Shown: piece after piece, positions 1-64,000 of the stretch | Numbering within the stretch: position 1 is the stretch's first letter | Layout: each line of letters begins with the position of its first letter | Virus record (IMG/VR): IMGVR_UViG_2718218135_000001 | Coordinates: 32,001-96,000 of that record | Length of the DNA: 64,000 nt | DNA from: a virus | Lineage: Duplodnaviria; Heunggongvirae; Uroviricota; Caudoviricetes | Reading direction: 5' to 3' (one strand) | Notes under the pieces: generated by a model | Told to the model about the DNA's origin: nothing | The model's input: the letters and a program-made list of their open reading frames with translations, nothing else | Databases searched by the model: none | Translations under genes and position numbers: made by a program

Positions 1-72
1 AAAAACGACTCGTGATACCACCCAAAAACAGACACGCTCAGAAGCGCTCCCGTTGCGTTATATTGGACATCT

Positions 73-86
73 AAACAAGTTGTTTT
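73..86. promoter_or_regulatory. AAACAA-N2-TTGTTT operator-like palindrome (copy 1)
   Basis: aaacaagttgtttt; same palindrome recurs at least 10 times in the window; here it precedes the A+C-rich non-coding tract. Confidence 0.45.
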
Positions 87-799
87 CAGACACAAGAAAA
101 CAAGCTAACCACACCCACAGGAAACCCAGAGACGCCATTACCCACATTCCCAAAAACAACCAACCTCTTTATGGCAGGCTACTGAAAAGACCCACCTCTT
201 CTTCCCAGGCTACCGGACAACCAACCTAACTTTCACAGGCAACTCGAAACATTCATACATGCGATACCCACTACACGCCATTCCCCAAACAGCGAATAAA
301 CACCAGAACCACTGAAACTCTAACGAAGCCTGTTACCGCAAGGACTCCCTCAATCCCCAAAGACACGAAACAGAACATTCGCGGGGAAACGCCATTACTC
401 AATACACAAATAACCACAAAAGCCTTTCACGCTCTCAAGACAAACAACTCAAATACAATAACGAAAGGAATCGCCCACCTGCCATTACTCCATACACAGA
501 GAAGAACAATCACCAAAACAACGAGAACAACCCTGACGAAAACACAGAGAAGAACCACCTCAAGAAGAACGAAACCACATATGCCGGTAGAAAGAACAAA
601 CCACCCATTTCACCCACAGGAATAGTCGCCGTATTGAGCGTTATCAGAGAGAAGGTTTATGCCCACATAAGAGAGAAAATTCGTGGGAGGTATAAGTGGG
701 AAGGGAAGGAGGGGTATCGCCACTTTCTTCGTATAAATTCAAGCCATAGTTTTCATCCCCCGTAACGTCCCTATCCACCCCTTCGGTCAGCCTTCGGGC

Positions 800-1000
800 C
801 ATCCAGGGAAAAGGCCATGTCCCTTTTCAGAAACGGGAGCGTCGCCGCAGGGAAAAGGCTGGAGGTTTTCAGGGAAACGGTGGGAATCCCGCTATACGAA
901 CCGGGAAAAGGCTGGCTGCCGGTCGGGAAACGGGTACATCCCGGTACAGAGCGAGGGACGACTGCGGGAGCGGTGCGGGAAATCTTCGGGAATGCGCCTT
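800..1000. repeat. iteron-like direct repeats
   Basis: repeated units AGGGAAAAGGC...TTTTCAG(A/G)GAAACGG at about 806, 850, 871, 903, 924, 977; the three overlapping ORFs here translate to low-complexity sequence. Confidence 0.5.
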
Positions 1001-1273
1001 GCTCTTCGCTCGCCTGAAAATCGCGAGGGAGTGTCGTTCCCTCTCGTGCAGCTGCTGAACTCCATTCTGCCAGACCATCCTCGGGTCTCAAGCGATTTCA
1101 GTAGGTTTTCGGGGAGAAGAAAATTCTGCCCACCAGCCCTGCGGCGCGCGTAGAGCAGAATATCGTAAATACTGGTTCCCGTGTCGTTCCCGGATATTCA
1201 CTGCCCAGCCTGGCTTTCACGACATAAAATCCTTTTTCGCCTTTGTCTTATTGCGACAATAACACCAACAAGT

Positions 1274-1287
1274 AAACAACATGTTTA
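1274..1287. promoter_or_regulatory. AAACAA-N2-TTGTTT operator-like palindrome
   Basis: aaacaacatgttta, 32 bp upstream of ATG 1319. Confidence 0.5.
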
Positions 1288-1318
1288 GACGTTATATAAA
1301 CGAAGTGAGGATGAAGAG

Positions 1319-1537
1319 ATGATTAAGATGCCTGTGACGGTTGAGGTGTGGGGCGTGGATTCCCTGGCTGAGTGTCTGGATGCAGTGGGGCCGGAGTTGT
1401 ACCGCAAGTTGTGGTCGTTCGTCCCGGCAGAAGGGGAATCGCCCAAAGGGAAGGATATCTGGCACCTGCTTAGTGAAGATGAAAAGCGGGAGCTGGTGGA
1501 CGCGGTACACAGCGAGTTCCCGGACGACGAAGATTAA
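1319..1537 (+). CDS. hypothetical small acidic protein (72 aa)
   Basis: ORF with GAGGA RBS and upstream operator palindrome. Confidence 0.5.
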   Translation: MIKMPVTVEVWGVDSLAECLDAVGPELYRKLWSFVPAEGESPKGKDIWHLLSEDEKRELVDAVHSEFPDDED

Positions 1538-1650
1538 GAGTGAGACCACCAGCACGGTGGCTTTTGTCGCTATTAACCTCCGGGGCAGCGCAGCACCGTA
1601 ACGATATACTTTGTGGCCGTTTTCTTACTGGTATTGTTTACGCAATTCAG

Positions 1651-1666
1651 AAAACAACATGTTTAA
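1651..1666. promoter_or_regulatory. AAACAA-N2-TTGTTT operator-like palindrome
   Basis: aaaacaacatgtttaa inside a ~60-bp promoter cassette that is duplicated at 2100-2158. Confidence 0.5.
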
Positions 1667-1676
1667 GGATTGCTTT

Positions 1677-2006
1677 ATGTTTGCAAATATCGACATCAAC
1701 CAAATCAAGAAAATGACTCAAAAAGAGTTTGACCAGTTTTATGAGTTAGAAGGTTGGTCTTCCACGCTGATCAATTCGCGCTGGGTGCTTGAGCTGATGA
1801 CTCGTGATGATGCTCCTGCTTTGATTATTTGCGACATGGGTGAAGATGCTGACTTTATGGATATGAGCGAATTTTGTGTGGACACATACAACCGCAGCCA
1901 GAAGTACTACTTCACATGCGATAGCGAGAATGACGTGATTTCTAAGCTCTATCTTCACCTTGTCCAGCATTGGGACGTGCAGGAATTCCTTGAGTTATTC
2001 GCGTAA
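1677..2006 (+). CDS. hypothetical protein (109 aa)
   Basis: in-frame ATG with AAGGA RBS 8 nt upstream; the longer track ORF start at 1611 lies inside the operator. Confidence 0.5.
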   Translation: MFANIDINQIKKMTQKEFDQFYELEGWSSTLINSRWVLELMTRDDAPALIICDMGEDADFMDMSEFCVDTYNRSQKYYFTCDSENDVISKLYLHLVQHWDVQEFLELFA

Positions 2007-2016
2007 GCCCAACCAA

Positions 2017-2037
2017 AGCCAGCACCGCCTGCTGGCT
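2017..2037 (+). terminator. hairpin after CDS (weak terminator candidate)
   Basis: agccagc-N7-gctggct stem, no clear T tract. Confidence 0.35.
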
Positions 2038-2140
2038 TAACTTCTCTGTAGCCGCAGGGAAGAACCACCTTTAGATAATTCATGTGCCTGAGCAATATGC
2101 TTTGTAGCCGTTTTTACACTGGTATTATTTACGCCATTGA

Positions 2141-2157
2141 GAAAACAATTTGTTTAC
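2141..2157. promoter_or_regulatory. AAACAA-N2-TTGTTT operator-like palindrome
   Basis: gaaaacaatttgtttac, 10 bp upstream of ATG 2167. Confidence 0.5.
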
Positions 2158-2166
2158 GGAGTGGTG

Positions 2167-2478
2167 ATGAATACTTCATTGGTGCTGGGTCTTGCTGAAG
2201 GCCAGGAGAGAAAAGAAAAACCAACCTTAATGGGGCATCTCACATTGCTGGATATCGTAGCGAATGGGACTTCTATCCGTCTGTTTCGTGAAAAAGCCAT
2301 TACCTTCGACGCGGGCAATTTTACGCGCTATGTGATGGTAGTTCGTCGCCAGCGTGGAAGAGGGTGGATGTCGGTCCAGAAAATGTGGCCAGAGGACCAG
2401 CTTGAACTGGCGCTGATGGAAGCCAACCGTGTCGCCCAACAAGAGATCCAACGAGCGTCTGTTCAGGCGGTAGCTTAA
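2167..2478 (+). CDS. hypothetical protein (103 aa)
   Basis: ATG with GGAGTGG RBS; followed by intrinsic terminator. Confidence 0.5.
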   Translation: MNTSLVLGLAEGQERKEKPTLMGHLTLLDIVANGTSIRLFREKAITFDAGNFTRYVMVVRRQRGRGWMSVQKMWPEDQLELALMEANRVAQQEIQRASVQAVA

Positions 2479-2513
2479 ACATGTGCAAGCAGTAGTTAGT
2501 CGAATGTACGACA

Positions 2514-2540
2514 GCCCCGCCAATCCTTCGGGGCTTTTTT
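2514..2540 (+). terminator. rho-independent terminator
   Basis: gccccg-loop-cggggc stem followed by TTTTTT. Confidence 0.7.
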
Positions 2541-2544
2541 GTAT

Positions 2545-2560
2545 TGTAAGTACTTACTTA
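2545..2560. promoter_or_regulatory. TAAGTA-N-TACTTA palindromic box (second motif family)
   Basis: tgtaagtacttactta immediately after the terminator and 40 bp before gene 2600. Confidence 0.5.
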
Positions 2561-2599
2561 TGATAATAAAATTAAAAATTAAACACTAAGGAGAGTGAA

Positions 2600-2995
2600 A
2601 TGACCGTTAAACGCGAAAATCTGACCCTGGATATGTATTATGCATCAGAGACGGAAAATGGAGACAAAGTTGCAAAAATTACAATTGTGCTACGCGATAA
2701 TACCTCCGGCGAAGAAGTTCACACCAGTACCTTAACTCGCACCGGCGAGGCCACAAAGGGGAAATATTCGGTGCGTTACCAAAGCATCAGTAATGCTTCT
2801 GACCCTTTACTGATAAAACTGGAAACTCATTTCCGTGGCGCGGATCAGACGTTGTTTGAAAATTTGATGAAAAAGGTCGATACGGTTTATACATCGAGTT
2901 TAAATACCAATAGTACCTGGATGGGACAACACGGTCTGCGAATAATCTCCGGCGAAAAGATCGACACCATTGTCCCTGAAAGCGTATTCGCTTAA
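2600..2995 (+). CDS. hypothetical protein (131 aa)
   Basis: strong RBS AAGGAGAG; terminator downstream. Confidence 0.55.
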   Translation: MTVKRENLTLDMYYASETENGDKVAKITIVLRDNTSGEEVHTSTLTRTGEATKGKYSVRYQSISNASDPLLIKLETHFRGADQTLFENLMKKVDTVYTSSLNTNSTWMGQHGLRIISGEKIDTIVPESVFA

Positions 2996-3007
2996 TCCTC
3001 TTTGAAT

Positions 3008-3032
3008 GGCGCGTAAACCGCGCCATTTTCTT
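3008..3032 (+). terminator. rho-independent terminator
   Basis: ggcgcg-taaac-cgcgcc hairpin followed by ATTTTCTT. Confidence 0.6.
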
Positions 3033-3041
3033 ATGCCCGAT

Positions 3042-3054
3042 AACAATTTGTTTT
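3042..3054. promoter_or_regulatory. AAACAA-N2-TTGTTT operator-like palindrome (half-degenerate)
   Basis: aacaatttgtttt upstream of gene 3113. Confidence 0.4.
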
Positions 3055-3112
3055 CTGCCTTATCTGATTTGTGAAAATGATTTCACTGAAGCAACTTAAT
3101 AAGGAAACCATC

Positions 3113-3487
3113 ATGGGACTTGATATCTATATCGAGACGCAGCCTAAAAACGATCTGAATAACGAGGCATCCAGAAAGCAGGTTGCTTACTTCCGTAAGT
3201 TCAATGCGCTCGTTGGGTGGATGGAGCGCAACGTAGGTGAAGTCGAAAATTGTGAGCTTTTAGAATTAACGATGAATGACATTTGTTTTCTGAAGGCTCA
3301 TTTGATGCACATAAACGAAAGTAATTGCGAAGAGTACTTGCCTACCCAGGAAGGTTTTTTCTTCGGCAGTCAGGAGTACGATGAAGGTTACTGGCATGAC
3401 GTGGATAAGCTGAAAAAACTTGTGGAAGACCTGATCAGGAACCACGACTTTCACAATAACAGACTGACGTTCCGTGCCTGGTGGTAA
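3113..3487 (+). CDS. hypothetical protein (124 aa)
   Basis: in-frame ATG with AAGGA RBS; the track ORF begins at GTG 3071. Confidence 0.5.
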   Translation: MGLDIYIETQPKNDLNNEASRKQVAYFRKFNALVGWMERNVGEVENCELLELTMNDICFLKAHLMHINESNCEEYLPTQEGFFFGSQEYDEGYWHDVDKLKKLVEDLIRNHDFHNNRLTFRAWW

Positions 3488-3489
3488 AT

Positions 3490-3633
3490 ATGGGCGATTT
3501 CAAGAAACGCCTGAAGGAAAGAGCCGAGATGGTCAGAAATCAAAACGCATCTTCTGTCATCAGATACGCAAGGCAGTTTAGTCGCAACAACAAATCAGTT
3601 GAGGAAAAGATCCTTAGCGCAATCGGGCGATAA
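3490..3633 (+). CDS. possible small basic protein (47 aa)
   Basis: ATG overlaps the upstream stop (TAAATATG); below the ORF-track length cutoff; hand-translated. Confidence 0.25.
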   Translation: MGDFKKRLKERAEMVRNQNASSVIRYARQFSRNNKSVEEKILSAIGR

Positions 3634-3638
3634 TTATT

Positions 3639-3662
3639 AAGGCCACCAGCAGTGGTGGCCTT
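3639..3662. terminator. 10-bp stem hairpin (terminator-like)
   Basis: aaggccacca-gcag-tggtggcctt perfect stem; no T tract. Confidence 0.35.
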
Positions 3663-3803
3663 AAATGACCATCCTGTTTCCCGCAGGCTAAAAACACCAA
3701 CCTCTTACCTCCAGGCAACCGACAAACCCACCTGTTCCCGTCCGGCTACCGCAACTTTCCACTTTGACGCCTTATTCGTACAACGATAATTAACACCAAC
3801 AAG

Positions 3804-3816
3804 AAAACAATTTGTT
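3804..3816. promoter_or_regulatory. AAACAA-N2-TTGTTT operator-like palindrome
   Basis: aaaacaatttgtt, 22 bp upstream of ATG 3838; flanking acaccaacaag element is shared with the 1260 copy. Confidence 0.5.
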
Positions 3817-3837
3817 ATTTACGATAAGGAATTAATC

Positions 3838-4320
3838 ATGAATTTTATCGCTACTGTAAACGCACCCGCACATGGCAATATCGCTGTAACGTTCTCTGAC
3901 ATTGAAAAACGAGTACTTGGTGCATGGCGCGACAATGAGACGGTAGAACTGTCAGCACAAGAAAAATGCATTATTGCACGCGACATCATTGGCAATCGTC
4001 GTTACTCGCGGGTATTTGAGAAAGCATATGTGGTAAATTCTGGATTCGGAACGTTCGTCTTTCCGGTGCGCTCCGGGCGATTCTGCCAGTCCAAGCTGAT
4101 TGAGTTCGCTACGCAGATTTCTGTCTGGATTAAAACTCAATCGTCGTTCAAATTTTCCGACGATGAAGCAGTATCGCAGGGGATGCGGATCGCCAACAAT
4201 GCAATAAAATGCAAAAACATTACGTATGCCGCTGGCGTTGACACATGGAAACTGTTTTGCGCTAACTTTATGCTGAATGTATACGCAAGCAACCGCATCC
4301 ACATCCTTGATGGCGTGTAA
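3838..4320 (+). CDS. hypothetical protein (160 aa)
   Basis: ORF with AAGGA RBS. Confidence 0.55.
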   Translation: MNFIATVNAPAHGNIAVTFSDIEKRVLGAWRDNETVELSAQEKCIIARDIIGNRRYSRVFEKAYVVNSGFGTFVFPVRSGRFCQSKLIEFATQISVWIKTQSSFKFSDDEAVSQGMRIANNAIKCKNITYAAGVDTWKLFCANFMLNVYASNRIHILDGV

Positions 4321-4328
4321 CTGAGAAG

Positions 4329-4352
4329 AGGGCCAGAAACGGCCCTTTCTCT
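4329..4352 (+). terminator. terminator-like hairpin
   Basis: agggcc-agaaac-ggccct followed by TTCTCT. Confidence 0.5.
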
Positions 4353-4368
4353 ATAGCCACCAGCTGCC

Positions 4369-4450
4369 GCAGGGAAATTTTCAGAAACGGCGAGGAACGC
4401 ATTCATGAGCCGAAGGGAAACGACCATGAAATTTTCTGGAAACGGCGGGG
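4369..4450. repeat. second cluster of iteron-like repeats
   Basis: agggaaattttcagaaacggcg and agggaaacgaccatgaaattttctggaaacggcg; same unit as at 800-1000. Confidence 0.45.
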
Positions 4451-4913
4451 GTCGCCTTTATGTAGAAAACTGAGCGGGAGAAACCCGGAATCGCGCCAGA
4501 AATTGCATAGCGGCGCTGGGTAGTTGCTGGTGGGCTTTCAGCCCCTGGGCCATCCAGATAGCTTTCGCTATGTGATTATGTGAATCCGTGGGTAAATCAC
4601 TGTAAGCGCGTACACGTTGCCCAACGTGGCAATCATATGCGAGCGGATACAAAACAACACAAAGAGCCGATCCGCGCCGACAAATAAACGCGGATCACAT
4701 AGCAAGACTAAAAGCCAATGATTAACCATACTCTATAGCGCAATATAACGCGTTTTAAGCGCGTTAATGTGTTAAGTAATGGGTATGTACTGACAAGGAT
4801 ATAAAAGCGCGTCTATGGCGTTATTTTGGTGCTTATTTTTATGTTGTTGGAGTGAGTTAAAGACAATAAAAAACGCGCCATCATTGGCGCGTTATGGTGG
4901 GAGTATTGGAAAC

Positions 4914-4950
4914 GAAAAAAGCGCCCATAGTGGGCGCTCGATTTTATTTG
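4914..4950. terminator. bidirectional intrinsic terminator
   Basis: A-run, palindrome gcgcccatagtgggcgc, then T-rich tract; identical palindrome recurs at 5194-5212. Confidence 0.55.
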
Positions 4951-5174
4951 TGTAAACTGATTTCAAATCCTATTTCTACAAACGCTTTCAACATTAAAAA
5001 GATATCAGCGTCATTCACGTCTGCTTTTTTTCGCTCCTGGTCGTTCAATAAGTCAATTTTGCGCGTTGTTTCATTTATAAACTCGACTGCGCGCCCAGCG
5101 ATCCCAGCGATCCCAGCGATGCGATTAACATAATATTCATTATGGACGTTAACGCCAGCGATAAGAACAAACAT
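4944..5174 (-). CDS. small protein (76 aa) with IAG x3 repeat
   Basis: AAGGAG RBS; contains the 9-bp tandem repeat. Confidence 0.5.
   Translation of the reverse strand: MFVLIAGVNVHNEYYVNRIAGIAGIAGRAVEFINETTRKIDLLNDQERKKADVNDADIFLMLKAFVEIGFEISLHK
5094..5120. repeat. 9-bp tandem repeat x3 (cccagcgat)
   Basis: direct reading; encodes IAGIAGIAG on the minus strand. Confidence 0.8.
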
Positions 5175-5192
5175 GATTAAGCTCCTTAAAAC

Positions 5193-5213
5193 TAGCGCCC
5201 ATAGTGGGCGCTA
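5193..5213. terminator. palindrome identical to the 4921 copy (terminator-like)
   Basis: tagcgcccatagtgggcgcta, between two minus-strand genes. Confidence 0.4.
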
Positions 5214-5224
5214 TATCCATCTAA

Positions 5225-5875
5225 TTACGCTTTGAAAGCATCAGCCAGATAGTTATAAAAATCATTTTTAACGAAGCGATATTGCTGTGATCCGTTTTTC
5301 GCTGCACCCATTCCTTTGATTTTTTCGACCAGTCCCAGACGTTCGCAAAGATTGATAAGCTGGTTGGCTTGAGTGTATCCAGCGTCTAATTTTATTTCGT
5401 TGGCTTTTTTCGCTTCATTCATTAAATCGAAAACAGCGCCATTAGTGAACGTCTCGATCTCGTCGTTAATCATATCGATTAGAGCGAATACGCGAGATCC
5501 GGACATATCAGCGACGGAATAAACGCATTTACCAGACTTAATGGATTTAACCAGATAAACCAATTTTTCCAGTGAATAACTATTAGTCATTGCTTCGCGG
5601 AAAAATGCTTCAGGTGCTTGTTTGCTTGCTTTAATCGCGTAGTAAAACACGCCAGCTAATTTTTCATCATTAACAGCGTTTAAAACGTTGTTCGTGAAAT
5701 AAGCTAATTTAGTAGACGCTGCAAGCATGTTAGCTTTATCCGCTTTTGTGTGTGTACCATTTTTATAATGATTGTTATAAGTCTGGGTAGCGTTGTTGGC
5801 TGCAACTTGTAACTCATTAGCGATAACCACAGCAGCGTCGATGATAGCTTTTTTAGAAATGGTAACGTTAGACAT
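5225..5875 (-). CDS. hypothetical protein (216 aa), AT-rich island
   Basis: ORF with AAGGA RBS; no recognisable motif. Confidence 0.55.
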   Translation of the reverse strand: MSNVTISKKAIIDAAVVIANELQVAANNATQTYNNHYKNGTHTKADKANMLAASTKLAYFTNNVLNAVNDEKLAGVFYYAIKASKQAPEAFFREAMTNSYSLEKLVYLVKSIKSGKCVYSVADMSGSRVFALIDMINDEIETFTNGAVFDLMNEAKKANEIKLDAGYTQANQLINLCERLGLVEKIKGMGAAKNGSQQYRFVKNDFYNYLADAFKA

Positions 5876-6189
5876 GATGTTAATCCTTAATAAGAGTAAA
5901 AATAAAATTCTTGTATCGTTAGCGTGTTCGCTTTCGATGTGAGTAATTATCGATATGCAGAAATTAAAATCAAGAGTTTTTTACGCGGGAGCGAAAAAAT
6001 TTTTATTCAATAAAAATCAAAGTCTTAGAAATAAAACGCGTTTTCTCGAAGGTGTTGCCTAAATAAATTCCCTATTCGGTCAATCACCCTTATATATTTA
6101 AAGTGAAATCGGGATTAGGGAAAATAAATATAACGGGAAGTGACACATAAAATAATAACCGGACTTAGCCGGTTATCACCCTTATAGAT

Positions 6190-6714
6190 TTAAAACGGTA
6201 AAATCCGTTCGACCCAATCGAAGAGAACTATCGTTCGTCCGCGCTCGCCAACTCTCATTGCGACCTGACAGGCATCAACGCCTAACGAACACCCCTCAAT
6301 TTCACGGCCATCCGCCATGTAGACCCTTATAGACTTTTGCGCCTCATGAGCTTGACGACAAATTTTGAAGAAATCGCGGCGAGATGGCCGATTGTCCACA
6401 TAGTCAGGGTGTACAGTGAGCCTACCTGTAAACATCTTGTCCACTTCGACAGGTGTAATTGTTTCTATGGTGCTAACTCGCTCCAATGGAAGACGAACAC
6501 GATGTTCTTTACTTCCTATAACGGGAGAAAGATCTAGCTTATTGCGTGCGGTAAGCAGACCAATAACGTAAAGACAAAACGTCTGACCATCATCGATCGT
6601 GACCCTTACAGGTATATTCCTTGCCCGTAGGAACTGCAAACTAAACTCCACGTTAGAGTAGTCGCGGGGCCAGACCTCTGCTGGGATGCCGTATGTAATG
6701 TCTGTGATCGTCAT
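6190..6714 (-). CDS. hypothetical protein (174 aa), translationally coupled to upstream gene
   Basis: start overlaps upstream stop (TAATG). Confidence 0.55.
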   Translation of the reverse strand: MTITDITYGIPAEVWPRDYSNVEFSLQFLRARNIPVRVTIDDGQTFCLYVIGLLTARNKLDLSPVIGSKEHRVRLPLERVSTIETITPVEVDKMFTGRLTVHPDYVDNRPSRRDFFKICRQAHEAQKSIRVYMADGREIEGCSLGVDACQVAMRVGERGRTIVLFDWVERILPF

Positions 6715-7304
6715 TAGTCTACCTTAAGTGGCGTGTCGAGAAGCCCAAACTTAAACTGCTTGCTACCTGCCACGAGGAAGGGGGCTTCGATGTAAATGGT
6801 TTTGTTGTCGATATCTGATTTTGCGGTCTTTTTGATGTCTTTTAGAAGCCTAATTGTTGCTGCGTTGTCCAGAACAAGTACTTTGCCGGTCGCATCATTG
6901 CCGATTTTGCCGTATGTCGTGAACGATTCATTACTGCCAACGCGGATATTAATCGGGCAACCGCTCTTGGCGATCTCATCACAGTACATAGTTCCATCAA
7001 TCACATTTAGTAGACCGTAGGTTGGAACAAGAGCCTTGCCAGAGTTGGTGCTTGTTCCTTCTTTGACAGCTGTACCCATGATTTGAAGGCGCATATGTTC
7101 TGATTCACCGGAAATCAGTGTTTCTTCCGCGTTATCGGAATACCTGAACCATACAGGTTGAACTGTTCCTCTGGCCTCGTATTTTACATTGTCTAGGGTA
7201 GTGAACTTGCTGTACGTTTTTTGCATGTCAGCAACCATATCTGACACTGCATTGGCAGAGAATGATAGAATATAGGTGGTTACTAAGATGGCTAAACGAG
7301 TCAT
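6714..7304 (-). CDS. hypothetical secreted protein (196 aa)
   Basis: N-terminal signal peptide MTRLAILVTTYILSFSANA; GAGGT RBS. Confidence 0.55.
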   Translation of the reverse strand: MTRLAILVTTYILSFSANAVSDMVADMQKTYSKFTTLDNVKYEARGTVQPVWFRYSDNAEETLISGESEHMRLQIMGTAVKEGTSTNSGKALVPTYGLLNVIDGTMYCDEIAKSGCPINIRVGSNESFTTYGKIGNDATGKVLVLDNAATIRLLKDIKKTAKSDIDNKTIYIEAPFLVAGSKQFKFGLLDTPLKVD

Positions 7305-7602
7305 TCTGACCTCAAATTAACGATATGCTATTTCCAACAGAAGATGCTGCTTATAAACGCCTCAAGATGAAATCTGAATAATTTGTCTTTGAAAAAATTT
7401 CTCGCCATGAGTGATTTTACGCTCTAGCGAATTAAGAATTTCGTTAATGAAAATATTCATCCACCACCTCTGGCTCAAATTCCTCGGTTGTGAAGCCTAC
7501 AAATATTCGTCAACCGATCAAGAACTTTTTTTTCAGCCGGAGGTGTGCGAAATTGTGATATAAATCACATGCTGACATCTACAGACGCCAGCATATTGAT
7601 GA

Positions 7603-8142
7603 TTATTTGTCCAGCACTTTGTACTTGTTCGTAATCAAACGCTCACCCTTTCTGGTAACTGTAAAACCAAACGGCGCTTTGCTGTTTTTACGTAACACGC
7701 TTTCAGCGAGCGCTTCATCGGTAGGTTGTATAGTTGAATTGTCTATCCAGTCGATGAGGGTAAGAAAGTTTAAAAGTTTCATGCTCGTGACGCCCATCTT
7801 ACAGGCTATGTCACGGACGGTACGAATCTGCCTGCATTTTGTTTCATGTGCTGCGATAGGTGTCTTTGAATTGTTTGGTGTCAGTAACGTATCCAGTGTA
7901 TTAAAGAACCCCCTTGCGGATTCAGACTTAATAAGACCTGAGTCGCTCATATCACACGCGATACGGTACAGAATATTGCTGTTGTTCATGAAGGGATAGT
8001 TCTCAACGAATCTGACGAATGCTTGTGCATTTTTCTCTCCGCATTTGTAATCCAGCGGATTATCTACGCGCCAGAAAAATGCACTGTTGTTTTTTGCGTC
8101 AAAGATATCAACAAATGGTAGTTCAGCTAAATAGTTCATCAT
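7603..8142 (-). CDS. hypothetical protein (179 aa)
   Basis: ORF; start codon lies inside a 12-bp inverted repeat (8137-8175). Confidence 0.5.
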   Translation of the reverse strand: MMNYLAELPFVDIFDAKNNSAFFWRVDNPLDYKCGEKNAQAFVRFVENYPFMNNSNILYRIACDMSDSGLIKSESARGFFNTLDTLLTPNNSKTPIAAHETKCRQIRTVRDIACKMGVTSMKLLNFLTLIDWIDNSTIQPTDEALAESVLRKNSKAPFGFTVTRKGERLITNKYKVLDK

Positions 8143-8204
8143 GTGCTCCTTTGTAACTTGACGAGCACATGATGAACTACGAAATAAGGGGAAAAAGTGG
8201 AAGA

Positions 8205-8483
8205 TTACGGCAGCCGTTTGAGAATATCGGCCAGATCTTCTTTGGTCATACCCGAGTTTTCGTAAATCTTCATGACCTTTTCACGAGCCTTTGCAGTAGT
8301 CTCTAATGACGTAGCTATCTTATCAAAATCACCCATCGTCATATTGGACAGCACCAGATTGATGATGTCTGCCTTTGACAGTTTTATGCTGCGTTCACGC
8401 AGTCGATTCTGAAAGGTCTCTAGTTTATCGTTTGCTTTTTCGGTTAACTTAACCTGGCAGTTAATAGCGCGTTTCTCGCTCAT
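8205..8483 (-). CDS. hypothetical protein (92 aa) coupled to helicase
   Basis: starts 3 nt after the helicase stop. Confidence 0.5.
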   Translation of the reverse strand: MSEKRAINCQVKLTEKANDKLETFQNRLRERSIKLSKADIINLVLSNMTMGDFDKIATSLETTAKAREKVMKIYENSGMTKEDLADILKRLP

Positions 8484-8485
8484 GC

Positions 8486-10045
8486 TTACTCTCTATCCAA
8501 AACAGTGAAATCGAATGTGCTGCCAACCGGCAAGACCCCCTCGGCAAACCCAGGCGTCGTGTCGATAATGTGTTTCCGCTCATATGAATGCGACATGAGG
8601 TATTTGTTGCTCACGTCGATGAAGTCGGTAATAAAGCACACGTTAGCCTGATTTTTCTTGGCTCGTAAGCCACGACCGACACGCTGTCTCATTTCAACTT
8701 CTGCTTTCCCGCCACCACCCAGAATCACCGCGCCTACGCTTGGAACGTCGACACCAACATCCAGAATGGTTGAACCAATGAGAACATCTATCTTGCCTGC
8801 CGCCAGACTATTAAGTTTTGCTTGTCGGGTAGTCTGGTTTGATTCTCCGTAGATGAAATCGACCTTGAGGCCACTCTCTTTCATCATTTCCATCAAGATC
8901 TGACCATGACGCTTCAGACGAACCAATGTCATACAGTTCAGACCGTGACTCTTGTACATTAGCGCTTCACGCACAATAGCTTCGTTGCGGCCCAGATTAT
9001 AGACGATGCCTAACTGATAGGCTTTCTGGTAAGCCGTGCTCATTCCAACCCTAAAATTCAGGTGTTTTGAAGCAAGTTCGGCTCTAATCCGCGTCTCATC
9101 TGGAGTGTACGCGATTTTATGATATAAAAAGTATGGTTTCGCTAAAATACCTCTGTCGATCAAATATTTCTCCGTTACTTTTATCTCGATGCGACCCGCA
9201 ACGGCCATGAGACGCATATTTGCTTCAGTCGAGTCCTTCATGAACGGCGTAGCTGTCAGCGCCAGACGGTAGTCGGCATTGGTACACAACCGGGCTATAT
9301 CGTAGAAGTTTGAGCCGGATGATTCGTGCGCTTCTTCCAGAATCAGCAGAGAAACGCTGGACAGGAAGCGCTTAACCAATTCCCGGCGTTTCAGGTGATA
9401 CTGTTTTTTCTCTGGAGATGCGTCGCGCGACGGCTCTTCGAGAAAACTAGCAAGGGTCTGAACCGTGGCAACGTTGATATGGCGCGATACCTGAAACTCA
9501 CCAGATCCAATCACCCCAACTTTCTGACCTTTCAGCCACGGCTCGCCATTCTTCGCGCGGTAGTCGATGGATTTCTGGAAGTTCTCTGCCATCTGGAACA
9601 TCAGAACCGAGCGCGTGGTTAAAAACAGCGTCATACGACCAATGCGAGCTGCTGCCTTACACGCTACGTTCGATTTACCGCCACCCGTCGCAATCTGGGC
9701 AATCATCATCCCTTCGCGCACCAGTGTTTCCACTGTCTGATCCTGATACGCGTAGTCCGGGTTATACGGGAATGGATTAACCACCGGATTCGGCTTACCC
9801 AGCGCGGGAGCTTTTTCCTTGCGAACATGCACGCATTTGATGCCAGCTTTCAGAAGATTGGTCGCAACTGGCTTCGCAAACCCAGCCGGGAACGCGTTTT
9901 TACTCCAGTTGAACATCGTGCTGGTCCCTTTCCAGTCACCAGCCTCCACTTCATAGCTCAACATCTCCTGAACAAGCCGTTTCACGTTGTCATCAGCGCC
10001 AGAAATCAGCGCATTGACTGCATTTGATACAATCCGAACAGTCAT
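8486..10045 (-). CDS. superfamily-2 DEAD/DEAH-box helicase
   Basis: Walker A IATGGGKS, DEAH-type box LILEEAHE, SF2 motif order; AAGGAAAGAGG RBS. Confidence 0.8.
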   Translation of the reverse strand: MTVRIVSNAVNALISGADDNVKRLVQEMLSYEVEAGDWKGTSTMFNWSKNAFPAGFAKPVATNLLKAGIKCVHVRKEKAPALGKPNPVVNPFPYNPDYAYQDQTVETLVREGMMIAQIATGGGKSNVACKAAARIGRMTLFLTTRSVLMFQMAENFQKSIDYRAKNGEPWLKGQKVGVIGSGEFQVSRHINVATVQTLASFLEEPSRDASPEKKQYHLKRRELVKRFLSSVSLLILEEAHESSGSNFYDIARLCTNADYRLALTATPFMKDSTEANMRLMAVAGRIEIKVTEKYLIDRGILAKPYFLYHKIAYTPDETRIRAELASKHLNFRVGMSTAYQKAYQLGIVYNLGRNEAIVREALMYKSHGLNCMTLVRLKRHGQILMEMMKESGLKVDFIYGESNQTTRQAKLNSLAAGKIDVLIGSTILDVGVDVPSVGAVILGGGGKAEVEMRQRVGRGLRAKKNQANVCFITDFIDVSNKYLMSHSYERKHIIDTTPGFAEGVLPVGSTFDFTVLDRE

Positions 10046-10090
10046 AAACCTCTTTCCTTCGTGCCTTTTGTATGGTAATTGGCTATTATG

Positions 10091-10106
10091 TTAAGTAAGT
10101 ACTTAC
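10091..10106. promoter_or_regulatory. TAAGTA-N-TACTTA palindromic box
   Basis: ttaagtaagtacttac in the divergent region between helicase and ParB-like operon. Confidence 0.5.
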
Positions 10107-10109
10107 ACA

Positions 10110-10808
10110 ATGGATTGTATCAAAAATATGGATGTGAAAATTACGATTCTACAGGTGGAAGTCGCGAACCTGCGTCCGAACCCCTGGAATACCAACTCCG
10201 TTGGGGCGCAAAACTTCGAAAAACTGAAAGGTTCCATCGAAAAGTTGGGCTTTTTTAAGCCAATTCTGGCGCGAGAGCTGGACGGCGGCATTTTTGAGAT
10301 TCTCGGTGGCGAACATCGCTGGCGTGCCGCGATGGAGCAGGGCATTTCAACGGTTCCCGTAATGTCGGTGGGAAAAATTAACGACCTGGTGGCCAAACAG
10401 ATGTCTCTCGTCGATAACGAGCGCTACGGCGAAGACGATCAGATCGCTTTGCAACGCTTAATCGAAGAAATTCAGTCTGAAATTGACTACCGGTTGTCTG
10501 ATATCGCCCCGTATGACGACGAAATGGCGGCAACGCTCGCCAAAGCATCCGTTATCGATCTTGAAGCGCTGGAAGCGCTCTCCCGCGGCGATGACGAGCC
10601 GGTCGGTGAGGACAAACGCGAGAAAATCGAGCGAGTCGGTGCTGAACACCAGACGATGCGCTTCAAGGTGACGTTCGATGCGTCAGATCGCGTCGCCGAT
10701 ACCATCAAAACCATCATCAAAGAGCAGGGAATCAATACCGGTAACGAAATGGAGAACGCCGGGGAAGCCTTGGTGTGGCTGGTCGACTACTACAAGGAGC
10801 GTATGTAA
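10110..10808 (+). CDS. ParB-like nuclease-domain protein 1
   Basis: ParB/Srx N-domain signature LRPNPWN ... GGEHRWRAA; start choice uncertain. Confidence 0.7.
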   Translation: MDCIKNMDVKITILQVEVANLRPNPWNTNSVGAQNFEKLKGSIEKLGFFKPILARELDGGIFEILGGEHRWRAAMEQGISTVPVMSVGKINDLVAKQMSLVDNERYGEDDQIALQRLIEEIQSEIDYRLSDIAPYDDEMAATLAKASVIDLEALEALSRGDDEPVGEDKREKIERVGAEHQTMRFKVTFDASDRVADTIKTIIKEQGINTGNEMENAGEALVWLVDYYKERM

Positions 10809-11476
10809 TGACCAAGAACTTTGAAATCGTATATCGAAACCCGGCAGAACTTATCCCGTATGAGATGAACGCCAAAAAACATGACGAACAGCAGATCCAC
10901 GACCTGGCGGCTGCCATCAAAAAGCGCGGTTTTGACCAGCCGATCACGGTCGACAAGCACGACGTCATCATTACTGGTCACGGTCGTCGCGAGGCGGCAC
11001 TTCTGGCTGGTCTGGAGCGTGTGCCTGTCATCGTTCGCGACGATCTGAGCGAAGAAGAAGTGAAGGCGAAGCGTCTTGAAGACAACCGCCTGGCCAGTAT
11101 TGACTACGACGCCATCAAATTGCAGCAGGAACTGGAGTCCCTGGTGCTGGGTGACGTTGAGGTCTTTGGTTTTGAAGAGCGAGAGCTGAACGTGCTTGTT
11201 GGCAGCATGACCGAAGAGATGGAAACAGGCTCTCTGGTGCTCGATCTGGGTGAAGAGACGGAACGCCAGAAAGAAGAGCACACCGAGATCAGTCGCGAAG
11301 TGGCCTCTGAAGAAGTCCGAGTCATCGACGTATTGGGCTTTAAAACGCTCCCTGCTGGCTCTGCCATTGTGGTTGGGGATTTGCTTGCCCACATGGAAGA
11401 AATTACGGGAGAAAGCGGGGTAGACGCTTTCGTGGCGTATGCGGAGAAAGTTTCCTCTGGGGAGCTGGCTGCATGA
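10808..11476 (+). CDS. ParB-like nuclease-domain protein 2
   Basis: HGRREAA arginine motif; start overlaps upstream stop (TAATG). Confidence 0.7.
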   Translation: MTKNFEIVYRNPAELIPYEMNAKKHDEQQIHDLAAAIKKRGFDQPITVDKHDVIITGHGRREAALLAGLERVPVIVRDDLSEEEVKAKRLEDNRLASIDYDAIKLQQELESLVLGDVEVFGFEERELNVLVGSMTEEMETGSLVLDLGEETERQKEEHTEISREVASEEVRVIDVLGFKTLPAGSAIVVGDLLAHMEEITGESGVDAFVAYAEKVSSGELAA

Positions 11477-12111
11477 GCAAATACACCATCAACGTATCGT
11501 TTCAGACCCGCGTGAACAAAACCACGCGCACGCTGGAGATTGCCGAATCGTTCGGTCTTGGCCTGGACGAAAAAGAGTGGACGCTTTACGACAATCTGGA
11601 GCTGGAAGTGAAGCAGGGCGATGTGGTGTACATCACCGGCCAATCCGGTTCCGGTAAATCCGTTGTGCTGCGCGAGCTGCAACGCCAGATGAAGGATGAA
11701 GGGCTTTCTGTAGCCTCCATCGATGACTTTGCCTTCGACAATGAGGTTAACGTCATTGACCAGCTGGGCAAAACCACCAGCGAAGCGCTGGGGCTGCTGT
11801 CTATGGCCGGATTGAATGACGCCTATCTCTTTGTGCGTAAGCCATTCGAGATGTCTGACGGCCAGAAATACCGTCTCAAGATCGCCAAGCTGATCGAGTC
11901 CGGCGCGAAAGTCTGGGCTGCCGACGAATTTGGCGCTGTTCTCGACCGTGTAACCGCCCAGGTTGTGGCGTCGAACCTCCAGCGTGCCGCCCGTAAGGTT
12001 GGTGCGACGGTAATGGTGGCGACGACCCACGAAGACCTGAAGAACGCGCTGCGCCCGGATATGCAGATCACCAAGCACTACAAAGAACGCGTGAAGGTGG
12101 AATATGCCTGA
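11473..12111 (+). CDS. compact ABC-type ATPase (212 aa)
   Basis: Walker A GQSGSGKS, signature-like SDGQKYRL, Walker B VWAADEF, H-loop TTHE; ATGA overlap with upstream gene. Confidence 0.7.
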   Translation: MSKYTINVSFQTRVNKTTRTLEIAESFGLGLDEKEWTLYDNLELEVKQGDVVYITGQSGSGKSVVLRELQRQMKDEGLSVASIDDFAFDNEVNVIDQLGKTTSEALGLLSMAGLNDAYLFVRKPFEMSDGQKYRLKIAKLIESGAKVWAADEFGAVLDRVTAQVVASNLQRAARKVGATVMVATTHEDLKNALRPDMQITKHYKERVKVEYA

Positions 12112-12358
12112 TTTGAAGATCGTAGAGCTGAAGCCATCGAAAGAGGCTGACAACAACAACGTTGAAGTCATCCGCCTGCTGGAAGAAGCACTCCAGTACG
12201 CCAGAGAAGGCAAAAGCCAGAGCCTGGCACTGCTGATGATCAACAACGACGGCAGTGTGCTGGATTGCTGGCATAACGGTGGGCGTCCATACGTCATGGT
12301 TGGGGCGATAGAATCGCTTCGCCTGGACTTCATCAATGCCAATATCGAGCGTAGGTGA
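12104..12358 (+). CDS. hypothetical protein (84 aa)
   Basis: overlaps neighbours on both sides. Confidence 0.45.
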   Translation: MPDLKIVELKPSKEADNNNVEVIRLLEEALQYAREGKSQSLALLMINNDGSVLDCWHNGGRPYVMVGAIESLRLDFINANIERR

Positions 12359-13254
12359 TCGACATGACAGGCATCATCATCAAACGCTACCGCCCGGAAG
12401 AGTTCCCGCGTCATCTGGACTTTCTGGAGCGTATGACCGTTACCAAAGGCACGGTTGAAGACTGGCACGCGCTGAAGTCGCTGCACTACAAGACGGATGG
12501 TAAGCCGTTTGCGCCAACGTATTATCGCTGCGAACTGGACGACCGGCTGGTGGGCGTCGTGGTTATGGCTTACCCGAAACTGCTGCTGGCGCCTCGCCAT
12601 CGCATGTTTCCTAAGCTGAAGCCAACCACCAATACCACCGTGGCCAACCAGTATTGGGGGCGGTACGTGAACAACAACTTTGCGGTGATCAGCCGTTCCG
12701 TTGTGGACACTCAGTACCGCGGTGTCGGCGTCTCCTATCGAATGATTAACCTGGTTAGCAGGATGCATAACCGGCCAATCATCGAGATTCAGTCGTCCAT
12801 GAGCAAATACAACCCGTTCGCCATGAAAGCAGGGTTCCAGTTCATACGTCCGGAGCGTCCGAAGAGCTATGAGAGTGCGTTGCGTGTTTTCCAGCGCCAT
12901 TTTCGCTCCGACCCTGGAGACAACGAAGCGATCGTCAAAGAGCTGTTCGCCATGAGTGAGTCTCGCCGTCGTCGTGCGCTGCGCGATCTGGTCGCGGACT
13001 ACCACAAGAACAGTTCCCTGGCCAAAGCCGGGCGTAATCGTGGCACGACGATTCAGGATATTGCCGACAGTCTGGTGGACGAGGCCAGCATCGTGAAGTT
13101 GCTCAAGGATATTCACAACCTGAGCTTCACGTCTCCGCTGTATGGCGTGTATCGAAACCCGGACTTCGGTCGTCAGTTGCCTGACACGCTGCCACTGCTG
13201 GCATTCGATAAGCAGCCTTTGAATAAACCTCTTGAAATTGCATTACCGGCATAA
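12355..13254 (+). CDS. hypothetical protein with GNAT-like Q/R-x-x-G-x-G motif (299 aa)
   Basis: QYRGVGVS resembles acetyl-CoA-binding motif A; start GTG 12355 or ATG 12364. Confidence 0.5.
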   Translation: MIDMTGIIIKRYRPEEFPRHLDFLERMTVTKGTVEDWHALKSLHYKTDGKPFAPTYYRCELDDRLVGVVVMAYPKLLLAPRHRMFPKLKPTTNTTVANQYWGRYVNNNFAVISRSVVDTQYRGVGVSYRMINLVSRMHNRPIIEIQSSMSKYNPFAMKAGFQFIRPERPKSYESALRVFQRHFRSDPGDNEAIVKELFAMSESRRRRALRDLVADYHKNSSLAKAGRNRGTTIQDIADSLVDEASIVKLLKDIHNLSFTSPLYGVYRNPDFGRQLPDTLPLLAFDKQPLNKPLEIALPA

Positions 13255-13263
13255 GGATTTGCC

Positions 13264-13530
13264 ATGACGTTGACCGATAAACAAAAAGACATCATCAAAA
13301 CCATCAATTTAGGCCATGAGCGTGGGTATCTGCTCGATCTGGACGAGCTGCTTGAGGTTCTGCCGTACAAAACGACCAAACAGAGTATGCAGTTCTCTAT
13401 CCGCGCACTGGTGAAAAAGGGGCTGGTGGAGAAGGGAATGTGCCGCCAGCGCGGCGATTCAGGTTATCACCGTCGCACGCTGGGACTGACCACGTTAGGT
13501 CGTGCAAGAGCCAAATTACTGGTGATGTAA
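13264..13530 (+). CDS. small basic protein, possible winged-helix DNA binder (88 aa)
   Basis: ORF; basic C-terminus; sits directly upstream of the perfect inverted repeat. Confidence 0.45.
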   Translation: MTLTDKQKDIIKTINLGHERGYLLDLDELLEVLPYKTTKQSMQFSIRALVKKGLVEKGMCRQRGDSGYHRRTLGLTTLGRARAKLLVM

Positions 13531-13551
13531 ACCGGTCTGGGAGCCAGATTA

Positions 13552-13615
13552 AGAACCTGCTTCCGTATATATAATTAACTAAGTGATTAATTAAATATAT
13601 ACGGAAGCAGGTTCT
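13552..13615. repeat. perfect 21-bp inverted repeat with 22-bp AT-rich spacer
   Basis: agaacctgcttccgtatatat ... atatatacggaagcaggttct; one arm repeated exactly at 43887-43908. Confidence 0.85.
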
Positions 13616-13647
13616 GAAGGCTCCCCAGCCCGATTTTAAACACCCAG

Positions 13648-13662
13648 AAAACAAATTGGTTA
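13648..13662. promoter_or_regulatory. degenerate AAACAA box
   Basis: aaaacaaattggtta. Confidence 0.35.
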
Positions 13663-13673
13663 GGCACAGAATT

Positions 13674-13687
13674 AAACAAGTTGTTTA
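13674..13687. promoter_or_regulatory. AAACAA-N2-TTGTTT operator-like palindrome
   Basis: aaacaagttgttta, 40 bp upstream of the TerS start, followed by hairpin gagcgca-agga-tgcgctc. Confidence 0.5.
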
Positions 13688-13726
13688 GGAGCGCAAGGAT
13701 GCGCTCTGAGTGTTTTAGAGGGACCT

Positions 13727-14368
13727 ATGACTGTAGAAAAAGACGAGAGCAAAACTCGCCTGACACCAGCTGAGTGGGCAGAAGCCGAAGCGAAATGGAC
13801 TTCTGGCGAATACACACTCTCCAGGCTGGAGGAAGAGTACGGCATTCGTCGTGAAACGCTCTCCAGACATTTCAAAAAGCGTGGATTAGAGAAAGGCGCG
13901 GACTCCGTTGGGAAGATGGTGCGCGAGTCGCTCAAATCCGACGCAGAGCTGCGTGCGAAGGCGCGTGCAGAGAAAATCGAAGAGCGCCGGACTCGTTACG
14001 ACGATTGGGCGTTCGCACTCGGTCGTATGGTGATGCATGAGGTGGCCATAGCCAAGAAGGACGGCAGGCCACTGGCAGCCATCGAAGATGACCTGAAGAG
14101 TCTCCAGCGTGCCAGCGGCACACTTGCTAAGTGCTTCGAAATATCGTCGAAAGCGCTCGGTATGGATCGCGTGGAGAACGAGGACGACGAAATCCCGAAC
14201 CTGGTATTTGGCGAACTTACGCCTTCCCAGGTGGCGCAGCTGCGTAAGGAAGATGATGAGCCGGATCTGATTGATGACGATCTGCTTGAGTCACTCGAAG
14301 AGGAAGCACTGAGCGAAGCTGAGGGCGATTCTGAAGCGTCTGGTGATGAAAGTGATGGGAGCGTCTGA
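13727..14368 (+). CDS. terminase small subunit (putative)
   Basis: 213 aa immediately upstream of TerL; acidic C-terminal tail. Confidence 0.55.
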   Translation: MTVEKDESKTRLTPAEWAEAEAKWTSGEYTLSRLEEEYGIRRETLSRHFKKRGLEKGADSVGKMVRESLKSDAELRAKARAEKIEERRTRYDDWAFALGRMVMHEVAIAKKDGRPLAAIEDDLKSLQRASGTLAKCFEISSKALGMDRVENEDDEIPNLVFGELTPSQVAQLRKEDDEPDLIDDDLLESLEEEALSEAEGDSEASGDESDGSV

Positions 14369-14370
14369 CT

Positions 14371-15627
14371 ATGGCCATCCCGTCGTCTCTGAGTCTCGTA
14401 CAGCTGCATTCTGGGCAGATGCAAGTCTTCCAGTCGCCACATCGTTTCAAAGTGGTGTGTGCGGGTCGACGCTGGGGTAAATCCCGGTTGTCGATCTCCA
14501 CCATCATCCGCGCGGCAGCCAAAGAGAAGAAGCAACGTGTCTGGTATGTCGCACCGACTTACCAGATGGCTCGCCAGATCTTGTGGGATGACCTGCAGGA
14601 AGTTCTGCCGCGCAAATGGGTTCGTAAGAAAAACGACACCACGATGACCATCGTGCTGAAGAACGGCTCTGAAATCGCGCTGAAAGGTGCGGATAAGCCC
14701 GATACGCTTCGTGGTGTGGCACTGCACTTTGTGGTGCTCGATGAATTTCAGGATATGAAGCCTGACACCTGGTACAAGGTACTGCGTCCGACACTGTCCT
14801 CCACCCGTGGCGGTGCGCTGATCATCGGTACGCCAAAAGGCTTCTCCGAGTTCCACAAGCTGTGGACTATCGGTCAGAACAAAGATTTGCAACGCAAGGG
14901 GCAGTGGAAGAGCTGGCAGTTCGTTACGGCCGATTCTCCGTTCGTACCGAGCGCGGAAATCGAAGCAGCGAAGAACGATATGGACCCTAAATCGTTCGCA
15001 CAGGAATACCTGGCCAGCTTCGAAAACATGTCCGGACGCGTTTACTACCCGTTCGACCGCAATGTGCATGTGAAGCCACTCCAGTTCAATCCGAAACTGC
15101 CGATCTGGGTTGGTCAGGACTTCAACATCGACCCTATGTCATCGGTCATCCTGCAACCGCAGCCAAATGGTGAACTGTGGGCTGTGGACGAATTGGTGTT
15201 GTTCTCTTCTAACACGGCTGAAGTGTGTGACGAGCTGGAGCGTCGATACTGGCGCTGGAAATCTCAGGTCACTATCTTTCCTGACCCGGCAGGTGCGTAT
15301 CGCCAGCACGCACGCGGCGAATCTGACGTCGACATCTTCAAAGAGAAAGGTTTCCTTCGAGTCGATTATCCGAAGAAGCACCCGCCGATCGCAGACCGTG
15401 TTAACGCAGTGAACCGCATGTTGATGAGTGCCTCGGGCGAAACCCGGTTGTACATCGATCCGAAGTGCAAACACCTCATCGACTCGCTGGAGAAGGTGAT
15501 CTACAAGCCAGGCTCACGCGATATGGATAAGACTGGCGGCATCGAACACAGTGCGGATGCGTTGGGTTATCCGGTTCATCGTAGGTATCCGGTGAAAAAT
15601 CGTGTTATTCTTGGTGGATCTAGATAG
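14371..15627 (+). CDS. terminase large subunit
   Basis: Walker A CAGRRWGKS, Walker B VVLDEF, C-terminal nuclease-type acidic residues. Confidence 0.85.
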   Translation: MAIPSSLSLVQLHSGQMQVFQSPHRFKVVCAGRRWGKSRLSISTIIRAAAKEKKQRVWYVAPTYQMARQILWDDLQEVLPRKWVRKKNDTTMTIVLKNGSEIALKGADKPDTLRGVALHFVVLDEFQDMKPDTWYKVLRPTLSSTRGGALIIGTPKGFSEFHKLWTIGQNKDLQRKGQWKSWQFVTADSPFVPSAEIEAAKNDMDPKSFAQEYLASFENMSGRVYYPFDRNVHVKPLQFNPKLPIWVGQDFNIDPMSSVILQPQPNGELWAVDELVLFSSNTAEVCDELERRYWRWKSQVTIFPDPAGAYRQHARGESDVDIFKEKGFLRVDYPKKHPPIADRVNAVNRMLMSASGETRLYIDPKCKHLIDSLEKVIYKPGSRDMDKTGGIEHSADALGYPVHRRYPVKNRVILGGSR

Positions 15628-15642
15628 GTAAGTACTTACCTA
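15625..15642. promoter_or_regulatory. perfect 18-bp palindrome taggtaagtacttaccta
   Basis: overlaps the TerL stop codon, 19 bp before the portal start. Confidence 0.55.
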
Positions 15643-15660
15643 AGCGGAAAGGAAAATCAA

Positions 15661-17235
15661 ATGGAATTGACTGACAAGCAAATCAAAGACCTTGTGGCAC
15701 GACGCCACCCTGAATATGAGAAGAAAAAAGAACATTGGGACTTCCTCGCCAGCACCTACGCTGGCGGGCGTGCCTGGTTCAACGACAATATCTTCCGTTA
15801 CTTCAAAGAGGGCGATCAGGAGTTCAAAGAGCGCCTGGAACGCGCTTATCGCTTCAACCATACGCGCGAAGTGGTAAACCTCATCAACAAATACCTCTTC
15901 AAAGAGGTCATTCACCGCAACACTGATGAAGCACCGGAGCAGATCCGCAATTTCTGGAAGCGAGCCACGCGCCAGAACGCCTCCATCGATGCGTTTATGG
16001 CGGCTATCGATCTGCAATCATCCATTTATGGCCGTATCTGGGTTGTCGTGGATAGCACGATGAACGTCGATGTTGAGTCTGTTGCAGACGAGAAGAAAAA
16101 TGATGCGCGTGCCTACGCTTACTGGATTTCGCCGCAGCAGCTGCTTGATGTTGCCTGGGATGAAGACGGCAATATGTTGTGGGCGCTGATTGTTGAAATC
16201 GCGCGCGACGACGAAGATCCGTTCACTTCAACCGGGCAGGAATACCAGCGTTACCGTCTGTGGACGCAAAACGAGTGGTATCTGTTCCGTGAAGAAGTGA
16301 AGAAGGGTTCCGGAAATAGCGGTCGCCGTCAGGCCAAAGTCGTTCTGGAGGATAGCGGCCAGCATAATCTGGGCGTGGTGCCGGTGTTCCCGGTGGATTG
16401 CATTGGTGAAAGCGAGTCTCCGTATTTTAGCCCGTCGTTGATTGACGATATTGCCTATCTTGATCGCGCCGTGGCCAACTACCTGTCGAACCTTGACGCG
16501 ATTATTCAGGATCAGACATTCAGCCAGTTAGCGATTCCGGTTCAGTCCCTGCTGCCGGGCGATGAAAACCACACCAAAGTGCTCGAAATGGGGACAAAAC
16601 GTGTCTTCACCTTCGATTCTGAGAGCGGTAATCAGCCATTCTATCTGTCTCCAGACCCGAAACAGGCTCAGATGATCATCACCACGATTAAGACGGTGAT
16701 TAATGAGATCTACCATTCCGTTGGTGTGGCTGGTGAGCGAACCAAGCAGGATAACGCGCAGGGTATCGACAACTCTTCGGGGGCAGCGAAGATGTACGAC
16801 TTCCAACGTATTAACAGTCTGCTGGTGACAAAAGCAGAGCGCCTCGAAAGGGCAGAACGCCAAATGATGGAGTTGGCTGCGAAATGGATGGGCATCGAAT
16901 TGGATGAAGACCACTCTCTGATCGCTTACCCGGAGAGTTTCGATATTCGTGGTCTGACTGACGAATTTGCCGTCGCTGAGAAATTGTCGCTGTTACAGGC
17001 GCCTGATTCTGTACGTCGTCATCAGATGGAAATGCTCATAGAAAAGATCTTCCCGAATATTTCCGAAGCGATGCAAAAGGAATTTAAAAAAGATCTCTTG
17101 AAATTTCCTCTAAAAAATGCTCCTGATGCCCTTGAAAATAAGTTAGTACTTACTTATGATCGCGATACAGTCCAAGGAAGCGGACAAGATCAACCCCGAG
17201 GGAATGGGGACTCATCTACTCAAGAGACCGAGTGA
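15661..17235 (+). CDS. portal protein
   Basis: 524 aa directly after TerL in canonical order. Confidence 0.75.
   Translation: MELTDKQIKDLVARRHPEYEKKKEHWDFLASTYAGGRAWFNDNIFRYFKEGDQEFKERLERAYRFNHTREVVNLINKYLFKEVIHRNTDEAPEQIRNFWKRATRQNASIDAFMAAIDLQSSIYGRIWVVVDSTMNVDVESVADEKKNDARAYAYWISPQQLLDVAWDEDGNMLWALIVEIARDDEDPFTSTGQEYQRYRLWTQNEWYLFREEVKKGSGNSGRRQAKVVLEDSGQHNLGVVPVFPVDCIGESESPYFSPSLIDDIAYLDRAVANYLSNLDAIIQDQTFSQLAIPVQSLLPGDENHTKVLEMGTKRVFTFDSESGNQPFYLSPDPKQAQMIITTIKTVINEIYHSVGVAGERTKQDNAQGIDNSSGAAKMYDFQRINSLLVTKAERLERAERQMMELAAKWMGIELDEDHSLIAYPESFDIRGLTDEFAVAEKLSLLQAPDSVRRHQMEMLIEKIFPNISEAMQKEFKKDLLKFPLKNAPDALENKLVLTYDRDTVQGSGQDQPRGNGDSSTQETE
17138..17157. promoter_or_regulatory. TAAGTA-N-TACTTA-like box inside portal coding sequence
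   Basis: ataagttagtacttacttat within the 3' end of the portal ORF. Confidence 0.35.
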
Positions 17236-17257
17236 TAAGTAACGAAAAGGTATTTCT

Positions 17258-18154
17258 ATGAATCTGTGGCAAATGCTTATGGCCCGTCGTGGCCTGATGG
17301 ATGTAGCCGAAGCGCATGAGCGCGGCGGCGCTGGTGGCGGTGCTCCTGCTGGAGACAATGAGCAGAGCATTCAAGACCCAGGCAAACAGGGCGAGCAAAA
17401 AGAGCAACCGAAGGGTGACGACGACGAGTATGCCGGTATGACTCAGGAAGAGTTGCTGGCAGAACTGCGTAAGTCTAAGAAAGCCGGTGCTGATCTGTTG
17501 AAAGAGAATATGAAGCGCAAGGAGAAAGAGCGCACATTGGCCGATCAGCTGGCTCAGTACGGTGATATTGACCCGACGCGTGCTCGTCAGCTTCTCGAAG
17601 CTGAACAAGCCGCAGAAACCGCACGTCGGGAGGCGGAGCAGGCTGAACTGGAACGTCGTGGTGAGTTCGATGCTGTGAAAAAGCAGATGATCGAAGCACA
17701 CCAGACTGAACTGGCACAGCGCGACGAACGCTACGCCGCTCTGGAGAGCGAGAACGCCGCACTGAAGGCTCAACTGGTCGAAATGACTGTTGGTGTTTCC
17801 TTCAGCAGTTCTGCTTTCCTGCGTGACAAAGTTCTGATGACTCCGGCTAAGGCACGCGTTATCTACGGCTCTCATTTCGAAGTGGGTGAAGACGGTAGTG
17901 TTGTGGGCTTTGATAAGCCAGCCGGTCAGAAAGAACGTGCAGTTCTGGTTGACGGTGAAGGCAAGCCGTTACCGTTCGAATCCGCGATTGAGCGCATTCT
18001 GCGTGCAGATCCGGAAGCTGACGCACTGTTGCGTAGCGAAGCCAAGCAGGGTGCTGGTTCCAATAGCAAACCGCCCCACAAAGTAAGCCAGCCGAAGAGC
18101 AAGTCGACTATGGATAAGTTGACCTCCGGTCTGGGAAAAATCGGACTCAAGTAA
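17258..18154 (+). CDS. capsid scaffolding protein (putative)
   Basis: E/A/Q/R-rich coiled-coil-type sequence between portal and capsid genes. Confidence 0.6.
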   Translation: MNLWQMLMARRGLMDVAEAHERGGAGGGAPAGDNEQSIQDPGKQGEQKEQPKGDDDEYAGMTQEELLAELRKSKKAGADLLKENMKRKEKERTLADQLAQYGDIDPTRARQLLEAEQAAETARREAEQAELERRGEFDAVKKQMIEAHQTELAQRDERYAALESENAALKAQLVEMTVGVSFSSSAFLRDKVLMTPAKARVIYGSHFEVGEDGSVVGFDKPAGQKERAVLVDGEGKPLPFESAIERILRADPEADALLRSEAKQGAGSNSKPPHKVSQPKSKSTMDKLTSGLGKIGLK

Positions 18155-18180
18155 CATCTTAAATCATAGGGAAATGAAAG

Positions 18181-19056
18181 ATGCCATTACTGCGTGATGA
18201 AGCTGAAAAGCTGTCTAATAACGAACTTGAGCAGGGTGTGATCGAGACCATCATCGATCGCGATGATCTGTTCGCTATTCTGCCTTTCATGAAGATTAAT
18301 TCTAAGGCATACCTTTACAACCGCGAAGCTACCCTGAGCGAAGCTACCTTCATTGATGTGAACGACACCATCACTGAAGGCGCAGCAACCTTCAGCGAAC
18401 ACGTTGCGAAGCTACGTATCCTGGCAGGCGACGTAGACGTCGACAAATTCCTGGCGACCACTATGTCCGACACCAACAACCAGCTGGCAATCCAGGTTCG
18501 TCAGAAGGTGAAAGGTCTGGCTCGCGCATTCCGCCGCAACCTGATTCTGGGCGACTCCAGCACCAACACCAAAGCGTTCGACGGTATTCCGAAACTGATG
18601 CACGACGATCAGAAGATCGACATCGAAGGCGCTTCCATGACCTTCTCCATGTTCGACGAACTGGTCGACGCGGTGAAAGATCTGGGTGCGGACTGCATCA
18701 TGATGCGCTCCGAGCATCTGCGTGCTTATCGCGCTCTGCTGCGTACCGTTAATATCGGCCCGTCCGAAATTATGATGGAAAACTTCGGTCGACCGATGTT
18801 GTGCCACAACGGTGTACCTTTCATCGTGAACGACTTCATCCCGACTGACGCGGGCAAAGCAAGCATCTATTGTCTGCACCTGTCCGAAGAGAACGGTGTG
18901 ACCGGTCTGTATGGCGGTGAAAACGCTGGTATCGTTGTTGAGAACATCGGTACTGTTCAGAACAAAGACGCAACCCGTACCCGCGTTAAGTGGTACTGCT
19001 CTCTGGCGAACAAGCACGACAAAGCTATCGCCGCGCTGACCAATGTAAAAATTTGA
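18181..19056 (+). CDS. major capsid protein
   Basis: 291 aa, position after scaffold; terminator immediately downstream. Confidence 0.7.
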   Translation: MPLLRDEAEKLSNNELEQGVIETIIDRDDLFAILPFMKINSKAYLYNREATLSEATFIDVNDTITEGAATFSEHVAKLRILAGDVDVDKFLATTMSDTNNQLAIQVRQKVKGLARAFRRNLILGDSSTNTKAFDGIPKLMHDDQKIDIEGASMTFSMFDELVDAVKDLGADCIMMRSEHLRAYRALLRTVNIGPSEIMMENFGRPMLCHNGVPFIVNDFIPTDAGKASIYCLHLSEENGVTGLYGGENAGIVVENIGTVQNKDATRTRVKWYCSLANKHDKAIAALTNVKI

Positions 19057-19065
19057 TCAGAATAC

Positions 19066-19090
19066 TAGGTAAGTAGTTATCTACTTAATA
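19066..19090. promoter_or_regulatory. TAAGTA-N-TACTTA palindromic box
   Basis: taggtaagtagttatctacttaata after the capsid stop. Confidence 0.45.
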
Positions 19091-19092
19091 TG

Positions 19093-19117
19093 GGTGGGCT
19101 ATACGCCCACCTTTTTT
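19093..19117 (+). terminator. rho-independent terminator after capsid gene
   Basis: ggtgggc-tatac-gcccacc followed by TTTTTT. Confidence 0.7.
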
Positions 19118-19130
19118 GTAGGAGCGATAA

Positions 19131-19559
19131 ATGCCAGAACAAAAGATGAAAATCATGGAGGAGACGTTTGCGGATTTCACAGGGCATATGTGCCGTGCCG
19201 GATTCACCAACTCCGTCTCCAACGAGCCTCTGAGCGAGCGCCAGCAGAACCATCTTGCGGCTTGCTTCCGGACAGTTCCGTTCACGCAGTCTGTCAGCGT
19301 GGAGTCTGTTGCTCTGACTCCTGATTCTGTCTCTGTTGAGAAGGGGAAGTCAGTCAAATTGCGAGTTGATGTGCAACCGTCAAACGCAACCAATCAAAAA
19401 GTCACCTGGACTTCTCAAAATAGCGACAAAGCGACCGTGGATCAGAACGGTAACGTAGTTGGCGTAGCCGTTGGTACGGCAACCATTGAAGTGGCTTCAC
19501 ATGATGGCAGTCACAAAGCGACTGCGACCGTTGAAGTGACCGCAGCACCGGCTGCGTAA
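19131..19559 (+). CDS. Ig-like (Big_2-type) domain protein, possible capsid decoration
   Basis: Big_2-like segment VSVEKGKSVKLRVDVQPSNATNQKVTWTSQNSDKATVDQNGNVVGVAVGTATIEV. Confidence 0.6.
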   Translation: MPEQKMKIMEETFADFTGHMCRAGFTNSVSNEPLSERQQNHLAACFRTVPFTQSVSVESVALTPDSVSVEKGKSVKLRVDVQPSNATNQKVTWTSQNSDKATVDQNGNVVGVAVGTATIEVASHDGSHKATATVEVTAAPAA

Positions 19560-19602
19560 CCAACATATGGGCAGCATAGCTGTCCATTAAGTGAGAAGAA
19601 AA

Positions 19603-20037
19603 ATGAAACCAGCAAAAATTCGTTTATTGGAGCCTCAATTTTTGGGGTACACGGGGATTCTCTGCGGTATCAAGTTTGTAGACGGTATCTCAGTTGCTGA
19701 ACTGCCATTCGTCGATCAGCAGCGGATTTGTGCTTCCATGCGTGCGACTACCGTTGAAGGTAAAAATGTATCTCCTTCTGCCGCGTACAGTAGCCGCAAT
19801 AACTTGACTGCGGAAGACATTGTCGAGACGCCAGCCCCGGATATTGTGCCAATGAAACGTGGTGCGGCTGAAACAAAGCCCAAACCGGTACAGCGCTTTA
19901 CTCGTGAAGAACTGGAGTCGATTGCGGACTGTGAAGGTATTGCGGGTCTTCGTCAGATCGGCAACCAAATTGGCGTGAAAGCCAAAGGCATCGTTGAAAT
20001 GATCGAGGGTATCCTGAAAGCACAGGGCGGTGAGTAA
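19603..20037 (+). CDS. hypothetical virion protein
   Basis: ATG with GAGAAG RBS; track ORF begins at GTG 19591. Confidence 0.45.
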   Translation: MKPAKIRLLEPQFLGYTGILCGIKFVDGISVAELPFVDQQRICASMRATTVEGKNVSPSAAYSSRNNLTAEDIVETPAPDIVPMKRGAAETKPKPVQRFTREELESIADCEGIAGLRQIGNQIGVKAKGIVEMIEGILKAQGGE

Positions 20038-20870
20038 TGGCACAGATCGACACGTACCGTAGCGGGGAAGCCGTTTCCCTGTCGTTTGCATTTAACGTTC
20101 TGGATATTGAGTCGGCAACGTATACCGTCAGAGATGGCGCGGGTTCGATCATCGTTGATAACGAACCTCTCGATATTACTGAGGGGCAGATGTCCATTCC
20201 GGTTGTCGTGTCGGCCGAACACAACCTGCTTGCCGACAAAGAGCGCGATCTGCGTTACGTCCTCGTCAAAGCGGTGGCATCCGGTCTGACGCATGAAGAG
20301 CGCAAGATGTACGTTCTGCTAAATAGCTTCGAGCTGTCTATCCCAGGCCAGTCATTCGCAACGGTCGCAGACGCCCAGATGCAAGCCATCGACATGCTGA
20401 ACGGCGACACTCTGTTGGCTGATGGTGACGGGCTGATGCGCAAACGTCTCATTGAGGCCACCAGACGCGTCAAAACGCTGCCGTTTTCAATCCGCAAAGT
20501 CCTTCGTATCGATTTCGATCGGTACGACCGTCCACAAAACATGCTGAACGTATATGACGTACCGTGGGGTGCTGACGGGGCATATCGTCACGATCTGATT
20601 GATTGGGAGAAGATGACGCAGGATAAATTCGACGAATTCCCTGACTACTTCAAACAGACATTAATGCTGGCCGTGGTTAATGAAGCCTGCGAAATCGCTA
20701 ACGGCAATGACGTAGCGGCAGCTCGCGAGGACGGCATCCTGTCTGAATCCATTGGTGAAACGACAAATATGTACCGCACCGGCAAAGCGGCAAATTTACA
20801 TGTGGCTCGCAGTACCTGGAGACTGCTGGTCAGCTACATCAACAACCGCATGATTGTTCGCCGTGCGTAA
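20037..20870 (+). CDS. hypothetical head-tail region protein (277 aa)
   Basis: ORF in structural block; ATGA-type overlap with upstream gene. Confidence 0.5.
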   Translation: MAQIDTYRSGEAVSLSFAFNVLDIESATYTVRDGAGSIIVDNEPLDITEGQMSIPVVVSAEHNLLADKERDLRYVLVKAVASGLTHEERKMYVLLNSFELSIPGQSFATVADAQMQAIDMLNGDTLLADGDGLMRKRLIEATRRVKTLPFSIRKVLRIDFDRYDRPQNMLNVYDVPWGADGAYRHDLIDWEKMTQDKFDEFPDYFKQTLMLAVVNEACEIANGNDVAAAREDGILSESIGETTNMYRTGKAANLHVARSTWRLLVSYINNRMIVRRA

Positions 20871-20967
20871 CGCCAGTCGCATTATTTACTTCTGGTCGAA
20901 AGGCTCAAGACGCACAATCGCGCCTTCGCCTGGTAATGCGTGCGGATGCCAACCACAGGGAGAGTGC

Positions 20968-21312
20968 ATGAACATTTCATGGCAAGCAGAGATGGCGATT
21001 TACCGTCTGGGTTCGAAGAATGTCTACGGTGAAGCGCAATTGCAGTTCGTCAGGAAGACGAACGTCGGTGTCGTTAAGTTTGAACAAAGTAATGAGAAGT
21101 CATCGGTACGTGCGGACAGCTCCGGCAGTCGCGGAAAAGCCAATATGGAATTGTTCGATGTCGTTCTGGTGGTCCCACTTGAGGCCGCAGTGCAACTTGA
21201 TGACGTTCTTATTCTGGAGGGGCTAAAGCTGAAGGTATCCAGTGTGCATCGTCGTTGGGGGTTACGTGGACGCCCTGGTCATCTGGAAGTAGGGGCAAAC
21301 ATATGGGCCTGA
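20968..21312 (+). CDS. hypothetical structural protein (114 aa)
   Basis: internal ATG with GGGAGAG RBS. Confidence 0.4.
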   Translation: MNISWQAEMAIYRLGSKNVYGEAQLQFVRKTNVGVVKFEQSNEKSSVRADSSGSRGKANMELFDVVLVVPLEAAVQLDDVLILEGLKLKVSSVHRRWGLRGRPGHLEVGANIWA

Positions 21313-21776
21313 AGTATGACTCGCATCAGTTTAAGCGTGCTGGCGACAGACTCAATAACAGCCAGAAAGCCTTTAAGCGTTATCTCATTCGTGACATGGA
21401 GAAGCTGGCGCGTCTGGTTGAGCGTCTGGCGCGGGCAATGGCTCCGCTGGAGACTGGCTCACTCGAAAGCGCGATTTTCGCGAGAGTTGTCAAAGAGGGC
21501 TATACGGGGCTGCGTATTGAGTTATCGGTGTCTGGGGCTAAACCGCGCGAAGGGAACCCTGGTGTTGAGGTTGGCGATTATGCGGAGTACATGGAGTTGG
21601 GCAAGTATCGTCTCGGCTATCTCTCCCGCATGAAGAGCGTCACCAACCCGCCAGTTGCTGGTGTGAAGCCACGCGTTGGGCCTTTGTTCCTTGAAAGAGC
21701 GGCACAGGTCAGTGAGAAACAGTTCGCTCAGACGATAGCTGAAGCAGCAAGGAAAGCAGGTTTTACGAGAGGTTGA
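21303..21776 (+). CDS. head-tail joining protein (putative)
   Basis: position between capsid and tail genes. Confidence 0.45.
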   Translation: MGLKYDSHQFKRAGDRLNNSQKAFKRYLIRDMEKLARLVERLARAMAPLETGSLESAIFARVVKEGYTGLRIELSVSGAKPREGNPGVEVGDYAEYMELGKYRLGYLSRMKSVTNPPVAGVKPRVGPLFLERAAQVSEKQFAQTIAEAARKAGFTRG

Positions 21777-21777
21777 T

Positions 21778-22161
21778 GTGTTTATTGAAGCATTTGCGAG
21801 CCTGATGCAGAAGGCGAAGATCGGCACACTCGGCACTGACATTTTCTGTCACTACATGCCAGCCAATGTGAAGTCCGGCATCCTGTTGGTTACTCCCAAT
21901 ACGGGGATCGCCATTGACCATGAGTTAAAAGGTTTTTATCACGACTCTTTTACCGTCATCGTGCGTAATGCGACGATCACAAAGGCGGTGGCGAAAGCCA
22001 ATAAGATCATGGACATGTTTCCGGTCGAGGAAACCGTGTCAGATGGCGTTTACTTCCGGTTGGTACGACCAATGTCGATGCCGATAACTTATCCAAAAAA
22101 CGAAGGCTCGTTGATTGAAGCGGGCATCCCGATTGAATTTGCGGGCTATTTGTTGAATTAA
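21778..22161 (+). CDS. tail completion protein (putative)
   Basis: GTG start right after upstream stop; upstream of major tail gene. Confidence 0.45.
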   Translation: MFIEAFASLMQKAKIGTLGTDIFCHYMPANVKSGILLVTPNTGIAIDHELKGFYHDSFTVIVRNATITKAVAKANKIMDMFPVEETVSDGVYFRLVRPMSMPITYPKNEGSLIEAGIPIEFAGYLLN

Positions 22162-22165
22162 CAAA

Positions 22166-22188
22166 ATAAGTAAATATATACTTACTAT
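22166..22188. promoter_or_regulatory. TAAGTA-N-TACTTA palindromic box
   Basis: ataagtaaatatatacttactat upstream of major tail gene. Confidence 0.5.
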
Positions 22189-22235
22189 TGGCGCCATGAA
22201 GGTGCTGATTTAACGGAAAAAGGAGTTTTCCAACA

Positions 22236-22982
22236 ATGTCCAATACCCATGTAAAAAACATCAAACTTGGCGCCTGCAAAGTGTCGTTTGGTGGTGTTGA
22301 TCTGGGTTACACCAAAGGCGGTGTTCAGGTTGAGGTTGCGACCGAAACTCTGAAAGTTACCGTAGACCAGCTAGGGCAAACCACCATCTCCGAGCTGGTA
22401 CAGGGCCGTAACATCACTATCACTGCGCCGCTGGCCGAGTCTGTGTTGCAGAATATGGTCGATCTGATGCCGGGTTCTACCCTGAGTGAAGAAGATAACT
22501 CTGTGACCATCACTTCCGCACAGGGCGTCAACCTGATCGACGTAGCTAAAGAGCTGGTTCTGACCCCGCAGGATACCACCGACTACGTTCTGACCATCCC
22601 GAAAGCTGCGACCGCAGGTAACTTCACCATGACCTACCAGTCTGATGATGTTCGCGTGTTCTCGGTTCAGTTCACCGCTTACCCGGATGACGACGGTATT
22701 CTGGGGAAAATGAGCGGCCCAAAGCCGGTTAAATCCGTCTCTATCTCTCCGGATTCTCCGGAAGTTAAAGCCGGTGAGAGCGTGCAGCTGGCAGCCCAGA
22801 TCACACCTGCAGATGCCGGCGACAAAACCGGTGTGTGGGAGTCCGACAATCAGGAGAAGGCTACCGTTGATCAGACTGGTCTGGTTCGCGGAGTAGCTGA
22901 AGGTTCGGCAAATATCTCCTTCACCAGCAATAGCGGCGGCAAGAAAGCGACCAAAGCTGTAACGGTTAATTCTGCCGAATAA
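22236..22982 (+). CDS. major tail protein (gpV-like) with C-terminal Ig-like domain
   Basis: C-terminal Big_2-like domain as in lambda gpV; terminator downstream. Confidence 0.75.
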   Translation: MSNTHVKNIKLGACKVSFGGVDLGYTKGGVQVEVATETLKVTVDQLGQTTISELVQGRNITITAPLAESVLQNMVDLMPGSTLSEEDNSVTITSAQGVNLIDVAKELVLTPQDTTDYVLTIPKAATAGNFTMTYQSDDVRVFSVQFTAYPDDDGILGKMSGPKPVKSVSISPDSPEVKAGESVQLAAQITPADAGDKTGVWESDNQEKATVDQTGLVRGVAEGSANISFTSNSGGKKATKAVTVNSAE

Positions 22983-23000
22983 TCGTGACGTGACTAAGCA

Positions 23001-23025
23001 GAGGCTCAGGAAGAGCCTCTCTTTT
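23001..23025 (+). terminator. terminator after major tail gene
   Basis: gaggctc-aggaa-gagcctc followed by TCTTTT. Confidence 0.6.
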
Positions 23026-23041
23026 AAAAGGATTTTAACCA

Positions 23042-23359
23042 ATGACCAAATTACTCGATCTCGACTCCATTCTACCTCCGAAGAAAAGTATCAAGTTCGG
23101 CGGTCAGGAATACCCCATCGTTGAAATGACAGTTGGTCTGTTCGTCTCCATCAAGCAGATGGAAGGCAAAGATCTTCAGAACATGTCTCCTGTAGAGCAG
23201 GTTACTGCTTACGCCGACCTGGTTCGCAAGGTCATCCCATCCGTGCCGGACGCTGTACTGGAAAAACTGACTGTTCCGCAGCTTCAGCAAATCTTCACCT
23301 TCGCTATGGAAGTGATTGATGAAGAGAACGAAAAAGCGGCTGGTGAAGGGGCAAAGTAA
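23042..23359 (+). CDS. tail assembly chaperone (gpG-like)
   Basis: 105 aa acidic protein between major tail and tape measure genes. Confidence 0.6.
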   Translation: MTKLLDLDSILPPKKSIKFGGQEYPIVEMTVGLFVSIKQMEGKDLQNMSPVEQVTAYADLVRKVIPSVPDAVLEKLTVPQLQQIFTFAMEVIDEENEKAAGEGAK

Positions 23360-23709
23360 TTTCCCGCGATGAATCCGGGGTAAAGACCGTATCGATAGAT
23401 CTCGGATTCTATTTCAGTCGTGTAGTTGCTCACTACGCCGTGTCGCCATTAGAGCTGCTGGGCGTCCCTCTAACGATGTTCTGGATGCTCAGTCGCAACA
23501 TCGACCGTCTACGTGCGGAAGAGGATGTCCGCAACCTGCAAGTCGCTCGCGCTGCCCAGGCAGATGGCGAGGGCGTGAAGGCGTTCATGGAGGGTTTGCA
23601 ACTCAGGATTGGAAGACCAGTCGTAACCGATAAAGTCTACGATCCGCGCAAGGATAAGGCAGACCCTGACGCCAAAGAGCAACTGATGCAAATTTTTGGC
23701 AGAGGATGA
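23347..23709 (+). CDS. gpT-like segment, probably expressed as G-T fusion by -1 frameshift
   Basis: -1 frame relative to G is open from 23347; GTG 23440 is the only independent start. Confidence 0.45.
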   Translation, partial: RGKVISRDESGVKTVSIDLGFYFSRVVAHYAVSPLELLGVPLTMFWMLSRNIDRLRAEEDVRNLQVARAAQADGEGVKAFMEGLQLRIGRPVVTDKVYDPRKDKADPDAKEQLMQIFGRG

Positions 23710-23716
23710 CAAGGGA

Positions 23717-26700
23717 ATGTCACAAAACGTAGAGTTTGTCCTGTCGCTGGAAGACAAGCAGTTTACAGCGTCAATCGACCGGGCGGGTAAGCTACTTACC
23801 AGATTCGGGGAGCAGGCCACAAAACCAGCTCAGAAAATTAACAATCTGGAACGCTCGTTGGGTTCGGTCTCCCGCATCATCGGCGTTCTGGAGTCCAAGC
23901 TCGATGCCACGGCAGACAAACTACAGGATGTAGCTGCCGGCTTCGAACTTGTGTCTGATGTTTCGCGCAAGACGCGAGGCAACATTACCAGCCTCAATTC
24001 AGGTCTCAAAACCCTGATTGAGCGCGTCGACACAACCACCTCTTCCGTTAATAAGCTCACCACATCGTTGCGCAAGGTTCAGTCTGAACTCAATGAGTTT
24101 TCCGATTGGGCAACGTTCGCTGGTAAGAGCGCCAGCCGCTTCGGTACGGAGGTAAAAGAAGCCTCTACATCTGTGAGTGGTATGAATACGCGCCTTAACA
24201 CCACGACGAAGCGTCTCAGTAATTGGGGTGTCACAACGAACCAGGCTGCCGAGGGGCTGAAGAAAGTCCGCGATCAGATGGATGCGGTGATTGGCCGCCA
24301 GCAGCTGATCAGCAAGCCGGTGCGTGTGCGCACCAGCGGCTACGGTGAGGGCGGTGGTAATGGCGGTGGCGGTCGACACAGCGGTTCCTATGGCCACGGC
24401 GGGCGCGGTGCTGAAAATGGCGTGTTCTCTGGTCTGCGCGGCAATATTTTCCTGCTGGGCGAGATTGGTGATGCGGCAAGAACGGTAACTGACATCCTGT
24501 TCGGCTGGCAGAAGCCAATCGTCGAAGCTGCCTCCAAAATGGAGCGTATGTGCGTCATGTTGCGCGGGCTGAACAAGGACAAGGCCAACCCTGGCAAAGC
24601 AGCCGCAGAGGATATGCAGTACATCGTGGATATGGCGCAAAACGCCCCGTTTGCGATGCAGGCGCTGACCGATTCCTTCGTTAAATTCCGCTCGGCAGGT
24701 CTCGATCCTACTGACGGATCGCTGAAAGCATTGGTGGACTCTGTTGCACGCTTCGGCGGCGATAGTGAACTGCTAAAACGCGCAGCAGTGGCCGTCCAGC
24801 AGATGTCCGGTAAGGGCGTCGTTTCGATGGAAGAACTGCGTCAGCAATTAGGTGAAGCCGTTCCTAACGCGATGAAAGCGATGGCAGACGCTGCCGGCAT
24901 TACTATGGGGGAACTGACCAAAGCAGTCTCCAGCGGTACTGTGGAAGCGAAACAGGCGTTATCGCTGATGTTCGTTGGTCTGCGTGCAGAGAACGAAAAC
25001 GCCGCCAAAGACATGATGCAAACCTACACCGGTGCGCTGGCGCAACTACAAACCTCCTTTACGTTGTTCGCCGATCGTGTCGGTCAGACGGGCTATCTGG
25101 ATTCTCTCTCTAAGGGAATGAAAGAACTAGCCTCCATCATGAATAGCGCAGAAGGGATTTCGTTTGCTAATTCTTTAGGTTCGGGGTTAACGACGGCAAT
25201 CGATGGGTTGCGTCAGCTTGCTCAATGGTTAGCAAAGAACCAAGAGCTGGTAATTAATCTTGGTAAGGTCGTGGCCGCGATGGTTGCGTTCAAACTGATG
25301 CGAGCAGGGATCATGGGGGTAGTTGGCGCTGGGAGCCAGATGGTTAGCACCTTTGCCACGATGGCGACCGCCATACAGACTCCATTTAACCTCGGCGCTA
25401 CAGCAGTAACTCGATTCAATCGTGCGGCACGTATGGGGCTGGCTCCGATCCCCTCTCTTATTTTCGCCATCCGTGGGGCGATTACGGGGCTTAAAGGCGC
25501 TTTTGCTGGATTAACGGCGTTCATTGCAGCAAATCCAATTGGCGCTGCGTTTACCGTGGCAACCGTGGCCGTGGCCGGGTTGATCACGTATATGACCATG
25601 CTTCGCAGCGAAACGTCAAAAGTCGTTGACGAGATTAGGAAAATACCAGAGGCGATGACGGCGGCCAAACGTGCACAAATGGCGGAGTATAAAGCGCGTC
25701 TTGAGCAACAAATCACGCAAAAGGAACAAGAGTTAAAATCTGGCGAAAAGGTGGTTTATGGGCCGGGTATGGCCGGAACTGCAGTAAAGATTAATCAGGA
25801 TGAACGTAAGCGTATAGAAAATGAGCTAAATGACCTTCGTGAGAAACGCGATAAAACTACTGGGGCAATTGAACGCGGAGACACTGCTGTAGCCAAACGT
25901 CTTGCAAAAGATGCGGCAGAATCACAGATAGAGAAAATACGGGAAGAGAATAGAGACTTTGCGGCAACATTCGCTAAAGCTCGTCAAGAGGCTCTGGAGA
26001 AGATCCAAAAAATCAATGATGACGATTCACTTTCTGATGACGAAAAGAACAAACTATTGGCACCGTTACGTGAAACGGTAAACAAAAGCTATCTGGAGCC
26101 TGCGCAAAAACTGGTTGATTCACTTTCTTCTCGTAAGAATGCGACCGAGAAGCAAATCGCGACTCTTAATGATCAGCTTGAAAAAGCCAAAAAAGATGGC
26201 AATACCGAGCAGATCCAGAAACTGCAAGGCAGTATTCGTGGTTATCAGGAGCATTTGGAAGCCGTTGCTCAGGAGCTGACTCAGGCAGAGTTCGAGAGAG
26301 ATAATGCGGCCAAAACTGGTAAGGGCGTAATGTCAAACCAGGGGACTGTTCTTGGGTTAGGTACAACTGATAAAGCTGCTCAGAAGGCGCTGGCGCAATA
26401 TATGCGAAACCAGATGGATTCTGCGACTTATCAGCGTACTTTGCCTGACGGCACTCCGATGATGGACTTCGAAGGTAAGCCGATTATTGGGCCTAAACAA
26501 CTCAAGACGCAGCTTAATTTGCAGAAAGCATCCAGTGCCAGCTCTCTGGAGAAAATGAGCGATGCGGAACGCGCCGCAGCCATTGCAGCGCTGACCAAAG
26601 CGCGCGAACAGGATGCCGCAGCAGCGGAAAAAGCCGGGCGACGTACAGCCAATGCTTCTCAGCGTGCGGCCAAGAAAGAACAGGCAGCGCAACAGAAACT

Positions 26701-28288
26701 GGCGGCCGGATATCAGAAGGCTCTGGATAAAGCCGATCAGCTTATGGGGCAAATGGGTGAAAGCTCTAAGGCTACGGTATCGTTTGATCAGTCTCTTCGC
26801 GATACAACGAAATCGCTGACTGATTTGGCTAATGCGGTTCCTAACGAGTTCATCACTCAAGAGATGATCGACAAGGCGAAAAAACGTCTTGAAGACCTTA
26901 AAAATGCGACACCTGAATATCGCGAGATGTTTAATCGCCGCAATGTTGAGCAGATGATCTCCACTTGGGCACCGGAGGCGGATTCCATTATTAGTGCTGG
27001 CTATACGCCGTCTCGCGAAGAGAAAGTTGCTGATTTCGAAGACACCTACAACCGCAATCTCAAAGCGTTGATAGAACTTCGTGATAAGGCGTCTGATCCT
27101 AAAGTTGTGGCGCTTTATACAAAGAAAATCAATCAACTGATTGCTGCTGGCAATACCGCGCTTATTAAAGAGACGGGGACTGCGACGCAGAAGTTGGCAC
27201 TGGAATACGAAAACCTGGCAGAGCAGATCGAAAGCACCTGGACTGATTTGTTTAGTGGCTTAACTGATGTTCTGACTGATTTCGTTATTAACGGGAAGAT
27301 GAGCTTCTCCAGCCTGTCCCAGTCCATTTTGAAAGATATCACCAATATGGTCGTGAAGTCGCAGATCACGCTGCCTCTAATGAACATGTTGGGGATGGGA
27401 ACCACCGCAGTTGGTAGTTCACAGAGTGGTAATTTGCTCACCGGGGTTGCTTCCGCAGTTGCCAATCAAGGTGTGCGCATAAGCAACACTGTTAATGGCG
27501 ACAAGTCGGTAGGAGAAGCCACGAAGGAGACGTCCAGTTCGGTAACTGGATTGGGGCAAACGACACAGCAGACCACCAGCGCAATTGGCACAGCAACAAA
27601 TGCGATTGGTAGCTGGGTATCAGGGCTATTTGATAGCACCGAAGCCAAAGATGCTGAGACAAAAGCAGTGAAGGATTCCATCTTCTCGATGCAGAACCTC
27701 AGCTCTGTTACCGGTGCTCTGTCTGCCGCGTTCGCAATGCTTGGAGCTAATGCTTCCGGCTCTGGTAATAAGTGGTTGAATTTCGGCGCGACAGTTGCAT
27801 CTGGGTTGGTTTCAGTATGGGCAGGTGGTGGTTTCGACAGCGCGACATCAAACTCTGCTAAAACCGCAACCAGCAGTGTGGCTGACGGAACTAAAGGCAT
27901 TCCTGCAATCCCGAAGTTTGCAAATGGAGGAATATTCGGAAAAGACGGCGTGATCCCGCTCCGGGCATACCAGAAAGGCGGTATTGCTAACTCGCCTCAA
28001 TTAGCGTTGTTTGGGGAAGGTTCTATGAATGAGGCGTATGTTCCATTGCCTGATGGTCGAACAATCCCTGTAACGCTCAGTACCGATGGTATGAGTGGAG
28101 GAGGAAATGTTCTTTCTCCGGTATCAATTGAGATCAACGTCCATAGTGACGGTAGCACAACTGAATCCGGCGATACAGAAAGCATATGGAACAATGCCGC
28201 TCAACGGATGAAAGCAATCGCGCTTGAGACTATCGCTCAAGAGAAACGCCCTGGCGGATCACTCAACCCAAACACTCAACGTAACTAA
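23717..28288 (+). CDS. tail tape measure protein
   Basis: 1523 aa, coiled-coil and Gly-rich segments, canonical position; ATG with AAGGGA RBS. Confidence 0.85.
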   Translation: MSQNVEFVLSLEDKQFTASIDRAGKLLTRFGEQATKPAQKINNLERSLGSVSRIIGVLESKLDATADKLQDVAAGFELVSDVSRKTRGNITSLNSGLKTLIERVDTTTSSVNKLTTSLRKVQSELNEFSDWATFAGKSASRFGTEVKEASTSVSGMNTRLNTTTKRLSNWGVTTNQAAEGLKKVRDQMDAVIGRQQLISKPVRVRTSGYGEGGGNGGGGRHSGSYGHGGRGAENGVFSGLRGNIFLLGEIGDAARTVTDILFGWQKPIVEAASKMERMCVMLRGLNKDKANPGKAAAEDMQYIVDMAQNAPFAMQALTDSFVKFRSAGLDPTDGSLKALVDSVARFGGDSELLKRAAVAVQQMSGKGVVSMEELRQQLGEAVPNAMKAMADAAGITMGELTKAVSSGTVEAKQALSLMFVGLRAENENAAKDMMQTYTGALAQLQTSFTLFADRVGQTGYLDSLSKGMKELASIMNSAEGISFANSLGSGLTTAIDGLRQLAQWLAKNQELVINLGKVVAAMVAFKLMRAGIMGVVGAGSQMVSTFATMATAIQTPFNLGATAVTRFNRAARMGLAPIPSLIFAIRGAITGLKGAFAGLTAFIAANPIGAAFTVATVAVAGLITYMTMLRSETSKVVDEIRKIPEAMTAAKRAQMAEYKARLEQQITQKEQELKSGEKVVYGPGMAGTAVKINQDERKRIENELNDLREKRDKTTGAIERGDTAVAKRLAKDAAESQIEKIREENRDFAATFAKARQEALEKIQKINDDDSLSDDEKNKLLAPLRETVNKSYLEPAQKLVDSLSSRKNATEKQIATLNDQLEKAKKDGNTEQIQKLQGSIRGYQEHLEAVAQELTQAEFERDNAAKTGKGVMSNQGTVLGLGTTDKAAQKALAQYMRNQMDSATYQRTLPDGTPMMDFEGKPIIGPKQLKTQLNLQKASSASSLEKMSDAERAAAIAALTKAREQDAAAAEKAGRRTANASQRAAKKEQAAQQKLAAGYQKALDKADQLMGQMGESSKATVSFDQSLRDTTKSLTDLANAVPNEFITQEMIDKAKKRLEDLKNATPEYREMFNRRNVEQMISTWAPEADSIISAGYTPSREEKVADFEDTYNRNLKALIELRDKASDPKVVALYTKKINQLIAAGNTALIKETGTATQKLALEYENLAEQIESTWTDLFSGLTDVLTDFVINGKMSFSSLSQSILKDITNMVVKSQITLPLMNMLGMGTTAVGSSQSGNLLTGVASAVANQGVRISNTVNGDKSVGEATKETSSSVTGLGQTTQQTTSAIGTATNAIGSWVSGLFDSTEAKDAETKAVKDSIFSMQNLSSVTGALSAAFAMLGANASGSGNKWLNFGATVASGLVSVWAGGGFDSATSNSAKTATSSVADGTKGIPAIPKFANGGIFGKDGVIPLRAYQKGGIANSPQLALFGEGSMNEAYVPLPDGRTIPVTLSTDGMSGGGNVLSPVSIEINVHSDGSTTESGDTESIWNNAAQRMKAIALETIAQEKRPGGSLNPNTQRN

Positions 28289-28330
28289 CTATCGACTGCC
28301 CCGACCGGGGCAGTCTCACAAGGATGTGAG

Positions 28331-28666
28331 ATGGAAAGACAAACGTTTAATTGGTATCCAGATTACGAATCTGAAAAAAGCGTAAAACCGAATGTAACGG
28401 TACTTAATTTTGGTGATGACTACGAGCAGCGACAGGCTCAAGGTCTTAATCGTATTAAAGAAGAATGGTCGTTAACCTTTACCAGATCATACAACGAAAT
28501 TAATGCAATCGATGACTTCCTGACTGAGCGATCAGGCGTTGAATCGTTCTATTGGGTTAATCCAAGAGGCAAGCAGATTGTAGTTGTATGTGACAGTCAT
28601 ACGGTCAAGCGATATCAGGGGTACTGTGTCTTAACTGCTACATTCAGACAAGTATTTGAGGCTTAA
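28331..28666 (+). CDS. minor tail protein (lambda gpM-like)
   Basis: 111 aa; recalled lambda M shares the FGDGY...QR...GLN pattern. Confidence 0.75.
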   Translation: MERQTFNWYPDYESEKSVKPNVTVLNFGDDYEQRQAQGLNRIKEEWSLTFTRSYNEINAIDDFLTERSGVESFYWVNPRGKQIVVVCDSHTVKRYQGYCVLTATFRQVFEA

Positions 28667-28672
28667 GTATCT

Positions 28673-28697
28673 GGATAAGTAAGTACTAATTTACTAT
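28673..28697. promoter_or_regulatory. TAAGTA-N-TACTTA palindromic box
   Basis: ggataagtaagtactaatttactat between gpM-like and gpL-like genes. Confidence 0.45.
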
Positions 28698-28748
28698 CAT
28701 TGTGGCGCTGACAGGATGTTGGCGCCTTTTTATTTCAAGGAAGAAACA

Positions 28749-29450
28749 ATGGGTATTAAAGCTGATATTCAGAGCTTGTCGCCCTCCGCGCTCATTGAAC
28801 TGTTCGAACTTGATATGTCGAACACCACCTCTGGAGGCAAGCTATATTTCCACGCTGGTACAAACGAGCTGATGGAGCCGGTTGTTTGGCAAGGCGTGTC
28901 CTACGAACCGTGGCCAATCAAAGCGTCAGGCTTTGATAAGACTGGTCAGGGTACTTTGCCTCGTCCAAAAATCCAGGTCTCCAACTTTGCCGGAACTGTC
29001 TCCGCTGAAGTTCAGGCAAACGACGATCTGGTAGGTTGCCGCATCATCCGCAAGATGACACTGGCGCGTTTTCTCGACGAGGCCAACTTCAAAGACGGTA
29101 ATCCAACCGCAGATCCAAATCAGCACTTCCCGGATGAGATGTGGTTCATCGAACAGAAGACTCTCGAAACCCATGAGGTCGTCGAGTTTGAGCTGTCGAG
29201 TGTGTTCGATCTGATGGGCGTGCAGCTGCCGTACCGCCAGATCATCAAAAACACCTGCCCGTGGAAATACCGCGGCCCAGAGTGCGGCTACACCGGCCCA
29301 TATTTCGACAAAAACAACCAGCAAACCACCATGTCTGGCGCGGATTACTGCACGAAACGCTACGACTCATGCAACGCACGGCGCAACTACTTTGCCAATG
29401 GCGTAATCCACTTTGGCGGGTTCATTGGGGCAACGCGTTATGGGCAATAG
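28749..29450 (+). CDS. minor tail protein (lambda gpL-like)
   Basis: conserved Cys cluster CPWKYRGPECGYTG as in lambda L. Confidence 0.8.
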   Translation: MGIKADIQSLSPSALIELFELDMSNTTSGGKLYFHAGTNELMEPVVWQGVSYEPWPIKASGFDKTGQGTLPRPKIQVSNFAGTVSAEVQANDDLVGCRIIRKMTLARFLDEANFKDGNPTADPNQHFPDEMWFIEQKTLETHEVVEFELSSVFDLMGVQLPYRQIIKNTCPWKYRGPECGYTGPYFDKNNQQTTMSGADYCTKRYDSCNARRNYFANGVIHFGGFIGATRYGQ

Positions 29451-29478
29451 AGTATTCCCGGAGCTTGGTTCGGACGTT

Positions 29479-30237
29479 ATGCAGGAAATCTATCTGACAG
29501 CCATTAAACGTTACCCGAACGAAGCGTGTGGCTTTCTGGTGCGTACCACTGGCGAGAAATATCGCTTCATTGAAGCCCGGAACGTGTCGGAGCACCCGGA
29601 AAACACGTTTGTTATGCACGCTGACGACATTATCACTGCGGAAGATGCGGGAGACGTGGTTGCCATCTGGCACTCCCATACTGACGAATCTGCTGATGCG
29701 TCAGACGCCGACCGCGCCGGATGTGAGGCAACGGAAGTTCCGTGGCTGATTCTGGCTGTTCGCAAGAACATCGAGGGCGATGCGCCATTTCACTTCAGTG
29801 AAATGAATGTGATCACCCCAGACGGCTTTGAGATGCCTTATCTGGGCCGACCCTATGTGTTCGGCGTCTTCGACTGCTGGATGCTTTGTCGCGACTATCT
29901 GAAACGAGAGTTTGGTGTCGAGCTGAACCCGAATGCGCATCTGCATATTCCGTTATGGTACACGGGTGATGATGACATTCTCGACCATAACTATCGAAAT
30001 GAAGGGCTTGTGCGTCTTGCGCCAGGGACGGAGCCGCAGCGCGGCGATGTCTTCTTCATCCAGTACGGGAAAATGCCTGATCACTGCGCGGTGTATATCG
30101 GAGACGGCATGATCCTGCATCACCAAATCGACCGCCTGAGTTGTCGCGCTTATTACGGCGGCATGTACCAGAAACATACGACGCACCATCTGCGTCACAG
30201 AGACTTACTCAAGGGTGATGAAAAGTGTCTGAGTTAG
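29479..30237 (+). CDS. tail assembly protein (lambda gpK-like; JAB/MPN plus NlpC/P60-type)
   Basis: HSHTDES metal motif and DCWMLCRDY Cys motif; alternative start 29440. Confidence 0.75.
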   Translation: MQEIYLTAIKRYPNEACGFLVRTTGEKYRFIEARNVSEHPENTFVMHADDIITAEDAGDVVAIWHSHTDESADASDADRAGCEATEVPWLILAVRKNIEGDAPFHFSEMNVITPDGFEMPYLGRPYVFGVFDCWMLCRDYLKREFGVELNPNAHLHIPLWYTGDDDILDHNYRNEGLVRLAPGTEPQRGDVFFIQYGKMPDHCAVYIGDGMILHHQIDRLSCRAYYGGMYQKHTTHHLRHRDLLKGDEKCLS

Positions 30238-30818
30238 TTCATGTGCAACTTGGCGGCCCTATGGCCAAACATTTTGGTCGTCACTGGCATTTGAAAGTTC
30301 GCAACACCAAGCAGGCTCTGGATTTGATTGAGGCTAATCGCCCCGGATTCAAAGCCTGGATGAAGCGAAATCTCAAAACCTACGACAAATACCACATCCA
30401 GATCACCAATAAACAGGGCTACAAGTGGTCTGTGGACGAGAGTGAATATCAGATGATGGGGCAGTCTGACAACATAGCCAAAATCCGCATTACCCCTGTT
30501 CCGCGAGGAAGCGGCGGTTCTGCTTTTGGGTGGTTTCAGACGGTAGTAGGAGCCGCTTTGTTGGTTGTATCGGCGGTAATGATGCCTGCTTTAGCACCTC
30601 TCGGTTTGTCACTGATGATGGGCGGTATAGCGCAAATCATATCTCCGCAAGCCACTAACGAAAGTGTAAGACAGGCAGATAACTCCGACTCGTTCTATTT
30701 CGACGGCCCTCAAAATACAGAAAACCAGGGCAACCCAGTACAACTTATCTATGGCGAGGAAATTCTGGTTGGCTCACAGGTTGTGAGTTCTTCAATCACG
30801 ATTGACCAGCTAATGTAA
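30225..30818 (+). CDS. tail assembly protein (lambda gpI-like)
   Basis: hydrophobic core segment; position between K-like and J-like genes. Confidence 0.7.
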   Translation: MSELVHVQLGGPMAKHFGRHWHLKVRNTKQALDLIEANRPGFKAWMKRNLKTYDKYHIQITNKQGYKWSVDESEYQMMGQSDNIAKIRITPVPRGSGGSAFGWFQTVVGAALLVVSAVMMPALAPLGLSLMMGGIAQIISPQATNESVRQADNSDSFYFDGPQNTENQGNPVQLIYGEEILVGSQVVSSSITIDQLM

Positions 30819-30835
30819 ACAAGGATTTTTTGAAC

Positions 30836-33800
30836 ATGGAACAGTTCAAGAAGAAAAAGTTACCGCTGTTTATTGCCGGTGCGGGTGGTAAAAAAAGTAG
30901 CAAAAGCTCCAGCCGTACACCGGTTGAAGCCGACGATACCGTAAATTCTCGTGCAATGGCCGCTATCCTCGATCTTCTTGGGGAAGGGGTAATTGGCGGC
31001 TTAGTAAATGGCGCAAGATCTATTTTTATCGACGATCTGCCGATTGTAAATGAAGACGGTTCCTCCAACTTCAGCGGAATCACATGGGATTTTCGCGACG
31101 GTTCACAAGACCAGACTCCAATGTCTGGCTTTGATTTCGTTGAAACGCCTAAATCCGTCAATATCCAGTTAAAAAAAACGCATTATGTAACGGTTTCAAT
31201 CGATAACGATGAAGCTGATCGGGTTCGTGTCATCATGAAGTTTCCTTCTTTGCGAAGCATAGATAAAAAAACTGGTGACACGAACGGTACGACTGTTGAG
31301 TACAAGTTCCAGATAGCAAATGGCGACTCAACATTTGTAGATGTGGTCGCGGAAGGTGAAAAAAGCGTTGGCATTAAGCTAACAGCAAAGAAGACCGGCG
31401 TTTATTACCGTAGCTATGAGCTGAAGCTGCCTAAGCCTGGACGAGCATACAAGGTTCGTGTAGTCCGTATTACCGATGATAACAGTAGCCAGTATCTCTA
31501 TAACGATACATGGGTGGATTCAATCGGGGAAATTGTCGATACACCGATGAACTATCCAAACTCTGTTTTGGTTGGATTGAAGGTAAACTCTGAGCAATTC
31601 GGCAGCACCATGCCATCTCGCTCTTATCTGGTGCGTGGCCTAAAAATTCGAGTACCTTCAAACTATAACGAGTCCAGTAACACTTACGCTGGGGTATGGG
31701 ATGGCACTTTTAAGCTGTTGTCTTCTTCGAACCCCGCGTGGATTCTCTTTGATTTGCTGACCAATGCTCGATATGGCCTTGGTCAGTATGTGTCGGAATC
31801 TATGATTGACCTTGGCCAGTTGTACCAGATTGGTCGATATTGTGACGAAGAGGTCGATGATGGCTTTGGTGGCAAAGAGAAACGCTTTGCAATCAATACG
31901 CAGATCACCAGTCGACAGGACGCATACCGGCTAATTCAGGATATTGCTGGAGCATTCCGCGGCATGGTGTTTTGGGCTGGTGGGATGGTTAACATCATGC
32001 AGGATAGCCCATCAGATCCGGTAATGATGTTTACCAACTCTAACGTCAAAGATGGATTGTTTACCTATAAAGGTTCTGCGCGTAAAGATCGCCCATCCGT
32101 TGCGCTCGTAACCTACAACAACAAGGAGGACGGTTATAAGCAAAACATCGAGTACGTTGAAGATCAGGACGCAATGCGCCGTTATGGTGAGCGTAAGACA
32201 GAAGTCGTAGCATTTGGCTGTACAAGCCGAGGGCAGGCTCACCGAGTTGGTTTGTGGCTTTTGTATACCGCCAGAATGGAGTCGGATGTAATTACATTTA
32301 CTGCCGGCTTAGACGCGTCATTTTTGATGCCTGGTGAAACCGTTCTGATTCAGAACAAATATCGCGCAGGCAAACGTAACTCAGGTCGAATTGTGGCGTT
32401 TACCAAAAACAGCGTCACACTCGATGCGCCTGTGTCGTTAGCCAAAGGCGGCTGCTTTATTCGAATACTGAATCAGGAAGGCAAAATCGTTGAACGCGAT
32501 GCTCTTGAAACTGGCGAAAATATAACAAAAGTTACGTTTTCAAAAGCCCTGTCGTCAGCGGAAACGCCTGTTTTGAACGGTGTCTGGACAATTACAGAAC
32601 CAGATCTCGAACCTATGCGCGTTCGCATCGTTAACATCGCTCAGGGGGAAACGTCGGGTAGCTTTGACATCACCGCTGTTGAAAACAATCCGTCTAAATA
32701 TGAGGCGATCGACAATGGTGCAACGCTTATCCCGCAGAATACGACGGTATTGGACCCGACTTACTCCAAGCCGTCTAATTTGCAAATCACTGAAGGGACT
32801 TATCTCTCAAGCCCGGGCAACCTGTCAGTAAAACTGACTGCAACATGGGAAGGGAAATCTCCAGAGTATTGGATCAGTTGGCGACGTTCTGATGCAAACA
32901 ATGTATCGAACTGGCAATCGACGCGTGTAACCGAAGAGCAATACGAAATCGTTAATGTCGCGGAGAATGGACGCTACGACTTCCAACTGTATGCGGTTTC
33001 ATTCAACGGTAAAAAAACAGAAATTATCAGCACCGTCTACAAAGTTCAGGGGACGATGACGCCGCCGGATGCACCGACTGCACTGACGGCCGTGGGCGAC
33101 TACCGCAACGTGATTCTGAATTGGGTTAACCCGGACTCAATCGACCTCGATCACATCAACGTGTATGCATCCCGGACCAACAACCTGGACACTGCAAAAC
33201 TAATTGCCGAAGCAGCCAGTACCACCTTTACGCACGCAGGTCTTGGAGATAGCGAAACTTGGTTCTATTGGGTTCGTGCAGCAAACAAACGCGGAATGTT
33301 GAGCCAGCCGAACTCCAATTTGGGCACTGAGGCGATGACGAAAGATGTTCTGTCTTTCCTGACCGGGAAGATCACTTCTTCGGAATTGGGGCAGGAACTG
33401 CTTGAGGAAATCGACACCAAAGCCTCGCAGGAAGCCGTCGACGCAATCAACAAGCAGATGGAAGAAAGCCTGAAAAGCCTTGATGACAAATTTACTGAGA
33501 CCGATCAACGGATTGAAGAAGCCCAAAACGTTCTTAGAACGGAAGTTTCTAATACTGCCAGCAAGGTGGAAGAGGCTCTTAAGGAGGTTGAAAACTCAAA
33601 TGCCGCATTAATTCAGTTGAAGGAAACTGTTTCAGAGCAGGACAAGGTCGTTGCTGGAGCGGTTGAGGCCGCGAATGCAGCACTGGACAATTCATCGGCT
33701 TTAGTTGCGGAGGAACGTGAGGCACGAGTCGAAGGCGACTTGGCGAACGCGAAAGAAATCGAGGCAATGAAGTCAACTGTAGATAGCAGTTTGGCCACCA

Positions 33801-35413
33801 TTGAAGAGATGAAAAAAACCGTGGCTGAAGTCGAGCACTCCAGTGCCGAAGTGACGACAAACATTGAGGCATTGGCTAAAACAAACATCGATTTAGCTTT
33901 GCGTCAGGATGAAGACCAGCACAAACAGATGGTGAGCAATTCCAGGATCGCCACAACTCAGAAGGCTTTTGCAGATGATATGTCCGCAATGGCTACGAAA
34001 ATGGAAGAGATTAGAGCTGAAATAAATGAGGATATCAGAGCTTCAATCACTGAAGAGACTACGGCTCGTGTAGATGCGGATAATGCTATTGGAAGCAGAA
34101 TCACCAAACTTGAATCAAAGATTAACGATGACATTTCTGCCGCAATTGTGAGTGAACAAGAGGCGCGAGCCAGTGCCGATGAAGCACTTTCAAAAGAAGT
34201 CCTATCGTTACAAGCCAAAGTTGAAGGCGATATTAGTGCCGCTATATCTGAAGAAAAAAACGCCCGAGCAACTGCCGACGAATCTTTGGCACAACAGATA
34301 ACTACATTGAAGAGTCAAACGGGCAAGGATATTAAGGCGGCTGTAGCTGAAGAGACGAAAGCCAGAACTGATGCTGATTCCGCTTTGGCTTCTAATATCA
34401 CTAATCTACAGGCTCAAACGAGCAAAGATATTCATGCTGCGATTACATCTGAAGCGACTGCGCGTACAAGCTCCGACAATGCACTAAGTGGGAGAGTTGA
34501 CACCTTAAAAGCATCAGTAGATGGAAATACAGCAACAATTCAACAACAGGCCACAGCTATTGCTGATACGAACAAGAAGGTATCAACAGCCTGGACGCTG
34601 AAAATGGAAACCTCCACCAGCGGAGGCCAAAAATATGTTGCCGGCATAGCGTTGGGCATCGACACAACAGGTCTATCGCAGTTTTTGGTGCAGGCAGATC
34701 GCTTTGGTTTGGTGAACTCCGTTAATGGGAAAATTACAACGCCATTCGTTATTGATGCCGGTGTGGCTTATATGAACGGAGCTTATATCAAGAACGGCAC
34801 CATTGATAACGCCAAAATAGGCAACTTTATTCAGTCCAACGATTACTCAAGCGGGATGACGGGGTGGCATATTAATAAAAACGGGAACTCAGAGTTTAAC
34901 AATGTAACTGTTAGAGGCACCGTTTACGCAACGAATGGCAAATTCACAGGAGAAATACAGGCTACCAGCGGAACATTCAGAGGCACGGTACAAGCAGATC
35001 ACTTCGTAGGCGATGTCGCTAACATGTATGTGGGCAATGACTTCTCAGTTCGTTACAGCGGCACATATACAATGACATATACAGACTCTTCTTCGTCTGC
35101 ATTGCCCAAAAATATTTATGTGGCAATAAATGTATATACGGGGGGCGTCGGCCCTGTTGCAGCCCAATTTACCTGCAATGGAGTGACGAAGACCGCAACC
35201 ACTGGTAAGGGGGCAACATACAGAGACCCTGATCTTAATTCAACAAGATCTACAGGCGTCGGTGGCACTCTTTACGCTGCTTTTAACAATGTTACCTCAA
35301 GAACTGTTGCTGTTACGGTAAAAGTGACCAGTTCATCACAGACACATATTTATTCGCCCGTGATGCTAATCAGCCGTGGAAGTGGCGCATTTTCCATGTC
35401 GGGCATCAGTTAA
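30836..35413 (+). CDS. tail tip / host-specificity protein (lambda gpJ-like) with inserted coiled-coil repeats
   Basis: 1525 aa at the J position; internal ~33-aa tandem repeats. Confidence 0.85.
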   Translation: MEQFKKKKLPLFIAGAGGKKSSKSSSRTPVEADDTVNSRAMAAILDLLGEGVIGGLVNGARSIFIDDLPIVNEDGSSNFSGITWDFRDGSQDQTPMSGFDFVETPKSVNIQLKKTHYVTVSIDNDEADRVRVIMKFPSLRSIDKKTGDTNGTTVEYKFQIANGDSTFVDVVAEGEKSVGIKLTAKKTGVYYRSYELKLPKPGRAYKVRVVRITDDNSSQYLYNDTWVDSIGEIVDTPMNYPNSVLVGLKVNSEQFGSTMPSRSYLVRGLKIRVPSNYNESSNTYAGVWDGTFKLLSSSNPAWILFDLLTNARYGLGQYVSESMIDLGQLYQIGRYCDEEVDDGFGGKEKRFAINTQITSRQDAYRLIQDIAGAFRGMVFWAGGMVNIMQDSPSDPVMMFTNSNVKDGLFTYKGSARKDRPSVALVTYNNKEDGYKQNIEYVEDQDAMRRYGERKTEVVAFGCTSRGQAHRVGLWLLYTARMESDVITFTAGLDASFLMPGETVLIQNKYRAGKRNSGRIVAFTKNSVTLDAPVSLAKGGCFIRILNQEGKIVERDALETGENITKVTFSKALSSAETPVLNGVWTITEPDLEPMRVRIVNIAQGETSGSFDITAVENNPSKYEAIDNGATLIPQNTTVLDPTYSKPSNLQITEGTYLSSPGNLSVKLTATWEGKSPEYWISWRRSDANNVSNWQSTRVTEEQYEIVNVAENGRYDFQLYAVSFNGKKTEIISTVYKVQGTMTPPDAPTALTAVGDYRNVILNWVNPDSIDLDHINVYASRTNNLDTAKLIAEAASTTFTHAGLGDSETWFYWVRAANKRGMLSQPNSNLGTEAMTKDVLSFLTGKITSSELGQELLEEIDTKASQEAVDAINKQMEESLKSLDDKFTETDQRIEEAQNVLRTEVSNTASKVEEALKEVENSNAALIQLKETVSEQDKVVAGAVEAANAALDNSSALVAEEREARVEGDLANAKEIEAMKSTVDSSLATIEEMKKTVAEVEHSSAEVTTNIEALAKTNIDLALRQDEDQHKQMVSNSRIATTQKAFADDMSAMATKMEEIRAEINEDIRASITEETTARVDADNAIGSRITKLESKINDDISAAIVSEQEARASADEALSKEVLSLQAKVEGDISAAISEEKNARATADESLAQQITTLKSQTGKDIKAAVAEETKARTDADSALASNITNLQAQTSKDIHAAITSEATARTSSDNALSGRVDTLKASVDGNTATIQQQATAIADTNKKVSTAWTLKMETSTSGGQKYVAGIALGIDTTGLSQFLVQADRFGLVNSVNGKITTPFVIDAGVAYMNGAYIKNGTIDNAKIGNFIQSNDYSSGMTGWHINKNGNSEFNNVTVRGTVYATNGKFTGEIQATSGTFRGTVQADHFVGDVANMYVGNDFSVRYSGTYTMTYTDSSSSALPKNIYVAINVYTGGVGPVAAQFTCNGVTKTATTGKGATYRDPDLNSTRSTGVGGTLYAAFNNVTSRTVAVTVKVTSSSQTHIYSPVMLISRGSGAFSMSGIS

Positions 35414-35481
35414 TTGATAGGAATAATGAGCAGCAATGTATATAGCGTGTTTTCTTAGTGCAAAAGGATTTTGTATCATGG

Positions 35482-35504
35482 ATAATAAGTAAGTATATAC
35501 CTAT
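35482..35504. promoter_or_regulatory. TAAGTA-N-TACTTA palindromic box
   Basis: ataataagtaagtatatacctat upstream of the tail fibre gene. Confidence 0.45.
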
Positions 35505-35548
35505 TTGTGTGGGCAGGGACGCCCACACTTCAAGGAGTGAAAAAGAAC

Positions 35549-38500
35549 ATGTGGTACAGGGAAGGCACTGTTACATTTACAAAAGGAAGCGACACAATAT
35601 CAGGCATCGGAACACGTTGGAATTTGACCGAAAACGGCGTGTTACCGGGCATGATTGTCATTGGTCCTGACAATAAGTTGTATGAGGTCAAGCGCGTAAC
35701 CAGTGATAAGGTCATTGTTCTCTCAGAACCTTATACCGGCGAAACTCAATCTAAAGTTCCGTGCCGAATCATTACGACCTATGAAGGCGACTTAACTCAG
35801 TTTAGTGCGCGCTTTACTGCACTAATGTCGCGTATGTCGGCTGATTCCAAGTCCATGCGCAGTTGGTTGACCGCTCTGGATGATGTGACAATCGAGCGTG
35901 AAGACGGTACAGAAGTGACCGTTAAGCCGCTAATGCAGATCGTCAACGAGCATAACGAAAACGTTGAGTGGTATAAAAATAACACCGATGCGATTGAGGC
36001 CGCTGGAGACAAAGCTCGGGAGGCGGCGGCCAGTGCTGTCGCTGCGGCAGAAAGTGCCAACACTGCTGTAGAAAAAGCCTCTCAGGCATCTCAAAGTGCA
36101 TCCGCTGCGGTATCTTCACAAAGTGCGGCGAGTGAGAGTGCAGCTGCTGCGGAAAAATCTGAAACAAACGCAGAAGCGGCAAAAGAAGCGGCAGCAGAAT
36201 CAGCATCTGTGGCGTCGACTAAAGCATCGGAGGCAGCCACATCAGCGTCCAGTGCCTCTGCATCTAAGGATGCGGCTAAATTATCAGAGACTAACGCTTC
36301 ATCGAGTGCAAACGCGGCAGCATCATCAGCTACAGAAGCTGCAAATTCATGTAAGGCAGCAAAAGCATCAGAGACAAACGCAAAAGCGTCTGAAGCTGCT
36401 GCCGAACAGAGTGCATTGTCTGCAAACAGTTCGAAATCTGCGGCAGAAACGTCAGCGAGCGCGGCCTCAGTAAGCGCGGATAGTGCTTCATCAAGTGCAA
36501 CGTCGGCAGAAAAGTCTGCGGAAAGCGCTTCGTTATCTGCGGCAAATGCCACCGCTAAAGCGACAGAGGCGACGAAACAGGCAACAGCTGCGGAAAAGTC
36601 AGCAGAGGCGGCAAAATCTTCTGAAACCAATGCAAAGACTTCAGAAGACAATGCCGCTGCTTCTAAGGAGACAGCAGCCGAATCTGCAAGCTCTGCCTCT
36701 GTTTCAGCTTCCTCGGCGTCATCTTCAAAAGATGAGGCCGCTCGCCAGGCGTCAGCGGCAGCAGAGAGTGCGACAACGGCATCAACGAAGGCGACGGAAG
36801 CGGCAGACAGTGCGACGGAGGCTGCGCAGAGCAAAAATGCGGCAGAATCCGCGGCAACACGCTCTGAGACAGCGGCAAAACGAGCTGAGGATATTGCATC
36901 CGCCGTGGCGCTTGAGGATGCGAGCACGACGAAAAAGGGGGTAGTACAGCTCAGCAGTGCGACCAACAGCACGTCTGAAACGCTGGCGGCAACGCCAAAA
37001 GCCGTTAAGGCCGCGTATGACCTGGCTAACGGGAAATACACCGCACAGGATGCAACGACAGCACAGAAAGGGATAATCCAGCTAAGCAGCGCGACCAACA
37101 GCACGTCTGAAACGCTTGCCGCGACACCAAAGGCAGTAAAAGCAGCCAATGACAATGCTGAGAAACGTCTGCAGAAAGATCAGAACGGTGCGGATATCCC
37201 TGGCAAAGATACCTTTACGAAAAATATTGGTGCCTGCCGTGCCTTCGGTGGGTCAGTAAGCACAACAACAGGAAACTGGACGACTGCACAGTTTATCGAG
37301 TGGCTGGATTCTCAGGGAGCATTTAACCATCCATACTGGATGTGCAAGGGTTCCTGGTCTTATGGCAATAATAAAATCATTACTGATACTGACTGCGGTA
37401 ATATTCATCTCGCCGGAGCTGTCATTGAAGTAATGGGGATAAAGTCAGCGATGACGATCCGCATTACCACACCGACCACCTCCACTGGTGGTGGAACAAC
37501 TAACGCCCAGTTTACCTATATTAATCACGGAACAGATTATTCACCTGGCTGGCGAAGGGACTATAACTCCAGAAATAAGCCAACGGCATCAGAGATCGGG
37601 GCGTTACCGTCAGGTGGAACAGCAGTATCATCAGTTAATCTGGCTTCAAAAGGTCGGGTAACCGCGCTGACAGACAATACGCAGGGGGCAGCAGGTCTTG
37701 AGTTATACGAGGTGTATAACAACGGATATCCAACAGCGTATGGAAATATCATTCACCTGAAAGGGATGACAGCCGTTGGCGAAGGTGAGTTACTCATCGG
37801 CTGGAGTGGTACAAGCGGTGCTCATGCTCCGGCATTTATTCGTTCACGACGGGATACGACCGACGCAAACTGGTCGCCGTGGGCGCAGCTTTACACCTCG
37901 GCTCATCCTCCTGCAGAGTTTTATCCAGTCGGTGCACCAATCCCGTGGCCATCAGATACCGTTCCGTCTGGCTATGCCCTGATGCAGGGGCAGACTTTTG
38001 ACAAATCTGCATACCCGAAACTTGCAGTTGCTTATCCGTCAGGCGTGATCCCTGATATGCGTGGCTGGACGATTAAGGGCAAGCCCGCCAGTGGTCGGGC
38101 CGTATTATCTCAGGAACAGGACGGCATTAAATCGCACACCCACAGCGCCAGCGCATCCAGTACGGATTTGGGGACGAAAACCACATCGTCGTTTGATTAC
38201 GGAACCAAATCCACGAATAACACCGGGGCGCATACCCATAGTATTAGCGGGACCGCAAATAGTGCCGGTGCGCACCAACACAAGAGTTCCGGTGCATTTG
38301 GTGGCACGAACACGAGCATTTTCCCTAATGGTTATACCGCGATTTCAAATCTAAGCGCGGGGATTATGAGCACAACAAGCGGTAGTGGCCAGACTCGTAA
38401 TGCAGGGAAGACATCATCAGATGGTGCTCATACCCACTCGCTGTCCGGCACAGCTGCATCTGCAGGTGCACACGCACATACTGTCGGTATTGGTGCTCAT

Positions 38501-38614
38501 ACGCACTCGGTTGCGATTGGCTCACATGGACACACCATCACCGTTAACGCTGCTGGTAACGCGGAAAACACCGTCAAAAACATCGCATTTAACTATATTG
38601 TGAGGCTTGCATAA
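35549..38614 (+). CDS. side tail fibre protein
   Basis: two copies of tail-fibre repeat [21 protein letters not shown]; long A/S/E-rich shaft; C-terminal HxH motifs. Confidence 0.8.
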
Positions 38615-39195
38615 TGGCATTCAGAATGAGTGAACAACCACGGACCATAAAAATTTATAATCTGCTGTCCGGAACTAATGAATTTATTGGTGAAGGTGAT
38701 GCATATATTCCGCCTCATACAGGTCTGCCAGCAAACAGTACCGATATTGCACCGCCAGATATTCCGGCAGGCTTCGTGGCTGTTTTCAACAGTGATGAGG
38801 CATCGTGGCATCTCGTTGAAGATCATCGGGGAAAAACCGTCTATGACGTGGCTTCCGGCGACGCGTTATTTATTTCTGAACTCGGTCCGTTACCGGAAAA
38901 TGTTACCTGGTTATCACCGGATGGGGAATATCAGAAGTGGGACGGCACATCCTGGGAGAAGGATGAGGAAACAGAAAAATTGTTTCAGGTACGGGAAGCG
39001 GAAGAAACAAAAAAAAGTCTGATGCAGGTAGCCAGCGAGCACATTGCGCCACTTCAGGATGCTGTAGATTTGGAGATTGCAACGGAGGAAGAAGCATCGT
39101 TGCTGACTGCATGGAAGAAGTATAGAGTTTTATTGAACCGCATTGACACATCAACGGCACCGGATATTGACTGGCCAACAATACCAGCAGAGTAA
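38614..39195 (+). CDS. tail fibre assembly protein (Tfa-like)
   Basis: 193 aa directly after fibre gene, TAATG overlap. Confidence 0.75.
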
Positions 39196-39244
39196 GGGGC
39201 AGATTATATCTGCATTATTAACAACGATTAGTTTGCAAGATATA

Positions 39245-39267
39245 TAGTAGGTAAGTACATACCTACT
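39245..39267. promoter_or_regulatory. TAAGTA-N-TACTTA palindromic box
   Basis: tagtaggtaagtacatacctact after Tfa, before lysis cassette. Confidence 0.5.
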
Positions 39268-39328
39268 GCAAATGGTTAAAATATGATATAAACACGCCAT
39301 CCCGATTTGACTTTTCATGGAGGAAAAC

Positions 39329-39652
39329 ATGTCGAACGAGATGGCGGGAGTCACAACTGAACAGGTTGAGCGCATCGTCTCAATCGTTGCTCGGGAAGTC
39401 GTAGGCAAATTAGGTAAAGAAATACGCGAGGAAATTGGTCAGGAGGTCAATGACCAGCTCAAAACCTACTTTGGCGATATGACGCCCGCACAACACAGCA
39501 TTCAGCACTCCAATCTGGACAAACTTCTTAACCGGCTCGACACCATCTCCAGTGGGTTCTTTGGCGGCATTGTTTCGAAACTAACGTCGTTCATTATTAC
39601 CGTACTGCTTTTAGGATTGGCCGCGTATGGCGTAAAAAATGGATTGCAATAA
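39329..39652 (+). CDS. small membrane protein, possible holin
   Basis: single C-terminal hydrophobic segment; GGAGGA RBS; alternative start 39317. Confidence 0.4.
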   Translation: MSNEMAGVTTEQVERIVSIVAREVVGKLGKEIREEIGQEVNDQLKTYFGDMTPAQHSIQHSNLDKLLNRLDTISSGFFGGIVSKLTSFIITVLLLGLAAYGVKNGLQ

Positions 39653-39665
39653 CAGGAGATCAAGG

Positions 39666-40358
39666 ATGAAAACTCCGAGAGGCATTCGTAATAACAACCC
39701 CGGTAATCTTGATAAAGGAGCGCCGTGGCAGGGCTTAGTCAACAACTCTTCAGAACCGCGCTTCTGCACGTTTAAAGACCCCGTGTGGGGGATTCGGGCA
39801 TTGGCAGTGACACTCATTACTTACCACGACAAGCGCCGCGCAAAAGATGGCTCCAGCATTGATACGATCCGCGAAGTCATCGAACGCTGGGCGCCTCCAC
39901 ATGAGAACAACACTTTGGCTTATGTGAACGAGGTATCCAAAGCCGTTGGAGTAGCACCAGATATGATTATCGATCTGCATGACTACGAGACCTTAAGACC
40001 GCTGGTAGAGGCGATCATTAGACATGAAAATGGCCGAGGTCCGCTGAAAACCCCCAATAGCTGGTATACACCAGAACTTATCGAAGAAGGGCTGCGACGT
40101 GCCGGCATTGTCAAACCGGTAAAGGCTGTAAAAGCCGTTCCTGTAACAAAAGAAACCACAGGTGCTACAGTCACTGCAGGTATTGGCCTTGCACAAATTG
40201 CTGACGTTATGCCTCAAGTTTCTGCCGCAATGGATAAAGCGCAAGGCAATATCTCCAGTGGAGATACGGTACGCATCATCTTTGGCGTAGCTACCATTCT
40301 TGTGGCAGCATTCATTGCCTGGTCCCAGGTTCGCAAGCACCAGAAAGGATTAGTATAA
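39666..40358 (+). CDS. lysis-cassette protein with C-terminal membrane anchor (possible cell-wall hydrolase)
   Basis: GIRNNNPGNL motif, C-terminal TM helix; function not resolved. Confidence 0.4.
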   Translation: MKTPRGIRNNNPGNLDKGAPWQGLVNNSSEPRFCTFKDPVWGIRALAVTLITYHDKRRAKDGSSIDTIREVIERWAPPHENNTLAYVNEVSKAVGVAPDMIIDLHDYETLRPLVEAIIRHENGRGPLKTPNSWYTPELIEEGLRRAGIVKPVKAVKAVPVTKETTGATVTAGIGLAQIADVMPQVSAAMDKAQGNISSGDTVRIIFGVATILVAAFIAWSQVRKHQKGLV

Positions 40359-40360
40359 GT

Positions 40361-40612
40361 ATGTTCGACGGCCTGTTGTTCAAAATGAAATCCGCTTTGT
40401 TCACTCTGGCCGCCGTCATTCTAGTCCTTGTCGGCGCATACTCCTATGGCGGGTATATGGCCAGACGCAGTATGGAAGAGAAAGAACGGCGGGAAGATAA
40501 CAAGCGTCTTCAAAGCACAGTGGAAGTGGTGAATGAGACGAACAGTGAAATACGTCAGAAAGATGCTTCTGCCATTCATCGTGAGCTGCATGATAAGTGG
40601 GTGCGTAATTAA
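40361..40612 (+). CDS. i-spanin (Rz-like)
   Basis: N-terminal TM helix plus charged coiled-coil region; embedded lipoprotein ORF. Confidence 0.5.
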   Translation: MFDGLLFKMKSALFTLAAVILVLVGAYSYGGYMARRSMEEKERREDNKRLQSTVEVVNETNSEIRQKDASAIHRELHDKWVRN

Positions 40613-40748
40613 GCCACAGACCACCAGCGTGTTGTTCTGCGATGGCGCTGAACCTATTTATATCAGCAATGACGATGTAATGACCGAAGAAACCGAACGC
40701 CAAATCCTTTTTCACAATACGATGGGAGAGAGAGTTTGCGGTTGGTGA
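40563..40748 (+). CDS. o-spanin lipoprotein (Rz1-like)
   Basis: signal peptide with lipobox ISGC; overlaps Rz-like 3' end in another frame. Confidence 0.5.
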   Translation: MLLPFIVSCMISGCVIKPQTTSVLFCDGAEPIYISNDDVMTEETERQILFHNTMGERVCGW

Positions 40749-40780
40749 TGTCGAAGTTCCCCTCAAATGAGGGGGACACA

Positions 40781-41302
40781 TTATTCTTCGAACAATTTTT
40801 CGATAGATTTTGTTGGATAGAACAAAGAACGATCGTTGTTACCAACCAGCTGGATAAAGCCCAAACTTTTATAAAACGCCCTAGCTTTATCGTTCAACGC
40901 CTCAACGAAAAGCCCATGAATGCCTACCGCAAGAGATGCATTGTACACAACACGCATTGCGTGAGTTACAAGCATTGAGCCAAACCCCTGACCTTGAAGA
41001 GATTTGTCCAAAGCCAGTCTGCCTAAAGTGATACTTGGGACATTCCGATAAGGCACTTTCTTTTGCTGACTCTTTGAAGGTAAGGTTTCTTTCTCAAAGC
41101 AGCTGCCTGACAAAGTGTAATAACCTAATACCTTTGGTATTTCTTCTTTAGTGCAAAGCACATAAGCGCGAAGAATTTTTCCTTCATGCTGTCTTTTTAA
41201 GTGGTTGGTCAAAAATGCGTTTAGTGACTCTTCGCCGCAATCAAAACCGTTTAGATCATAATCTTTCTCTCCAGAGAAAATCTCGATCGTCGTATTGCTC
41301 AC
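40781..41302 (-). CDS. GNAT-family acetyltransferase toxin (TacT-like)
   Basis: GNAT motifs; paired with upstream small antitoxin. Confidence 0.7.
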   Translation of the reverse strand: MSNTTIEIFSGEKDYDLNGFDCGEESLNAFLTNHLKRQHEGKILRAYVLCTKEEIPKVLGYYTLSGSCFEKETLPSKSQQKKVPYRNVPSITLGRLALDKSLQGQGFGSMLVTHAMRVVYNASLAVGIHGLFVEALNDKARAFYKSLGFIQLVGNNDRSLFYPTKSIEKLFEE

Positions 41303-41309
41303 GAGTAAA

Positions 41310-41579
41310 TTACTCCATGCTTTTCAGACGATTGGCAGCTCGTTTCAGCTTGTCGTTCGGTGCCGGAGGATTGCTTATAGCATCCATAACCAGATTCCAG
41401 GACTCTTCACTTAGAACCAGTCTACGGTGTTGCTCTATCACCTTCACGGCACGTTCGGATGCACTGCTAACCATGAACTGGGTAATGCTCTGGTTAGACA
41501 TTGCGGCAGCTTCCTCGATGATGCTTTTATCGTCATCGGTTAATCTCAAATCGATGCGCTGCTTTTTCAGTGCGGACAT
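41310..41579 (-). CDS. RHH antitoxin (TacA/DUF1778-like)
   Basis: 89 aa upstream partner of the GNAT toxin. Confidence 0.7.
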   Translation of the reverse strand: MSALKKQRIDLRLTDDDKSIIEEAAAMSNQSITQFMVSSASERAVKVIEQHRRLVLSEESWNLVMDAISNPPAPNDKLKRAANRLKSME

Positions 41580-41849
41580 GTGTACCCCCTGATGGCCGGT
41601 GATGTAGGAAGGCCATCATTGCTCTCTATTTAAACTGAGTTTTCGACTCAAAGGTTATTTAACTGGGCTATAGCCCATTGCGTATGTGTCATCAAATTGT
41701 GTACGGCAATTTACCGTACTCGTAATATAGAGGTGATTGTCACTTTTTTCAACAGACAAATGAAAACAGTTACTAGCAATAGGCAATAACAACCTACTAA
41801 ATAACCTTTACACCGCAGCCGTAGGCATTTAGGCTATATCGCATATAAG

Positions 41850-41863
41850 AAAACAAGTTGTTT
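41850..41863. promoter_or_regulatory. AAACAA-N2-TTGTTT operator-like palindrome
   Basis: aaaacaagttgttt, 36 bp upstream of parA-like ATG. Confidence 0.5.
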
Positions 41864-41898
41864 CATACGACAATAATTCACGCAAAGGAAACTCACCA

Positions 41899-42564
41899 AT
41901 GACCAAGATCATTGTGGTTGGCGGCACAAAAGGCGGCCCAGGCAAATCTACCGTTGCCCAGCAAATTGCGGTATGTCTCAAAGTTAAAAAGAAAAAGAAG
42001 GTTCACGTCACCGATATCGATATCCAGCGCACCACGACCAGCTGGTGTGAAGACCGTCGCCAGAACGAAGATCTTGAACTGATCCCGTTCGCTTATGTGC
42101 AGGACGACATCGTCAAACATCTTAAATCGCTTCAGGGGCGAACTGATTATGTAGTGGTAGATGCTGGTGGCTTTGACTCCGAAATTCAGCGTCTGGCGAT
42201 GCTTATGGCTGATGTAATCATCATCCCGCTGCGCCCTAAACGTCGTGATTTGAAATCTCTGCGTGATATCGACCCGATTATCGACAACGTTCGCAATGTG
42301 AACGAGAAAGTTAAGATCCGCGCGGTAATAAACCAGTGTCCGTCATTGCCTTCCCAGGTATCACGTATTCTGGCCGCGAAGGAAATTGTCGAAACTTTCG
42401 GCATCGAGGCTGCGCCGGTCAATCTGTACAACCGTAACGTTTATGACGATGCGGAAGAGGCAGGTCGTTCTATCTTTGAAATGACTGGCGCTGAACGCGA
42501 TAAGAAGGCAGAAGCCGAGTTCGAAGAGTTTGTAGATTACATCTTGAGTCTGGAGGAAGAATAA
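41899..42564 (+). CDS. parA: ParA-family partition ATPase (small, type Ib-like)
   Basis: deviant Walker A GGTKGGPGKST; 221 aa. Confidence 0.85.
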   Translation: MTKIIVVGGTKGGPGKSTVAQQIAVCLKVKKKKKVHVTDIDIQRTTTSWCEDRRQNEDLELIPFAYVQDDIVKHLKSLQGRTDYVVVDAGGFDSEIQRLAMLMADVIIIPLRPKRRDLKSLRDIDPIIDNVRNVNEKVKIRAVINQCPSLPSQVSRILAAKEIVETFGIEAAPVNLYNRNVYDDAEEAGRSIFEMTGAERDKKAEAEFEEFVDYILSLEEE

Positions 42565-42923
42565 TGTCCATGAGAATGGGAGACCTTGCAAAGCGCAATG
42601 AGCCTAAAGAACCGGCCAAAAGCAGCACTCCACTGCGCCAGCCAGTCAGACCGCAGGGGCGTCCGACTCGTGGCAAAGAGAAAATTAAAAGTCGCACAAT
42701 GTCACTGGAGGACGAATACTTCGAACTGCTGGAAATGATGAAGTTCATCCCTCGTTTCGAGAAGTTCACCCGTTCTGACGTGATTCGCGCCGCCATTTTC
42801 CATCTGGCAGAGAAGTCACCGCAGGAAATCGAGGACATCGTGAAACTTAACGAGGCGATCACAGCTGCCGATGTCACGATGCGTACCGATGAAATCAAAC
42901 GAGAGTTGATGAAGAAAGGTTAA
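42564..42923 (+). CDS. small partition/centromere-binding protein (ParG-like)
   Basis: 119 aa, basic N-terminus, ATGA overlap with parA-like gene. Confidence 0.55.
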   Translation: MSMRMGDLAKRNEPKEPAKSSTPLRQPVRPQGRPTRGKEKIKSRTMSLEDEYFELLEMMKFIPRFEKFTRSDVIRAAIFHLAEKSPQEIEDIVKLNEAITAADVTMRTDEIKRELMKKG

Positions 42924-42975
42924 AAATTATGCATTGGCGCAATGTACGCGCCAATGCATAAGTACAGTGTCAGCT

Positions 42976-43743
42976 TTATGCCGCGCTAACACTATGTTCA
43001 TTCCTAACCACCCCAACCTTCACAAAAGGGCTGCCGTAGCTTGGTGGCTTCTTGATTAATTTGCCTACATACAGTTTTCTAATATGCTCATCGGCTATTC
43101 TGCCAACAAATTCATAACGTTTTGTGTCGGGGCCAAGAGCTATATCCCTTGTAAAGTACTGCTGAGAACCGGCTTTGACCCAGCATTCAATCTGATAAAC
43201 TTCCATTATCAGGCCCCCATATGTAGCGTAGGCATATTTGAGATTCTCGTCTCTTGGAACCTTTGCCCATACGCCACGCGTAGCTTCATATAATGCCAGA
43301 GCGGACATTCCTGACTTGTAGGTGCTGTTTAGCAGGAAGGCAAGACCGGCGTGCTCAGGAGCAATTTCAGTTTCCTCTTGCAGCACTAAGTGATGGTAGG
43401 CGTCCAGTGATATTCTGCCCATCATGGAACCACTTCCTCGTACCTTATTCGTAAGCTCTCCGACACCCATAAGGTCGATGCATGTCGCCTCAACAAGTTT
43501 GGCTGTGGTTTCATCCATACCATGACGAAGAATATCTATGCCTAATTTTTTATTAGCCAAAAGTTCTTTGATCCGCATGGATTTGGGAGAGTCATCGGGA
43601 TACTTGATGTGATCGAGACAACGAGTCGATTTGCCTTTTCCTATGTAAAACGGTCTTTTCATCTTGTCTTCTGTATCATAGAGACAGTAAACATAGTATT
43701 TAGCCTTATCCAATGATCTCGCGTATACCGATAAATCGTCCAT
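42976..43743 (-). CDS. GIY-YIG nuclease-domain protein
   Basis: N-terminal YYVYCLYD ... RPFYIGKGKSTRCLDH. Confidence 0.6.
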   Translation of the reverse strand: MDDLSVYARSLDKAKYYVYCLYDTEDKMKRPFYIGKGKSTRCLDHIKYPDDSPKSMRIKELLANKKLGIDILRHGMDETTAKLVEATCIDLMGVGELTNKVRGSGSMMGRISLDAYHHLVLQEETEIAPEHAGLAFLLNSTYKSGMSALALYEATRGVWAKVPRDENLKYAYATYGGLIMEVYQIECWVKAGSQQYFTRDIALGPDTKRYEFVGRIADEHIRKLYVGKLIKKPPSYGSPFVKVGVVRNEHSVSAA

Positions 43744-43886
43744 TATTGCATCTCTTAGCTACTGACTAATGCGTTCTATTTTACACATAAGTTTTTAATC
43801 AATTTTACAGGCTCAAAGTGTAGAGCTTCTGGGTGTCTAAGACGACAAGTTATGCCTGTTTCTGTATATAAATAATAAGTAACTTA

Positions 43887-43908
43887 TTAAATATATACGG
43901 AAGCAGGT
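43887..43908. repeat. third copy of the 22-bp element ttaaatatatacggaagcaggt
   Basis: exact match to one arm of the 13.55-kb inverted repeat. Confidence 0.85.
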
Positions 43909-43990
43909 CTTTTAAAAGACACCCACCAGAACAACTCCCTTCCGTTTCCACTTCCCAAAAATATCTCCAGTCGCTATGATTCGCTCACTT

Positions 43991-44012
43991 AGATAAGTAA
44001 GTACATACCTAT
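43991..44012. promoter_or_regulatory. TAAGTA-N-TACTTA palindromic box
   Basis: agataagtaagtacatacctat upstream of gene 44026. Confidence 0.45.
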
Positions 44013-44025
44013 TAAAGGGAATCAT

Positions 44026-44751
44026 GTGAGCCAGATCTTCTTCAACACTATCGACAATGACCAGTACGATTTCATGACAGAGTGGAATACCGCTGTTATG
44101 GACAAGTGGGTCGCTGAAAACATTGGTTTGTCGCGCTGTAAAGACGAGGCTGAACTCTTCGAGACGAAGTGGTTTGATTACCGCGACATGCACCCACTTA
44201 TGGCCACATGCCTTTTCACTGAGGCATACAAGCGCCAGTACTCATACATCATGCTGTCGCATGGTCGTGAACACTATGAGACGGCTCCATTCACAACCGG
44301 TCTGAAGCGTGTGCCATATCAGGAGTTGTCGACGGTCAACAAAACGTCGCTCTGGAAAGCACGCCAGTTTGCTGACCGCTATTGCTGCTCATACGACTAC
44401 TTTATCTCCACCGTTCTTTCCGCAGCTGCACGACGGCTGTGGGACAAATTACCGCGCCCCCAGCATCTCTGGCAGCCCGAGTTGATCGAGATATTCGAAG
44501 AGAAGTTAGCCAAACGCGCTGTAACCCGTCTGGATGACTCTCTGGTGAGTTTTAAGCATCTTGGAGACATGCAGCGTGACCCGATTCAGGAACGCTATTT
44601 TGAGTGGATTCTGGAGCGTCTGCGTGGCATTACCCGAGATAAACGCATCCGTATCATCTTCTCCGCTGTCTGGTTGATGGAAATCGTGCCTGAGCGTGTG
44701 ATTTACGCGCACTTCCCGGAAGAACTGGAAGAAGCACGGCGATTCTGTTGA
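44026..44751 (+). CDS. hypothetical protein (241 aa), possible replication accessory
   Basis: GTG start; directly upstream of helicase. Confidence 0.45.
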   Translation: MSQIFFNTIDNDQYDFMTEWNTAVMDKWVAENIGLSRCKDEAELFETKWFDYRDMHPLMATCLFTEAYKRQYSYIMLSHGREHYETAPFTTGLKRVPYQELSTVNKTSLWKARQFADRYCCSYDYFISTVLSAAARRLWDKLPRPQHLWQPELIEIFEEKLAKRAVTRLDDSLVSFKHLGDMQRDPIQERYFEWILERLRGITRDKRIRIIFSAVWLMEIVPERVIYAHFPEELEEARRFC

Positions 44752-44777
44752 TCCCCTATCTGGCTTTTTTAGTATTA

Positions 44778-44793
44778 GAAAACAAATTGTTTA
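44778..44793. promoter_or_regulatory. AAACAA-N2-TTGTTT operator-like palindrome
   Basis: gaaaacaaattgttta, 19 bp upstream of helicase ATG. Confidence 0.5.
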
Positions 44794-44811
44794 AGCACCA
44801 AAGGAAAGCAC

Positions 44812-46152
44812 ATGACCGAACTTTGCCACACAGGACGAGGGTTGTCTGAAGAGTTCGACGACGACTTCCAGAATCGACTCGCAGCCTACTTCTGTCGCGA
44901 CCATGAATTTCTGACTCGCGCCGGTGATCTGGTTGCGCCAAACCAGTTCTCCAATGCGGCCAACGCCATTCTGGTGAACATGGTGTCGGGCTACTATAGA
45001 ATGTATAAGAGCGCACCATCATCATCAGCCATCCTCGACATGCTCAAACGCGCCAAACGCGATAAGACGATCCGCGAAGAGCTGTTCCCTGACGTTGTTG
45101 AGGCGTTTAAGCGCATTCTCGCTGAGAAGCTGTCAGATACGGCGTACATGGTCGACCAGGTCGCGACATTTGCTAAAAGCGTAGCGTTCGACGATGCGCT
45201 AATTAAAGCGGCTGAGATGAAAGAGAAGGGCGATTTCCAGGGCGCGATGGCAATCATGGCTAAGGTCCAGCAAATTGGCTCTAACGAAGCGACCGGCATT
45301 TACGATTACTTCGCAGAATCAGCGGAGCGTTACAAGGCCCGTGAGTACGAAGCGTCCGACGATTACGTGCCAAACAGCATCACTACCGGCCTCCCGCTGC
45401 TCGACAAACTGCTTTACCAGAAAGGCTGGGCAAAGCGTGAAATGGTGCTGTTTATGGGCTTCGCTAAGTCTGGTAAATCGACGGCGATGGGGGAGTTTTC
45501 CATCAACGCCACGCTTGCCGGTTACAACGTCCTGTATCTGTCGCTGGAAGTTCACACCTCCATTCTGTCAGATCGCTTTGACGCCCGTCTGTCTGAGACC
45601 GAAATGTCCAGGCTGGTGGAACGTCGCGATGACGTCCATCGCAAACTGGCGGAGCTGGGTGCGACGAAAGGCGTGGGAAGTTTGTGGATTGTTGAACGAC
45701 CGTCCGGAAGCATGTCGCCCGCAGATCTGGACCGTATGTTGGGCAGCATGAAAGCCAACGGTATGGTCCCCGATATGGTTGTGGTCGACTACGCTGACCT
45801 GATGCGTGCCAGCTACGACCTCCGCGACGACCGCGCTAACATTCGCAGCATCTACACTGACCTGCGTGCGCTGTACGACAAACACAACGTTGCCGGCATC
45901 ACGGCATCGCAGACTAACAGAGAAGGTGGCGCTTCTGAGGTGGCTACAATGATGCACGCAGCGGACAACATCGAGAAGGTGCGTATCGCTGATCTCGTTA
46001 TCACTATCAACAAAACGGAAGAAGAAGAAGCGAAAGGCGAAGCGCGTCTTTACTTCGCTGGTTCACGTAACCAGAAAGGCGGCGTAAGCATCCGCGTTAA
46101 GCAGAACCTCGAACAAATGCGATTCATCGAACGCATTATGGACGTCATCTAA
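44812..46152 (+). CDS. DnaB-like replicative helicase
   Basis: Walker A GFAKSGKST in a RecA-like C-terminal domain. Confidence 0.7.
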   Translation: MTELCHTGRGLSEEFDDDFQNRLAAYFCRDHEFLTRAGDLVAPNQFSNAANAILVNMVSGYYRMYKSAPSSSAILDMLKRAKRDKTIREELFPDVVEAFKRILAEKLSDTAYMVDQVATFAKSVAFDDALIKAAEMKEKGDFQGAMAIMAKVQQIGSNEATGIYDYFAESAERYKAREYEASDDYVPNSITTGLPLLDKLLYQKGWAKREMVLFMGFAKSGKSTAMGEFSINATLAGYNVLYLSLEVHTSILSDRFDARLSETEMSRLVERRDDVHRKLAELGATKGVGSLWIVERPSGSMSPADLDRMLGSMKANGMVPDMVVVDYADLMRASYDLRDDRANIRSIYTDLRALYDKHNVAGITASQTNREGGASEVATMMHAADNIEKVRIADLVITINKTEEEEAKGEARLYFAGSRNQKGGVSIRVKQNLEQMRFIERIMDVI

Positions 46153-46239
46153 AAAAGAAGGCGTGGGGAAACACTCTCCACGCCTGTCTCCAGAAGAGAA
46201 CAAATTTCTCTTTTGCCAAAACCACAAAAGAAAAAACAC

Positions 46240-47424
46240 ATGAGCCTTTATGGTATTCAAATACCGAGGCTTATCAAGATATTACCTGCAAAAAACAGGG
46301 GTAAGAACGTGAGCGACTTGAAAGAATTACTGACCGAGCTGGATTTTGAGCAATGGCTCGATATGGAAGGGATCATCTACCGTCGTGGTGGAGTCAGTAC
46401 TCGCGGACGAGAGGTCAACATTAAAGAGTGTCCGGTATGCGGCAGCTCAAACTGGAAGGTTTATTTCAACCTGACCAGTGGTGTCGGCAAATGCTTTGCA
46501 GGTGATCATCCCGAAGAGATTCAGTTCAACAAGCTGGTCTTCCTAAAGCATTACAGCGGCAAATCTCGTCGCGATTTTGAAGAGTACGTCCAGAACGCGC
46601 TGATCTCACAAGGATGGGCACCGAAGAAGGAAGAGATCGTACTGGCCAGCAAGGTTGAACTGGAAGGACCGGTAGCTCTCCCGCGCCATTACGAACTCCC
46701 CATTGACGGTCGTCTTCCTGATTATCTGGTGGAGCGCCAGATTTCCCCGGAGCTGGCCAAATACTTTGATCTGCGTTACTGCGTCGAAGGCAAGCACGCA
46801 TACGTCGATCCGTACACAGACCAGGTCAAAGGACAGGTATTCGATATGCGAATACTGATACCGGTTTACGATCTGGATGGCGTGATGAAGACCTTCCAGG
46901 GTCGTGACATTACCGGTGCAGCAGAACGCCGGTATCTGTTCCCCATGCAGCTGCCAGCATCGGGTAAATTTCTCTACAACGGCCACAATGCAGTCGGCAA
47001 ACAGACTGTAGTTGTCTGTGAGGGGGCGTTCGATGTTATGGGGGTTAAACGAGCTATTTTTGATGAAGAAACATTACGCGATTACGTGGAACCGATAGGA
47101 ACGTTCGGGATGCATCTATCTGGTAACACCACTCAGGATGCAGAAGATCAGTTGGGCGCGTTCCTGACGCTCAAGGCGCGTGGATTACGTAATGTGATTA
47201 TGATGTGGGATAGTGAAAAGCAAGCTATACGCAACACGATGGCCGCAGCCAGGCGACTGACCAGTATCGGTCTTAATGTCAAAGTAGCGTGTTTGGGCGA
47301 GGAAGGACTCGATCCCGGCGATGCGACACCGGGGCAGATTATCAAAGCCTACTATTGCGCAAAACCTTATTCACGACAGCTTGAACTTTTAAGCAAGGTA
47401 AAAGGCATAGCTGCATTAGTTTGA
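46240..47424 (+). CDS. DNA primase (zinc-binding plus TOPRIM)
   Basis: CPVCGSSNW...C zinc motif, TOPRIM-like VVVCEGAFDV; start uncertain. Confidence 0.7.
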   Translation: MSLYGIQIPRLIKILPAKNRGKNVSDLKELLTELDFEQWLDMEGIIYRRGGVSTRGREVNIKECPVCGSSNWKVYFNLTSGVGKCFAGDHPEEIQFNKLVFLKHYSGKSRRDFEEYVQNALISQGWAPKKEEIVLASKVELEGPVALPRHYELPIDGRLPDYLVERQISPELAKYFDLRYCVEGKHAYVDPYTDQVKGQVFDMRILIPVYDLDGVMKTFQGRDITGAAERRYLFPMQLPASGKFLYNGHNAVGKQTVVVCEGAFDVMGVKRAIFDEETLRDYVEPIGTFGMHLSGNTTQDAEDQLGAFLTLKARGLRNVIMMWDSEKQAIRNTMAAARRLTSIGLNVKVACLGEEGLDPGDATPGQIIKAYYCAKPYSRQLELLSKVKGIAALV

Positions 47425-47557
47425 ACCAGTATTATCAACGGCTCGGAAGTGTCTAAATTATCCGTGGCGATTCATAACCTTGCGGCTGCTCGCCCCATCA
47501 AGAAGCATCTTTAACGCGTCACGGGACAATTTGTTGTATTTGCGTACCATTAATTTA

Positions 47558-47935
47558 CTACGCCGTACCATACAATCTACGTAACGTGGCAACGACAGTA
47601 GATACGGATACCTCTCCGGTCGCAGCCCCCACAGTAAGCTCTGCCAGTTCTGGTGAATCATATACCTGCACACCGTTACGGCGCAGAAATAACAACGCAC
47701 TGTTTAGCGCGGTACGCTTATTGGCATCATTGAATATATGCCCTCTCGCAGTAGCCACCAGGTAAGTTGCGGAGACTTCGAAAAGGTCGGTAATCTCTTC
47801 ATATGCAACTCTGGCCTGGACTCTCCCGATAATAGCCTCAGCTCTTCCCGAATCTGACATGCCTGGCAGGCCGCCGTAGCGGCTTATATTCGCATCATGA
47901 ATTGCAGTAAGCTCTTCCGGTGATATATGCCTCAT
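47558..47935 (-). CDS. doc: Doc toxin (Fic family)
   Basis: near-identical to phage P1 Doc as recalled; Fic-type motif [11 protein letters not shown]. Confidence 0.9.
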
Positions 47936-48156
47936 TATCGGTTAACCAGTTTCTTATTGGTGGTGTCCAGAGTGTCAAACAGGGATGCGAATTCAGCATC
48001 CAGCGCCGCTTTTTTGTAGGCTTCGAAAGTGGCCTTGCTGACAATTACAGCTGGCTCACGGCCTCTACGGGTGATTTCAACCTCTTCTCCGGCTTCAACA
48101 TTGTTGAGCACTTCGGTAAGATTGCTGCGTGCGGTACGGAAGTTAATAGATTGCAT
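47935..48156 (-). CDS. phd: Phd antitoxin
   Basis: matches P1 Phd as recalled; stop overlaps doc start. Confidence 0.9.
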
Positions 48157-48340
48157 AAACATCTCGTGTACTCAATATGTGTACGCAATTATAGAGCTTA
48201 ATTGCCCACTACTCCATCATTTTATCCAGTGCGCCTTATACCTCCACTCTGAAGGACGGGGTTTTAGGGCGCTCTGGATAAAAACACACGTACTTTCTCT
48301 CCGAAAGTACGTGAAAAGTAGCGACTAACCACCATGCTCA

Positions 48341-49351
48341 TTAGTCGTAGGATACGGCAAATATCGCCTGGCCTTGAACTTCCCCAGGCTGTAAAGCTTC
48401 CTCTTTCACGCGAACGTATTTTGCGGTAATCGGGAAGATGTACTGTTCCTGAATAGCCGCCATTTTAGGTAATCTGTTCATCAGGGTATCGCCCAGCTTT
48501 AACGGTGTCGTTGCATTACCATTGTAAATCTGGAACCCTACACCCTTAGCACCATCGGACAATGTATTTTTCAATATTGTTCCACTATCATCCCACACAC
48601 CACGCTCAACTTTAAAAGTCACTGGATTAGTCGTGACGTTATAGACACTATCGCAATTTAGGACCAGATCTACAGAACCTGATTTTGAGTTATTGGCAGA
48701 TAGCATCTCACTTATCGTTGTTTCTGGTATTCTTATTTCGTAAGTCGGTTGCGAGAAACGACAGGTTGTGGGTTTGTGTTTAACAGTAATGGTTAGTTTT
48801 TGTTCGTAAGCATCGCCTTTATTTAACAACCCCAATAAATTGCACAATATCCATGAAAAAATATTTGAACTGCATTGATTATCAGATAAAAAGTTACCCG
48901 CTGGCTTTTTTAATTCGAATGAATCCCCCTCTACCGCTTCACCATGATCACTTCTATATGTAGTTGGTGGTATATATGAGGCCGTTAACTTCAGTTGTTT
49001 ATTATTAATGGTATCAGCAACAGAATAGGTTTTAGGCGACAGAAGCGAACCACTCGTTTCTACAGGAAATCCATCAGCCTCAAGCTTTAATTTAATAAAA
49101 ATAGACTTATTGCTGGAGCCATCTTTCATTTCAACAATATAGTCATCTAACGTTGTTGCAAAATACATCTTATCCCCCCTCGAGTTACATTCATAAGATC
49201 CTTGCAGGTTGGGATTAAAACTTACTATTGTTGAATCCCTTGTTAAGTCCAGTGTAATTGGTTGAGTTGCTGTCCAAGTTCCCTTAGGGGTACATTTCGC
49301 CTGCCCAAAAAATGGAATAATCAACAAAAACAAAAACCAATATTTCTTCAT
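48341..49351 (-). CDS. fimbrial adhesin / minor subunit
   Basis: signal peptide MKKYWFLFLLIIPFFGQA; last gene of chaperone-usher operon. Confidence 0.6.
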   Translation of the reverse strand: MKKYWFLFLLIIPFFGQAKCTPKGTWTATQPITLDLTRDSTIVSFNPNLQGSYECNSRGDKMYFATTLDDYIVEMKDGSSNKSIFIKLKLEADGFPVETSGSLLSPKTYSVADTINNKQLKLTASYIPPTTYRSDHGEAVEGDSFELKKPAGNFLSDNQCSSNIFSWILCNLLGLLNKGDAYEQKLTITVKHKPTTCRFSQPTYEIRIPETTISEMLSANNSKSGSVDLVLNCDSVYNVTTNPVTFKVERGVWDDSGTILKNTLSDGAKGVGFQIYNGNATTPLKLGDTLMNRLPKMAAIQEQYIFPITAKYVRVKEEALQPGEVQGQAIFAVSYD

Positions 49352-49361
49352 AAAAAATCCT

Positions 49362-64000: not shown

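Follow-up and report, generated by a model that had tools for sequence, protein, structure and literature searches.

The window, by which we mean the whole 64-kb stretch of DNA analysed here, is from an SSU5/pHCM2-type phage-plasmid, and close to its left end it carries a non-coding tract (bases 87-640) whose + strand is 72% A+C, where the window as a whole averages 51% (sd 4.4). To judge from the aligned relatives, this bias is kept by purifying selection on one strand, something for which a double-strand DNA-binding site would have no need. Our preferred, and still tentative, reading of the sequence, to which we would give something short of an even chance, is that the tract works on the + strand as an untranslated, unstructured zone for Rho loading and attenuation, gated by a genome-wide operator. 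The + strand transcription, the action of Rho and the regulated target are all things that we infer.

Phage-plasmids of the SSU5/pHCM2 type are common in clinical Escherichia, Klebsiella, Enterobacter, Salmonella and Citrobacter, and their regulation is essentially unstudied; the literature yielded no description of the gap region or of the 13-bp operator network discussed below, and for this family no transcriptome data or transcript map. The tract is the core of a ~1.5-kb gene-free gap, a conserved block that is a large non-coding share for a phage and therefore very likely contains a central switch, with transcription insulation, a host-factor decoy and lytic replication as the candidate roles. 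Should the Rho reading be right, the tract would be an unusually clear natural case of a sequence selected to be both unfolded and C-rich, and would offer a handle on the silencing of lytic genes in the plasmid state; should one of its rivals hold, we would be dealing with a new long RNA or a new type of origin.

Composition, limits and coding status

The initial annotation had described an A- and C-dominated tract at about 100-700, and base-skew calculations in sliding windows confirmed an A+C excess that is extreme and unique within the window. Over 200-nt windows the A+C fraction has a mean of 0.508 (sd 0.044) and peaks at 0.765 in the tract; elsewhere in the 64 kb it exceeds 0.66 only at 56113-56328, apparently the end of a coding region, and the remaining non-coding tracts of the window fall far short of it. 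Between 95 and 620 the composition is A 40.3%, C 32.9%, G 13.3% and T 13.5% (A+C = 73.2%), the whole-window values for A/C/G/T being 27/23/25/24, and across 1-600 the GC skew is -0.36 to -0.50 and the AT skew +0.36 to +0.63. It is the limits that had to be moved: the right one lies at ~640, with 640-720 rich in G and poor in C, and the left one before the start of the window. In L002, a relative that is 99.4% identical, conserved non-coding DNA begins ~270 nt upstream of window position 1, and this left start of the conserved gap reads TTTCTATAAG-N5-GTTGATCGCCACTTTC. We considered TTTCTATAAG as a recurrent phage promoter and rejected it, the motif not being reused within the window. The features of the region are collected in Table 1.

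Table 1. Features of the tract, of the gap around it and of its smaller copy (window coordinates).
Feature	Position	Strand	Basis
End of conserved upstream non-coding block	1-58	+	alignments A4, A6; L002 sequence
Weak -10-like TATATT (59-64), then 13-bp palindrome AAACAAGTTGTTT (73-85)	59-85	+	site family
A+C-rich tract, non-coding, predicted unstructured, C/G 1.6-3.1	87-640	+	composition, ORF, folding and alignment tests
AAGAAAACAAG, degenerate second operator half-site	94-104	+	sequence comparison
GCCATTAC-type unit, copy 1	134-143	+	repeat search
Three tandem 31/30-nt units, ACC(C/A)ACCTCTT-N5-CAGGCTACCG	156-249	+	pattern and repeat search
GCCATTAC-type unit, copy 2 (GCCATTCCCC)	277-286	+	repeat search
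GCCATTAC-type unit, copy 3	391-400	+	repeat search
GCCATTAC-type unit, copy 4; start of the third of the tract with the broadest conservation	481-490	+	repeats, alignments
Three units of 24-nt period (ACACAGAGAAGAAC...), A-rich, T-poor	494-577	+	repeat search
Purine-rich zone, switch from C>>G to G>>C	641-692	+	composition; same switch in L116
G-rich block and hairpin GGGAAGGAGGGG-UAU-CGCCACUUUCUUC, then GUAUAAAUUCAAGC	693-730	+	folding, alignment
G-rich repeats CAGGGAAA(A/C)GGCTGG at 804, 848, 870, 901, 924; part of conserved gap	804-945	.	
Promoter-like TTGCGACAAT and palindrome AAACAACATGTTT of first small gene (1319-1537); end of gene-free gap	1251-1286	+	
Second C>G region with 2-3 of the 31-nt units (3667-3760)	3639-3816	+	repeats, C-G runs, RUT rule

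That the tract holds no credible ORF was borne out, the longest having 58 aa on the + strand and 48 aa on the - strand. The + frame at 316-765 is free of stops because T is scarce; as a hidden coding region it was rejected, since it has stops in relatives and no codon periodicity, its variable columns being spread evenly over the codon positions (22, 24 and 27 of 48). The + strand RNA of the tract folds no more strongly than its shuffles (MFE z = -0.67), and the sole conserved hairpin, at 693-730, pairs on the + strand only. A covariance-model search of Rfam 15 gave no match (E <= 1) in window positions 1-1400 or over the entire gap in L002 and L116.

Conservation

The tract is present in 833 plasmid records, and of 71 IMG/VR relatives 64 have it, the strand never differing among them. 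Isolated phages of the SSU5/pHCM2 family also have the gap, and every such phage that the search found has the tract. The gap extends even to a distant sister family beyond the reach of blastn, whose marker protein is only 33% identical, and there the same composition and motif classes are seen. When the aligned columns are sorted by variability, A+C makes up 80% of the invariant, 68% of the intermediate and 56% of the variable ones; because of this difference between the invariant and the variable columns, we consider the bias to be upheld by selection and not by mutation. Over the 866 columns of an alignment of 12 clusters at 61-93% identity, RNAalifold predicted 63 pairs, and its covariation term was close to 0.

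It is thus highly improbable that the tract is functionless, a decayed gene or a spacer whose composition merely reflects mutation bias. Its composition-normalised substitution spectrum does resemble that of the neighbouring non-coding DNA, but 184 columns are invariant across clusters down to 61% identity, the bias is strongest in the conserved columns and nearly absent in the variable ones, the architecture is retained in the family beyond blastn reach and, as regards a decayed gene, no frame is conserved. For plasmid maintenance the tract is dispensable: some plasmids persist although IS1 has split it or a deletion has removed it. The suggestion that it might be a leading region finds no support, the element being a phage-plasmid and 381 of the 392 related records being typed non-mobilizable.

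Repeats within the tract

The ccattactc-type repeats noticed earlier are real (GCCATTACTC at 391-400 and 481-490) and further copies were found at 134-143 and 277-286; relatives have 3-5 copies of these GCCATTAC-type units, and the distant family has TGCCATC units. The three 31-nt units are 70-73% alike, and in the distant family CAGGCA occurs three times with a period of ~30 nt. A 23-nt pattern, CCACCTCTT-N5-CAGGCTACC (<=3 mismatches), is found in the window only at 161, 192, 3698 and 3728, where 0.01 occurrences are expected. A rut site needs ~80 nt and is unspecific in sequence. For a plain rut site the 31-nt and GCCATTAC repeats are superfluous; they probably serve as binding sites for a modulating factor of phage or host origin.

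Broader searches gave little. The only k-mer signature common to both families is a mild excess of AGAA, GAA, CCACC and ACCCA, and the matches from a contig scan in which 16 bases of the pattern were specified were almost all at the level of chance. Two antisense roles were rejected: GCCAUUAC has a single fit to start-codon regions (GUAAUGGC), at the gene start at 20037, and against the rest of the 64 kb the tract has chance-level matches of 10-12 nt only. The reverse complement of the 31-nt unit (CCGGTAGCCTG) resembles the RfaH ops element, GGCGGTAGnnTG, and CCACCUCUU resembles the anti-Shine-Dalgarno sequence, both likenesses being without supporting context.

The palindrome and its putative promoter

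The proposed operator palindrome in front of the tract, AAACAAGTTGTTT, proved sound: it lies at 73-85, belongs to a family of 15 sites where 3.6 are expected, and is invariant in 10-12 relatives. Its placement here is like that before ~10 + strand genes, where it keeps one spacing from the start codon, and the operons that it fronts include partition, replication and packaging genes. Dispersed operator networks are known from other plasmid-like elements, namely the C1 operators of P1, the KorA/KorB sites of RK2 and the dispersed centromeres of N15, where one short site likewise serves many operons; this likeness concerns the palindrome at 73-85 and not the tract. The sigma-70 hexamers upstream of 73 are poor, an observation that counts against the Rho reading.

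With respect to the relation between palindrome and tract, the A+C bias begins ~300 nt before the palindrome, and in the distant family, where a CACAAGAAAACAA module is likewise 3' of it, the palindrome lies in mid-tract. The tract is therefore more than just the RNA that follows this operator. The earlier idea of a CA-rich non-coding RNA starting near 90 is accordingly compatible with the data and modestly supported, by the palindrome, the one-strand conservation of A and C and the + strand hairpin; on the other side stand the weak sigma-70 hexamers upstream of 73 and the start of the bias ~300 nt before the palindrome.

Proposed Rho loading and the downstream zone

In the mechanism that we tentatively prefer, RNA polymerase would come in from the + strand operon upstream, where an intrinsic terminator is lacking, and perhaps also by way of the weak promoter under operator control (59-85). 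The RNA of the tract would be untranslated, unfolded, rich in C and poor in G and U, and would therefore make an unusually long Rho loading (rut) zone. Rho would then catch the polymerase in the G-rich, hairpin-bearing zone at 693-730 and beyond, and the element would insulate the small operator-controlled genes arrayed downstream from the replication-gene operon upstream, or attenuate transcription between the two.

Published criteria for rut sites rank the tract and its small copy (3639-3816) first among the Rho-loading regions of the window. Of all + strand runs in the 64 kb where %C-%G >= 15, the three longest are 66-385, 368-553 and 3639-3816, and the 78-nt windows from 79 to 585 have a C/G of 1.6-3.1, a rut site calling for >= 70-80 nt with C/G > 1. 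The RUT rule of RhoTermPredict looks for C residues every 11-13 nt within a 78-nt window (PMC6407284). In its basic form this rule is permissive, a point against the Rho reading, 7135 + strand windows passing it here; the top tier, with C/G > 2 and the C-spacing pattern, comprises 779 windows on the + strand of the 64 kb, of which 174 fall in 1-600. The longest clusters of top-tier windows are 141-382, 3643-3827 and 466-618. The RNA is also predicted to be unstructured and free of ribosomes, with the shuffle-level z of -0.67, no consensus covariation and no conserved ORF.

A pause site for Rho is to be sought within 150 nt downstream, and there the hairpin at 693-730 encloses a match to the GGN8YG pause consensus (708-719). 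The pairing of this hairpin holds in 85% of cells for the + strand as compared with 61% for the - strand, two of its pairs show A-T/G-C exchanges, and the alifold energy is -9.6 versus -0.4 kcal/mol. The hairpin is weak or absent in the distant family and the pause enrichment is not conserved, two points against the Rho reading; in the window's version the tail that follows is not U-rich. An elemental-pause array in the G-rich zone was rejected, its significance being limited to the window's own version, and the G-rich repeats at 760-1010 have no conserved RNA structure on either strand. There is no + strand intrinsic terminator anywhere in the gap of L002 or L116; several of the small downstream genes do carry one.

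Well-known Rho-dependent terminators include lambda tR1 with its rutA and rutB, and Rho also attenuates the long untranslated leaders of rho, rpoS and mgtA. Like the tract, these consist of RNA that is neither translated nor structured, in which C exceeds G and recurs at regular intervals, with a zone of pausing or hairpins after it, and they are placed where an operon lacks an intrinsic terminator. The differences are that the tract has 7-10 times the length that a rut site requires, has invariant repeat families, includes the genome-wide operator once or twice and, across deep divergence, is conserved in its sequence and not in composition alone; moreover, its Rho dependence is a prediction. 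The sheer extent, 550-850 nt with invariant repeats, is far beyond the needs of termination and counts against the Rho reading.

Transcription might also run the other way. A functional - strand transcript would be a G+U-rich RNA ending near 47->20 and starting at an extended -10 promoter-like site (1091->1064) or, in SSU5 and pHCM2, from a - strand gene located there. Six of the nine relatives that were aligned share the promoter-like sequence, TTGAGA-16-TGgCAGAAT, terminator-like sites exist at 47->34 and 833->818, and SSU5, pHCM2 and the Enterobacter relatives have a - strand ORF to the right of the gap. We still think this very unlikely: the terminator stem at 47->34 is not retained in the Klebsiella-type relatives, the - strand RNA folds no better than shuffles (z = +0.84), the conserved hairpin does not hold on that strand, there is no downstream - strand gene for such an RNA to serve and nearly all of the flanking genes are on the + strand. 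The conserved site at 1091->1064, directed into the region, does count against the Rho reading.

A possible RNA that holds a protein

Rather unlikely, in our estimation, is that the tract is a discrete and stable RNA of ~0.65-0.9 kb, unfolded, poor in U and capped by a 3' hairpin, that serves as a decoy for a single-stranded-RNA-binding protein. It would appear upon relief of the genome-wide operator, with GCCAUUAC and the 31-nt units as binding sites, and its partner would be either a host protein (Rho itself, Hfq or ribosomal protein S1) or one of the phage. The selection of A and C on one strand is in keeping with such a decoy, as are the lack of structure, motif repeats far above chance, the putative operator in front and the + strand hairpin at the 3' end, a U content of 8-19% across ~1.2 kb and the presence of the tract in every isolated phage of the family that was found. 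However, the counts of AANAANAA, (ARN)n, ANGGA and GGA do not rise above those of dinucleotide shuffles, seed pairing with GcvB R1 is worse than in 196 of 200 shuffles, extended complementarity with the rest of the window is absent and the likeness to the fliC 5' UTR, which FljA-type proteins target, is no greater than that of shuffles. In addition, Rho should shorten an untranslated C-rich RNA, no U-rich tail follows the hairpin in the window's version and the A+C bias continues upstream of the operator.

RNAs that act as protein sponges are well established: CsrB and CsrC for CsrA, and CrcZ for Hfq/Crc by way of A-rich CA motifs. They too are non-coding, several hundred nt long and A-rich, with repeated short single-stranded motifs, but in the tract the CsrA and Hfq motifs are not enriched beyond composition, and its own motifs, GCCAUUAC and CCACCUCUU-N5-CAGGCUACCG, match no known binding site.

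Several specific versions were rejected. Motif counts for an Hfq/Crc sponge and for a CsrA sponge are within the dinucleotide-shuffle expectation. For a GcvB sponge of the AgvB or SroC type, the best duplex has -22.8 kcal/mol and is at least equalled by 196 of 200 shuffles. As a mimic of the fliC 5' UTR, a target or sponge of the FljA-like protein (encoded at 6190-6714), the tract does share GGAAACCCA and ACCCAATAC with it, but the Smith-Waterman scores are the same as those of shuffles. Type III antitoxins of the ToxI type are made of almost identical 34-40-nt repeats in tandem, placed immediately before the toxin gene; here the 31-nt units are only 70-73% alike and the next gene is 1 kb away and without an assigned family.

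A bolder proposal, and a doubtful one, would have the gap give either an unfolded A/C-rich RNA of ~0.7-0.9 kb that holds a single-strand RNA machine or an R-loop that fires a lytic origin. The machine, loaded by the conserved repeats, would most plausibly be Rho itself, and an RNA that holds Rho would be the RNA counterpart of protein Rho inhibitors such as Psu of P4. Either the RNA decoy or the R-loop origin would amount to a new non-coding control module in hundreds of clinical Enterobacteriaceae plasmids.

Possible origins and other DNA-level elements

The origin proposed in the initial annotation cannot be that of the plasmid, as the RepA iterons lie elsewhere, there is one near DnaA box and the tract is dispensable; a lytic origin is kept as a rival. 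With regard to RepA, the SSU5 iterons are of CTCTCTACAGTGGTTAG type with a 21-bp spacing and flank repA at 59-61 kb, the tract being at 90.7 kb, 30 kb apart, and its motifs are unrelated to them. A DnaA-dependent origin was rejected on the basis of one 8/9 box match (138-146), no enrichment and a GC content that is never < 0.41, and a global skew signal on the basis of the SSU5 cumulative GC skew, which has no V-shaped minimum here. A single-strand promoter of the Frpo/ssi type fails as well: the A+C strand has almost no self-complementarity and no long hairpin is possible.

More generally, the whole 1.5-kb gap might be a DNA-level element, a lytic replication origin or some other protein-binding array, which we also rate as fairly unlikely. 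In its R-loop version, + strand transcription across the switch from C>>G to G>>C (~640-700) would form an R-loop at 690-1000 that primes synthesis. The gap packs several repeat families into 1.5 kb, two of them with whole-turn spacings (31/30 and 22/31/22 bp), has GTTGAC/GTCAAC sites in both orientations in its upstream block and, in both families, conserves the C-to-G switch with its G clusters. The family encodes a DnaB-like helicase, a primase, Pol III alpha, a Pol I-type exonuclease, a ligase and two RNase H-like proteins, and functional phages retain the tract even though plasmid upkeep does not need it. Selection of A+C on one strand is, however, unexpected for duplex binding sites; the gap has no AT-rich unwinding stretch (minimum GC 0.41), a single near DnaA box, motifs unrelated to the RepA iterons, no V-shaped minimum of cumulative GC skew in SSU5 and no adjacent initiator gene. 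Two repeat families recur at 31 and 22 bp, whole numbers of helical turns; this hints at proteins bound to duplex DNA and counts against the Rho reading.

Origins primed by R-loops are known in ColE1 (RNA II) and in phage T4 (oriF and oriG). Like the gap, they have a promoter and a long untranslated transcript that runs into a G-rich stretch, and RNase H-like and Pol I-type functions are encoded here. Whereas RNA II is highly structured and under antisense control, the 5' part of the putative transcript here appears to be selected to stay unstructured; the gap has no visible DNA unwinding element, and its origin activity is only a candidate function.

A smaller copy of the tract

The recurrence of a similar A+C-rich sequence at 3665-3760 was substantiated by the matches to the 23-nt pattern at 3698 and 3728. 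The region that contains it, 3639-3816, is flanked first by a hairpin without a U-run (3643-3662) and then by a promoter and putative operator (3764-3817). Such a miniature module of the tract's kind would end a gene.

Distribution, composition and conservation of the tract

Judged by its matches among both plasmids and phages, the window can be identified as a phage-plasmid of the SSU5/pHCM2 type. By megablast, its first 1300 bases match 392 plasmid records, nearly all typed as non-mobilizable IncFIB (the best being E. coli pXJW9B263-1, 99.4% identical), as well as Salmonella phage SSU5 and the Escherichia phages Cyrano, PhiR41_1 and CMS-2020a. With bases 60-720 as query, a more sensitive blastn returned 833 plasmid records (from Klebsiella, Escherichia, Enterobacter, Salmonella, Citrobacter, Cronobacter and Shigella) and 12 phage records, several from Klebsiella phages. 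In SSU5, whose + strand holds almost all of the genes, the A+C-rich tract occupies 90.7-91.4 kb; repA is 30 kb away, and the terminase genes follow after 12 kb. RepA iterons, about 20 in number, flank repA on both sides (Table), an arrangement like that of P1 oriR/incA.

A makes up 40% of bases 95-620, C 33%, G 13% and T 13.5%. Over the 64 kb, A+C in 200-nt windows averages 0.508 (sd 0.044) and peaks in the tract at 0.765; the sole other site above 0.66 (56113-56328) is the end of a coding region. The initial annotation had thus recognized a genuine bias, but its limits of ~100-700 need revision: G-rich, C-poor sequence takes over at ~640, and the bias begins before the window, since relatives have ~270 nt of further conserved non-coding DNA upstream of the window start. 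It was also correct that the tract contains no credible ORF. A long + frame is stop-free because T is rare, and we reject it as a coding region: in relatives it is interrupted by stops, and its variable columns show no preference among the three codon positions. Rfam gave no family match in the window or in the full gaps of two relatives, and we found no description of the region there or in the literature searched.

All relatives examined show a 1.4-1.6 kb gap without genes at this locus, and the homologous tracts remain 66-71% A+C even at 70% sequence identity. Clustering 60 full-length copies at 93% identity gave 12 clusters, with pairs sharing as little as 61%. Across these, the columns that never vary were 80% A+C (51% A, 30% C), intermediate columns 68% and the most variable 56%. 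The bias is therefore held at selected positions and fades at free ones, the opposite of what mutation pressure should produce; once normalized for composition, the substitution spectrum looks ordinary. Moreover, a sister family that blastn did not detect (K. pneumoniae AR_0097 plasmid, rep_cluster_2469; marker protein 33% identical) has in its syntenic gap the same programme of motifs and composition: TTTCTATAAG-N5-GTTGATC..CACTTTCCC; ~820 nt of A+C-rich sequence with two palindrome copies, one of them mid-tract; three CAGGCA at a ~30-nt period; three TGCCATC units; an A-rich, T-poor stretch; an abrupt change to G-rich, C-poor sequence; CGTAGAAATTCAAGC, then CGGGAAACGG repeats; and the first small gene's promoter. 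In 64 (four distant-family loci included) of the 71 IMG/VR relatives that have sufficient upstream sequence, a 500-nt window with A+C >= 0.69 precedes the marker gene by 1.7-4.7 kb (mostly 3-4.7 kb), and the strand carrying the bias never differs. The tract is real, strongly selected and widespread, and that it should be without function is scarcely credible.

Repeats and the operator-like palindrome

The repeats first noticed in the tract are real, comprising four GCCATTAC-type units and 31-nt units whose second cluster accounts for the A+C-rich recurrence reported near 3665-3760 (Table). Repeat spacings of 31/30 bp and 22/31/22 bp correspond to whole helical turns. The palindrome at 73-85 likewise holds up, as one of 15 AAACA-N3-TGTTT sites in the window against 3.6 expected. 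Among the ~10 + strand genes that it precedes are many small ones, those for a ParA-like protein and a DnaB-like helicase, and the one ahead of the large terminase; at these it lies 12-35 nt from the start codon, between promoter-like hexamers and the ribosome-binding site. Its placement at the tract is the same, the hexamers there being weak. This family looks like a genome-wide operator, or dispersed centromere-like sites, for some protein.

Table. Features of the window and its relatives (window coordinates unless stated)
Feature	Position	Strand	Remarks
GCCATTAC-type units	134, 277, 391, 481		four
31-nt units	156-249		three in tandem, ACCCACCTCTT-N5-CAGGCTACCG
31-nt units, second cluster	3667-3760		
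24-nt-period units	494-577		three
Palindrome sites listed	73-85, 1274-1286, 1652-1664, 2143-2155, 3041-3053, 3805-3817, 13649-13661, 13674-13686, 41851-41863, 44780-44792, 62416-62428		
Promoter-like hexamers	59-64		weak
Hairpin	693-730	+	GGGAAGGAGGGG-UAU-CGCCACUUUCUUC
TATAAG...ATCGCCACTTTC module	L002 (99.4% identical relative) 5770-5800, window ~-230 to -200; window 691-727		both ends of A+C-rich region
G-rich repeats	804, 848, 870, 901, 924 (804-945)		CAGGGAAA(A/C)GGCTGG; last four spaced 22 and 31 nt
Promoter-like site	1091-1064	minus	extended -10, TTGAGA-16-TGgCAGAAT; directed at tract
Chi examples	1130-1137, 1546-1553, 3643-3650	minus	GCTGGTGG
Small genes	1319-4320		~6; phrog_6757, 7645, 5125, 2473, 7971, 1641
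Hrs1-like match	4865-4931	+	just ahead of ORF 4894-5133
FljA-type gene	6190-6714	minus	PF03614, E = 6e-69
RepA iterons	L013 8800-11300 = SSU5 58.8-61.3 kb		CTCTCTACAGTGGTTAG-type, 21-bp spacing in arrays

The upstream copy of the TATAAG module, TTTCTATAAG-N5-GTTGATC, is invariant, distant family included, and TTTCTATAAG is not reused elsewhere in the window. The distant family keeps the G-rich repeats in its CGGGAAACGG form; they have no conserved RNA structure on either strand. The minus-strand promoter-like site is kept in six of nine aligned relatives, and in SSU5, pHCM2 and Enterobacter relatives a small minus-strand ORF takes its place.

Evidence for a probable + strand RNA

A or C occupies the same strand in four different repeat families and in unique conserved blocks, which favours a single-strand function, because a protein reading the duplex needs no A or C on one particular strand. 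The tract is probably transcribed from the + strand. Structure prediction, proposed as a check on this putative RNA, gave no fold beyond shuffles (-101 kcal/mol for 635 nt, z = -0.67), so that it would be barely folded; the consensus fold of the 12 clusters has 63 pairs in 866 columns, with a covariation term near 0. The sole conserved local structure is the hairpin at 693-730, with an alifold energy of -9.6 kcal/mol on the + strand versus -0.4 on the minus. Over 29 distinct sequences, pairing holds in 85% of the cells of its 11 pairs for the + strand (181 Watson-Crick, 91 G-U) versus 61% for the minus, and A-T/G-C exchanges occur at two pairs. Such strand-specific pairing is modest evidence for a + strand RNA. 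In the distant family the hairpin was not recovered, and only about half of the clusters give it a U-rich tail. As for a G+U-rich RNA from the minus strand, its predicted structure is again not above shuffles, and we consider it very improbable.

A possible Rho-loading zone and its rivals

The termination factor Rho loads on untranslated, unfolded, C-rich, G-poor RNA, and a rut site requires ~80 nt of no particular sequence. When %C-%G >= 15 is required of every 78-nt window, the three longest + strand runs in the 64 kb are 66-385, 368-553 and 3639-3816, the last being the second cluster of 31-nt units. By published criteria for Rho-loading (RUT) RNA (PMC6407284), bases 1-600 hold 174 of the 779 + strand windows of the top tier (C/G > 2 plus C every 11-13 nt), whose three longest clusters are 141-382, 3643-3827 and 466-618; the basic rule is permissive, passing 7135 windows. 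A GGN8YG pause consensus lies inside the hairpin, <=150 nt downstream of the tract; across the G-rich zone this consensus is significantly enriched in the window's version (12 vs 5.0 expected) but in neither the Klebsiella type nor the distant family. Between the upstream gene's stop codon and the first small gene, neither L002 nor L116, a locus of the distant family, has a + strand intrinsic terminator; several downstream small genes end in hairpin-plus-U terminators. The small copy at 3639-3816, retained even in Y. pestis pMT1, follows a stop codon and a hairpin without U-run, ahead of the next promoter, and by this context is exactly where a factor-dependent terminator would be expected.

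We tentatively read the tract as a very long Rho-loading and attenuation zone, at which polymerases arriving from the operon of replication genes upstream, or from the start under operator control, would be halted ahead of the downstream genes. Of known systems it most resembles the Rho-dependent terminator/attenuator, most of whose computable properties it has and whose defining experimental criterion is Rho-sensitive 3' ends; an extreme, motif-bearing variant of this kind of element is the most economical reading. Our caution stems from the 550-850 nt and invariant motifs kept, versus ~80 nt for a rut site, from the permissive rule and unconserved pause enrichment, and from the helical-turn spacings and the conserved minus-strand promoter-like site. 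We allow a smaller chance that the unexplained motifs and conserved composition programme mark something newer.

A discrete decoy RNA is unlikely. It would suit the selection on one strand, the repeats, the scarcity of U and the hairpin at the 3' end, but each specific partner open to testing failed. The candidates rejected were Hfq/Crc and CsrA motifs, GcvB, a likeness to the fliC leader (target of FljA-type proteins), start-codon regions, and any other part of the window as partner. About equally doubtful is action at the DNA level, as a lytic origin or some other array, with R-loop priming where C-rich gives way to G-rich sequence as one possibility. It would account for the repeat phasing and the conserved composition switch, and the element has its own replisome and RNase H-like genes. 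The tract is, moreover, unnecessary for plasmid maintenance (IS1 interrupts it in NZ_CP083480.1 and pMT1 has it deleted), and every isolated phage found by our search carries it. Nevertheless, it has no AT-rich stretch, just one near DnaA box, no skew minimum and motifs unrelated to RepA iterons. Tested against other known systems, the tract does not qualify as a CsrB/CrcZ-type or GcvB sponge, ToxI-type repeats, a RepA iteron array or a DnaA origin; nor, as the initial annotation had suggested, as a leading region, lacking the tested properties of leading-region single-strand promoters.

Other features of the window

Chi occurs window-wide in both orientations, 19 times against 1.7 expected. 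In several cases a copy makes up the stem of an intergenic hairpin; in the one at 3643, SSU5 and pMT1 have Chi in the opposite orientation. The full-length FljA-type gene ('repressor of phase-1 flagellin') raises the possibility that the phage-plasmid may silence host flagellin. The match to Hrs1, an Hfq-regulated sRNA, is weak (32 bits vs a gathering score of 56.4, E = 0.0026). Finally, the small genes at 1319-4320 are of unknown function; most have their own promoter-like site and palindrome and several their own terminator, and in close relatives such as pXJW9B263-1 the run is swapped for IS26, IS1 and cargo genes.

Follow-up and report, generated by a model that had tools for sequence, protein, structure and literature searches.

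The element and its non-coding gap

The window analysed here, a 64-kb stretch of viral DNA, belongs to a phage-plasmid of the SSU5/pHCM2 type, and its first 3 kb match Salmonella phage SSU5, the Escherichia phages Cyrano (pLF82) and PhiR41_1, and related Klebsiella phage-plasmids. Among the plasmids of PLSDB, region 1–1320 found 392 matches with megablast and region 600–1300 found 717 with blastn, the latter being nearly all non-mobilizable IncFIB plasmids of ~100–115 kb; the host genera in PLSDB are Escherichia, Klebsiella, Enterobacter, Salmonella, Citrobacter and Cronobacter. The repeat array that is the subject of this report lies in this region, which is present in 244 of 5,426 complete E. 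coli genomes, always on a plasmid and never in the chromosome, and is kept in plasmids whose phage genes were lost through IS26.

In a 99.4%-identical plasmid, a gene of 186 aa and the homologue of the 72-aa gene at 1319 are separated by 1.6 kb in which PGAP annotates nothing, and the window contains the last 1.3 kb of this gap. An equivalent gap is present and unannotated in every relative retrieved, and in SSU5 the location of the array is apparently the largest non-coding gap of the genome. A scan of genome contigs with the 72-aa neighbour protein returned only three loci.

The left part of the gap is an A+C-rich tract (1–600, + strand; A 0.40, C 0.31, G 0.14, T 0.15), which extends ~60 nt upstream of the window start, has direct-repeat families of its own, is essentially structure-free as RNA, and keeps an A+C content of 0.68–0.73 in 43 relatives. 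At its head stands a copy (73–86, + strand) of a 14-bp dispersed palindrome, AAACAAGTTGTTTT (AAAACAA-NN-TTGTTTT). Further copies stand upstream of parA, of the DnaB-like helicase and terS-like genes, and of the small genes at 1319, 1677, 2167, 3071 and 3838. The alignment of relatives revealed a highly conserved block at 691–722 (+ strand), to the right of the tract and ahead of the array, consisting of TATAAG and the polypurine run GTGGGAAGGGAAGGAGGGG. Priming through a G-quadruplex or R-loop, Rho-dependent insulation, and a GcvB/Hfq sponge were considered for the A+C-rich tract from its sequence only, and were dropped.

Predicted promoters face the array from both sides. A leftward sigma-70-type promoter with an extended -10 (TTGAGA-16-TGgCAGAAT; 1064–1091, - strand) has both hexamers kept, with a variable spacer, at 45 of 59 loci under the consensus TTG(A/T)GA-16-TGgCA(G/C)AAT. 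The array lies 120–250 bp downstream of it, and the predicted leftward transcript would run through the array into the G+T-rich complement of the tract. The SSU5 clade has, in place of the promoter segment, a gene on the minus strand that encodes an acidic protein of 81–113 aa, so that the array is still entered by leftward transcription in that clade. A rightward promoter-like sequence, TTGACG-18-TATA(C/T)C, lies upstream of the window start, surrounded by CGTTGAY repeats, and is kept at 76 of 88 loci. Together the two promoters place the array between convergent transcription units.

A phased array of direct repeats

A motif scan of the window identified six copies of GAAA(A/C)GG at 808–927, all on the + strand, whose cores start at 808, 830, 852, 874, 905 and 927 and are thus spaced 22, 22, 22, 31 and 22 bp apart; the fuller consensus of the core is GGGAAAMGGCTGG. 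The motif scan, a repeat search and the register seen in relatives together delimit array 1 as six direct units within 804–936 (+ strand): U1 CAGGGAAAAGGCC from 804, U2 CAGAAACGGGA from 828, U3 CAGGGAAAAGGCTGG from 848, U4 CAGGGAAACGGTGG from 870, U5 CCGGGAAAAGGCTGG from 901 and U6 TCGGGAAACGGGT from 923. The longer form GGGAAAMGG occurs five times in the array, at 806, 850, 872, 903 and 925 and on the + strand only, and has a single further match (20071, - strand) in the 128 kb made up by both strands of the window; dinucleotide-preserving shuffles contained 0.91 copies on average, with six or more in 0 of 100. The unit that escapes this pattern, CAGAAACGG at 828–836, was found only with the shorter core. 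Two unit types alternate, GGGAAAAGGCYGG and (TTTTC)RGGAAACGG, with TTTTCAG lying 5' of units 2 and 4 (824 and 866), and the GC content of the array is 60%.

The initial annotation had described iteron-like direct repeats in at least five copies, and these are confirmed at that place, in five copies by the longer motif and six by the shorter. It had put their spacing at ~20–45 bp; the true values are tighter. Of the repeat-finding programs, Tandem Repeats Finder, the check proposed at the time, reported no array in this region because the units, with conservation limited to ~13 of their 22 bp, are too degenerate for it, whereas a separate repeat search recovered the repeat families.

A second, smaller array of the same motif family, array 2, was recognised by motif scan and alignments at 4334–4450 (+ strand), 3.5 kb from array 1 and in the same orientation. 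Its first copy, CCAGAAACGGCCC, sits in a hairpin loop at 4334 and is followed by GCCGCAGGGAAATTTTCAGAAACGG (4366–4390), AAGGGAAACGA (4412) and TCTGGAAACGGCGG (4435), the final pair being 22–23 bp apart. GCCGCAGGGAAATTTTCAGAAACGG is a fusion of two pieces of array 1, and the array also holds a GGGAAACG-N-TTTTCTGGAAACGG pair. In SSU5, arrays 1 and 2 are the only clusters of the motif within the first 100 kb of the 103-kb genome.

Inverted partial copies of the core accompany the leftward promoter. One, GGGAACGACAC (1031–1041, - strand), was found by the repeat search, in which GTGTCGTTCCC occurs twice, and by the alignment of relatives; it lies inside a hairpin just downstream of the promoter. 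Two more, CCGGGAACGACACGGGAACC (1170–1191, - strand), were found by repeat search and alignment upstream of the promoter, within a block, GTTCCCGGATA, that is kept across clades.

Conservation of the 22-bp register

Relatives of the window were aligned, 21 in number and falling into three clades: the window with SSU5, pLF82/Cyrano (~70% identity), and a Klebsiella/Cronobacter clade (~66%). Across these clades the cores persist while the spacers diverge, as in CCATGTCCCTTTTC versus CTGCATCCCGCTAC. In the E. coli clades the spacing is still 22, 22, 22, 31 and 22 bp, and in the Klebsiella clade it reads 42, 22, 22 and 22, so that the 31-bp step is shortened to 22, by roughly one turn of the helix. 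Array 1 shows no gap event in 155 bp when aligned with the 70%-identical clade, compared with three in 195 bp of the left flank and seven in 500 bp of the tract. The number of units varies among relatives from three to six through gain or loss of whole units, and the unit CAGAAACGG, which has no GGA, is kept at three positions.

Addition of 76 IMG/VR loci brought the collection to 106 distinct arrays with 368 spacings and 160 distinct units. Exactly 22 bp separate neighbouring units in 236 of the 368 spacings, and 21 or 23 bp in only six. Most of the remainder measure 31, 33/34, 42, 44, 48 or 53 bp, among which 31, 33/34 and 42 are near whole numbers of turns, and 44 and 53 are added up from steps of 22 and 31 bp where the search pattern missed a unit; the 48-bp spacing (18 cases, in array 2) is neither near a whole turn nor a sum of 22 and 31.

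Array 1 therefore shows what is expected of iterons in general: three or more direct repeats, all oriented alike, whose period of about two turns of the helix is conserved. A short conserved core, rigid spacing by near-integral turns, free spacers and a single orientation together point to sites on one face of duplex DNA, and on this pattern, the chief evidence in its favour, the locus is probably a helically phased array of binding sites for a protein.

Neither a gene nor a structured RNA

Open reading frames do cover array 1 (66 aa on the + strand; 106, 69 and 57 aa on the - strand), and a protein-coding gene was considered and rejected. Against five divergent relatives, substitutions are spread evenly over the three codon positions (24/26/27, 25/25/26 and 17/17/17), with no excess at the third; the longest open frame across the array switches frame and strand between relatives; and a 99%-identical relative carries two 1-nt indels within the array. 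The frames are open because T, and hence stop codons, are scarce in G-rich sequence. The opinion of the initial annotation that these frames are not genuine genes was thus borne out, since relatives share no conserved reading frame and PGAP annotates nothing; it had named a conserved, expressed gene in relatives as the finding that would overturn it, and the comparison, which covered conservation, revealed no conserved gene there.

A structured RNA was likewise rejected. On either strand, the dinucleotide shuffles of the 371-nt segment fold more stably than the segment itself (z +1.18 and +1.98), and RNAalifold, run on ten diverse sequences, reached -12.3 kcal/mol across 360 columns, to which covariation contributed -1.2, or almost nothing. 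A sliding consensus-fold scan of the whole 1.6-kb alignment was near zero on the + strand and weak on the - strand, with no conserved structure on either. A search of 1–6000 against Rfam at E up to 1 gave no match in the array region; the sole match nearby is a weak one to Hrs1 at 4865–4931, which lies over a terminator.

Repeats of a CRISPR or of a type III toxin-antitoxin system, which are near-identical units of 28–45 nt, differ from the 22-bp units seen here with ~13 bp conserved, and no toxin or cas family could be assigned among the genes neighbouring the array.

The same 9-mer in unrelated viral contigs

A search of 2.9 million viral contigs for two perfect copies of GGGAAACGG placed 22 bp apart returned 66 hits, all but three of which came from SSU5-like contigs already recovered or, where checked by blastn (L118, L146 and L160), aligned to the window. 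In one unrelated, high-GC contig (L122), copies at 10–11-bp spacing begin 29 nt past the stop codon of a gene for a 413-aa AAA_25 protein; six of them are forward, some of these being imperfect, and one is inverted. A second search, for copies 11 bp apart, returned nine contigs. Five of these form one lineage (the L171 group), in which GGGAAACGGTCGGGAAACGGTC lies ~55 nt after a gene for a 442-aa protein with PriCT_1 and AAA_25 domains, and in another contig (L174; 46% GC) the 3' end of a gene for a 703-aa protein with Prim-Pol, AAA_25 and HTH_24 domains carries four copies in forward and three in inverted orientation.

In each of these three unrelated lineages, the array is thus within ~150 nt downstream of a primase/helicase gene. 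The C-terminal segments of the L122, L171-group and L174 proteins align as a winged helix, with Pfam confirmation for L174 only. Outside the SSU5-like elements, every neighbour of such an array that could be named is a primase/helicase with a DNA-binding tail. A homologue of these C-terminal winged helices was not found in the window by phmmer, and hhalign gave a probability below 1%. These outside arrays tilt a DNA-level function towards replication, as circumstantial evidence from three lineages reached by a motif-driven search.

A proposed second replication system

The reading that we tentatively prefer is that array 1, together with array 2, provides the origin-type iterons of a second replication system, activated by flanking transcription. 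Several copies of one sequence-specific protein would bind the arrays side by side on one face of the helix, recognising GGGAAAMGGCTGG cores on duplex DNA at a spacing of 22 bp or another near-integral number of turns. The second system would be the element's own module of DnaB-like helicase, primase, Pol III alpha and Pol I; it would serve the lytic cycle and be distinct from the RepA/oriR replicon, by which the prophage is kept as a plasmid. Promoters on both sides would read into the array, with transcription opening or activating the site. The palindrome that precedes many of the element's genes has one copy in the rightward unit, and array 1 would cooperate with array 2, at a distance of 3.5 kb, in the manner of ori and crr in phage P4. 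In this proposal we infer the binding by a protein, the identity of that protein and the origin activity alike.

A period of 22 bp is typical of iterons, as in R6K, P1, F and RK2. Like P1 oriR/incA, F oriS, R6K gamma ori and RK2 oriV, array 1 is a tandem of direct repeats in one orientation, with a period of ~22 bp and a conserved register, in non-coding DNA. It differs from these theta-plasmid origins in several respects that count against an origin. Neither a DnaA box nor an IHF consensus occurs in 1–5300, GATC is absent from 1–1768, and the closest 60-nt window with a GC content of at most 0.30 starts at 1241, ~300 bp from array 1, so that no AT-rich element adjoins it; no initiator gene adjoins it either, and the conserved share of ~13 of 22 bp per unit is below that of classical iterons. 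The cumulative GC skew has a peak near the array region, and not a minimum, but is uninformative because it follows gene orientation here. The helicase (44812) and primase (46213) genes lie 43 kb from array 1.

The RepA origin of the IncFIB/P1 type is a separate matter. In a close relative (L022), the iterons beside repA are CTCTCYATAGTGGTT, in two sets at 21-bp spacing; they share nothing with GGGAAAMGGCTGG and have GATC-rich repeats beside them, as in a textbook oriR. The repA gene is ~8 kb upstream of the window in this relative and 30 kb away in SSU5. The initial annotation's suggestion of a protein-binding array, such as an iteron origin, therefore appears sound as to the kind of site, judged from the sequence pattern, and fails if the RepA origin was meant, the iterons of which are unrelated and lie beside repA.

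A close parallel in organisation is offered by P4, whose iterons, TGTTCACC, form two clusters 4.5 kb apart, ori and crr, to which the alpha primase-helicase binds through its C-terminal domain. Arrays 1 and 2 are similar in being two clusters of short iterons a few kb apart with no dependence on DnaA boxes, and the pairing of alpha with its iterons is the arrangement seen with the same 9-mer in the unrelated viral contigs. In contrast to P4, the helicase and primase of the SSU5-type elements are separate proteins without a detectable homologous winged helix.

As to what might bind, the initial annotation had offered the 241-aa protein encoded upstream of the DnaB-like helicase gene (44026–44751, + strand) as a candidate initiator, for which no evidence linking it to the array was found. 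A 216-aa protein (5225–5875, - strand), encoded ~0.8 kb from array 2, has an N-terminal helical hairpin and a C-terminal winged helix and is conserved in all relatives; it is a plausible candidate DNA binder, as is the 241-aa protein. The possibility that the winged helix of the 216-aa protein is a relative of those in the primase/helicases beside the same 9-mer was rejected, hhalign detecting no relation.

Possible transcriptional control

A control array for transcription is rather less likely than an origin, and is the alternative that fares best. A repressor or architectural protein would coat the phased sites as an operator cluster, roadblock or boundary, governing the convergent promoters and, with array 2, bracketing a 3.4-kb island of six early genes (1319–4320). 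The layout is in keeping with this: the two arrays, which share an orientation, flank the island, whose small genes are separately promoted; array 1 lies 120–250 bp downstream of the leftward promoter, relative to which partial copies of the core stand inverted at about +16 and about -90; and the conserved winged-helix protein of 216 aa is encoded ~0.8 kb from array 2. The lack of origin hallmarks also speaks for it. Helically phased direct repeats between face-to-face promoters are known, moreover, from the Cox and Apl arrays of phages P2 and 186, and array 1 resembles them in this. Cox- and Apl-type arrays have a period of ~10–11 bp and span tens of bp, whereas array 1 has a period of 22 bp and lies within a 1.1-kb interval between its promoters. 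Control of transcription would, furthermore, leave unexplained why primase/helicase genes of other phages have arrays of this 9-mer next to them; and the dispersed palindromic site is already present at these promoters.

A possible function in RNA

It is distinctly unlikely that the array acts as RNA. The transcript of 700–1060 from the + strand is purine-rich and could bind a CsrA-like protein at (A/C)GGGA, as a CsrB-like sponge or a 3'-UTR tag; as a variant of this, the pyrimidine-rich - strand transcript might be the active species. With promoters on both sides, transcription is likely, and the region is under selection to stay unstructured. Region 806–1030 contains ~14 GGA, a density, like that of (A/C)GGGA, comparable to CsrB/CsrC (22 GGA in 369 nt of CsrB), and two 11-mers, TTTCAGGGAAA and ACGAACCGGGA, are common to the array and E. 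coli CsrB, where ~0.04 would be expected by chance on our estimate. Inverted repeats of 3–4 bp flank many units and would place GGGAAA in a loop.

A sponge of the CsrB/RsmZ kind would present GGA in every repeat on a hairpin, and this is not what the array does. GGA is not the conserved element, being missing from 37 of the 160 distinct units (23%), CAGAAACGG included, and no stable hairpins were found. The strict 22-nt register, with spacing changes of about one turn, fits duplex DNA, whereas CsrA sites in CsrB are irregular. No CsrB/RsmZ family was matched in Rfam at E up to 1 in 1–6000, no intrinsic or dedicated terminator was found after the array, and there is no covariation.

A broader form of the same idea, to which we give little credence, treats the whole 1.6-kb region, instead of as a site on DNA, as a pair of convergent non-coding transcription units producing a decoy: a ~700-nt A+C-rich, structure-free RNA with a purine-rich (A/C)GGGA tail, in which Rho or Hfq would be held on the C/A part and CsrA on the array. 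This RNA would be made from promoters carrying the dispersed palindrome of the element and, if it exists, would mean that the phage-plasmid rewires post-transcriptional control in its host.

Possible roles in partition or packaging

A role in partition or maintenance is very unlikely. The arrays would serve as a centromere-like site for ParA (41899–42564) and its 119-aa partner, or as loading sites for two ParB_N proteins (10110–11476). In keeping with this, no repeat array adjoins parA or follows the partner gene, direct-repeat centromeres and genome-dispersed centromeres (as in N15) are known in general, and the region is retained in plasmids stripped of phage genes by IS26. The array beside a parA-parB operon that is expected of type Ib systems is, however, not present, arrays 1 and 2 lying 41 kb from parA, and the palindrome at 41851, directly 5' of parA and at other promoters besides, is a more obvious candidate for a ParB site or operator. 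Centromere arrays bound by ribbon-helix-helix proteins usually have periods of 7–11 bp, and ParB_N proteins normally use a palindromic parS, both of which also weigh against partition.

Least probable of all is a packaging site, at which the small terminase subunit would attach to the repeats in the way that gpNu1 of lambda recognises the cosB R sites, with the virion ends in the large non-coding region immediately 5' of the early genes. The likeness is real, in that the core, read on the opposite strand as (G/A)CCGTTTCCC, is similar to the R sites of lambda, GCGTTTCCGTTCT and GTCGTTTCCTTTC (checked on the lambda sequence), sharing the core CGTTTCC/GGAAACG in at least three copies tens of bp apart in non-coding DNA; the array 2 unit GCCGTTTCCCTTC matches at 11 of 13 positions; and the layout corresponds, small genes with promoters of their own coming after a large non-coding region rich in repeats. 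It was rejected as a cosB of the lambda type, which has its R sites immediately upstream of a Nu1-type gene, whereas the terS-like gene (13727; with the TerL gene, 13727–15627) is 12.9 kb from the array and its 213-aa product is without similarity to Nu1 (BLASTP E 9.1), the N-terminal domain of TerL is of the T4 type, which usually goes with headful packaging, and two arrays in direct orientation are unexpected for a cos site, lambda R2 being inverted where array 1 is all direct.

Significance for SSU5/pHCM2-type phage-plasmids

The array is undescribed in the searchable literature, specific to this family and strongly conserved. Searches for the origins, small RNAs and termini of SSU5 and pHCM2, and for the motif strings themselves, found nothing relevant, and a paper on Cyrano/LF82 (PMC9928086) gives expression for annotated genes only. 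Phage-plasmids of this type are common in clinical Enterobacteriaceae, and some carry IS26, which is often associated with resistance genes; besides the RepA replicon, no description of their cis-acting sites was found.

Should the array prove to be an origin, these elements would have a two-replicon design like that of P1, in which oriR and oriL are separate, and the array would be a concrete target for curing or incompatibility tools. The GGGAAACGG arrays beside primase/helicase genes suggest, in addition, a widespread and uncatalogued pairing of iterons with winged helices. No other non-coding features of the family are as well conserved as arrays 1 and 2 with their surrounding promoters, which are therefore the obvious place to seek its lytic origin or a master control region.

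The plasmid origin of the family and arrays beyond it

The family's real plasmid origin is found beside repA, at positions 200–800 of the close relative L022 (NZ_CP086388.1). This region contains 21-bp iterons, CTCTCYATAGTGGTT, arranged in two sets of four or five copies, with each set followed by GATC-rich repeats of the GGATCTCTTTGGxTCT type. The RepA origin is GATC-rich, in contrast to the first 1.77 kb of the window (1–1768), which contains no GATC site; 13 are present in the 3.5 kb that follow.

The 9-mer shared by the window arrays, GGGAAACGG, is also arrayed at 10–11-bp spacing in unrelated viral contigs: L122 (1552–1670), L171 (2514–2533) and L174 (about 12050–12200). In all three, the array is immediately preceded by a gene for an AAA_25 primase/helicase with C-terminal winged helices, and the arrays are probably the replication origins of these contigs.

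Sequences surrounding the window arrays

The A+C-rich tract at window 1–600 extends approximately 60 nt further upstream, as seen in the relative L004, and has a composition of 0.40 A, 0.31 C, 0.14 G and 0.15 T. Both its sequence and its composition are maintained in all relatives, and its RNA is essentially devoid of foldable structure. The tract has direct-repeat families of its own, including four copies of GCCATTAC (window 134, 277, 391 and 481), two of GAGAAGAAC, and three of ACCNACCTCTT..CAGGCWAC with a period of ~31 bp (159, 190 and 220); this ~31-bp family recurs at 3696 and 3726.

To the right of array 1, the six phased direct repeats at 804–936, window 1050–1227, including the leftward promoter, is replaced in the SSU5 and Citrobacter clades by ~480 bp encoding an acidic protein of 81–113 aa on the minus strand (5144–5386 in L001 and 2055–2393 in L016, both minus strand).

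Array 1 and the smaller array 2 (4334–4450) bracket six small genes (1319–4320) belonging to PHROG families without an assigned function. Each is preceded by a separate promoter-like element, such as TGGTATTRTTTACGC (1629 and 2120), and has a copy of a 14-bp palindrome, with a terminator hairpin at several. Six Chi octamers are found within the first 4.6 kb of the window, as CCACCAGC (1130, 1546, 3643 and 4357) or GCTGGTGG (1492 and 4526), two of which are incorporated into the terminator hairpins following the genes that end at 1537 and 3633. The unit containing array 2 is closed by a bidirectional terminator pair, overlain by a weak Rfam match to the Hrs1 sRNA (4865–4931, plus strand; 32 bits versus a gathering score of 56.4, E = 0.0026), which is probably a match to the hairpin only.

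Other proteins and a dispersed palindrome

Shortly before the terS-like and TerL genes, at 10110–12111, the plus strand encodes two successive ParB_N-domain proteins of 232 and 233 aa, together with a 212-aa ABC-type ATPase. A conserved 216-aa protein (5225–5875, minus strand) has not been assigned to a family; its confidently predicted structure (pLDDT 84) combines a helical hairpin with a C-terminal winged-helix DNA-binding domain.

The 14-bp palindrome, AAAACAA-NN-TTGTTT(T/A), is dispersed through the window at 73, 1274, 1652, 2143, 3040, 3805, 13674, 41851, 44780 and 62416, where it precedes the start codons of plus-strand genes by 10–45 nt. Among the genes with such a copy are parA, those for the terS-like protein and the DnaB-like helicase, and every small early gene; SSU5 carries at least 14 copies. 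The palindrome looks like an operator, or 5′-UTR site, of a global regulator. A 174-aa protein encoded at 6190–6714 (minus strand) has a Pfam match (E = 6e-69) to Flag1_repress, the family of FljA, which represses phase-1 flagellin. FljA is a translational repressor that binds RNA, and the 174-aa protein could be the reader of the dispersed palindrome in 5′ leaders.

What the first reader, a model, noticed from the sequence alone, without database searches (positions are those of the whole stretch)
4369..4450. Second, shorter cluster of the same iteron-like unit
Two units of AGGGAAA...TTTTC(A/T)GGAAACGGCG closely match the 800-1000 array, giving two separated binding-site clusters that could loop together or serve as origin plus control locus.
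Basis: seen in the sequence. Interest (0 to 1): 0.4.

Follow-up and report, generated by a model that had tools for sequence, protein, structure and literature searches.

The report
Paired GGGAAACGG-box clusters in a phage-plasmid
Two separated clusters of the same short sequence box are real and are conserved in a large family of phage-plasmids that includes the plague plasmid pMT1; they are not the plasmid's replication repeats, and may instead be RNA binding sites for an Hfq-like regulator encoded 1.7 kb away.

Summary
Window 4369-4450 holds four copies of a box (core GGGAAA[A/C]GG, often preceded by TTTTC). It aligns in order with boxes 2-4 of the six-box array at 803-935. No shuffle (0/1000) and no genomic control window (0/1524) scored as well.

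The window is an SSU5/pHCM2/pMT1-type phage-plasmid. Both clusters sit at the same places in relatives from E. coli, Salmonella, Klebsiella, Enterobacter and Yersinia. In 12 relatives, 34 of 43 box columns are invariant against 10 of 39 spacer columns.

The 'iteron' reading is only partly supported. The plasmid RepA iterons in pHCM2 have an unrelated sequence. No DnaA boxes or AT-rich stretch lie nearby. pMT1 lacks the first array yet persists as a plasmid.

Best explanation, about 40% confidence: the boxes act on + strand transcripts. These are the 5' leader and 3' tail of a small-gene operon. The candidate binder is the FljA-family protein at 6190-6714, which models as two tandem Hfq/Sm domains. 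FljA is reported to block fliC mRNA translation, and both fliC leaders examined contain the box core.

The main rival, about 35%, is a double-stranded DNA site array for an unidentified phage protein. No binding was tested.

The parts
803..935 (+). Array 1. Six boxes alternate between type A (GGGAAAAGGC) and type B (TTTTC-N-GGGAAACGG). They lie at 803-816, 825-838, 847-860, 869-882, 900-913 and 922-935. The G before the A-run sits at 808, 830, 852, 874, 905 and 927.
   Evidence: position-weight-matrix scores 10.8-19.1; conserved in relatives
940..1040 (+). Degenerate G-rich tail of array 1, with GGGA motifs: GAGGGAC, GCGGGAG, GCGGGAAAT, TCGGGAAT, GAGGGAG.
   Evidence: read from the sequence; GC skew +0.23 at 801-1000
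1319..4320 (+). Run of small + strand genes of unknown function (PHROGs 6757, 7645, 5125, 2473, 7971, 1641) bracketed by the two box clusters. Whether they form one operon is an inference.
   Evidence: same gene order in relatives
3838..4320 (+). ORF160 (phrog_1641), the last gene before cluster 2. It occurs only in this phage-plasmid family.
   Evidence: its Cyrano orthologue CYRAN_111 is expressed in lysogens
4330..4352 (+). Hairpin GGGCC-AGAAAC-GGCCC followed by TTTCTCT, 10 nt after the ORF160 stop codon. The loop carries a box-like CAGAAACGG (UGGAAAC in most relatives).
   Evidence: mean column identity 0.94 in 12 relatives
4370..4378 (+). Cluster 2, box 1: CAGGGAAAT.
   Evidence: CCGCAGGGAA is invariant in 12 relatives
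4378..4390 (+). Cluster 2, box 2: TTTTCAGAAACGG. It is identical to 824-836 in array 1.
4413..4423 (+). Cluster 2, box 3: AAGGGAAACGA (CCGA[A/C]GGGAAACGGCC in relatives).
4432..4446 (+). Cluster 2, box 4: TTTTCTGGAAACGGC.
4444..4456 (+). Second hairpin, GGCG-GGGGT-CGCC followed by TTTATG. It is a terminator-like end of the box-bearing stretch.
4475..4486 (+). Degenerate box CGGGAGAAACCC. GCGGGAG is conserved in relatives.
6190..6714 (-). Gene for an FljA-family protein (PF03614) that models as two tandem Sm/Hfq-like domains. It is the candidate binder of the boxes; this is an inference, not shown.
   Evidence: present in all relatives examined

Best explanation
The two clusters are copies of one conserved multi-site binding platform. 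I think it most likely works at the RNA level. The boxes (core GGGAAA[A/C]GG) all lie on the + strand, the sense strand of the neighbouring genes. Array 1 would therefore sit in the long 5' leader of a run of small + strand genes (1319-4320). Cluster 2 would sit in the roughly 130-nt 3' tail after the last gene, starting in the loop of its terminator-like hairpin.

The proposed binder is the phage-plasmid's own FljA-family protein (6190-6714, - strand), 1.7 kb away. Its predicted structure is two tandem Hfq/Sm-type beta-barrels, so it would bind single-stranded purine-rich RNA and probably acts as an oligomer. Binding several boxes at both ends of the transcript would control translation, decay or termination of that operon, or the RNA would titrate the protein.

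Shown here: the boxes, their conservation, their strand, the protein fold and the motif resemblance to fliC leaders. Inferred: that the boxes are transcribed, that this protein binds them, and what binding does.
For: 1. The boxes are under selection. In 12 relatives 34/43 box columns are invariant against 10/39 spacer columns. The core GGGAAACGG is intact even in the most diverged relative found, whose ORF160 is 51% identical.
2. All boxes in both clusters and in all relatives share one orientation, the sense strand of the flanking genes. The first box-like copy lies in the loop of the hairpin right after ORF160.
3. An FljA-family gene (PF03614, E 6.4e-69) lies 1.7 kb away in every relative examined. 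This includes plasmids of Klebsiella and Y. pestis, which are non-motile by textbook knowledge, so the protein should have a role inside the element.
5. FljA is reported to prevent fliC mRNA translation (PMC2652032, citing Bonifield & Hughes 2003 and Yamamoto & Kutsukake 2006). Both fliC leaders I retrieved carry the box core: E. coli ..GAGCCGACGGGTGGAAACCC.. and Salmonella ..ACGGTGAGAAACCGT... E. coli-type phage-plasmids share the 12-mer TGAGCCGACGGG with the E. coli leader, directly ahead of AAAC.
6. In LF82 lysogens carrying the related phage-plasmid Cyrano, the ORF160 orthologue (35/16) and the FljA-like gene (18/18) are expressed above the floor of about 5 (PMC9928086 Table S1).
7. The + strand of the arrays folds no better than shuffles in most relatives tested, as expected of an open binding platform.
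Against: - No binding, transcript-end or strand-specific RNA data exist for the boxes themselves.
- The resemblance to fliC leaders is weak statistically. A 6-7-nt core is expected by chance in about 3% of 65-nt leaders (my own rough estimate). The 12-mer match was 1 of 300 shuffles but came from 16 comparisons.
- The phage-plasmid clade is only 36-38% identical to genuine chromosomal FljA, so its specificity may differ.
- The known FljA target is a 5' leader next to a start codon. Cluster 2 is 3' of a gene, and array 1 ends about 380 nt before the first start codon.
- The boxes are not preferentially presented in hairpin loops: 75% have a closing stem of at least 3 bp against 73% expected.
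- The roughly 22-nt register, kept through ±1 compensating changes between diverged lineages, is classic for DNA sites on one face of the helix.
- Rfam finds no RNA family here.
Confidence: 0.4

Rival explanations
1. The boxes are double-stranded DNA sites for a phage-plasmid DNA-binding protein that has not been identified. Possible roles are a lytic replication origin with a distant control locus (as in P4 ori/crr), a pair of operator clusters that loop out and silence the 3.5-kb operon between them, or recognition sites for DNA packaging.
For: - The core is 9-14 bp long, in direct repeats with a 22/31-bp register in array 1. Diverged spacers keep it: 22, 22, 22, 31, 22 against 22, 23, 21, 31, 23.
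- In cluster 2 the anchors are spaced 10, 33 and 22 bp, all near multiples of a helical turn.
- Two clusters bracket an operon.
- Candidate DNA binders are conserved nearby: ORF216 (5225-5875), at least 90% identical in most relatives listed and with a C-terminal winged-helix-like element; a probable ribbon-helix-helix protein at 8205-8483, judged from its sequence; two ParB_N proteins at 10110-11476; and a UvsW-like helicase at 8486-10045.
- By prior experience, conserved repeat boxes in phage and plasmid intergenic DNA are most often DNA sites.
Against: - They are not the RepA iterons.
- No DnaA boxes are found in the first 17 kb, and there is no AT-rich unwinding stretch beside either cluster.
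- The register is not kept in the most diverged relative (37, 28, 24, 34).
- The replication genes (DnaB-like, primase) lie 40 kb away, and the terminase genes 9 kb away.
- The ORF216 orthologue is silent in lysogens, and its fold search was uninformative.
- No protein could be tied to the motif.
Confidence: 0.35
2. The G-rich transcripts act as a CsrB-like or Hfq-binding sponge that titrates a host RNA-binding protein (CsrA or Hfq).
For: About 18 GGA motifs lie in 670-1040 and 4-5 in cluster 2 (read). CAGGGA and CGGGA fit the ANGGA type of CsrA site (my own knowledge). U-rich TTTTC tracts and terminator-like hairpins are present.
Against: - Conservation extends well beyond GGA, to GGGAAA[A/C]GGC.
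- No Rfam hit to CsrB, CsrC or Rsm families even at E=1.
- The GGA motifs are not enriched in hairpin loops.
- There is no recognisable promoter or terminator for a separate small RNA around array 1.
Confidence: 0.07
3. The clusters are G-cluster zones that favour R-loops when transcribed, serving as R-loop origins or recombination hotspots. The nearby UvsW-like helicase would be the R-loop remover, as at T4 origins.
For: More than 12 GGG clusters lie on the non-template strand in 800-1040. A UvsW-like helicase is encoded at 8486-10045. Chi sites are locally dense, six in 1130-4533.
Against: G clusters alone would not need the invariant AAA[A/C]GG part of the box. Cluster 2 is short and only mildly G-skewed. 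No data bear on R-loops.
Confidence: 0.05
4. The second cluster is a functionless relic of an old duplication of part of array 1.
For: Cluster 2 is collinear with boxes 2-4 of array 1, so it arose by duplication.
Against: It is kept in all 783 plasmid records that match the gap. The boxes are far better conserved than their spacers. It is retained in pMT1 although array 1 was lost.
Confidence: 0.05

Closest known systems
Plasmid and phage iterons, including split sets such as P1 oriR/incA and P4 ori/crr
   Same: Direct repeats of one core with a register of about 22 bp, in two clusters a few kb apart. Strongly conserved cores and free spacers.
   Different: The element's own RepA iterons are a different sequence. 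There is no adjacent initiator gene, no DnaA boxes and no AT-rich stretch. One cluster is dispensable for plasmid life in pMT1. The comparison with P1 and P4 rests on my own knowledge.
FljA and the fliC mRNA 5' leader (flagellar phase variation)
   Same: A protein of the same Pfam family is encoded beside the clusters. The [G/A]GAAAC core of the box occurs in the E. coli and Salmonella fliC leaders.
   Different: Here there are 10 or more sites in two arrays instead of one leader. They are not next to a start codon. The hosts include non-flagellated species. The protein is only about 37% identical to chromosomal FljA.
Multi-site RNA platforms for oligomeric RNA-binding proteins (CsrB/CsrA, TRAP with its (G/U)AG repeats, Hfq with A-R-N repeats)
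   Same: Many copies of a short purine-rich motif on one strand, little stable structure, and a candidate binder with an Sm fold.
   Different: The box is longer (9-14 nt) and the spacing wider (about 22 nt) than in those systems. There is no Rfam match. The binder and the transcript are not demonstrated.
Lambda cosB R sites bound by the small terminase subunit gpNu1
   Same: From memory, the R-site core CGTTTCC is the complement of GGAAACG in the box, and R sites occur as a small phased group.
   Different: The clusters are 9-13 kb from the terminase genes. The putative small subunit (13727-14368) has no Nu1 domain. No cos-like end is known. This is a resemblance recalled from memory and was not tested.

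Membership tests
Rep-protein iterons (replication origin or copy-control locus) | Tandem direct repeats of one 17-22-bp unit in a constant register of about two helical turns | tested here: inconclusive
   The array 1 register is 22, 22, 22, 31, 22, and 22, 23, 21, 31, 23 in a diverged lineage. Only 9-14 bp of each unit are conserved. Cluster 2 is spaced 10, 33, 22, and relative L173 37, 28, 24, 34.
Rep-protein iterons (replication origin or copy-control locus) | Same sequence as the repeats flanking the element's initiator gene | tested here: not met
   The pHCM2 repA gene is flanked by at least 12 copies of CTACTCTCTACAGTGGTTA, which has no similarity to GGGAAACGG.
Rep-protein iterons (replication origin or copy-control locus) | Adjacent AT-rich unwinding element and DnaA boxes | tested here: not met
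   No TTWTNCACA within 17 kb. GC is 0.52-0.61 at the clusters.
Rep-protein iterons (replication origin or copy-control locus) | Bound by an initiator and required in cis for replication | not testable with these tools
   Indirect only: pMT1 lacks array 1 and is a stable plasmid.
FljA operator on RNA (fliC-leader type) | An FljA-family protein encoded by the same replicon | tested here: met
   PF03614, E 6.4e-69, full length; present in all relatives examined.
FljA operator on RNA (fliC-leader type) | Sequence resemblance to the fliC 5' leader | tested here: inconclusive
   The core [G/A]GAAAC is present in the E. coli and Salmonella leaders. A 12-mer is shared with E. coli-type elements (1/300 shuffles, 16 comparisons). 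The exact FljA binding site is not known to me.
FljA operator on RNA (fliC-leader type) | Located in a 5' untranslated leader close to the ribosome-binding site of the regulated gene | tested here: not met
   Cluster 2 lies 3' of ORF160. Array 1 ends about 380 nt before the first start codon at 1319.
FljA operator on RNA (fliC-leader type) | Transcribed, and bound by the protein | not testable with these tools
   Only gene-level expression of the neighbours in a related lysogen is available.
CsrB/RsmZ-type CsrA sponge RNA | Match to a curated family model | tested here: not met
   No Csr or Rsm hit at E up to 1 in 1-9000, nor at gathering score in the whole window.
CsrB/RsmZ-type CsrA sponge RNA | GGA motifs displayed in hairpin loops | tested here: not met
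   Closing stems of at least 3 bp occur in 75% of boxes against 73% expected from shuffled flanks. MFE z-scores are mostly at or above 0.
Structured non-coding RNA (any) | Conserved secondary structure with covariation | tested here: not met
   The region has no stability above shuffles. The only long-range complement, CCACCAGC/GCTGGTGG, is a pair of Chi sites without compensatory change.

The most novel reading that the evidence does not exclude
The clusters are the natural multi-site RNA target, or decoy, of a phage-plasmid tandem-Sm (Hfq-like) protein of the FljA family. That would make a self-contained protein-RNA regulatory pair comparable to CsrA-CsrB, carried by pMT1, pHCM2 and SSU5-type elements. 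It would also mean that Salmonella and E. coli FljA recognise fliC mRNA through the same GRGAAAC element. Flagellar phase-variation control would then derive from, and could be hijacked by, a phage-plasmid regulator.
Probability: 0.3. Interest if true: 0.75.

Novelty: new variant of a known kind. Interest (0 to 1): 0.55.

Why it matters
This family of roughly 100-kb phage-plasmids includes Y. pestis pMT1, S. Typhi pHCM2, and widespread Klebsiella and E. coli plasmids, some of which are reported to carry resistance genes. Almost nothing is known about how these elements regulate themselves.

A strongly conserved, unannotated pair of cis elements flanking an operon of unknown genes is a concrete handle on that regulation. 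If the RNA model holds, three things follow:
- FljA-family proteins would be defined as tandem Sm/Hfq-like RNA binders. No paper in the searched library holds FljA together with 'Sm-like', or with Hfq, in a way that makes this link.
- They would gain a recognition motif.
- Carriage of such plasmids could be predicted to silence host flagellin.

If the DNA model holds, the clusters mark an unknown origin, operator pair or packaging site.

Tried and rejected
- **Rfam.** A scan of 1-9000 at E up to 1, and of the whole window at gathering score, found nothing at the clusters. The only nearby hit is a weak Hrs1-like match at 4865-4931.
- **Folding.** Neither strand of either cluster, nor six relatives, is clearly more stable than shuffles on the + strand. 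The - strand z of -3.8 at cluster 2 is explained by the two opposed Chi octamers.
- **Long-range stem CCACCAGC/GCTGGTGG around cluster 2.** Rejected. The left copy is mutated in SSU5 and S. Anatum without compensation, and the octamer is Chi.
- **Hairpin-loop display of the boxes.** No better than shuffled flanks.
- **Pairing between the ACC-rich repeats (153-249, 3662-3751) and the G-rich clusters.** Not above shuffles.
- **RepA iterons.** A different sequence. **DnaA boxes:** none nearby.
- **Published Y. pestis sRNAs on pMT1.** sR082 maps beside the phospholipase D gene, and sR083 lies between YP_pMT127 and YP_pMT128. Neither is in the region matching this locus.
- **The motif outside the family.** A two-box pattern scan of viral contigs gave only SSU5-like contigs plus scattered single chance hits.
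- **A second '160-aa gene' next to array 1 in one relative.** It is a spurious ORF in the A+C-rich leader, 6% identical.
- **Diversity-generating retroelement repeats, CRISPR-like repeats and T7-type promoters.** Considered from the sequence and dropped: there is no reverse transcriptase, no Cas genes and no phage RNA polymerase in the window.
- **The primary FljA papers.** They could not be read.

Full report
**What the window is.** The first 9 kb match SSU5-like phage-plasmids. Identity is 86-89% to Salmonella phage SSU5 and to the Escherichia phages Cyrano, PhiR41_1 and CMS-2020a. It is up to 98% to IncFIB-typed E. coli plasmids, and 790 plasmid records from Klebsiella, Escherichia, Enterobacter, Yersinia, Salmonella and others match. 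The relatives include Y. pestis pMT1, S. Typhi pHCM2 and K. pneumoniae pKPHS1. The rest of the window carries ParB_N proteins, terminase, portal and tail genes, a DnaB-like helicase, a primase and a ligase. The plasmid initiator gene repA lies outside the window.

**Where the finding sits.** Positions 4369-4450 lie at the left end of a 620-nt gap between convergent genes. On the left is ORF160 (3838-4320, + strand, phrog_1641). On the right is a 76-aa ORF (4944-5174, - strand). ORF160 is the last of a run of small + strand genes of unknown function that starts at 1319. Upstream of that run is about 1.3 kb without convincing genes, and it contains the array at 803-935.

**Checking the observation.**
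- They resolve into four boxes with the core GGGAAA[A/C]GG. Two of these are preceded by TTTTC. A fifth box-like copy lies in the loop of the hairpin GGGCC-AGAAAC-GGCCC, 10 nt after the ORF160 stop codon.
- A local alignment of 4369-4450 with 795-945 scores 32. None of 1000 shuffles reach this (mean 14.6, sd 2.4). None of 1524 control windows from the same 64 kb reach it (maximum 24).
- The alignment is collinear with array boxes 2-4, so cluster 2 is a paralogue of part of array 1.
- GGGAA is about 40-fold enriched in the array. Near-matches to GGGAAACGG concentrate in the two clusters.

The similarity is therefore far better than chance for G+C-rich sequence of this length.

**Anatomy.**
- Array 1 has six boxes that alternate between GGGAAAAGGC and (TTTTC)N-GGGAAACGG. 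Taking the G before the A-run as anchor, the anchors sit at 808, 830, 852, 874, 905 and 927, which gives spacings of 22, 22, 22, 31 and 22 nt.
- A diverged E. coli lineage, whose spacers are largely different, has spacings of 22, 23, 21, 31 and 23. Klebsiella types have 22, 22 and 23 (both read).
- In cluster 2 the anchors are at 4374, 4384, 4417 and 4439.
- In the most diverged relative found (L173, ORF160 51% identical) all boxes read GGGAAACGG, but the spacings are 37, 28, 24 and 34.
- Every box, in both clusters and in every relative, is on the same strand as the flanking genes.

**Conservation.** The gap is found in 783 plasmid records. In an alignment of 12 diverse relatives, 34 of 43 box columns are invariant against 10 of 39 spacer columns inside the finding. 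Sixty-one distinct versions from viral contigs tell the same story. Array 1 is present in all lineages examined except pMT1, where that region has been rearranged next to an IS1541 copy.

**What it is not.**
- It is not the plasmid iterons. In pHCM2, repA is flanked by at least 12 copies of CTACTCTCTACAGTGGTTA.
- It has no origin hallmarks. No DnaA boxes occur within 17 kb, and the clusters are the most G+C-rich part of the region.
- It is not a described RNA family, and it is not a stably folded RNA.
- The octamers CCACCAGC (4357) and GCTGGTGG (4526) could pair around cluster 2. They are in fact Chi sequences, which occur 19 times in the window against 1.7 expected. The left one varies in relatives without compensation.
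- Published Y. pestis sRNAs on pMT1 map elsewhere.

**A candidate binder.** The gene at 6190-6714 (- strand) is a full-length member of Pfam PF03614, 'repressor of phase-1 flagellin', the FljA family (E 6.4e-69).
- It is present in every relative examined, including plasmids of Klebsiella and Y. pestis. Those hosts are non-motile by textbook knowledge.
- The phage-plasmid proteins form their own clade, at least 53% identical to each other and 36-38% identical to chromosomal FljA.
- The alignment shows two internal repeats. The AlphaFold model (pLDDT 82.8) is twice [one helix plus five strands].
- That fits the literature statement that FljA prevents translation of fliC mRNA (PMC2652032, citing Bonifield & Hughes 2003 and Yamamoto & Kutsukake 2006).
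- No paper in the searched library connects FljA with the Sm/Hfq fold.

**Link between the family's known target and the boxes.** I retrieved two fliC leaders. The E. coli K-12 leader reads ..GACGGCGATTGAGCCGACGGGTGGAAACCCAATACG... The Salmonella leader reads ..GGGTTACGGTGAGAAACCGTGGGCAACAGCCC... Both contain [G/A]GAAAC, the core of the box, near their 5' ends, in otherwise diverged sequence. E. coli-type phage-plasmids, Cyrano among them, read ..CATGAGCCGACGGGAAACGGCC.. at box 3. They thus share the 12-mer TGAGCCGACGGG with the E. coli leader, directly ahead of AAAC.

This evidence is suggestive, not strong. The 12-mer reached 1/300 shuffles but was one of 16 comparisons. By my own rough estimate, a 6-7-nt core is expected by chance in about 3% of leaders.

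**Expression.** In the published LF82 lysogen data for Cyrano, the ORF160 orthologue (35/16) and the FljA-like gene (18/18) are above the floor of about 5. The 92-aa gene next to the helicase is high (149/80). The orthologues of ORF216 and ORF76 are at the floor (PMC9928086 Table S1). So + strand transcription running toward cluster 2, and the candidate binder, co-exist in lysogens. The data are per gene and say nothing direct about the clusters.

**Most likely mechanism (about 0.4).** The boxes are single-stranded RNA sites on + strand transcripts. Array 1 lies in the long 5' leader. That leader also begins with 640 nt of A+C-rich, G-poor sequence (GC skew -0.36 to -0.5). Cluster 2 lies in the 3' tail of ORF160, between two hairpins. 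An oligomer of the tandem-Sm FljA-like protein binds several boxes. It would either control translation, decay or termination of the small-gene operon, or be titrated by these RNAs. The same protein may also act on host fliC mRNA. Every step after 'the boxes exist, are conserved, are on the sense strand and resemble fliC leader elements' is inference.

**Main rival (about 0.35).** The boxes are DNA sites for an unidentified protein: a lytic origin plus control locus, a looping operator pair, or a packaging signal.
- In favour: the two-turn register kept through diverged spacers, the two-cluster layout, and several conserved candidate DNA binders nearby. Chief among these is ORF216, which is at least 90% identical in most relatives listed.
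- Against: the missing origin hallmarks, the lost register in L173, the distance from the replication and terminase genes, and the lack of any link from a protein to the motif.

**Minor rivals.** These are a CsrA or Hfq sponge (conservation goes far beyond GGA, and there is no Rfam hit), R-loop-prone G clusters, and a functionless duplicate (contradicted by the conservation).

**Comparison with known systems.** The clusters work like iterons in layout, but they fail the membership tests that could be run: identity with the Rep-gene repeats, and origin features. They resemble CsrB-, TRAP- or Hfq-type multi-site RNA platforms in composition and strand bias, but not in motif length or spacing. 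They share a protein family and a short core with the FljA-fliC leader system, but not its position next to a start codon. I therefore file the pair as a new variant of a known kind, a conserved multi-site binding platform, with the molecule bound still open.

**Verdict.** The feature is real, strongly conserved and unannotated. The iteron/origin interpretation is only partly supported. The most interesting reading that survives is a phage-plasmid Sm-protein/RNA-array pair related to flagellar phase control. Interest 0.55.

Noticed in passing
window, whole; locally 1130-4533: The Chi octamer GCTGGTGG occurs 19 times in 64 kb against 1.7 expected (0/100 shuffles). Six lie in the first 4.6 kb. 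Several sit inside terminator-like hairpins (1546-1560, about 3640-3660), and one opposed pair brackets cluster 2 (4357-4364 on the - strand, 4526-4533 on the + strand).
   Followed up: partly
window 74, 1275, 1653, 2144, 3042, 3806, 13675, 41852, 44781, 62417 and others: The palindrome AACAANTTGTT occurs 14 times against 3.3 expected. Where checked (1275, 2144, 3806, 13675 before the putative small terminase gene, 44781 before the DnaB-like helicase gene) it lies a few tens of nt upstream of a gene start; at 1653 it overlaps the start codon. It looks like a genome-wide operator or translational operator of this phage-plasmid.
   Followed up: partly
window 153-249 and 3662-3751: A second repeat family also occurs as two separated clusters: three copies each of ACC[A/C]ACCT..CAGGC[T/A]AC[C/T]G at a spacing of about 30 nt. 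Each lies 650-700 nt upstream of a GGGAAACGG cluster. It shows no significant RNA pairing with the G-rich clusters.
   Followed up: partly
window 1-640: A 640-nt non-coding stretch that is A+C-rich and G-poor on the + strand (GC skew -0.36 to -0.5, AT skew up to +0.63). It has internal 24-nt repeats (494-577) and GCCATTAC repeats (277-509). It resembles a Rho-loading region if transcribed. Gene callers sometimes place a spurious 160-aa ORF here.
   Followed up: no
window 6190-6714 (- strand): The FljA family (PF03614) models as two tandem Hfq/Sm-like domains. No paper in the searched library makes this connection. The phage-plasmid clade is distinct from chromosomal FljA, at 36-38% identity.
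   Followed up: yes
window 5225-5875 (- strand): ORF216 (phrog_1513) is at least 90% identical in most relatives listed, from several genera. It is much better conserved than its neighbours. It has no family or PDB match, and its confident AlphaFold model (pLDDT 88) is a helical bundle plus a small C-terminal winged-helix-like unit.
   Followed up: partly
window 4872-4893, 4919-4939, 5189-5212: The 76-aa ORF (4944-5174) is flanked on both sides by the same hairpin, AGCGCCCATAGTGGGCGCT, and a second terminator lies just beyond. The right half of the gap (4560-4940) is full of hairpins on both strands and is conserved, with a weak Hrs1-like Rfam hit (E 0.004).
   Followed up: no
L173 6730-6800 (most diverged relative): Downstream of its cluster 2 this relative has a run of about eight GCTAAA[C/T]GG-type short tandem repeats that the window lacks.
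   Followed up: no
window 20069-20082 (- strand): A single, very good box, ACAGGGAAACGGCT (position-weight-matrix score 18.3, second best in the window), lies antisense inside a + strand ORF in the virion-gene part of the window. Its conservation was not checked.
   Followed up: no
window 48341-54106; 38957-39155; 59235-59309: Cargo and small features: a chaperone-usher fimbrial operon (usher, PapD-like chaperone, fimbrial subunit) next to a gene for an integrase-core (rve) transposase; an Rfam IS009 match; and a tRNA-Asn gene.
   Followed up: no
window 8205-8483 (- strand): The 92-aa protein next to the UvsW-like helicase has a ribbon-helix-helix-like N-terminus, judged from its sequence. Its Cyrano orthologue CYRAN_117 is among the most highly expressed phage-plasmid genes in lysogens (149/80 against a floor of about 5).
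   Followed up: no

What the first reader, a model, noticed from the sequence alone, without database searches (positions are those of the whole stretch)
4873..5213. Small repeat-containing gene bracketed by two identical 19-bp palindromes
agcgcccatagtgggcgct occurs at 4920-4938 and 5194-5212 on either side of the 76-aa gene carrying the 9-bp triplicated repeat; a third similar palindrome is at 4873-4892. The layout is either paired bidirectional terminators or the footprint of a small inserted cassette.
Basis: seen in the sequence. Interest (0 to 1): 0.35.

Follow-up and report, generated by a model that had tools for sequence, protein, structure and literature searches.

The report
Hairpin-bounded gene cassette slot in phage-plasmid
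The two identical palindromes are copies of one transcription-terminator hairpin that marks the borders of a small slot in SSU5-type phage-plasmids where short accessory genes are gained, lost, duplicated or swapped; it is real and tidy, but it varies a known theme in phage genome shuffling.

Summary
AGCGCCCATAGTGGGCGCT occurs exactly twice in the window (4920-4938, 5194-5212; 0 expected by chance), bracketing a 76-aa minus-strand ORF with a perfect 9-bp x3 repeat. A different GC-rich palindrome lies at 4872-4893. The window is an SSU5/pHCM2-type phage-plasmid. In 84 of 84 relatives found through the neighbouring 216-aa protein, not through the hairpin, the same stem follows that gene's stop codon, one of them with a single stem mismatch. 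Between it and the last hairpin copy, relatives carry nothing (a single hairpin), one gene of two unrelated families (F0, 75-76 aa, or F1, 67 aa), or two genes. One empty/occupied pair has the same sequence immediately on either side (one substitution in the ~60 nt compared) and differs by one 247-bp [RBS-gene-hairpin] unit. The last copy has a T-run of about 6 after the stem and is followed by a backup terminator. Internal copies have 1-4 T running into the next Shine-Dalgarno. Best reading: promoterless cassettes in a two-gene operon are delimited by one repeated terminator hairpin, leaky inside and strong at the end. That hairpin also supplies the short direct repeat for cassette turnover. 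The logic matches PeSL shuffling in T4-type phages, but without the promoter. Gene functions are unknown. I rate it a new variant of a known kind, of modest interest.

The parts
5225..5875 (-). g216: conserved 216-aa gene (phrog_1513, unknown function, C-terminal winged-helix fold). It is the first gene of the operon and the fixed anchor of the cassette slot.
   Evidence: ORF. PHROG hit 2.5e-143. AF2 model pLDDT 87, with only generic winged-helix matches in the PDB. In 84 of 84 relatives it is followed within 13-24 nt by hairpin H, one of them with a single stem mismatch.
5946..5973 (-). Promoter-like site (TTGATT-16-GATAAT) upstream of g216. It is the candidate operon promoter, on weak evidence.
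   Evidence: Consensus scan. Promoter-like sites in the region are fewer than in shuffles, so this is a candidate only.
5194..5212 (-). Internal copy of hairpin H, 13 nt after the g216 stop and 7 nt before the Shine-Dalgarno of the cassette gene. The U-tract is truncated (AGUUUUAAGGAG). Predicted to be a leaky terminator or mRNA 3'-end stabiliser, and it forms the upstream cassette border.
   Evidence: -18.1 kcal/mol on the minus strand. Not called a terminator. Internal copies in 75 distinct relatives have a mean T-run of 2.1.
5182..5187 (-). Shine-Dalgarno AAGGAG of the cassette gene. The H-to-ATG distance of 19 nt leaves no room for a promoter, and the leader is shared by F0a and F0c cassettes in relatives.
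   Evidence: Sequence; junction listing.
4944..5174 (-). Cassette gene F0a: a 76-aa orphan protein (phrog_1585, unknown function).
   Evidence: 79 clusters, all named ones from Enterobacteriaceae apart from small partial contigs. 17 representatives in 1.8 billion proteins. Absent, replaced or doubled in relatives.
5094..5120 (-). 9-bp x3 in-frame tandem repeat encoding IAGIAGIAG. Copy number is polymorphic (1-4) among relatives.
   Evidence: Proteins P0037 (1 copy), P0020 (2), window (3) and P0014 (4).
4920..4938 (-). Terminal copy of hairpin H followed by U5-6. It is the first intrinsic terminator of the operon and the downstream cassette border.
   Evidence: minus-strand terminator GAGCGCCCACTATGGGCGCTT TTTTCGTTTC, also scored on the + strand.. 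Terminal copies in relatives have a mean T-run of 5.7.
4872..4893 (-). T2: second, different GC-rich hairpin plus T-run. It is a backup intrinsic terminator in tandem, and in a divergent lineage this position is occupied by another copy of H.

Best explanation
The locus is a small, promoterless cassette slot at the 3' end of a minus-strand operon of an SSU5-type phage-plasmid: promoter, then g216, then H, then [RBS-small gene-H] repeated n times, then T2. H is one conserved intrinsic-terminator stem-loop used repeatedly. Shown: the last copy has a full T-run and is backed by a second terminator. Every internal copy keeps the stem, but its T-run is cut to 1-4 T that run straight into the next gene's Shine-Dalgarno. 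Inferred: internal copies act as leaky terminators or 3'-end stabilisers, so g216 is expressed more than the cassette gene(s), while the terminal pair stops transcription before the convergent 160-aa gene. Shown at the DNA level: the repeated H is the border at which units are present, absent, duplicated or exchanged among otherwise similar phage-plasmids. Inferred: the identical 19-bp copies, with up to about 38 bp once the shared T/SD leader is included, serve as short direct repeats. Recombination or replication slippage between them deletes or duplicates units. Exchange between co-resident phage-plasmids replaces units. This is the logic proposed for PeSL elements in T4-type phages. The functions of the cassette proteins (F0 in the window, F1 in SSU5) are unknown; they behave like dispensable accessory ('moron'-type) genes.
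For: Context: SSU5/pHCM2-type phage-plasmid. In 75 distinct loci ascertained through g216, terminal H copies have a T-run of mean 5.7 (n=81) and internal copies a mean of 2.1 (n=64), followed by AAGGAG. H follows g216 in 84 of 84 relatives, one with a single stem mismatch, including lineages where g216 is only 50-64% identical. Architectures found are H alone, H-F1-H, H-F0-H, H-F0c-H-F0a-H, H-F1-F0-H and H-F1-H-H. For the indel, L111 and L100 (empty) have the same sequence as L110 (F1) immediately on either side, with one substitution in the ~60 nt compared, and differ by one 247-bp [RBS-F1-H] unit. Over 600 nt per side, however, the closest occupied partner found for those empty loci is only 95% and 92% identical. 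L156 and L168 have flanks 97-98% identical and differ by the F1 unit. L155 and L164 differ by F0c replacing F1. F0a and F0c are 42%-identical paralogues with the same H-SD leader, consistent with an old tandem duplication of the unit. Gene-free 44-47 bp [H+spacer] units occur in 1-3 tandem copies in divergent lineages, so the unit changes copy number on its own. There is no promoter-like site between H and the start codon, which are 19 nt apart. The PeSL precedent, two motifs around an ORFan and one motif at the empty site, is in PMC2839356.
Against: There are no transcript data, so partial termination at internal H is inferred from sequence only. The region is mosaic in general, with breakpoints also inside g216 and further downstream. 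Ordinary homologous recombination in the flanks could therefore move cassettes without any role for H. In the F1-F0 doublets there is no H between the genes, only a T7 run. In the F0c/F1 replacement the homology runs past H into the SD, so exchanges are not confined to H. 19 bp is short for RecA-dependent recombination, and no recombination product such as a mini-circle has been observed. The stem is invariant with almost no compensatory change (one A-T to G-C at the outermost pair), so covariation support for an RNA structure is absent. The invariance itself is not explained by a generic terminator role.
Confidence: 0.65

Rival explanations
1. The hairpins are only terminators and insulators. 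Each small gene simply carries or needs a terminator. Cassette differences among relatives arise by ordinary homologous recombination in the long conserved flanks (g216, g160), and the hairpin plays no part in the rearrangements.
For: There is general mosaicism, with breakpoints inside g216 and between the downstream segments. F0 and the 220 nt downstream of the terminal H are usually co-inherited. The F1-F0 doublets lack a middle hairpin. The same 19-mer also serves as a terminator in unrelated Vibrio phages.
Against: The empty/occupied pair differs by one [RBS-gene-H] unit with H as the direct repeat, and the sequence immediately on either side is the same. Gene-free [H+spacer] units vary from 1 to 3 tandem copies. 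L022, L032 and L065 have F0 at 89-93% identity to the window but only 76% identity immediately downstream of the terminal H. This reading does not explain why the very same 19-mer, rather than any good terminator, is kept at every border across lineages whose proteins have diverged to 30-50% identity.
Confidence: 0.2
2. H is a sequence-specific recognition site, either for a recombinase (an integron/attC-like miniature cassette system) or for a DNA- or RNA-binding protein of the element, for instance the adjacent winged-helix protein g216 acting on a palindromic operator or iterated site.
For: The stem sequence is invariant, with free and even inverted loops, across lineages where the flanking proteins are 30-64% identical. 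g216 and H are strictly linked. g216 has a confidently modelled winged-helix domain, and many of its invariant residues lie in that C-terminal part. Divergent lineages carry tandem H arrays at 44-bp spacing. The cassettes are promoterless and each ends in a hairpin, as in integron arrays.
Against: No integrase, HUH or other recombinase family matched the six neighbouring ORFs spanning 3071-7304. H is a 19-bp perfect palindrome without the extrahelical bases and R/L boxes of attC. Exchange junctions are not confined to H. The position right after stop codons and the strict T-run at terminal copies are what a plain terminator needs. The fold matches for g216 are weak (best E 0.016). The flanking 19-mer also occurs in unrelated Vibrio phages.
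Confidence: 0.08
3. The segment is the footprint of a transposable element (a MITE- or IS-like insertion) whose terminal repeats are the palindromes.
For: There are identical repeats at both ends of a 274-bp segment, with presence/absence polymorphism.
Against: There is no transposase and no target-site duplication beyond H itself. The element is found at a single locus per genome and always in the same orientation. Distant homologues of the F0 gene sit in other phages without H. The repeats are followed by T-runs and sit exactly at gene ends.
Confidence: 0.02

Closest known systems
PeSL (promoter-early stem-loop) regulatory cassettes of T4-type phages (Arbiol et al. 2010, PMC2839356; Comeau et al. 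2014, PMC4122927)
   Same: A conserved repeated intergenic motif containing a terminator stem-loop, with the SD and start of the next gene at its 3' end, flanks small ORFan genes. The occupied state has two motifs and the empty state has one. The motif serves as both regulatory signal and recombination substrate.
   Different: PeSLs are about 100 bp and contain a strong sigma-70 early promoter, and about 50 copies are scattered through hyperplastic regions. H is 19 bp plus a T-run with no promoter. It is confined to one locus with 1-3 copies per genome, and the cassettes depend on the upstream g216 promoter. Mini-circles have been shown for PeSLs and not here.
Phage 'morons' (accessory genes flanked by their own promoter and terminator, lambdoid phages; from my own knowledge: Juhala et al. 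2000, Hendrix et al. 2000)
   Same: Small dispensable genes of unknown function lie between conserved genes, are bounded by a factor-independent terminator, and are variably present among close relatives.
   Different: Classical morons carry their own promoter and are autonomous transcription units. These cassettes are promoterless and are read through a leaky hairpin. The same hairpin sequence is reused on both sides.
Integron gene cassettes with attC sites
   Same: An array of promoterless ORFs, each followed by a hairpin-forming repeat and expressed from one upstream promoter. Cassette number and identity vary.
   Different: attC sites are 57-141 bp imperfect palindromes with extrahelical bases, recombined as folded single strands by IntI. 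Here the palindrome is a perfect 19 bp, no integrase matched the neighbouring ORFs, and junctions are not strictly at the hairpin.
Intercistronic REP/BIME-type stabiliser hairpins and leaky intrinsic terminators inside operons (e.g. malE-malF; from my own knowledge)
   Same: A GC-rich hairpin between cistrons is expected to protect the upstream mRNA from 3' exonucleases and lower expression of the distal gene.
   Different: REPs are chromosomal families with hundreds of imperfect copies. H is a plasmid and phage element restricted to one locus. No Rfam family matched at gathering threshold.
Hairpin 'minute inversions' of loops in non-coding DNA (Kelchner & Wendel 1996, as cited in PMC9653739)
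   Same: Exact reverse-complement flips of the loop occur between intact palindromic arms. This is seen for H (ACTAT/ATAGT, 17 of 145 copies) and for T2 (ATTGTT/AACAAT, AATGAT/ATCATT).
   Different: The phenomenon was described for plastid spacers. Here it is in phage-plasmid terminators, where it is a by-product of DNA-level hairpin formation or template switching rather than a function.

Membership tests
Intrinsic (Rho-independent) terminator | GC-rich stem-loop that is stable relative to shuffled sequence | tested here: met
   -14.3 to -18.1 kcal/mol, z -3.5 to -4.4 for both H copies and T2.
Intrinsic (Rho-independent) terminator | U-tract immediately 3' of the stem on the transcribed strand | tested here: met
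   Met for the terminal H (4920-4938; TTTTTCG) and for T2. NOT met for the internal H at 5194-5212 (AGTTTTAAGG; not called). Internal copies have a mean T-run of 2.1 against 5.7 for terminal copies.
Intrinsic (Rho-independent) terminator | Located just downstream of a stop codon, in the orientation of the gene | tested here: met
   H lies 13-24 nt after the g216 stop in 84 of 84 relatives, one with a single stem mismatch, and 5-6 nt after the cassette gene stop.
Intrinsic (Rho-independent) terminator | Transcript 3' ends map to the U-tract in vivo or in vitro | not testable with these tools
   No transcript data are available.
PeSL modular-shuffling cassette (T4-type phages) | Contains a sigma-70 early promoter (-35/-10 with an AT-rich upstream region) | tested here: not met
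   Only 19 nt separate H from the ATG. No promoter-like site was found there or in the 3' end of g216.
PeSL modular-shuffling cassette (T4-type phages) | Stem-loop acting as terminator or attenuator, with the SD and start codon of the next gene at the 3' end of the motif | tested here: met
   H is followed by a short T-run, then AAGGAG, then ATG at every internal copy. Function is inferred, not measured.
PeSL modular-shuffling cassette (T4-type phages) | Flanks variable ORFans: two motifs when occupied, one at the empty site | tested here: met
   L111 and L100 (single H) compared with L110 (H-F1-H), with the same sequence immediately on either side.
PeSL modular-shuffling cassette (T4-type phages) | Many dispersed copies in hyperplastic regions of the genome | tested here: not met
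   Only this locus in the 64-kb window and one locus per contig in IMG/VR.
PeSL modular-shuffling cassette (T4-type phages) | Circular excision products (mini-circles) | not testable with these tools
   This needs PCR or long reads on a lysogen or lysate.
Integron cassette array | attC: imperfect 57-141 bp palindrome with R''/L''-L'/R' boxes and extrahelical bases | tested here: not met
   H is a perfect 8+3+8 palindrome of 19 bp.
Integron cassette array | Adjacent intI tyrosine recombinase and attI | tested here: not met
   The neighbouring ORFs spanning 3071-7304 give no recombinase family (Pfam, PHROGs). The rest of the window was not scanned for integrases.
Integron cassette array | Promoterless ORFs expressed from one upstream promoter | tested here: inconclusive
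   Absence of a promoter between H and the ATG is shown. Read-through expression is inferred only.
REP/BIME extragenic palindromes | High-copy chromosomal family with a REP consensus; RAYT association | tested here: not met
   Of 242 matching places in E. coli complete genomes, 0 are on chromosomes. There are 2 copies in the window and no Rfam match.
MITE/IS footprint | Terminal inverted repeats with target-site duplication; multiple insertion sites | tested here: not met
   A single locus in a fixed orientation across about 170 loci. F0 homologues elsewhere lack H.

The most novel reading that the evidence does not exclude
H is more than a terminator. It is a sequence-specific site, invariant in stem sequence while the flanking proteins drift to 30-50% identity, that a phage-plasmid protein recognises as DNA or RNA. 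The always-adjacent winged-helix protein g216 or a phage recombinase are candidates. On this reading the locus would be a miniature integron-like, promoterless cassette-capture system native to SSU5-type phage-plasmids.
Probability: 0.08. Interest if true: 0.65.

Novelty: new variant of a known kind. Interest (0 to 1): 0.3.

Why it matters
SSU5/pHCM2-type phage-plasmids are widespread in Escherichia, Klebsiella, Salmonella, Enterobacter and Yersinia: 784 PLSDB plasmids match this locus. They are studied as carriers of accessory and resistance genes. This locus is a compact natural example of how such elements turn over small accessory genes. One 19-bp terminator hairpin serves as expression signal, graded inside the array and strong at the end, and also as the repeat at which units are added, lost or swapped. 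The model predicts a simple, testable operon architecture. It also marks a permissive insertion site, and it flags two orphan protein families (F0, F1) as dispensable accessory genes worth testing for host-interaction or anti-defence phenotypes. It extends the PeSL idea, regulatory repeats as shuffling substrates, from lytic T4-type phages to temperate phage-plasmids in a minimal, promoterless form.

Tried and rejected
1. Chance: rejected, with 0 matches in shuffles.

2. Known RNA family: only sub-threshold Rfam hits, Hrs1 at 32 bits against a 56.4 gathering score, and nothing at this locus at gathering threshold.

3. Function of the 76-aa protein:
- Pfam gave only a sub-threshold hit (FN-plug_TEN1-4, 14.2 bits against a 27.8 cut-off) and PADLOC gave nothing.
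- PHROGs gave only an unknown-function family.
- The AF2 model is unusable (pLDDT 40), so no fold search was made.
- An exhaustive HMMER search found only 17 representative clusters.

4. Does H travel with the F0 gene? Distant F0 homologues (L183-L185) sit in other phage contexts with different hairpins, so it does not.

5. Is H a mobile signature found in other phages? Only two off-locus contigs carry it. Both are Vibrio-phage contexts where it is again a gene-end hairpin, and I take this as convergence.

6. g216 as a recognisable recombinase or partition protein: the fold search gave only generic winged-helix matches, best E 0.016. The afdb50 library was unavailable.

7. Covariation support for the hairpin: the stem is essentially invariant, with one compensatory change at the outermost pair, so no covariation test was informative and none was run.

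8. Clean recombination breakpoints at H from segment-wise identity: the region is too mosaic for a simple answer. Only specific pairs are informative.

9. The genome-contig scan returned only 5 loci, and the viral-contig scan supplied the hairpin-independent sample.

10. The SSU5 phage-plasmid survey I checked does not mention hairpins, terminators or hotspots.

Full report
OBSERVATION. The 19-mer AGCGCCCATAGTGGGCGCT is present exactly at 4920-4938 and 5194-5212 and nowhere else in the 64-kb window, even with three mismatches. Dinucleotide-preserving shuffles gave no match, and a looser GCGCCC-N5-GGGCGC pattern finds the same two sites only. Each copy folds into an 8-9 bp GC-rich stem with a 3-nt loop, at -14 to -18 kcal/mol and z about -3.5 to -4.4. 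Between them lies a 76-aa ORF on the minus strand (4944..5174) that contains a perfect 9-bp x3 tandem repeat (5094-5120) encoding IAGIAGIAG. The 'third palindrome' is real (4872-4893, AACGCGCC-loop-GGCGCGTT) but is a different sequence.

CONTEXT. The region matches 240 E. coli plasmids (0 chromosomal places), 784 PLSDB plasmids (Klebsiella, Escherichia, Enterobacter, Yersinia, Salmonella and others) and phage SSU5 and its relatives. The window is therefore an SSU5/pHCM2-type phage-plasmid. All features belong to one minus-strand unit. It runs from a promoter-like site at 5973-5946 (weak evidence) through a conserved 216-aa gene (g216; 5225-5875; phrog_1513, unknown function) to hairpin H, a Shine-Dalgarno, the 76-aa gene, H again and the second hairpin T2. 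The next gene is a convergent 160-aa ORF (3838-4320, + strand). Upstream on the same strand is an FljA-like gene (Pfam Flag1_repress, 6e-69).

WHAT THE HAIRPINS ARE. On the minus strand the copy at 4939-4919 and T2 at 4893-4872 are canonical intrinsic terminators, each a stem followed by TTTTTCG or TTTTTTA, and they sit in tandem. The copy at 5194-5212 lies 13 nt after the g216 stop and 7 nt before the AAGGAG of the small gene. Its tail is AGTTTTAAGGAG and the scan did not call it a terminator. This difference is systematic. I took 75 distinct loci retrieved through the g216 protein, independently of the hairpin. In them, terminal H copies have a T-run of mean 5.7 (n=81, mostly 6) and internal copies a mean of 2.1 (n=64, range 1-4) that runs into the next SD. 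I therefore read H as one terminator module that is strong at the end of the array and weakened inside it, where it would act as a leaky terminator or 3'-end stabiliser. The anatomy is shown; the termination behaviour is inferred.

COMPARATIVE EVIDENCE FOR A CASSETTE SLOT. A scan of IMG/VR for the exact 19-mer gave 93 stretches. Virtually all lie between homologues of g216 and the 160-aa gene, even where those proteins are only 50-64% and about 31-33% identical to the window's. In the hairpin-independent sample all 84 evaluable loci have the stem 13-24 nt after the g216 stop, one with a single stem mismatch.

Read in the direction of transcription, the architectures are:
- H alone, with no gene.
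- H-F1-H, as in SSU5 itself. F1 is 67 aa and is mis-annotated as a CorA/MIT transporter.
- H-F0-H, as in the window.
- H-F0c-H-F0a-H.
- H-F1-F0-H, with no middle hairpin.
- H-F1-H-H, in a divergent lineage where the backup terminator is itself H.

F0 and F1 are unrelated families. F0a and F0c are 42%-identical paralogues that share the same H-TTAAGGAGCTTAATC-ATG leader, which suggests an old tandem duplication of the unit.

The cleanest case is an empty/occupied pair. L111 and L100 (empty) and L110 (F1) have the same sequence immediately on either side ('...gcgtaattagatggatat H tttttcgtttcaagatccg...', with one substitution in the ~60 nt compared). They differ by exactly one 247-bp [SD-F1-H] unit. 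Over 600 nt per side the closest occupied partner found for those empty loci is only 95% and 92% identical. Pairs with 97-98% identical 600-nt flanks differ by presence of F1 (L156 and L168) or by F0c replacing F1 (L155 and L164). Among loci whose g216 is at least 96% identical to the window's, four states occur: empty, F1, F0a and F0c. In the most divergent lineage there are no genes, but 1-3 tandem 44-bp [H+spacer] units.

MECHANISM OF TURNOVER (INFERRED). Identical H copies are short direct repeats, with up to about 38 bp of shared sequence when the T-run and SD leader are included. Recombination or replication slippage between them would delete a unit (H-gene-H to H), duplicate it, or change the number of gene-free units. 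Exchange between co-resident phage-plasmids would replace units. This is the logic proposed, and partly demonstrated through mini-circles, for PeSL elements of T4-type phages, where an ORFan flanked by two PeSLs corresponds to a single PeSL in the relative lacking it (PMC2839356).

There are several caveats:
- The whole region is mosaic, with breakpoints also inside g216 and downstream.
- F1-F0 doublets lack the middle H.
- In the F0c/F1 replacement the homology extends beyond H into the SD.

H is therefore a preferred border, not an obligatory crossover point. This argues against a strict site-specific system.

DNA-LEVEL BEHAVIOUR OF THE PALINDROME. The stem is invariant, apart from one A-T to G-C change at the outermost pair in L144 and L149. 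The loop varies: ACTAT in 115 of 145 copies, its exact reverse complement ATAGT in 17 of 145, and nine other variants together in 13 of 145. T2 loops also occur as reverse-complement pairs. Exact flips need three simultaneous substitutions, yet they are more frequent than any single-step variant. They are therefore inversions of the loop between the palindromic arms, a phenomenon known from plastid hairpins (Kelchner & Wendel 1996, cited in PMC9653739). Because the stem does not vary, covariation cannot be used as evidence for RNA structure. The extreme sequence conservation of H, compared with T2 and with the flanking genes, is the one feature that the terminator model does not explain. Homogenisation among copies or recognition by a protein are possible reasons. 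g216 has a confidently modelled C-terminal winged helix (pLDDT 87) and is always adjacent to H, but fold matches are generic (best E 0.016) and nothing links it to H directly.

THE GENE. F0 is an orphan family. It has 79 clusters, and all those with an organism name come from Enterobacteriaceae apart from small partial contigs. Only 17 representative clusters appear among 1.8 billion proteins. It belongs to an unknown-function PHROG. Pfam gave only a sub-threshold hit and PADLOC gave nothing, and the AF2 model is not usable (pLDDT 40). Distant homologues keep an IAG-xAG-Y core and lie in other phage contexts without H. The 9-bp repeat is an in-frame copy-number polymorphism with 1, 2, 3 or 4 IAG units (P0037, P0020, window, P0014). 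Its function is unknown, and its dispensability (empty sites, a frameshifted allele) marks it as an accessory gene.

COMPARISON AND VERDICT. The locus works like a PeSL or moron system but fails the PeSL membership test on the defining promoter and on genome-wide dispersion. It resembles an integron array in being promoterless with a hairpin after each ORF, but it fails on attC structure and on an adjacent integrase. It is not a REP, MITE or IS element. I classify it as a new variant of a known kind: a minimal, promoterless, terminator-hairpin-delimited cassette slot in temperate phage-plasmids. The cassette interpretation is supported, and the 'paired bidirectional terminators' interpretation holds only for the distal copy. 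Interest is modest at 0.3. The most novel reading not excluded is that H is a sequence-specific recognition or recombination site, and I put that at about 8%.

Noticed in passing
window 5094-5120 (and proteins P0037, P0020, P0014): The 9-bp repeat is an in-frame copy-number polymorphism. Relatives encode 1, 2, 3 or 4 IAG units (70, 73, 76 and 79 aa). Distant homologues keep an IAG-xAG-Y core, so the perfect triplication is a recent expansion of an old motif.
   Followed up: yes
window 5025-5031 (T7 on + strand, A7 in the gene); L078, L156: There is a homopolymer tract inside the 76-aa gene. Relatives L078 and L156 have A6 instead of A7, which truncates the protein to 52 aa. This is either a pseudogenised cassette or a slippage-prone switch.
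   Followed up: partly
window 4872-4893 and the T2 position in L098-L182: The second terminator also shows exact loop flips among relatives (ATTGTT 19 vs AACAAT 8; AATGAT 7 vs ATCATT 7). In a divergent lineage (L029, L073, L094, L178-L181) this position is occupied by another copy of H.
   Followed up: partly
L023 8080-8142, L053 1497-1603, L010, L025: In the lineage with g216 at about 50% identity there is no cassette gene. Instead there are 1-3 tandem 44-bp [H + spacer] units plus variant hairpins (AGCGCCACTATGGGCGCT, AGCGCCATTTCTGGCGCT), forming an array of up to four consecutive terminators.
   Followed up: partly
window 5225-5875 (-): g216 (phrog_1513, no Pfam) gives a confident AF2 model: a long N-terminal helical hairpin plus a C-terminal winged helix. 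Many of its invariant residues lie in that C-terminal part. Function is unknown, and it is always immediately followed by H.
   Followed up: partly
window 6190-6714 (-): A 174-aa gene is a full-length match to Pfam Flag1_repress (FljA, repressor of phase-1 flagellin; 6e-69), so a flagellin-regulation homologue is carried by the phage-plasmid. In SSU5 it is annotated similarly.
   Followed up: no
L003 1628-1831 (SSU5_119) / phrog_6145: The 67-aa F1 cassette protein is annotated 'MIT family metal ion transporter CorA' in SSU5 and in PHROGs. A 67-aa protein with no Pfam CorA match (its only Pfam hit is a sub-threshold DUF6899) cannot be a CorA channel, so this is a propagated mis-annotation.
   Followed up: partly
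window 4865-4931 (+) and 4746-4766: There is a sub-threshold Rfam hit to Hrs1 sRNA on the + strand across T2 and H (32 bits against a gathering score of 56.4). The terminal H also scores as a + strand terminator. The 550-bp non-coding stretch between T2 and the 160-aa gene holds further conserved palindromes, such as TAACGCGTTTTAAGCGCGTTA at 4746-4766. A small + strand RNA or an operator region is possible.
   Followed up: no
L006 12915-12933, L092 1472-1490: The identical 19-mer occurs at a gene end in contigs related to Vibrio cyclitrophicus phages. These are unrelated to SSU5, so this is probably convergence on a good terminator stem.
   Followed up: partly
L098 (JAEWTL010000044.1): A contig labelled 'MAG: Bacillota bacterium' carries a g216 100% identical to the window's, with the same H-F0-H layout. 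It is almost certainly a mis-binned enterobacterial phage-plasmid contig.
   Followed up: no
window 38957-39155 (+); 41887-41967 (-); 59235-59309 (+): There is an Rfam IS009 RNA family match above gathering score (189.6 bits). There are also two tRNA genes, tRNA-Lys(ttt) and tRNA-Asn(gtt), elsewhere in the window.
   Followed up: no

Follow-up and report, generated by a model that had tools for sequence, protein, structure and literature searches.

A putatively exported orphan protein and a FljA-family protein with a predicted Hfq-like fold are encoded by overlapping genes in a variable slot of an SSU5/pHCM2-type phage-plasmid

The gene pair lies in a 64-kb window (the whole stretch of DNA analysed here), and its surroundings were compared with known phages and plasmids. 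The region of the pair matches a 120-kb non-mobilizable E. coli plasmid at 99.8% identity, all E. coli matches to it are plasmid-borne, and it is syntenic with Salmonella phage SSU5; in addition, the 20–44 kb section of the window aligns with the tail module of SSU5-like phages (about 86% identity). The synteny and identity with SSU5-like phages, together with the match to non-mobilizable plasmids of about 100–120 kb, show that the window is part of an SSU5/pHCM2-type phage-plasmid. The minus-strand order is: helicase gene, 92-aa gene, 179-aa gene, hairpin, 32-codon remnant, the gene for a 196-aa protein (S196), a gene for a 174-aa FljA-like protein, terminator-like hairpin, AT-rich spacer and 216-aa gene (Table 1). 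The FljA-like gene is located in the helicase/ParB region of the element.

Table 1. Features of the gene pair and its neighbourhood, in minus-strand order; positions refer to the window.
Feature	Position	Strand	Remarks
Helicase gene	8486..10045	-	Conserved block with the 92-aa gene
92-aa gene	8205..8483	-	phrog_1466; conserved; upstream boundary of the variable slot
179-aa gene	7603..8142	-	Cytoplasmic protein; phrog_13473, no assigned function
32-codon remnant (MNIFINEILNSLERKITHGEKFF...)	7362..7460	-	Remnant of a 162-aa gene, by comparison with loci L053 and L078
Shine-Dalgarno-like GAGG	7310..7313	-	5 nt before the S196 ATG; read from sequence
S196 gene	6714..7304	-	196-aa protein, export predicted; orphan family phrog_18942; invariant C108 and C116
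S196 signal peptide, MTRLAILVTTYILSFSANA	7248..7304	-	Codons 1-19; predicted type-I (Sec), cut before VSD, no lipobox
Shine-Dalgarno-like AAGG	6722..6725	-	Within the 3' end of S196, 7 nt before the FljA-like ATG
TAATG stop/start overlap	6712..6716	-	Predicted to couple translation of S196 and the FljA-like gene
FljA-like gene	6190..6714	-	174 aa; PF03614, phrog_1444; model matches Hfq/Sm proteins
Terminator-like hairpin GAUAACCGG-CUAAGU-CCGGUUAUUAUUUUAU	6144..6186	-	Directly past the FljA-like stop; -15.7 kcal/mol, z merely -1.6, unflagged by the consensus scan
216-aa gene	5225..5875	-	phrog_1513; conserved; downstream boundary of the FljA-like gene

Both genes of the pair start with ATG. The minus-strand junction reads GTAGACTAATGACG, in which the TAA stop of S196 (6716–6714) and the ATG start of the FljA-like gene (6714–6712) share one nucleotide; the initial annotation, which had described two minus-strand genes joined by TAATG, is confirmed on this point (1-nt overlap, 6716–6712). 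All S196-bearing loci have the stop/start overlap, in the form TAATG or ATGA, even where the S196 homologues are only 53–55% identical, in agreement with the translational coupling that had been predicted for the pair. The ratio dN/dS was 0.13–0.25 for S196 and 0.08–0.25 for the FljA-like gene, which, together with the retained overlap, indicates that both are real genes under purifying selection and not chance open reading frames. Since the overlap is retained wherever S196 occurs, S196 and the downstream gene are probably co-expressed. The region had also been called an AT-rich island. This is true only to a mild degree: the GC content is 0.413 for positions 4700–8500 and 0.462 for the pair itself (0.445 for S196 and 0.480 for the FljA-like gene, which is at the window mean) versus 0.482 for the whole window. 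No sigma-28 promoter was found 5' of the pair and no sigma-70 consensus promoter at 7305–7602, and a scan of positions 3000–10500 against Rfam gave nothing above the gathering score.

The N-terminus of S196 (MTR, followed by LAILVTTYILSF and SANA|VSD) has a basic n-region, a hydrophobic core of 12 residues and an A-x-A site, the features of a Sec (type I) signal peptide, and this pattern is retained in all S196 homologues in the alignment; the signal peptide noted in the initial annotation thus stands as a prediction that is conserved in the family. The signal peptide contains no lipobox ([LVI][ASTVI][GAS]C) and no Cys. The maximum 19-residue hydropathy of the mature protein is 0.72, and there is no further transmembrane segment. 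S196, a member of an orphan family, is predicted to be exported through Sec and to be soluble in the periplasm. It did not match any entry of Pfam, NCBIfam or PADLOC or any sequence of the PDB; its sole family match was phrog_18942, to which no function is assigned. The family is small, with 15 clusters in a set of 5.8 billion proteins and just 7 relatives in an exhaustive profile search through 1.84 billion representatives, so that there is no remote family to lean on. In the alignment of the family, the two cysteines listed in Table 1 and about 65 other positions are invariant. An AlphaFold2 model built from 8 sequences had a pLDDT of 44, and its Foldseek matches, generic beta-sandwiches with E values of 0.06 at best, were disregarded as meaningless. 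The longer contigs that carry S196 are all of phage-plasmid size, and S196 adjoins the FljA-like gene in every locus examined.

The 174-aa protein matched PF03614 (Flag1_repress, "Repressor of phase-1 flagellin") with 231.6 bits (cut-off 24, E 6.4e-69), residues 5–171 aligning with profile positions 1–170 of 170, and phrog_1444 with an E value of 1.9e-87. By BLASTP it is 34% identical to Salmonella FljA (P0128) over 173 residues, the full length, with an E value of 2e-33. Its N-terminus is not hydrophobic by hydropathy analysis, as expected from the earlier observation that the downstream product lacks a signal peptide. FljA homologues split into two clean clades. The phage-plasmid clade comes from contigs of about 100–115 kb and has a median pairwise identity of 65%; the canonical clade, whose members are named "phase 1 flagellin transcriptional repressor", has a median identity of 59%; between the clades the identity is 25–42% (median 34%). 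The identity comparison places the window protein outside the flagellin-linked clade. Over both clades 28 columns are at least 95% conserved, including the motifs ITYG..AEVWPRDY, RRDFFxIC and FDWVxRI. On the basis of these comparisons we are confident that the 174-aa gene is a member of the FljA family and belongs to the phage-plasmid clade.

The window protein shares full-length PF03614 with Salmonella FljA (fljBA), FljA(z66) of the linear plasmid pBSSB1 and the chromosomal repressors of E. coli, Citrobacter and Atlantibacter; it is similar in size (174 aa versus 176–179 aa for canonical FljA) and has the same invariant motifs. Like fljA, its gene is the distal one of an operon of which the first product is (here by prediction) exported. 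It differs from Salmonella FljA in the low identity given above and in its separate clade, and from canonical fljA in that the gene upstream is not a flagellin gene and that it is near-core in phage-plasmids, including those of classically non-motile hosts. The canonical order of flagellin gene, hairpin and fljA was seen on Atlantibacter and Franconibacter chromosomes, whereas no flagellin gene was found in the 64-kb window (best tblastn E 0.63) and the gene 5' of the FljA-like gene is S196. The closest counterparts are SSU5_121/SSU5_122 of phage SSU5 (annotated "putative repressor of phase 1 flagellin" and "putative lipoprotein") and their equivalents in pHCM2 and pMT1, which occupy the same position between the helicase/92-aa block and the phrog_1513 gene. 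In these three elements the FljA-like gene is orthologous to that of the window and an exported protein is encoded directly upstream, as is predicted for the window. However, the upstream gene of SSU5 encodes a 140-aa lipoprotein with a LITAC lipobox that is unrelated to S196, and it lies 4 nt from the FljA-like gene instead of overlapping it.

An AlphaFold2 model of the 174-aa protein (mean pLDDT 82.7) contains two helix-plus-five-strand units. It shows the N-terminal helix and bent five-stranded beta-sheet of the Hfq/Sm-like fold and superposes on Hfq, and the top 50 Foldseek matches in the PDB were all Hfq. A canonical-clade member comes close to the cut-off of the Pfam Hfq profile (26.1 versus 27 bits). 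Hfq/Sm proteins consist of one domain and form a homohexamer, whereas the model has two such units in one chain; the window protein has no significant sequence similarity to Hfq. Alignment of its two halves with hhalign did not support an internal duplication of FljA (probability 2.9%), so the evidence for the tandem architecture is the model itself. Overall, profile and structure searches yielded PF03614 and a Hfq-like model for the FljA-like protein, and neither a family beyond the orphan one nor a usable fold for S196. The initial remark that neither product has a recognisable motif therefore holds for S196, which has no Pfam match, but not for the FljA-like protein.

FljA proteins act post-transcriptionally by preventing translation of fliC mRNA, and all characterised members of the family repress fliC translation (PMC2652032). 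A plasmid with fljA(z66), of which the flagellin gene had been inactivated, turned motile E. coli non-motile (PMC2652032). No relevant paper was found that links FljA with phage-plasmids, pHCM2 or the Sm/Hfq fold. From the homology with FljA and the Hfq/Sm-like model, we infer that the FljA-like protein most likely binds an mRNA leader, so that translation would be repressed; that it is an RNA-binding post-transcriptional regulator is, by this analogy and the model, likely. If the E. coli host is flagellated, fliC mRNA would be the target predicted by default, and the lysogen would be less flagellated; by analogy with the characterised proteins, fliC is a plausible physiological target in E. 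coli, although we put this somewhat below an even chance. Given that hundreds of elements from classically non-motile hosts keep the gene intact, we consider it more likely that the conserved primary target is an RNA found in all hosts, with a transcript of the element as the most plausible candidate, and we give about equal weight to the proposition that the conserved target is an element-borne or other non-flagellin RNA and to its opposite. These three estimates (RNA regulator, fliC target and non-flagellin target) are not mutually exclusive. A search by primary sequence for a mimic of the fliC leader in 64 kb of the approximately 110-kb element gave chance matches only (best E 1.6).

The distribution of the two genes was determined in PLSDB. 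With tblastn, the FljA-like gene was found in 830 plasmid records (coverage of at least 80% in 821), with 341 from Klebsiella, 228 from Escherichia, 92 from Enterobacter, 62 from Yersinia, 60 from Salmonella, 27 from Citrobacter, 10 from Cronobacter and 6 from Shigella. These matches are overwhelmingly on non-mobilizable, phage-plasmid-type records of about 100–120 kb. The helicase gene next to it has a closely similar distribution by genus (346 records from Klebsiella, 227 from Escherichia, 92 from Enterobacter, 62 from Yersinia, 49 from Salmonella and 25 from Citrobacter), indicating that the FljA-like gene is close to a core gene of the phage-plasmid lineage. S196 was found in 64 PLSDB plasmids (about 8% of the carriers of the FljA-like gene), of which 53 are from Escherichia, 5 from Klebsiella and 4 from Shigella. 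Many of the records with the FljA-like gene come from classically non-motile genera; K. pneumoniae, Y. pestis and Shigella are classically non-motile. That the gene stays intact and under purifying selection in such hosts suggests that fliC mRNA is not its target, or not its only one. No paper was found that takes up this distribution of FljA-family genes. In three large cointegrate plasmids the FljA-like gene is interrupted by ISKpn26 after about 60 codons while S196 is intact; the persistence of these copies indicates that the FljA-like gene is not essential for maintenance in every setting.

The interval separating the 92-aa gene from the FljA-like gene, hereafter the slot, was surveyed in 90 phage-plasmid loci (80 from IMG/VR, 5 genomes, 4 found via an S196 homologue, and the window). 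The most common content, in 35 loci including Y. pestis pMT1, is the gene for the 140-aa lipoprotein, which has the same orientation as the FljA-like gene and lies 4 nt before it; SSU5 is arranged likewise. A related 145-aa lipoprotein on the opposite strand occupies the slot in 10 loci, and a 260-aa lipoprotein, also on the opposite strand, does so in 5 loci and, accompanied by the 179-aa gene, in 3 more. S196 occurs with the 179-aa gene (8 loci), with the 179-aa and 162-aa genes (7 loci) and alone (5 loci); one further locus has a frameshifted S196. The 179-aa gene, an approximately 200-aa gene and a 118-aa secreted protein are found together in 8 loci, plus one with a truncated 200-aa gene, and the 179-aa gene is combined with an opposite-strand lipoprotein untagged by the classifier in one locus. 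The slot is empty in 6 loci. Profile alignments with hhalign indicated that the 140-aa and 145-aa lipoproteins are related (98.6%) and that the 260-aa lipoprotein and the 118-aa protein are possibly related (69%), and showed no relation of S196 to the other cassettes. Pfam searches with the alternative cassettes gave sub-threshold matches only (e.g. DUF2846 and BiPBP_C), and the regions 5' of S196 are not conserved between the variants. Next to the constant FljA-like gene, exported proteins from at least three unrelated families replace one another. The accessory nature ascribed to this stretch is borne out, and the stretch is variable, with cassettes that alternate at the site or are absent from it. 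Several unrelated cargo proteins beside the FljA-like gene are all envelope proteins, which could point to a functional link with the regulator.

The two genes of the pair have separate histories. Between two of the surveyed loci (L053 and L002) the FljA-like proteins are 97% identical but the S196 proteins only 47%, which points to recombination where the two genes meet. K. pneumoniae SB612 has lost the 5' two-thirds of S196 but retains the TAATG junction and an intact FljA-like gene. Operon coupling is dispensable, as the cassettes on the opposite strand demonstrate. The incongruent identities, the losses of single genes and the opposite-strand cassettes together argue that the pair is not an interdependent module, and the genes do not co-occur or co-vary (830 plasmids with the FljA-like gene, 64 with S196). 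The locus is probably best described as a bicistronic unit in a variable cargo slot, in which an envelope moron cassette is coupled to a phage-plasmid FljA-type regulator with a Hfq-like fold. This cargo slot is bounded by the conserved helicase/92-aa block and the conserved 216-aa gene of an E. coli SSU5/pHCM2-type phage-plasmid. S196 would be a moron cassette that was inserted before the regulator and borrows its translation via the TAATG overlap, with a function independent of the regulator.

The initial annotation had suggested a superinfection-exclusion, abortive-infection or toxin/immunity pair. Two small overlapping genes in a low-GC accessory region of a mobile element would fit a toxin/antitoxin, toxin/immunity or abortive-infection pair, but the downstream gene is a near-core member of a regulator family, and the upstream gene is replaced by unrelated genes, some on the opposite strand, or is absent. 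Moreover, the two genes do not co-vary or co-evolve, natural variants exist in which either gene alone is disrupted, a loss that an addictive pair should not tolerate, and the PADLOC defence models gave no match (E ≤ 0.1) for either gene or for three neighbouring genes. A toxin/immunity pair is largely refuted and, like the related pairs named with it, highly improbable. The same independence bears on the proposal of a joint anti-flagellar module for lysogenic conversion, in which the FljA-like protein would stop flagellin translation, periplasmic S196 would act on the basal body/rod or on an envelope receptor, and a phage receptor or immune target would be removed. The fliC repression common to the characterised FljA-family members agrees with this proposal, as do the conservation of the coupling among divergent S196 homologues and the concentration of S196 in Escherichia and Shigella elements (57 of 64 records). 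Against it stand the incongruent evolution and independent loss of the two genes, the approximately 92% of FljA-like carrier plasmids without S196, the lack of similarity of S196 to any flagellar protein or Pfam family, and the receptor of SSU5, reported to be LPS core and not flagella. We regard a joint anti-flagellar module as improbable.

More weight attaches to the possibility that the FljA-like protein serves the phage-plasmid's own transcripts as a dedicated regulator or RNA chaperone, similar to the FinO/Hfq-like proteins of plasmids, with flagellin uninvolved and S196 as unrelated cargo; it would control replication/copy number, partition, lysis-lysogeny or the cargo slot itself. The near-core gene in hosts that are mostly non-motile (341 Klebsiella, 62 Yersinia and 6 Shigella records), its place in the helicase/ParB region, the Hfq-like fold of the model and the conserved structured elements nearby (a hairpin at the start of the 179-aa gene and a TATAAGGGTGAT doublet past its stop) are in line with such a role. 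However, the sole known activity of the FljA family is on fliC mRNA, the 64 kb searched by primary sequence held no element-borne target resembling the fliC leader, and the ISKpn26-disrupted copies indicate that the gene is dispensable for maintenance in those cointegrates. Regulation confined to the element's own transcripts is an appreciable possibility, though distinctly less than an even one. In a broader and more speculative form, which we hold to be rather unlikely, the phage-plasmid FljA-like proteins would constitute an unrecognised class of element-encoded Hfq-fold RNA regulators of their own transcripts, with Salmonella FljA as a specialised offshoot; the adjacent envelope cassettes, including S196, could then be clients.

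For the preferred reading, a moron cassette coupled to a FljA-type regulator, S196 can be compared with the envelope morons and superinfection-exclusion proteins of phages, such as T5 Llp, phi80/N15 Cor and lambda Bor. Like these, S196 is a small, putatively exported protein in a variable slot of a temperate element; in contrast to them, it is predicted to be soluble in the periplasm and not a lipoprotein, and it has no similarity to them in sequence or fold. A role at the cell envelope, e.g. in superinfection exclusion or surface modification, is tentatively proposed as a guess from location and export signal, and we give it clearly less than an even chance. Superinfection exclusion by S196 alone, i.e. 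that part of the initial suggestion, is possible.

Phage-plasmids of the SSU5/pHCM2/pMT1 type are common in clinical Enterobacteriaceae and carry resistance genes, and most of their non-structural genes are uncharacterised. If the FljA-like protein represses host flagellin, these elements would silently alter motility, H-antigen, visibility to TLR5 and sensitivity to flagellotropic phages; if it regulates RNAs of the element, it would be a Hfq-fold regulator of a new kind, carried by a mobile element. A slot in which unrelated exported proteins are swapped is also a place to seek new superinfection-exclusion or envelope-modifying functions.

The 162-aa gene, of which the window retains the 32-codon remnant, is intact in related elements, where it lies between the 179-aa gene and S196. 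In many elements the 179-aa gene is found together with S196 or the 118-aa secreted cassette, and it may be part of the same cargo unit. The conserved hairpin spans the start of the 179-aa gene (8132–8179), and the TATAAGGGTGAT doublet follows its stop codon.

The pair formed by the gene for the putative exported 196-aa protein (S196) and the FljA-like gene is preceded by the 179-aa gene, whose stop codon is directly followed by a terminator-like hairpin (see the table below). The pair may therefore have its own promoter, putatively located between positions 7305 and 7566, an interval that showed neither a sigma-70 nor a sigma-28 consensus. At the start of the 179-aa gene lies a perfect inverted repeat. 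The minus-strand RNA of this repeat is predicted to fold into a hairpin of 18 bp at −29 kcal/mol (z −7.5), the stability of which was matched by none of 200 shuffles. The predicted folding occludes the start codons (ATG) of the 179-aa gene, together with part of the gene's Shine-Dalgarno element. Many related loci keep the core of the hairpin, ATGTGCTC...GAGCACAT, directly 3' of the 92-aa gene; in L072 and L078 a C-G pair of the core is replaced by G-C, a compensatory change. The core is also carried by loci that do not have the 179-aa gene. The repeat may act as a hairpin in translational control or serve as an operator palindrome.

The cargo slot and the gene pair bear signs of deletions and disruptions. 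In L053, L078 and other related phage-plasmid loci, an intact 162-aa gene separates S196 from the 179-aa gene; the window retains a 5' remnant of this gene, which points to a deletion inside the slot. The S196 remnant of L096 is joined directly past the 179-aa gene's hairpin, with the TAATG junction and the FljA-like gene both intact; matches similar to this remnant are present in the Enterobacter and Klebsiella plasmids H33–H36. The disruption by ISKpn26 (IS5 family) seen in L094 was also found in CP088502.1 and NZ_AP027538.1. In these three cointegrate plasmids (158–231 kb) the FljA-like gene ends after about 60 codons and S196 is intact. In SSU5 (L001, 5016–5540) the FljA-like frame runs on upstream of the annotated 148-aa CDS as TNITDITYG..., in agreement with the conserved FljA-like N-terminus; judged from this extension, the true start probably lies upstream of the annotated one, or else SSU5 has lost its native start codon.

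Features of the window and of related plasmids, with their coordinates.
Feature	Location	Strand	Remarks
GC-rich palindromic units, repeated	window 4868-5212		AAAAAAGCGCCCATAGTGGGCGCT at 4915-4938
20-nt direct repeat, TTTAAAT[C/A]TATAAGGGTGAT	window 6175-6194 and 6083-6102	-	two copies, 92 nt apart
32-codon ORF, MNIFINEILNSLERKITHGEKFF...	window 7362-7460	-	5' remnant of 162-aa gene
Terminator-like hairpin	window 7567-7596	-	directly 3' of 179-aa gene stop codon
Perfect 17-bp inverted repeat	window 8132-8179		TAGTTCATCATGTGCTC-N14-GAGCACATGATGAACTA
tRNA-Lys(ttt)	window 41887-41967	-	
tRNA-Asn(gtt)	window 59235-59309	+	
S196 remnant	L096, 2501-2706		K. pneumoniae SB612 plasmid NZ_CP084833.1; 3' ~200 nt only
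FljA-like gene cut by ISKpn26	L094, 3952-5181		E. coli plasmid NZ_AP027577.1

The first copy of the 20-nt direct repeat begins 4 nt past the FljA-like stop codon and is included in the terminator-like stem that follows the gene. A TATAAGGG[T/C][G/A]AT doublet with a spacing of 88–96 nt was found in 59 of 93 related loci; where another gene is inserted, the doublet travels along with the sequence that precedes the 216-aa gene. Further AAAAAAGCGCCCATAGTGGGCGCT units are present at 5189–5212 (92% identical) and 4868–4891 (67%), and Rfam gave a weak, sub-threshold match to the sRNA Hrs1 at 4865–4931 (32 bits versus a gathering score of 56.4). The palindromic units are probably terminator hairpins on either side of a small 76-aa ORF. 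The element carries two tRNA genes.
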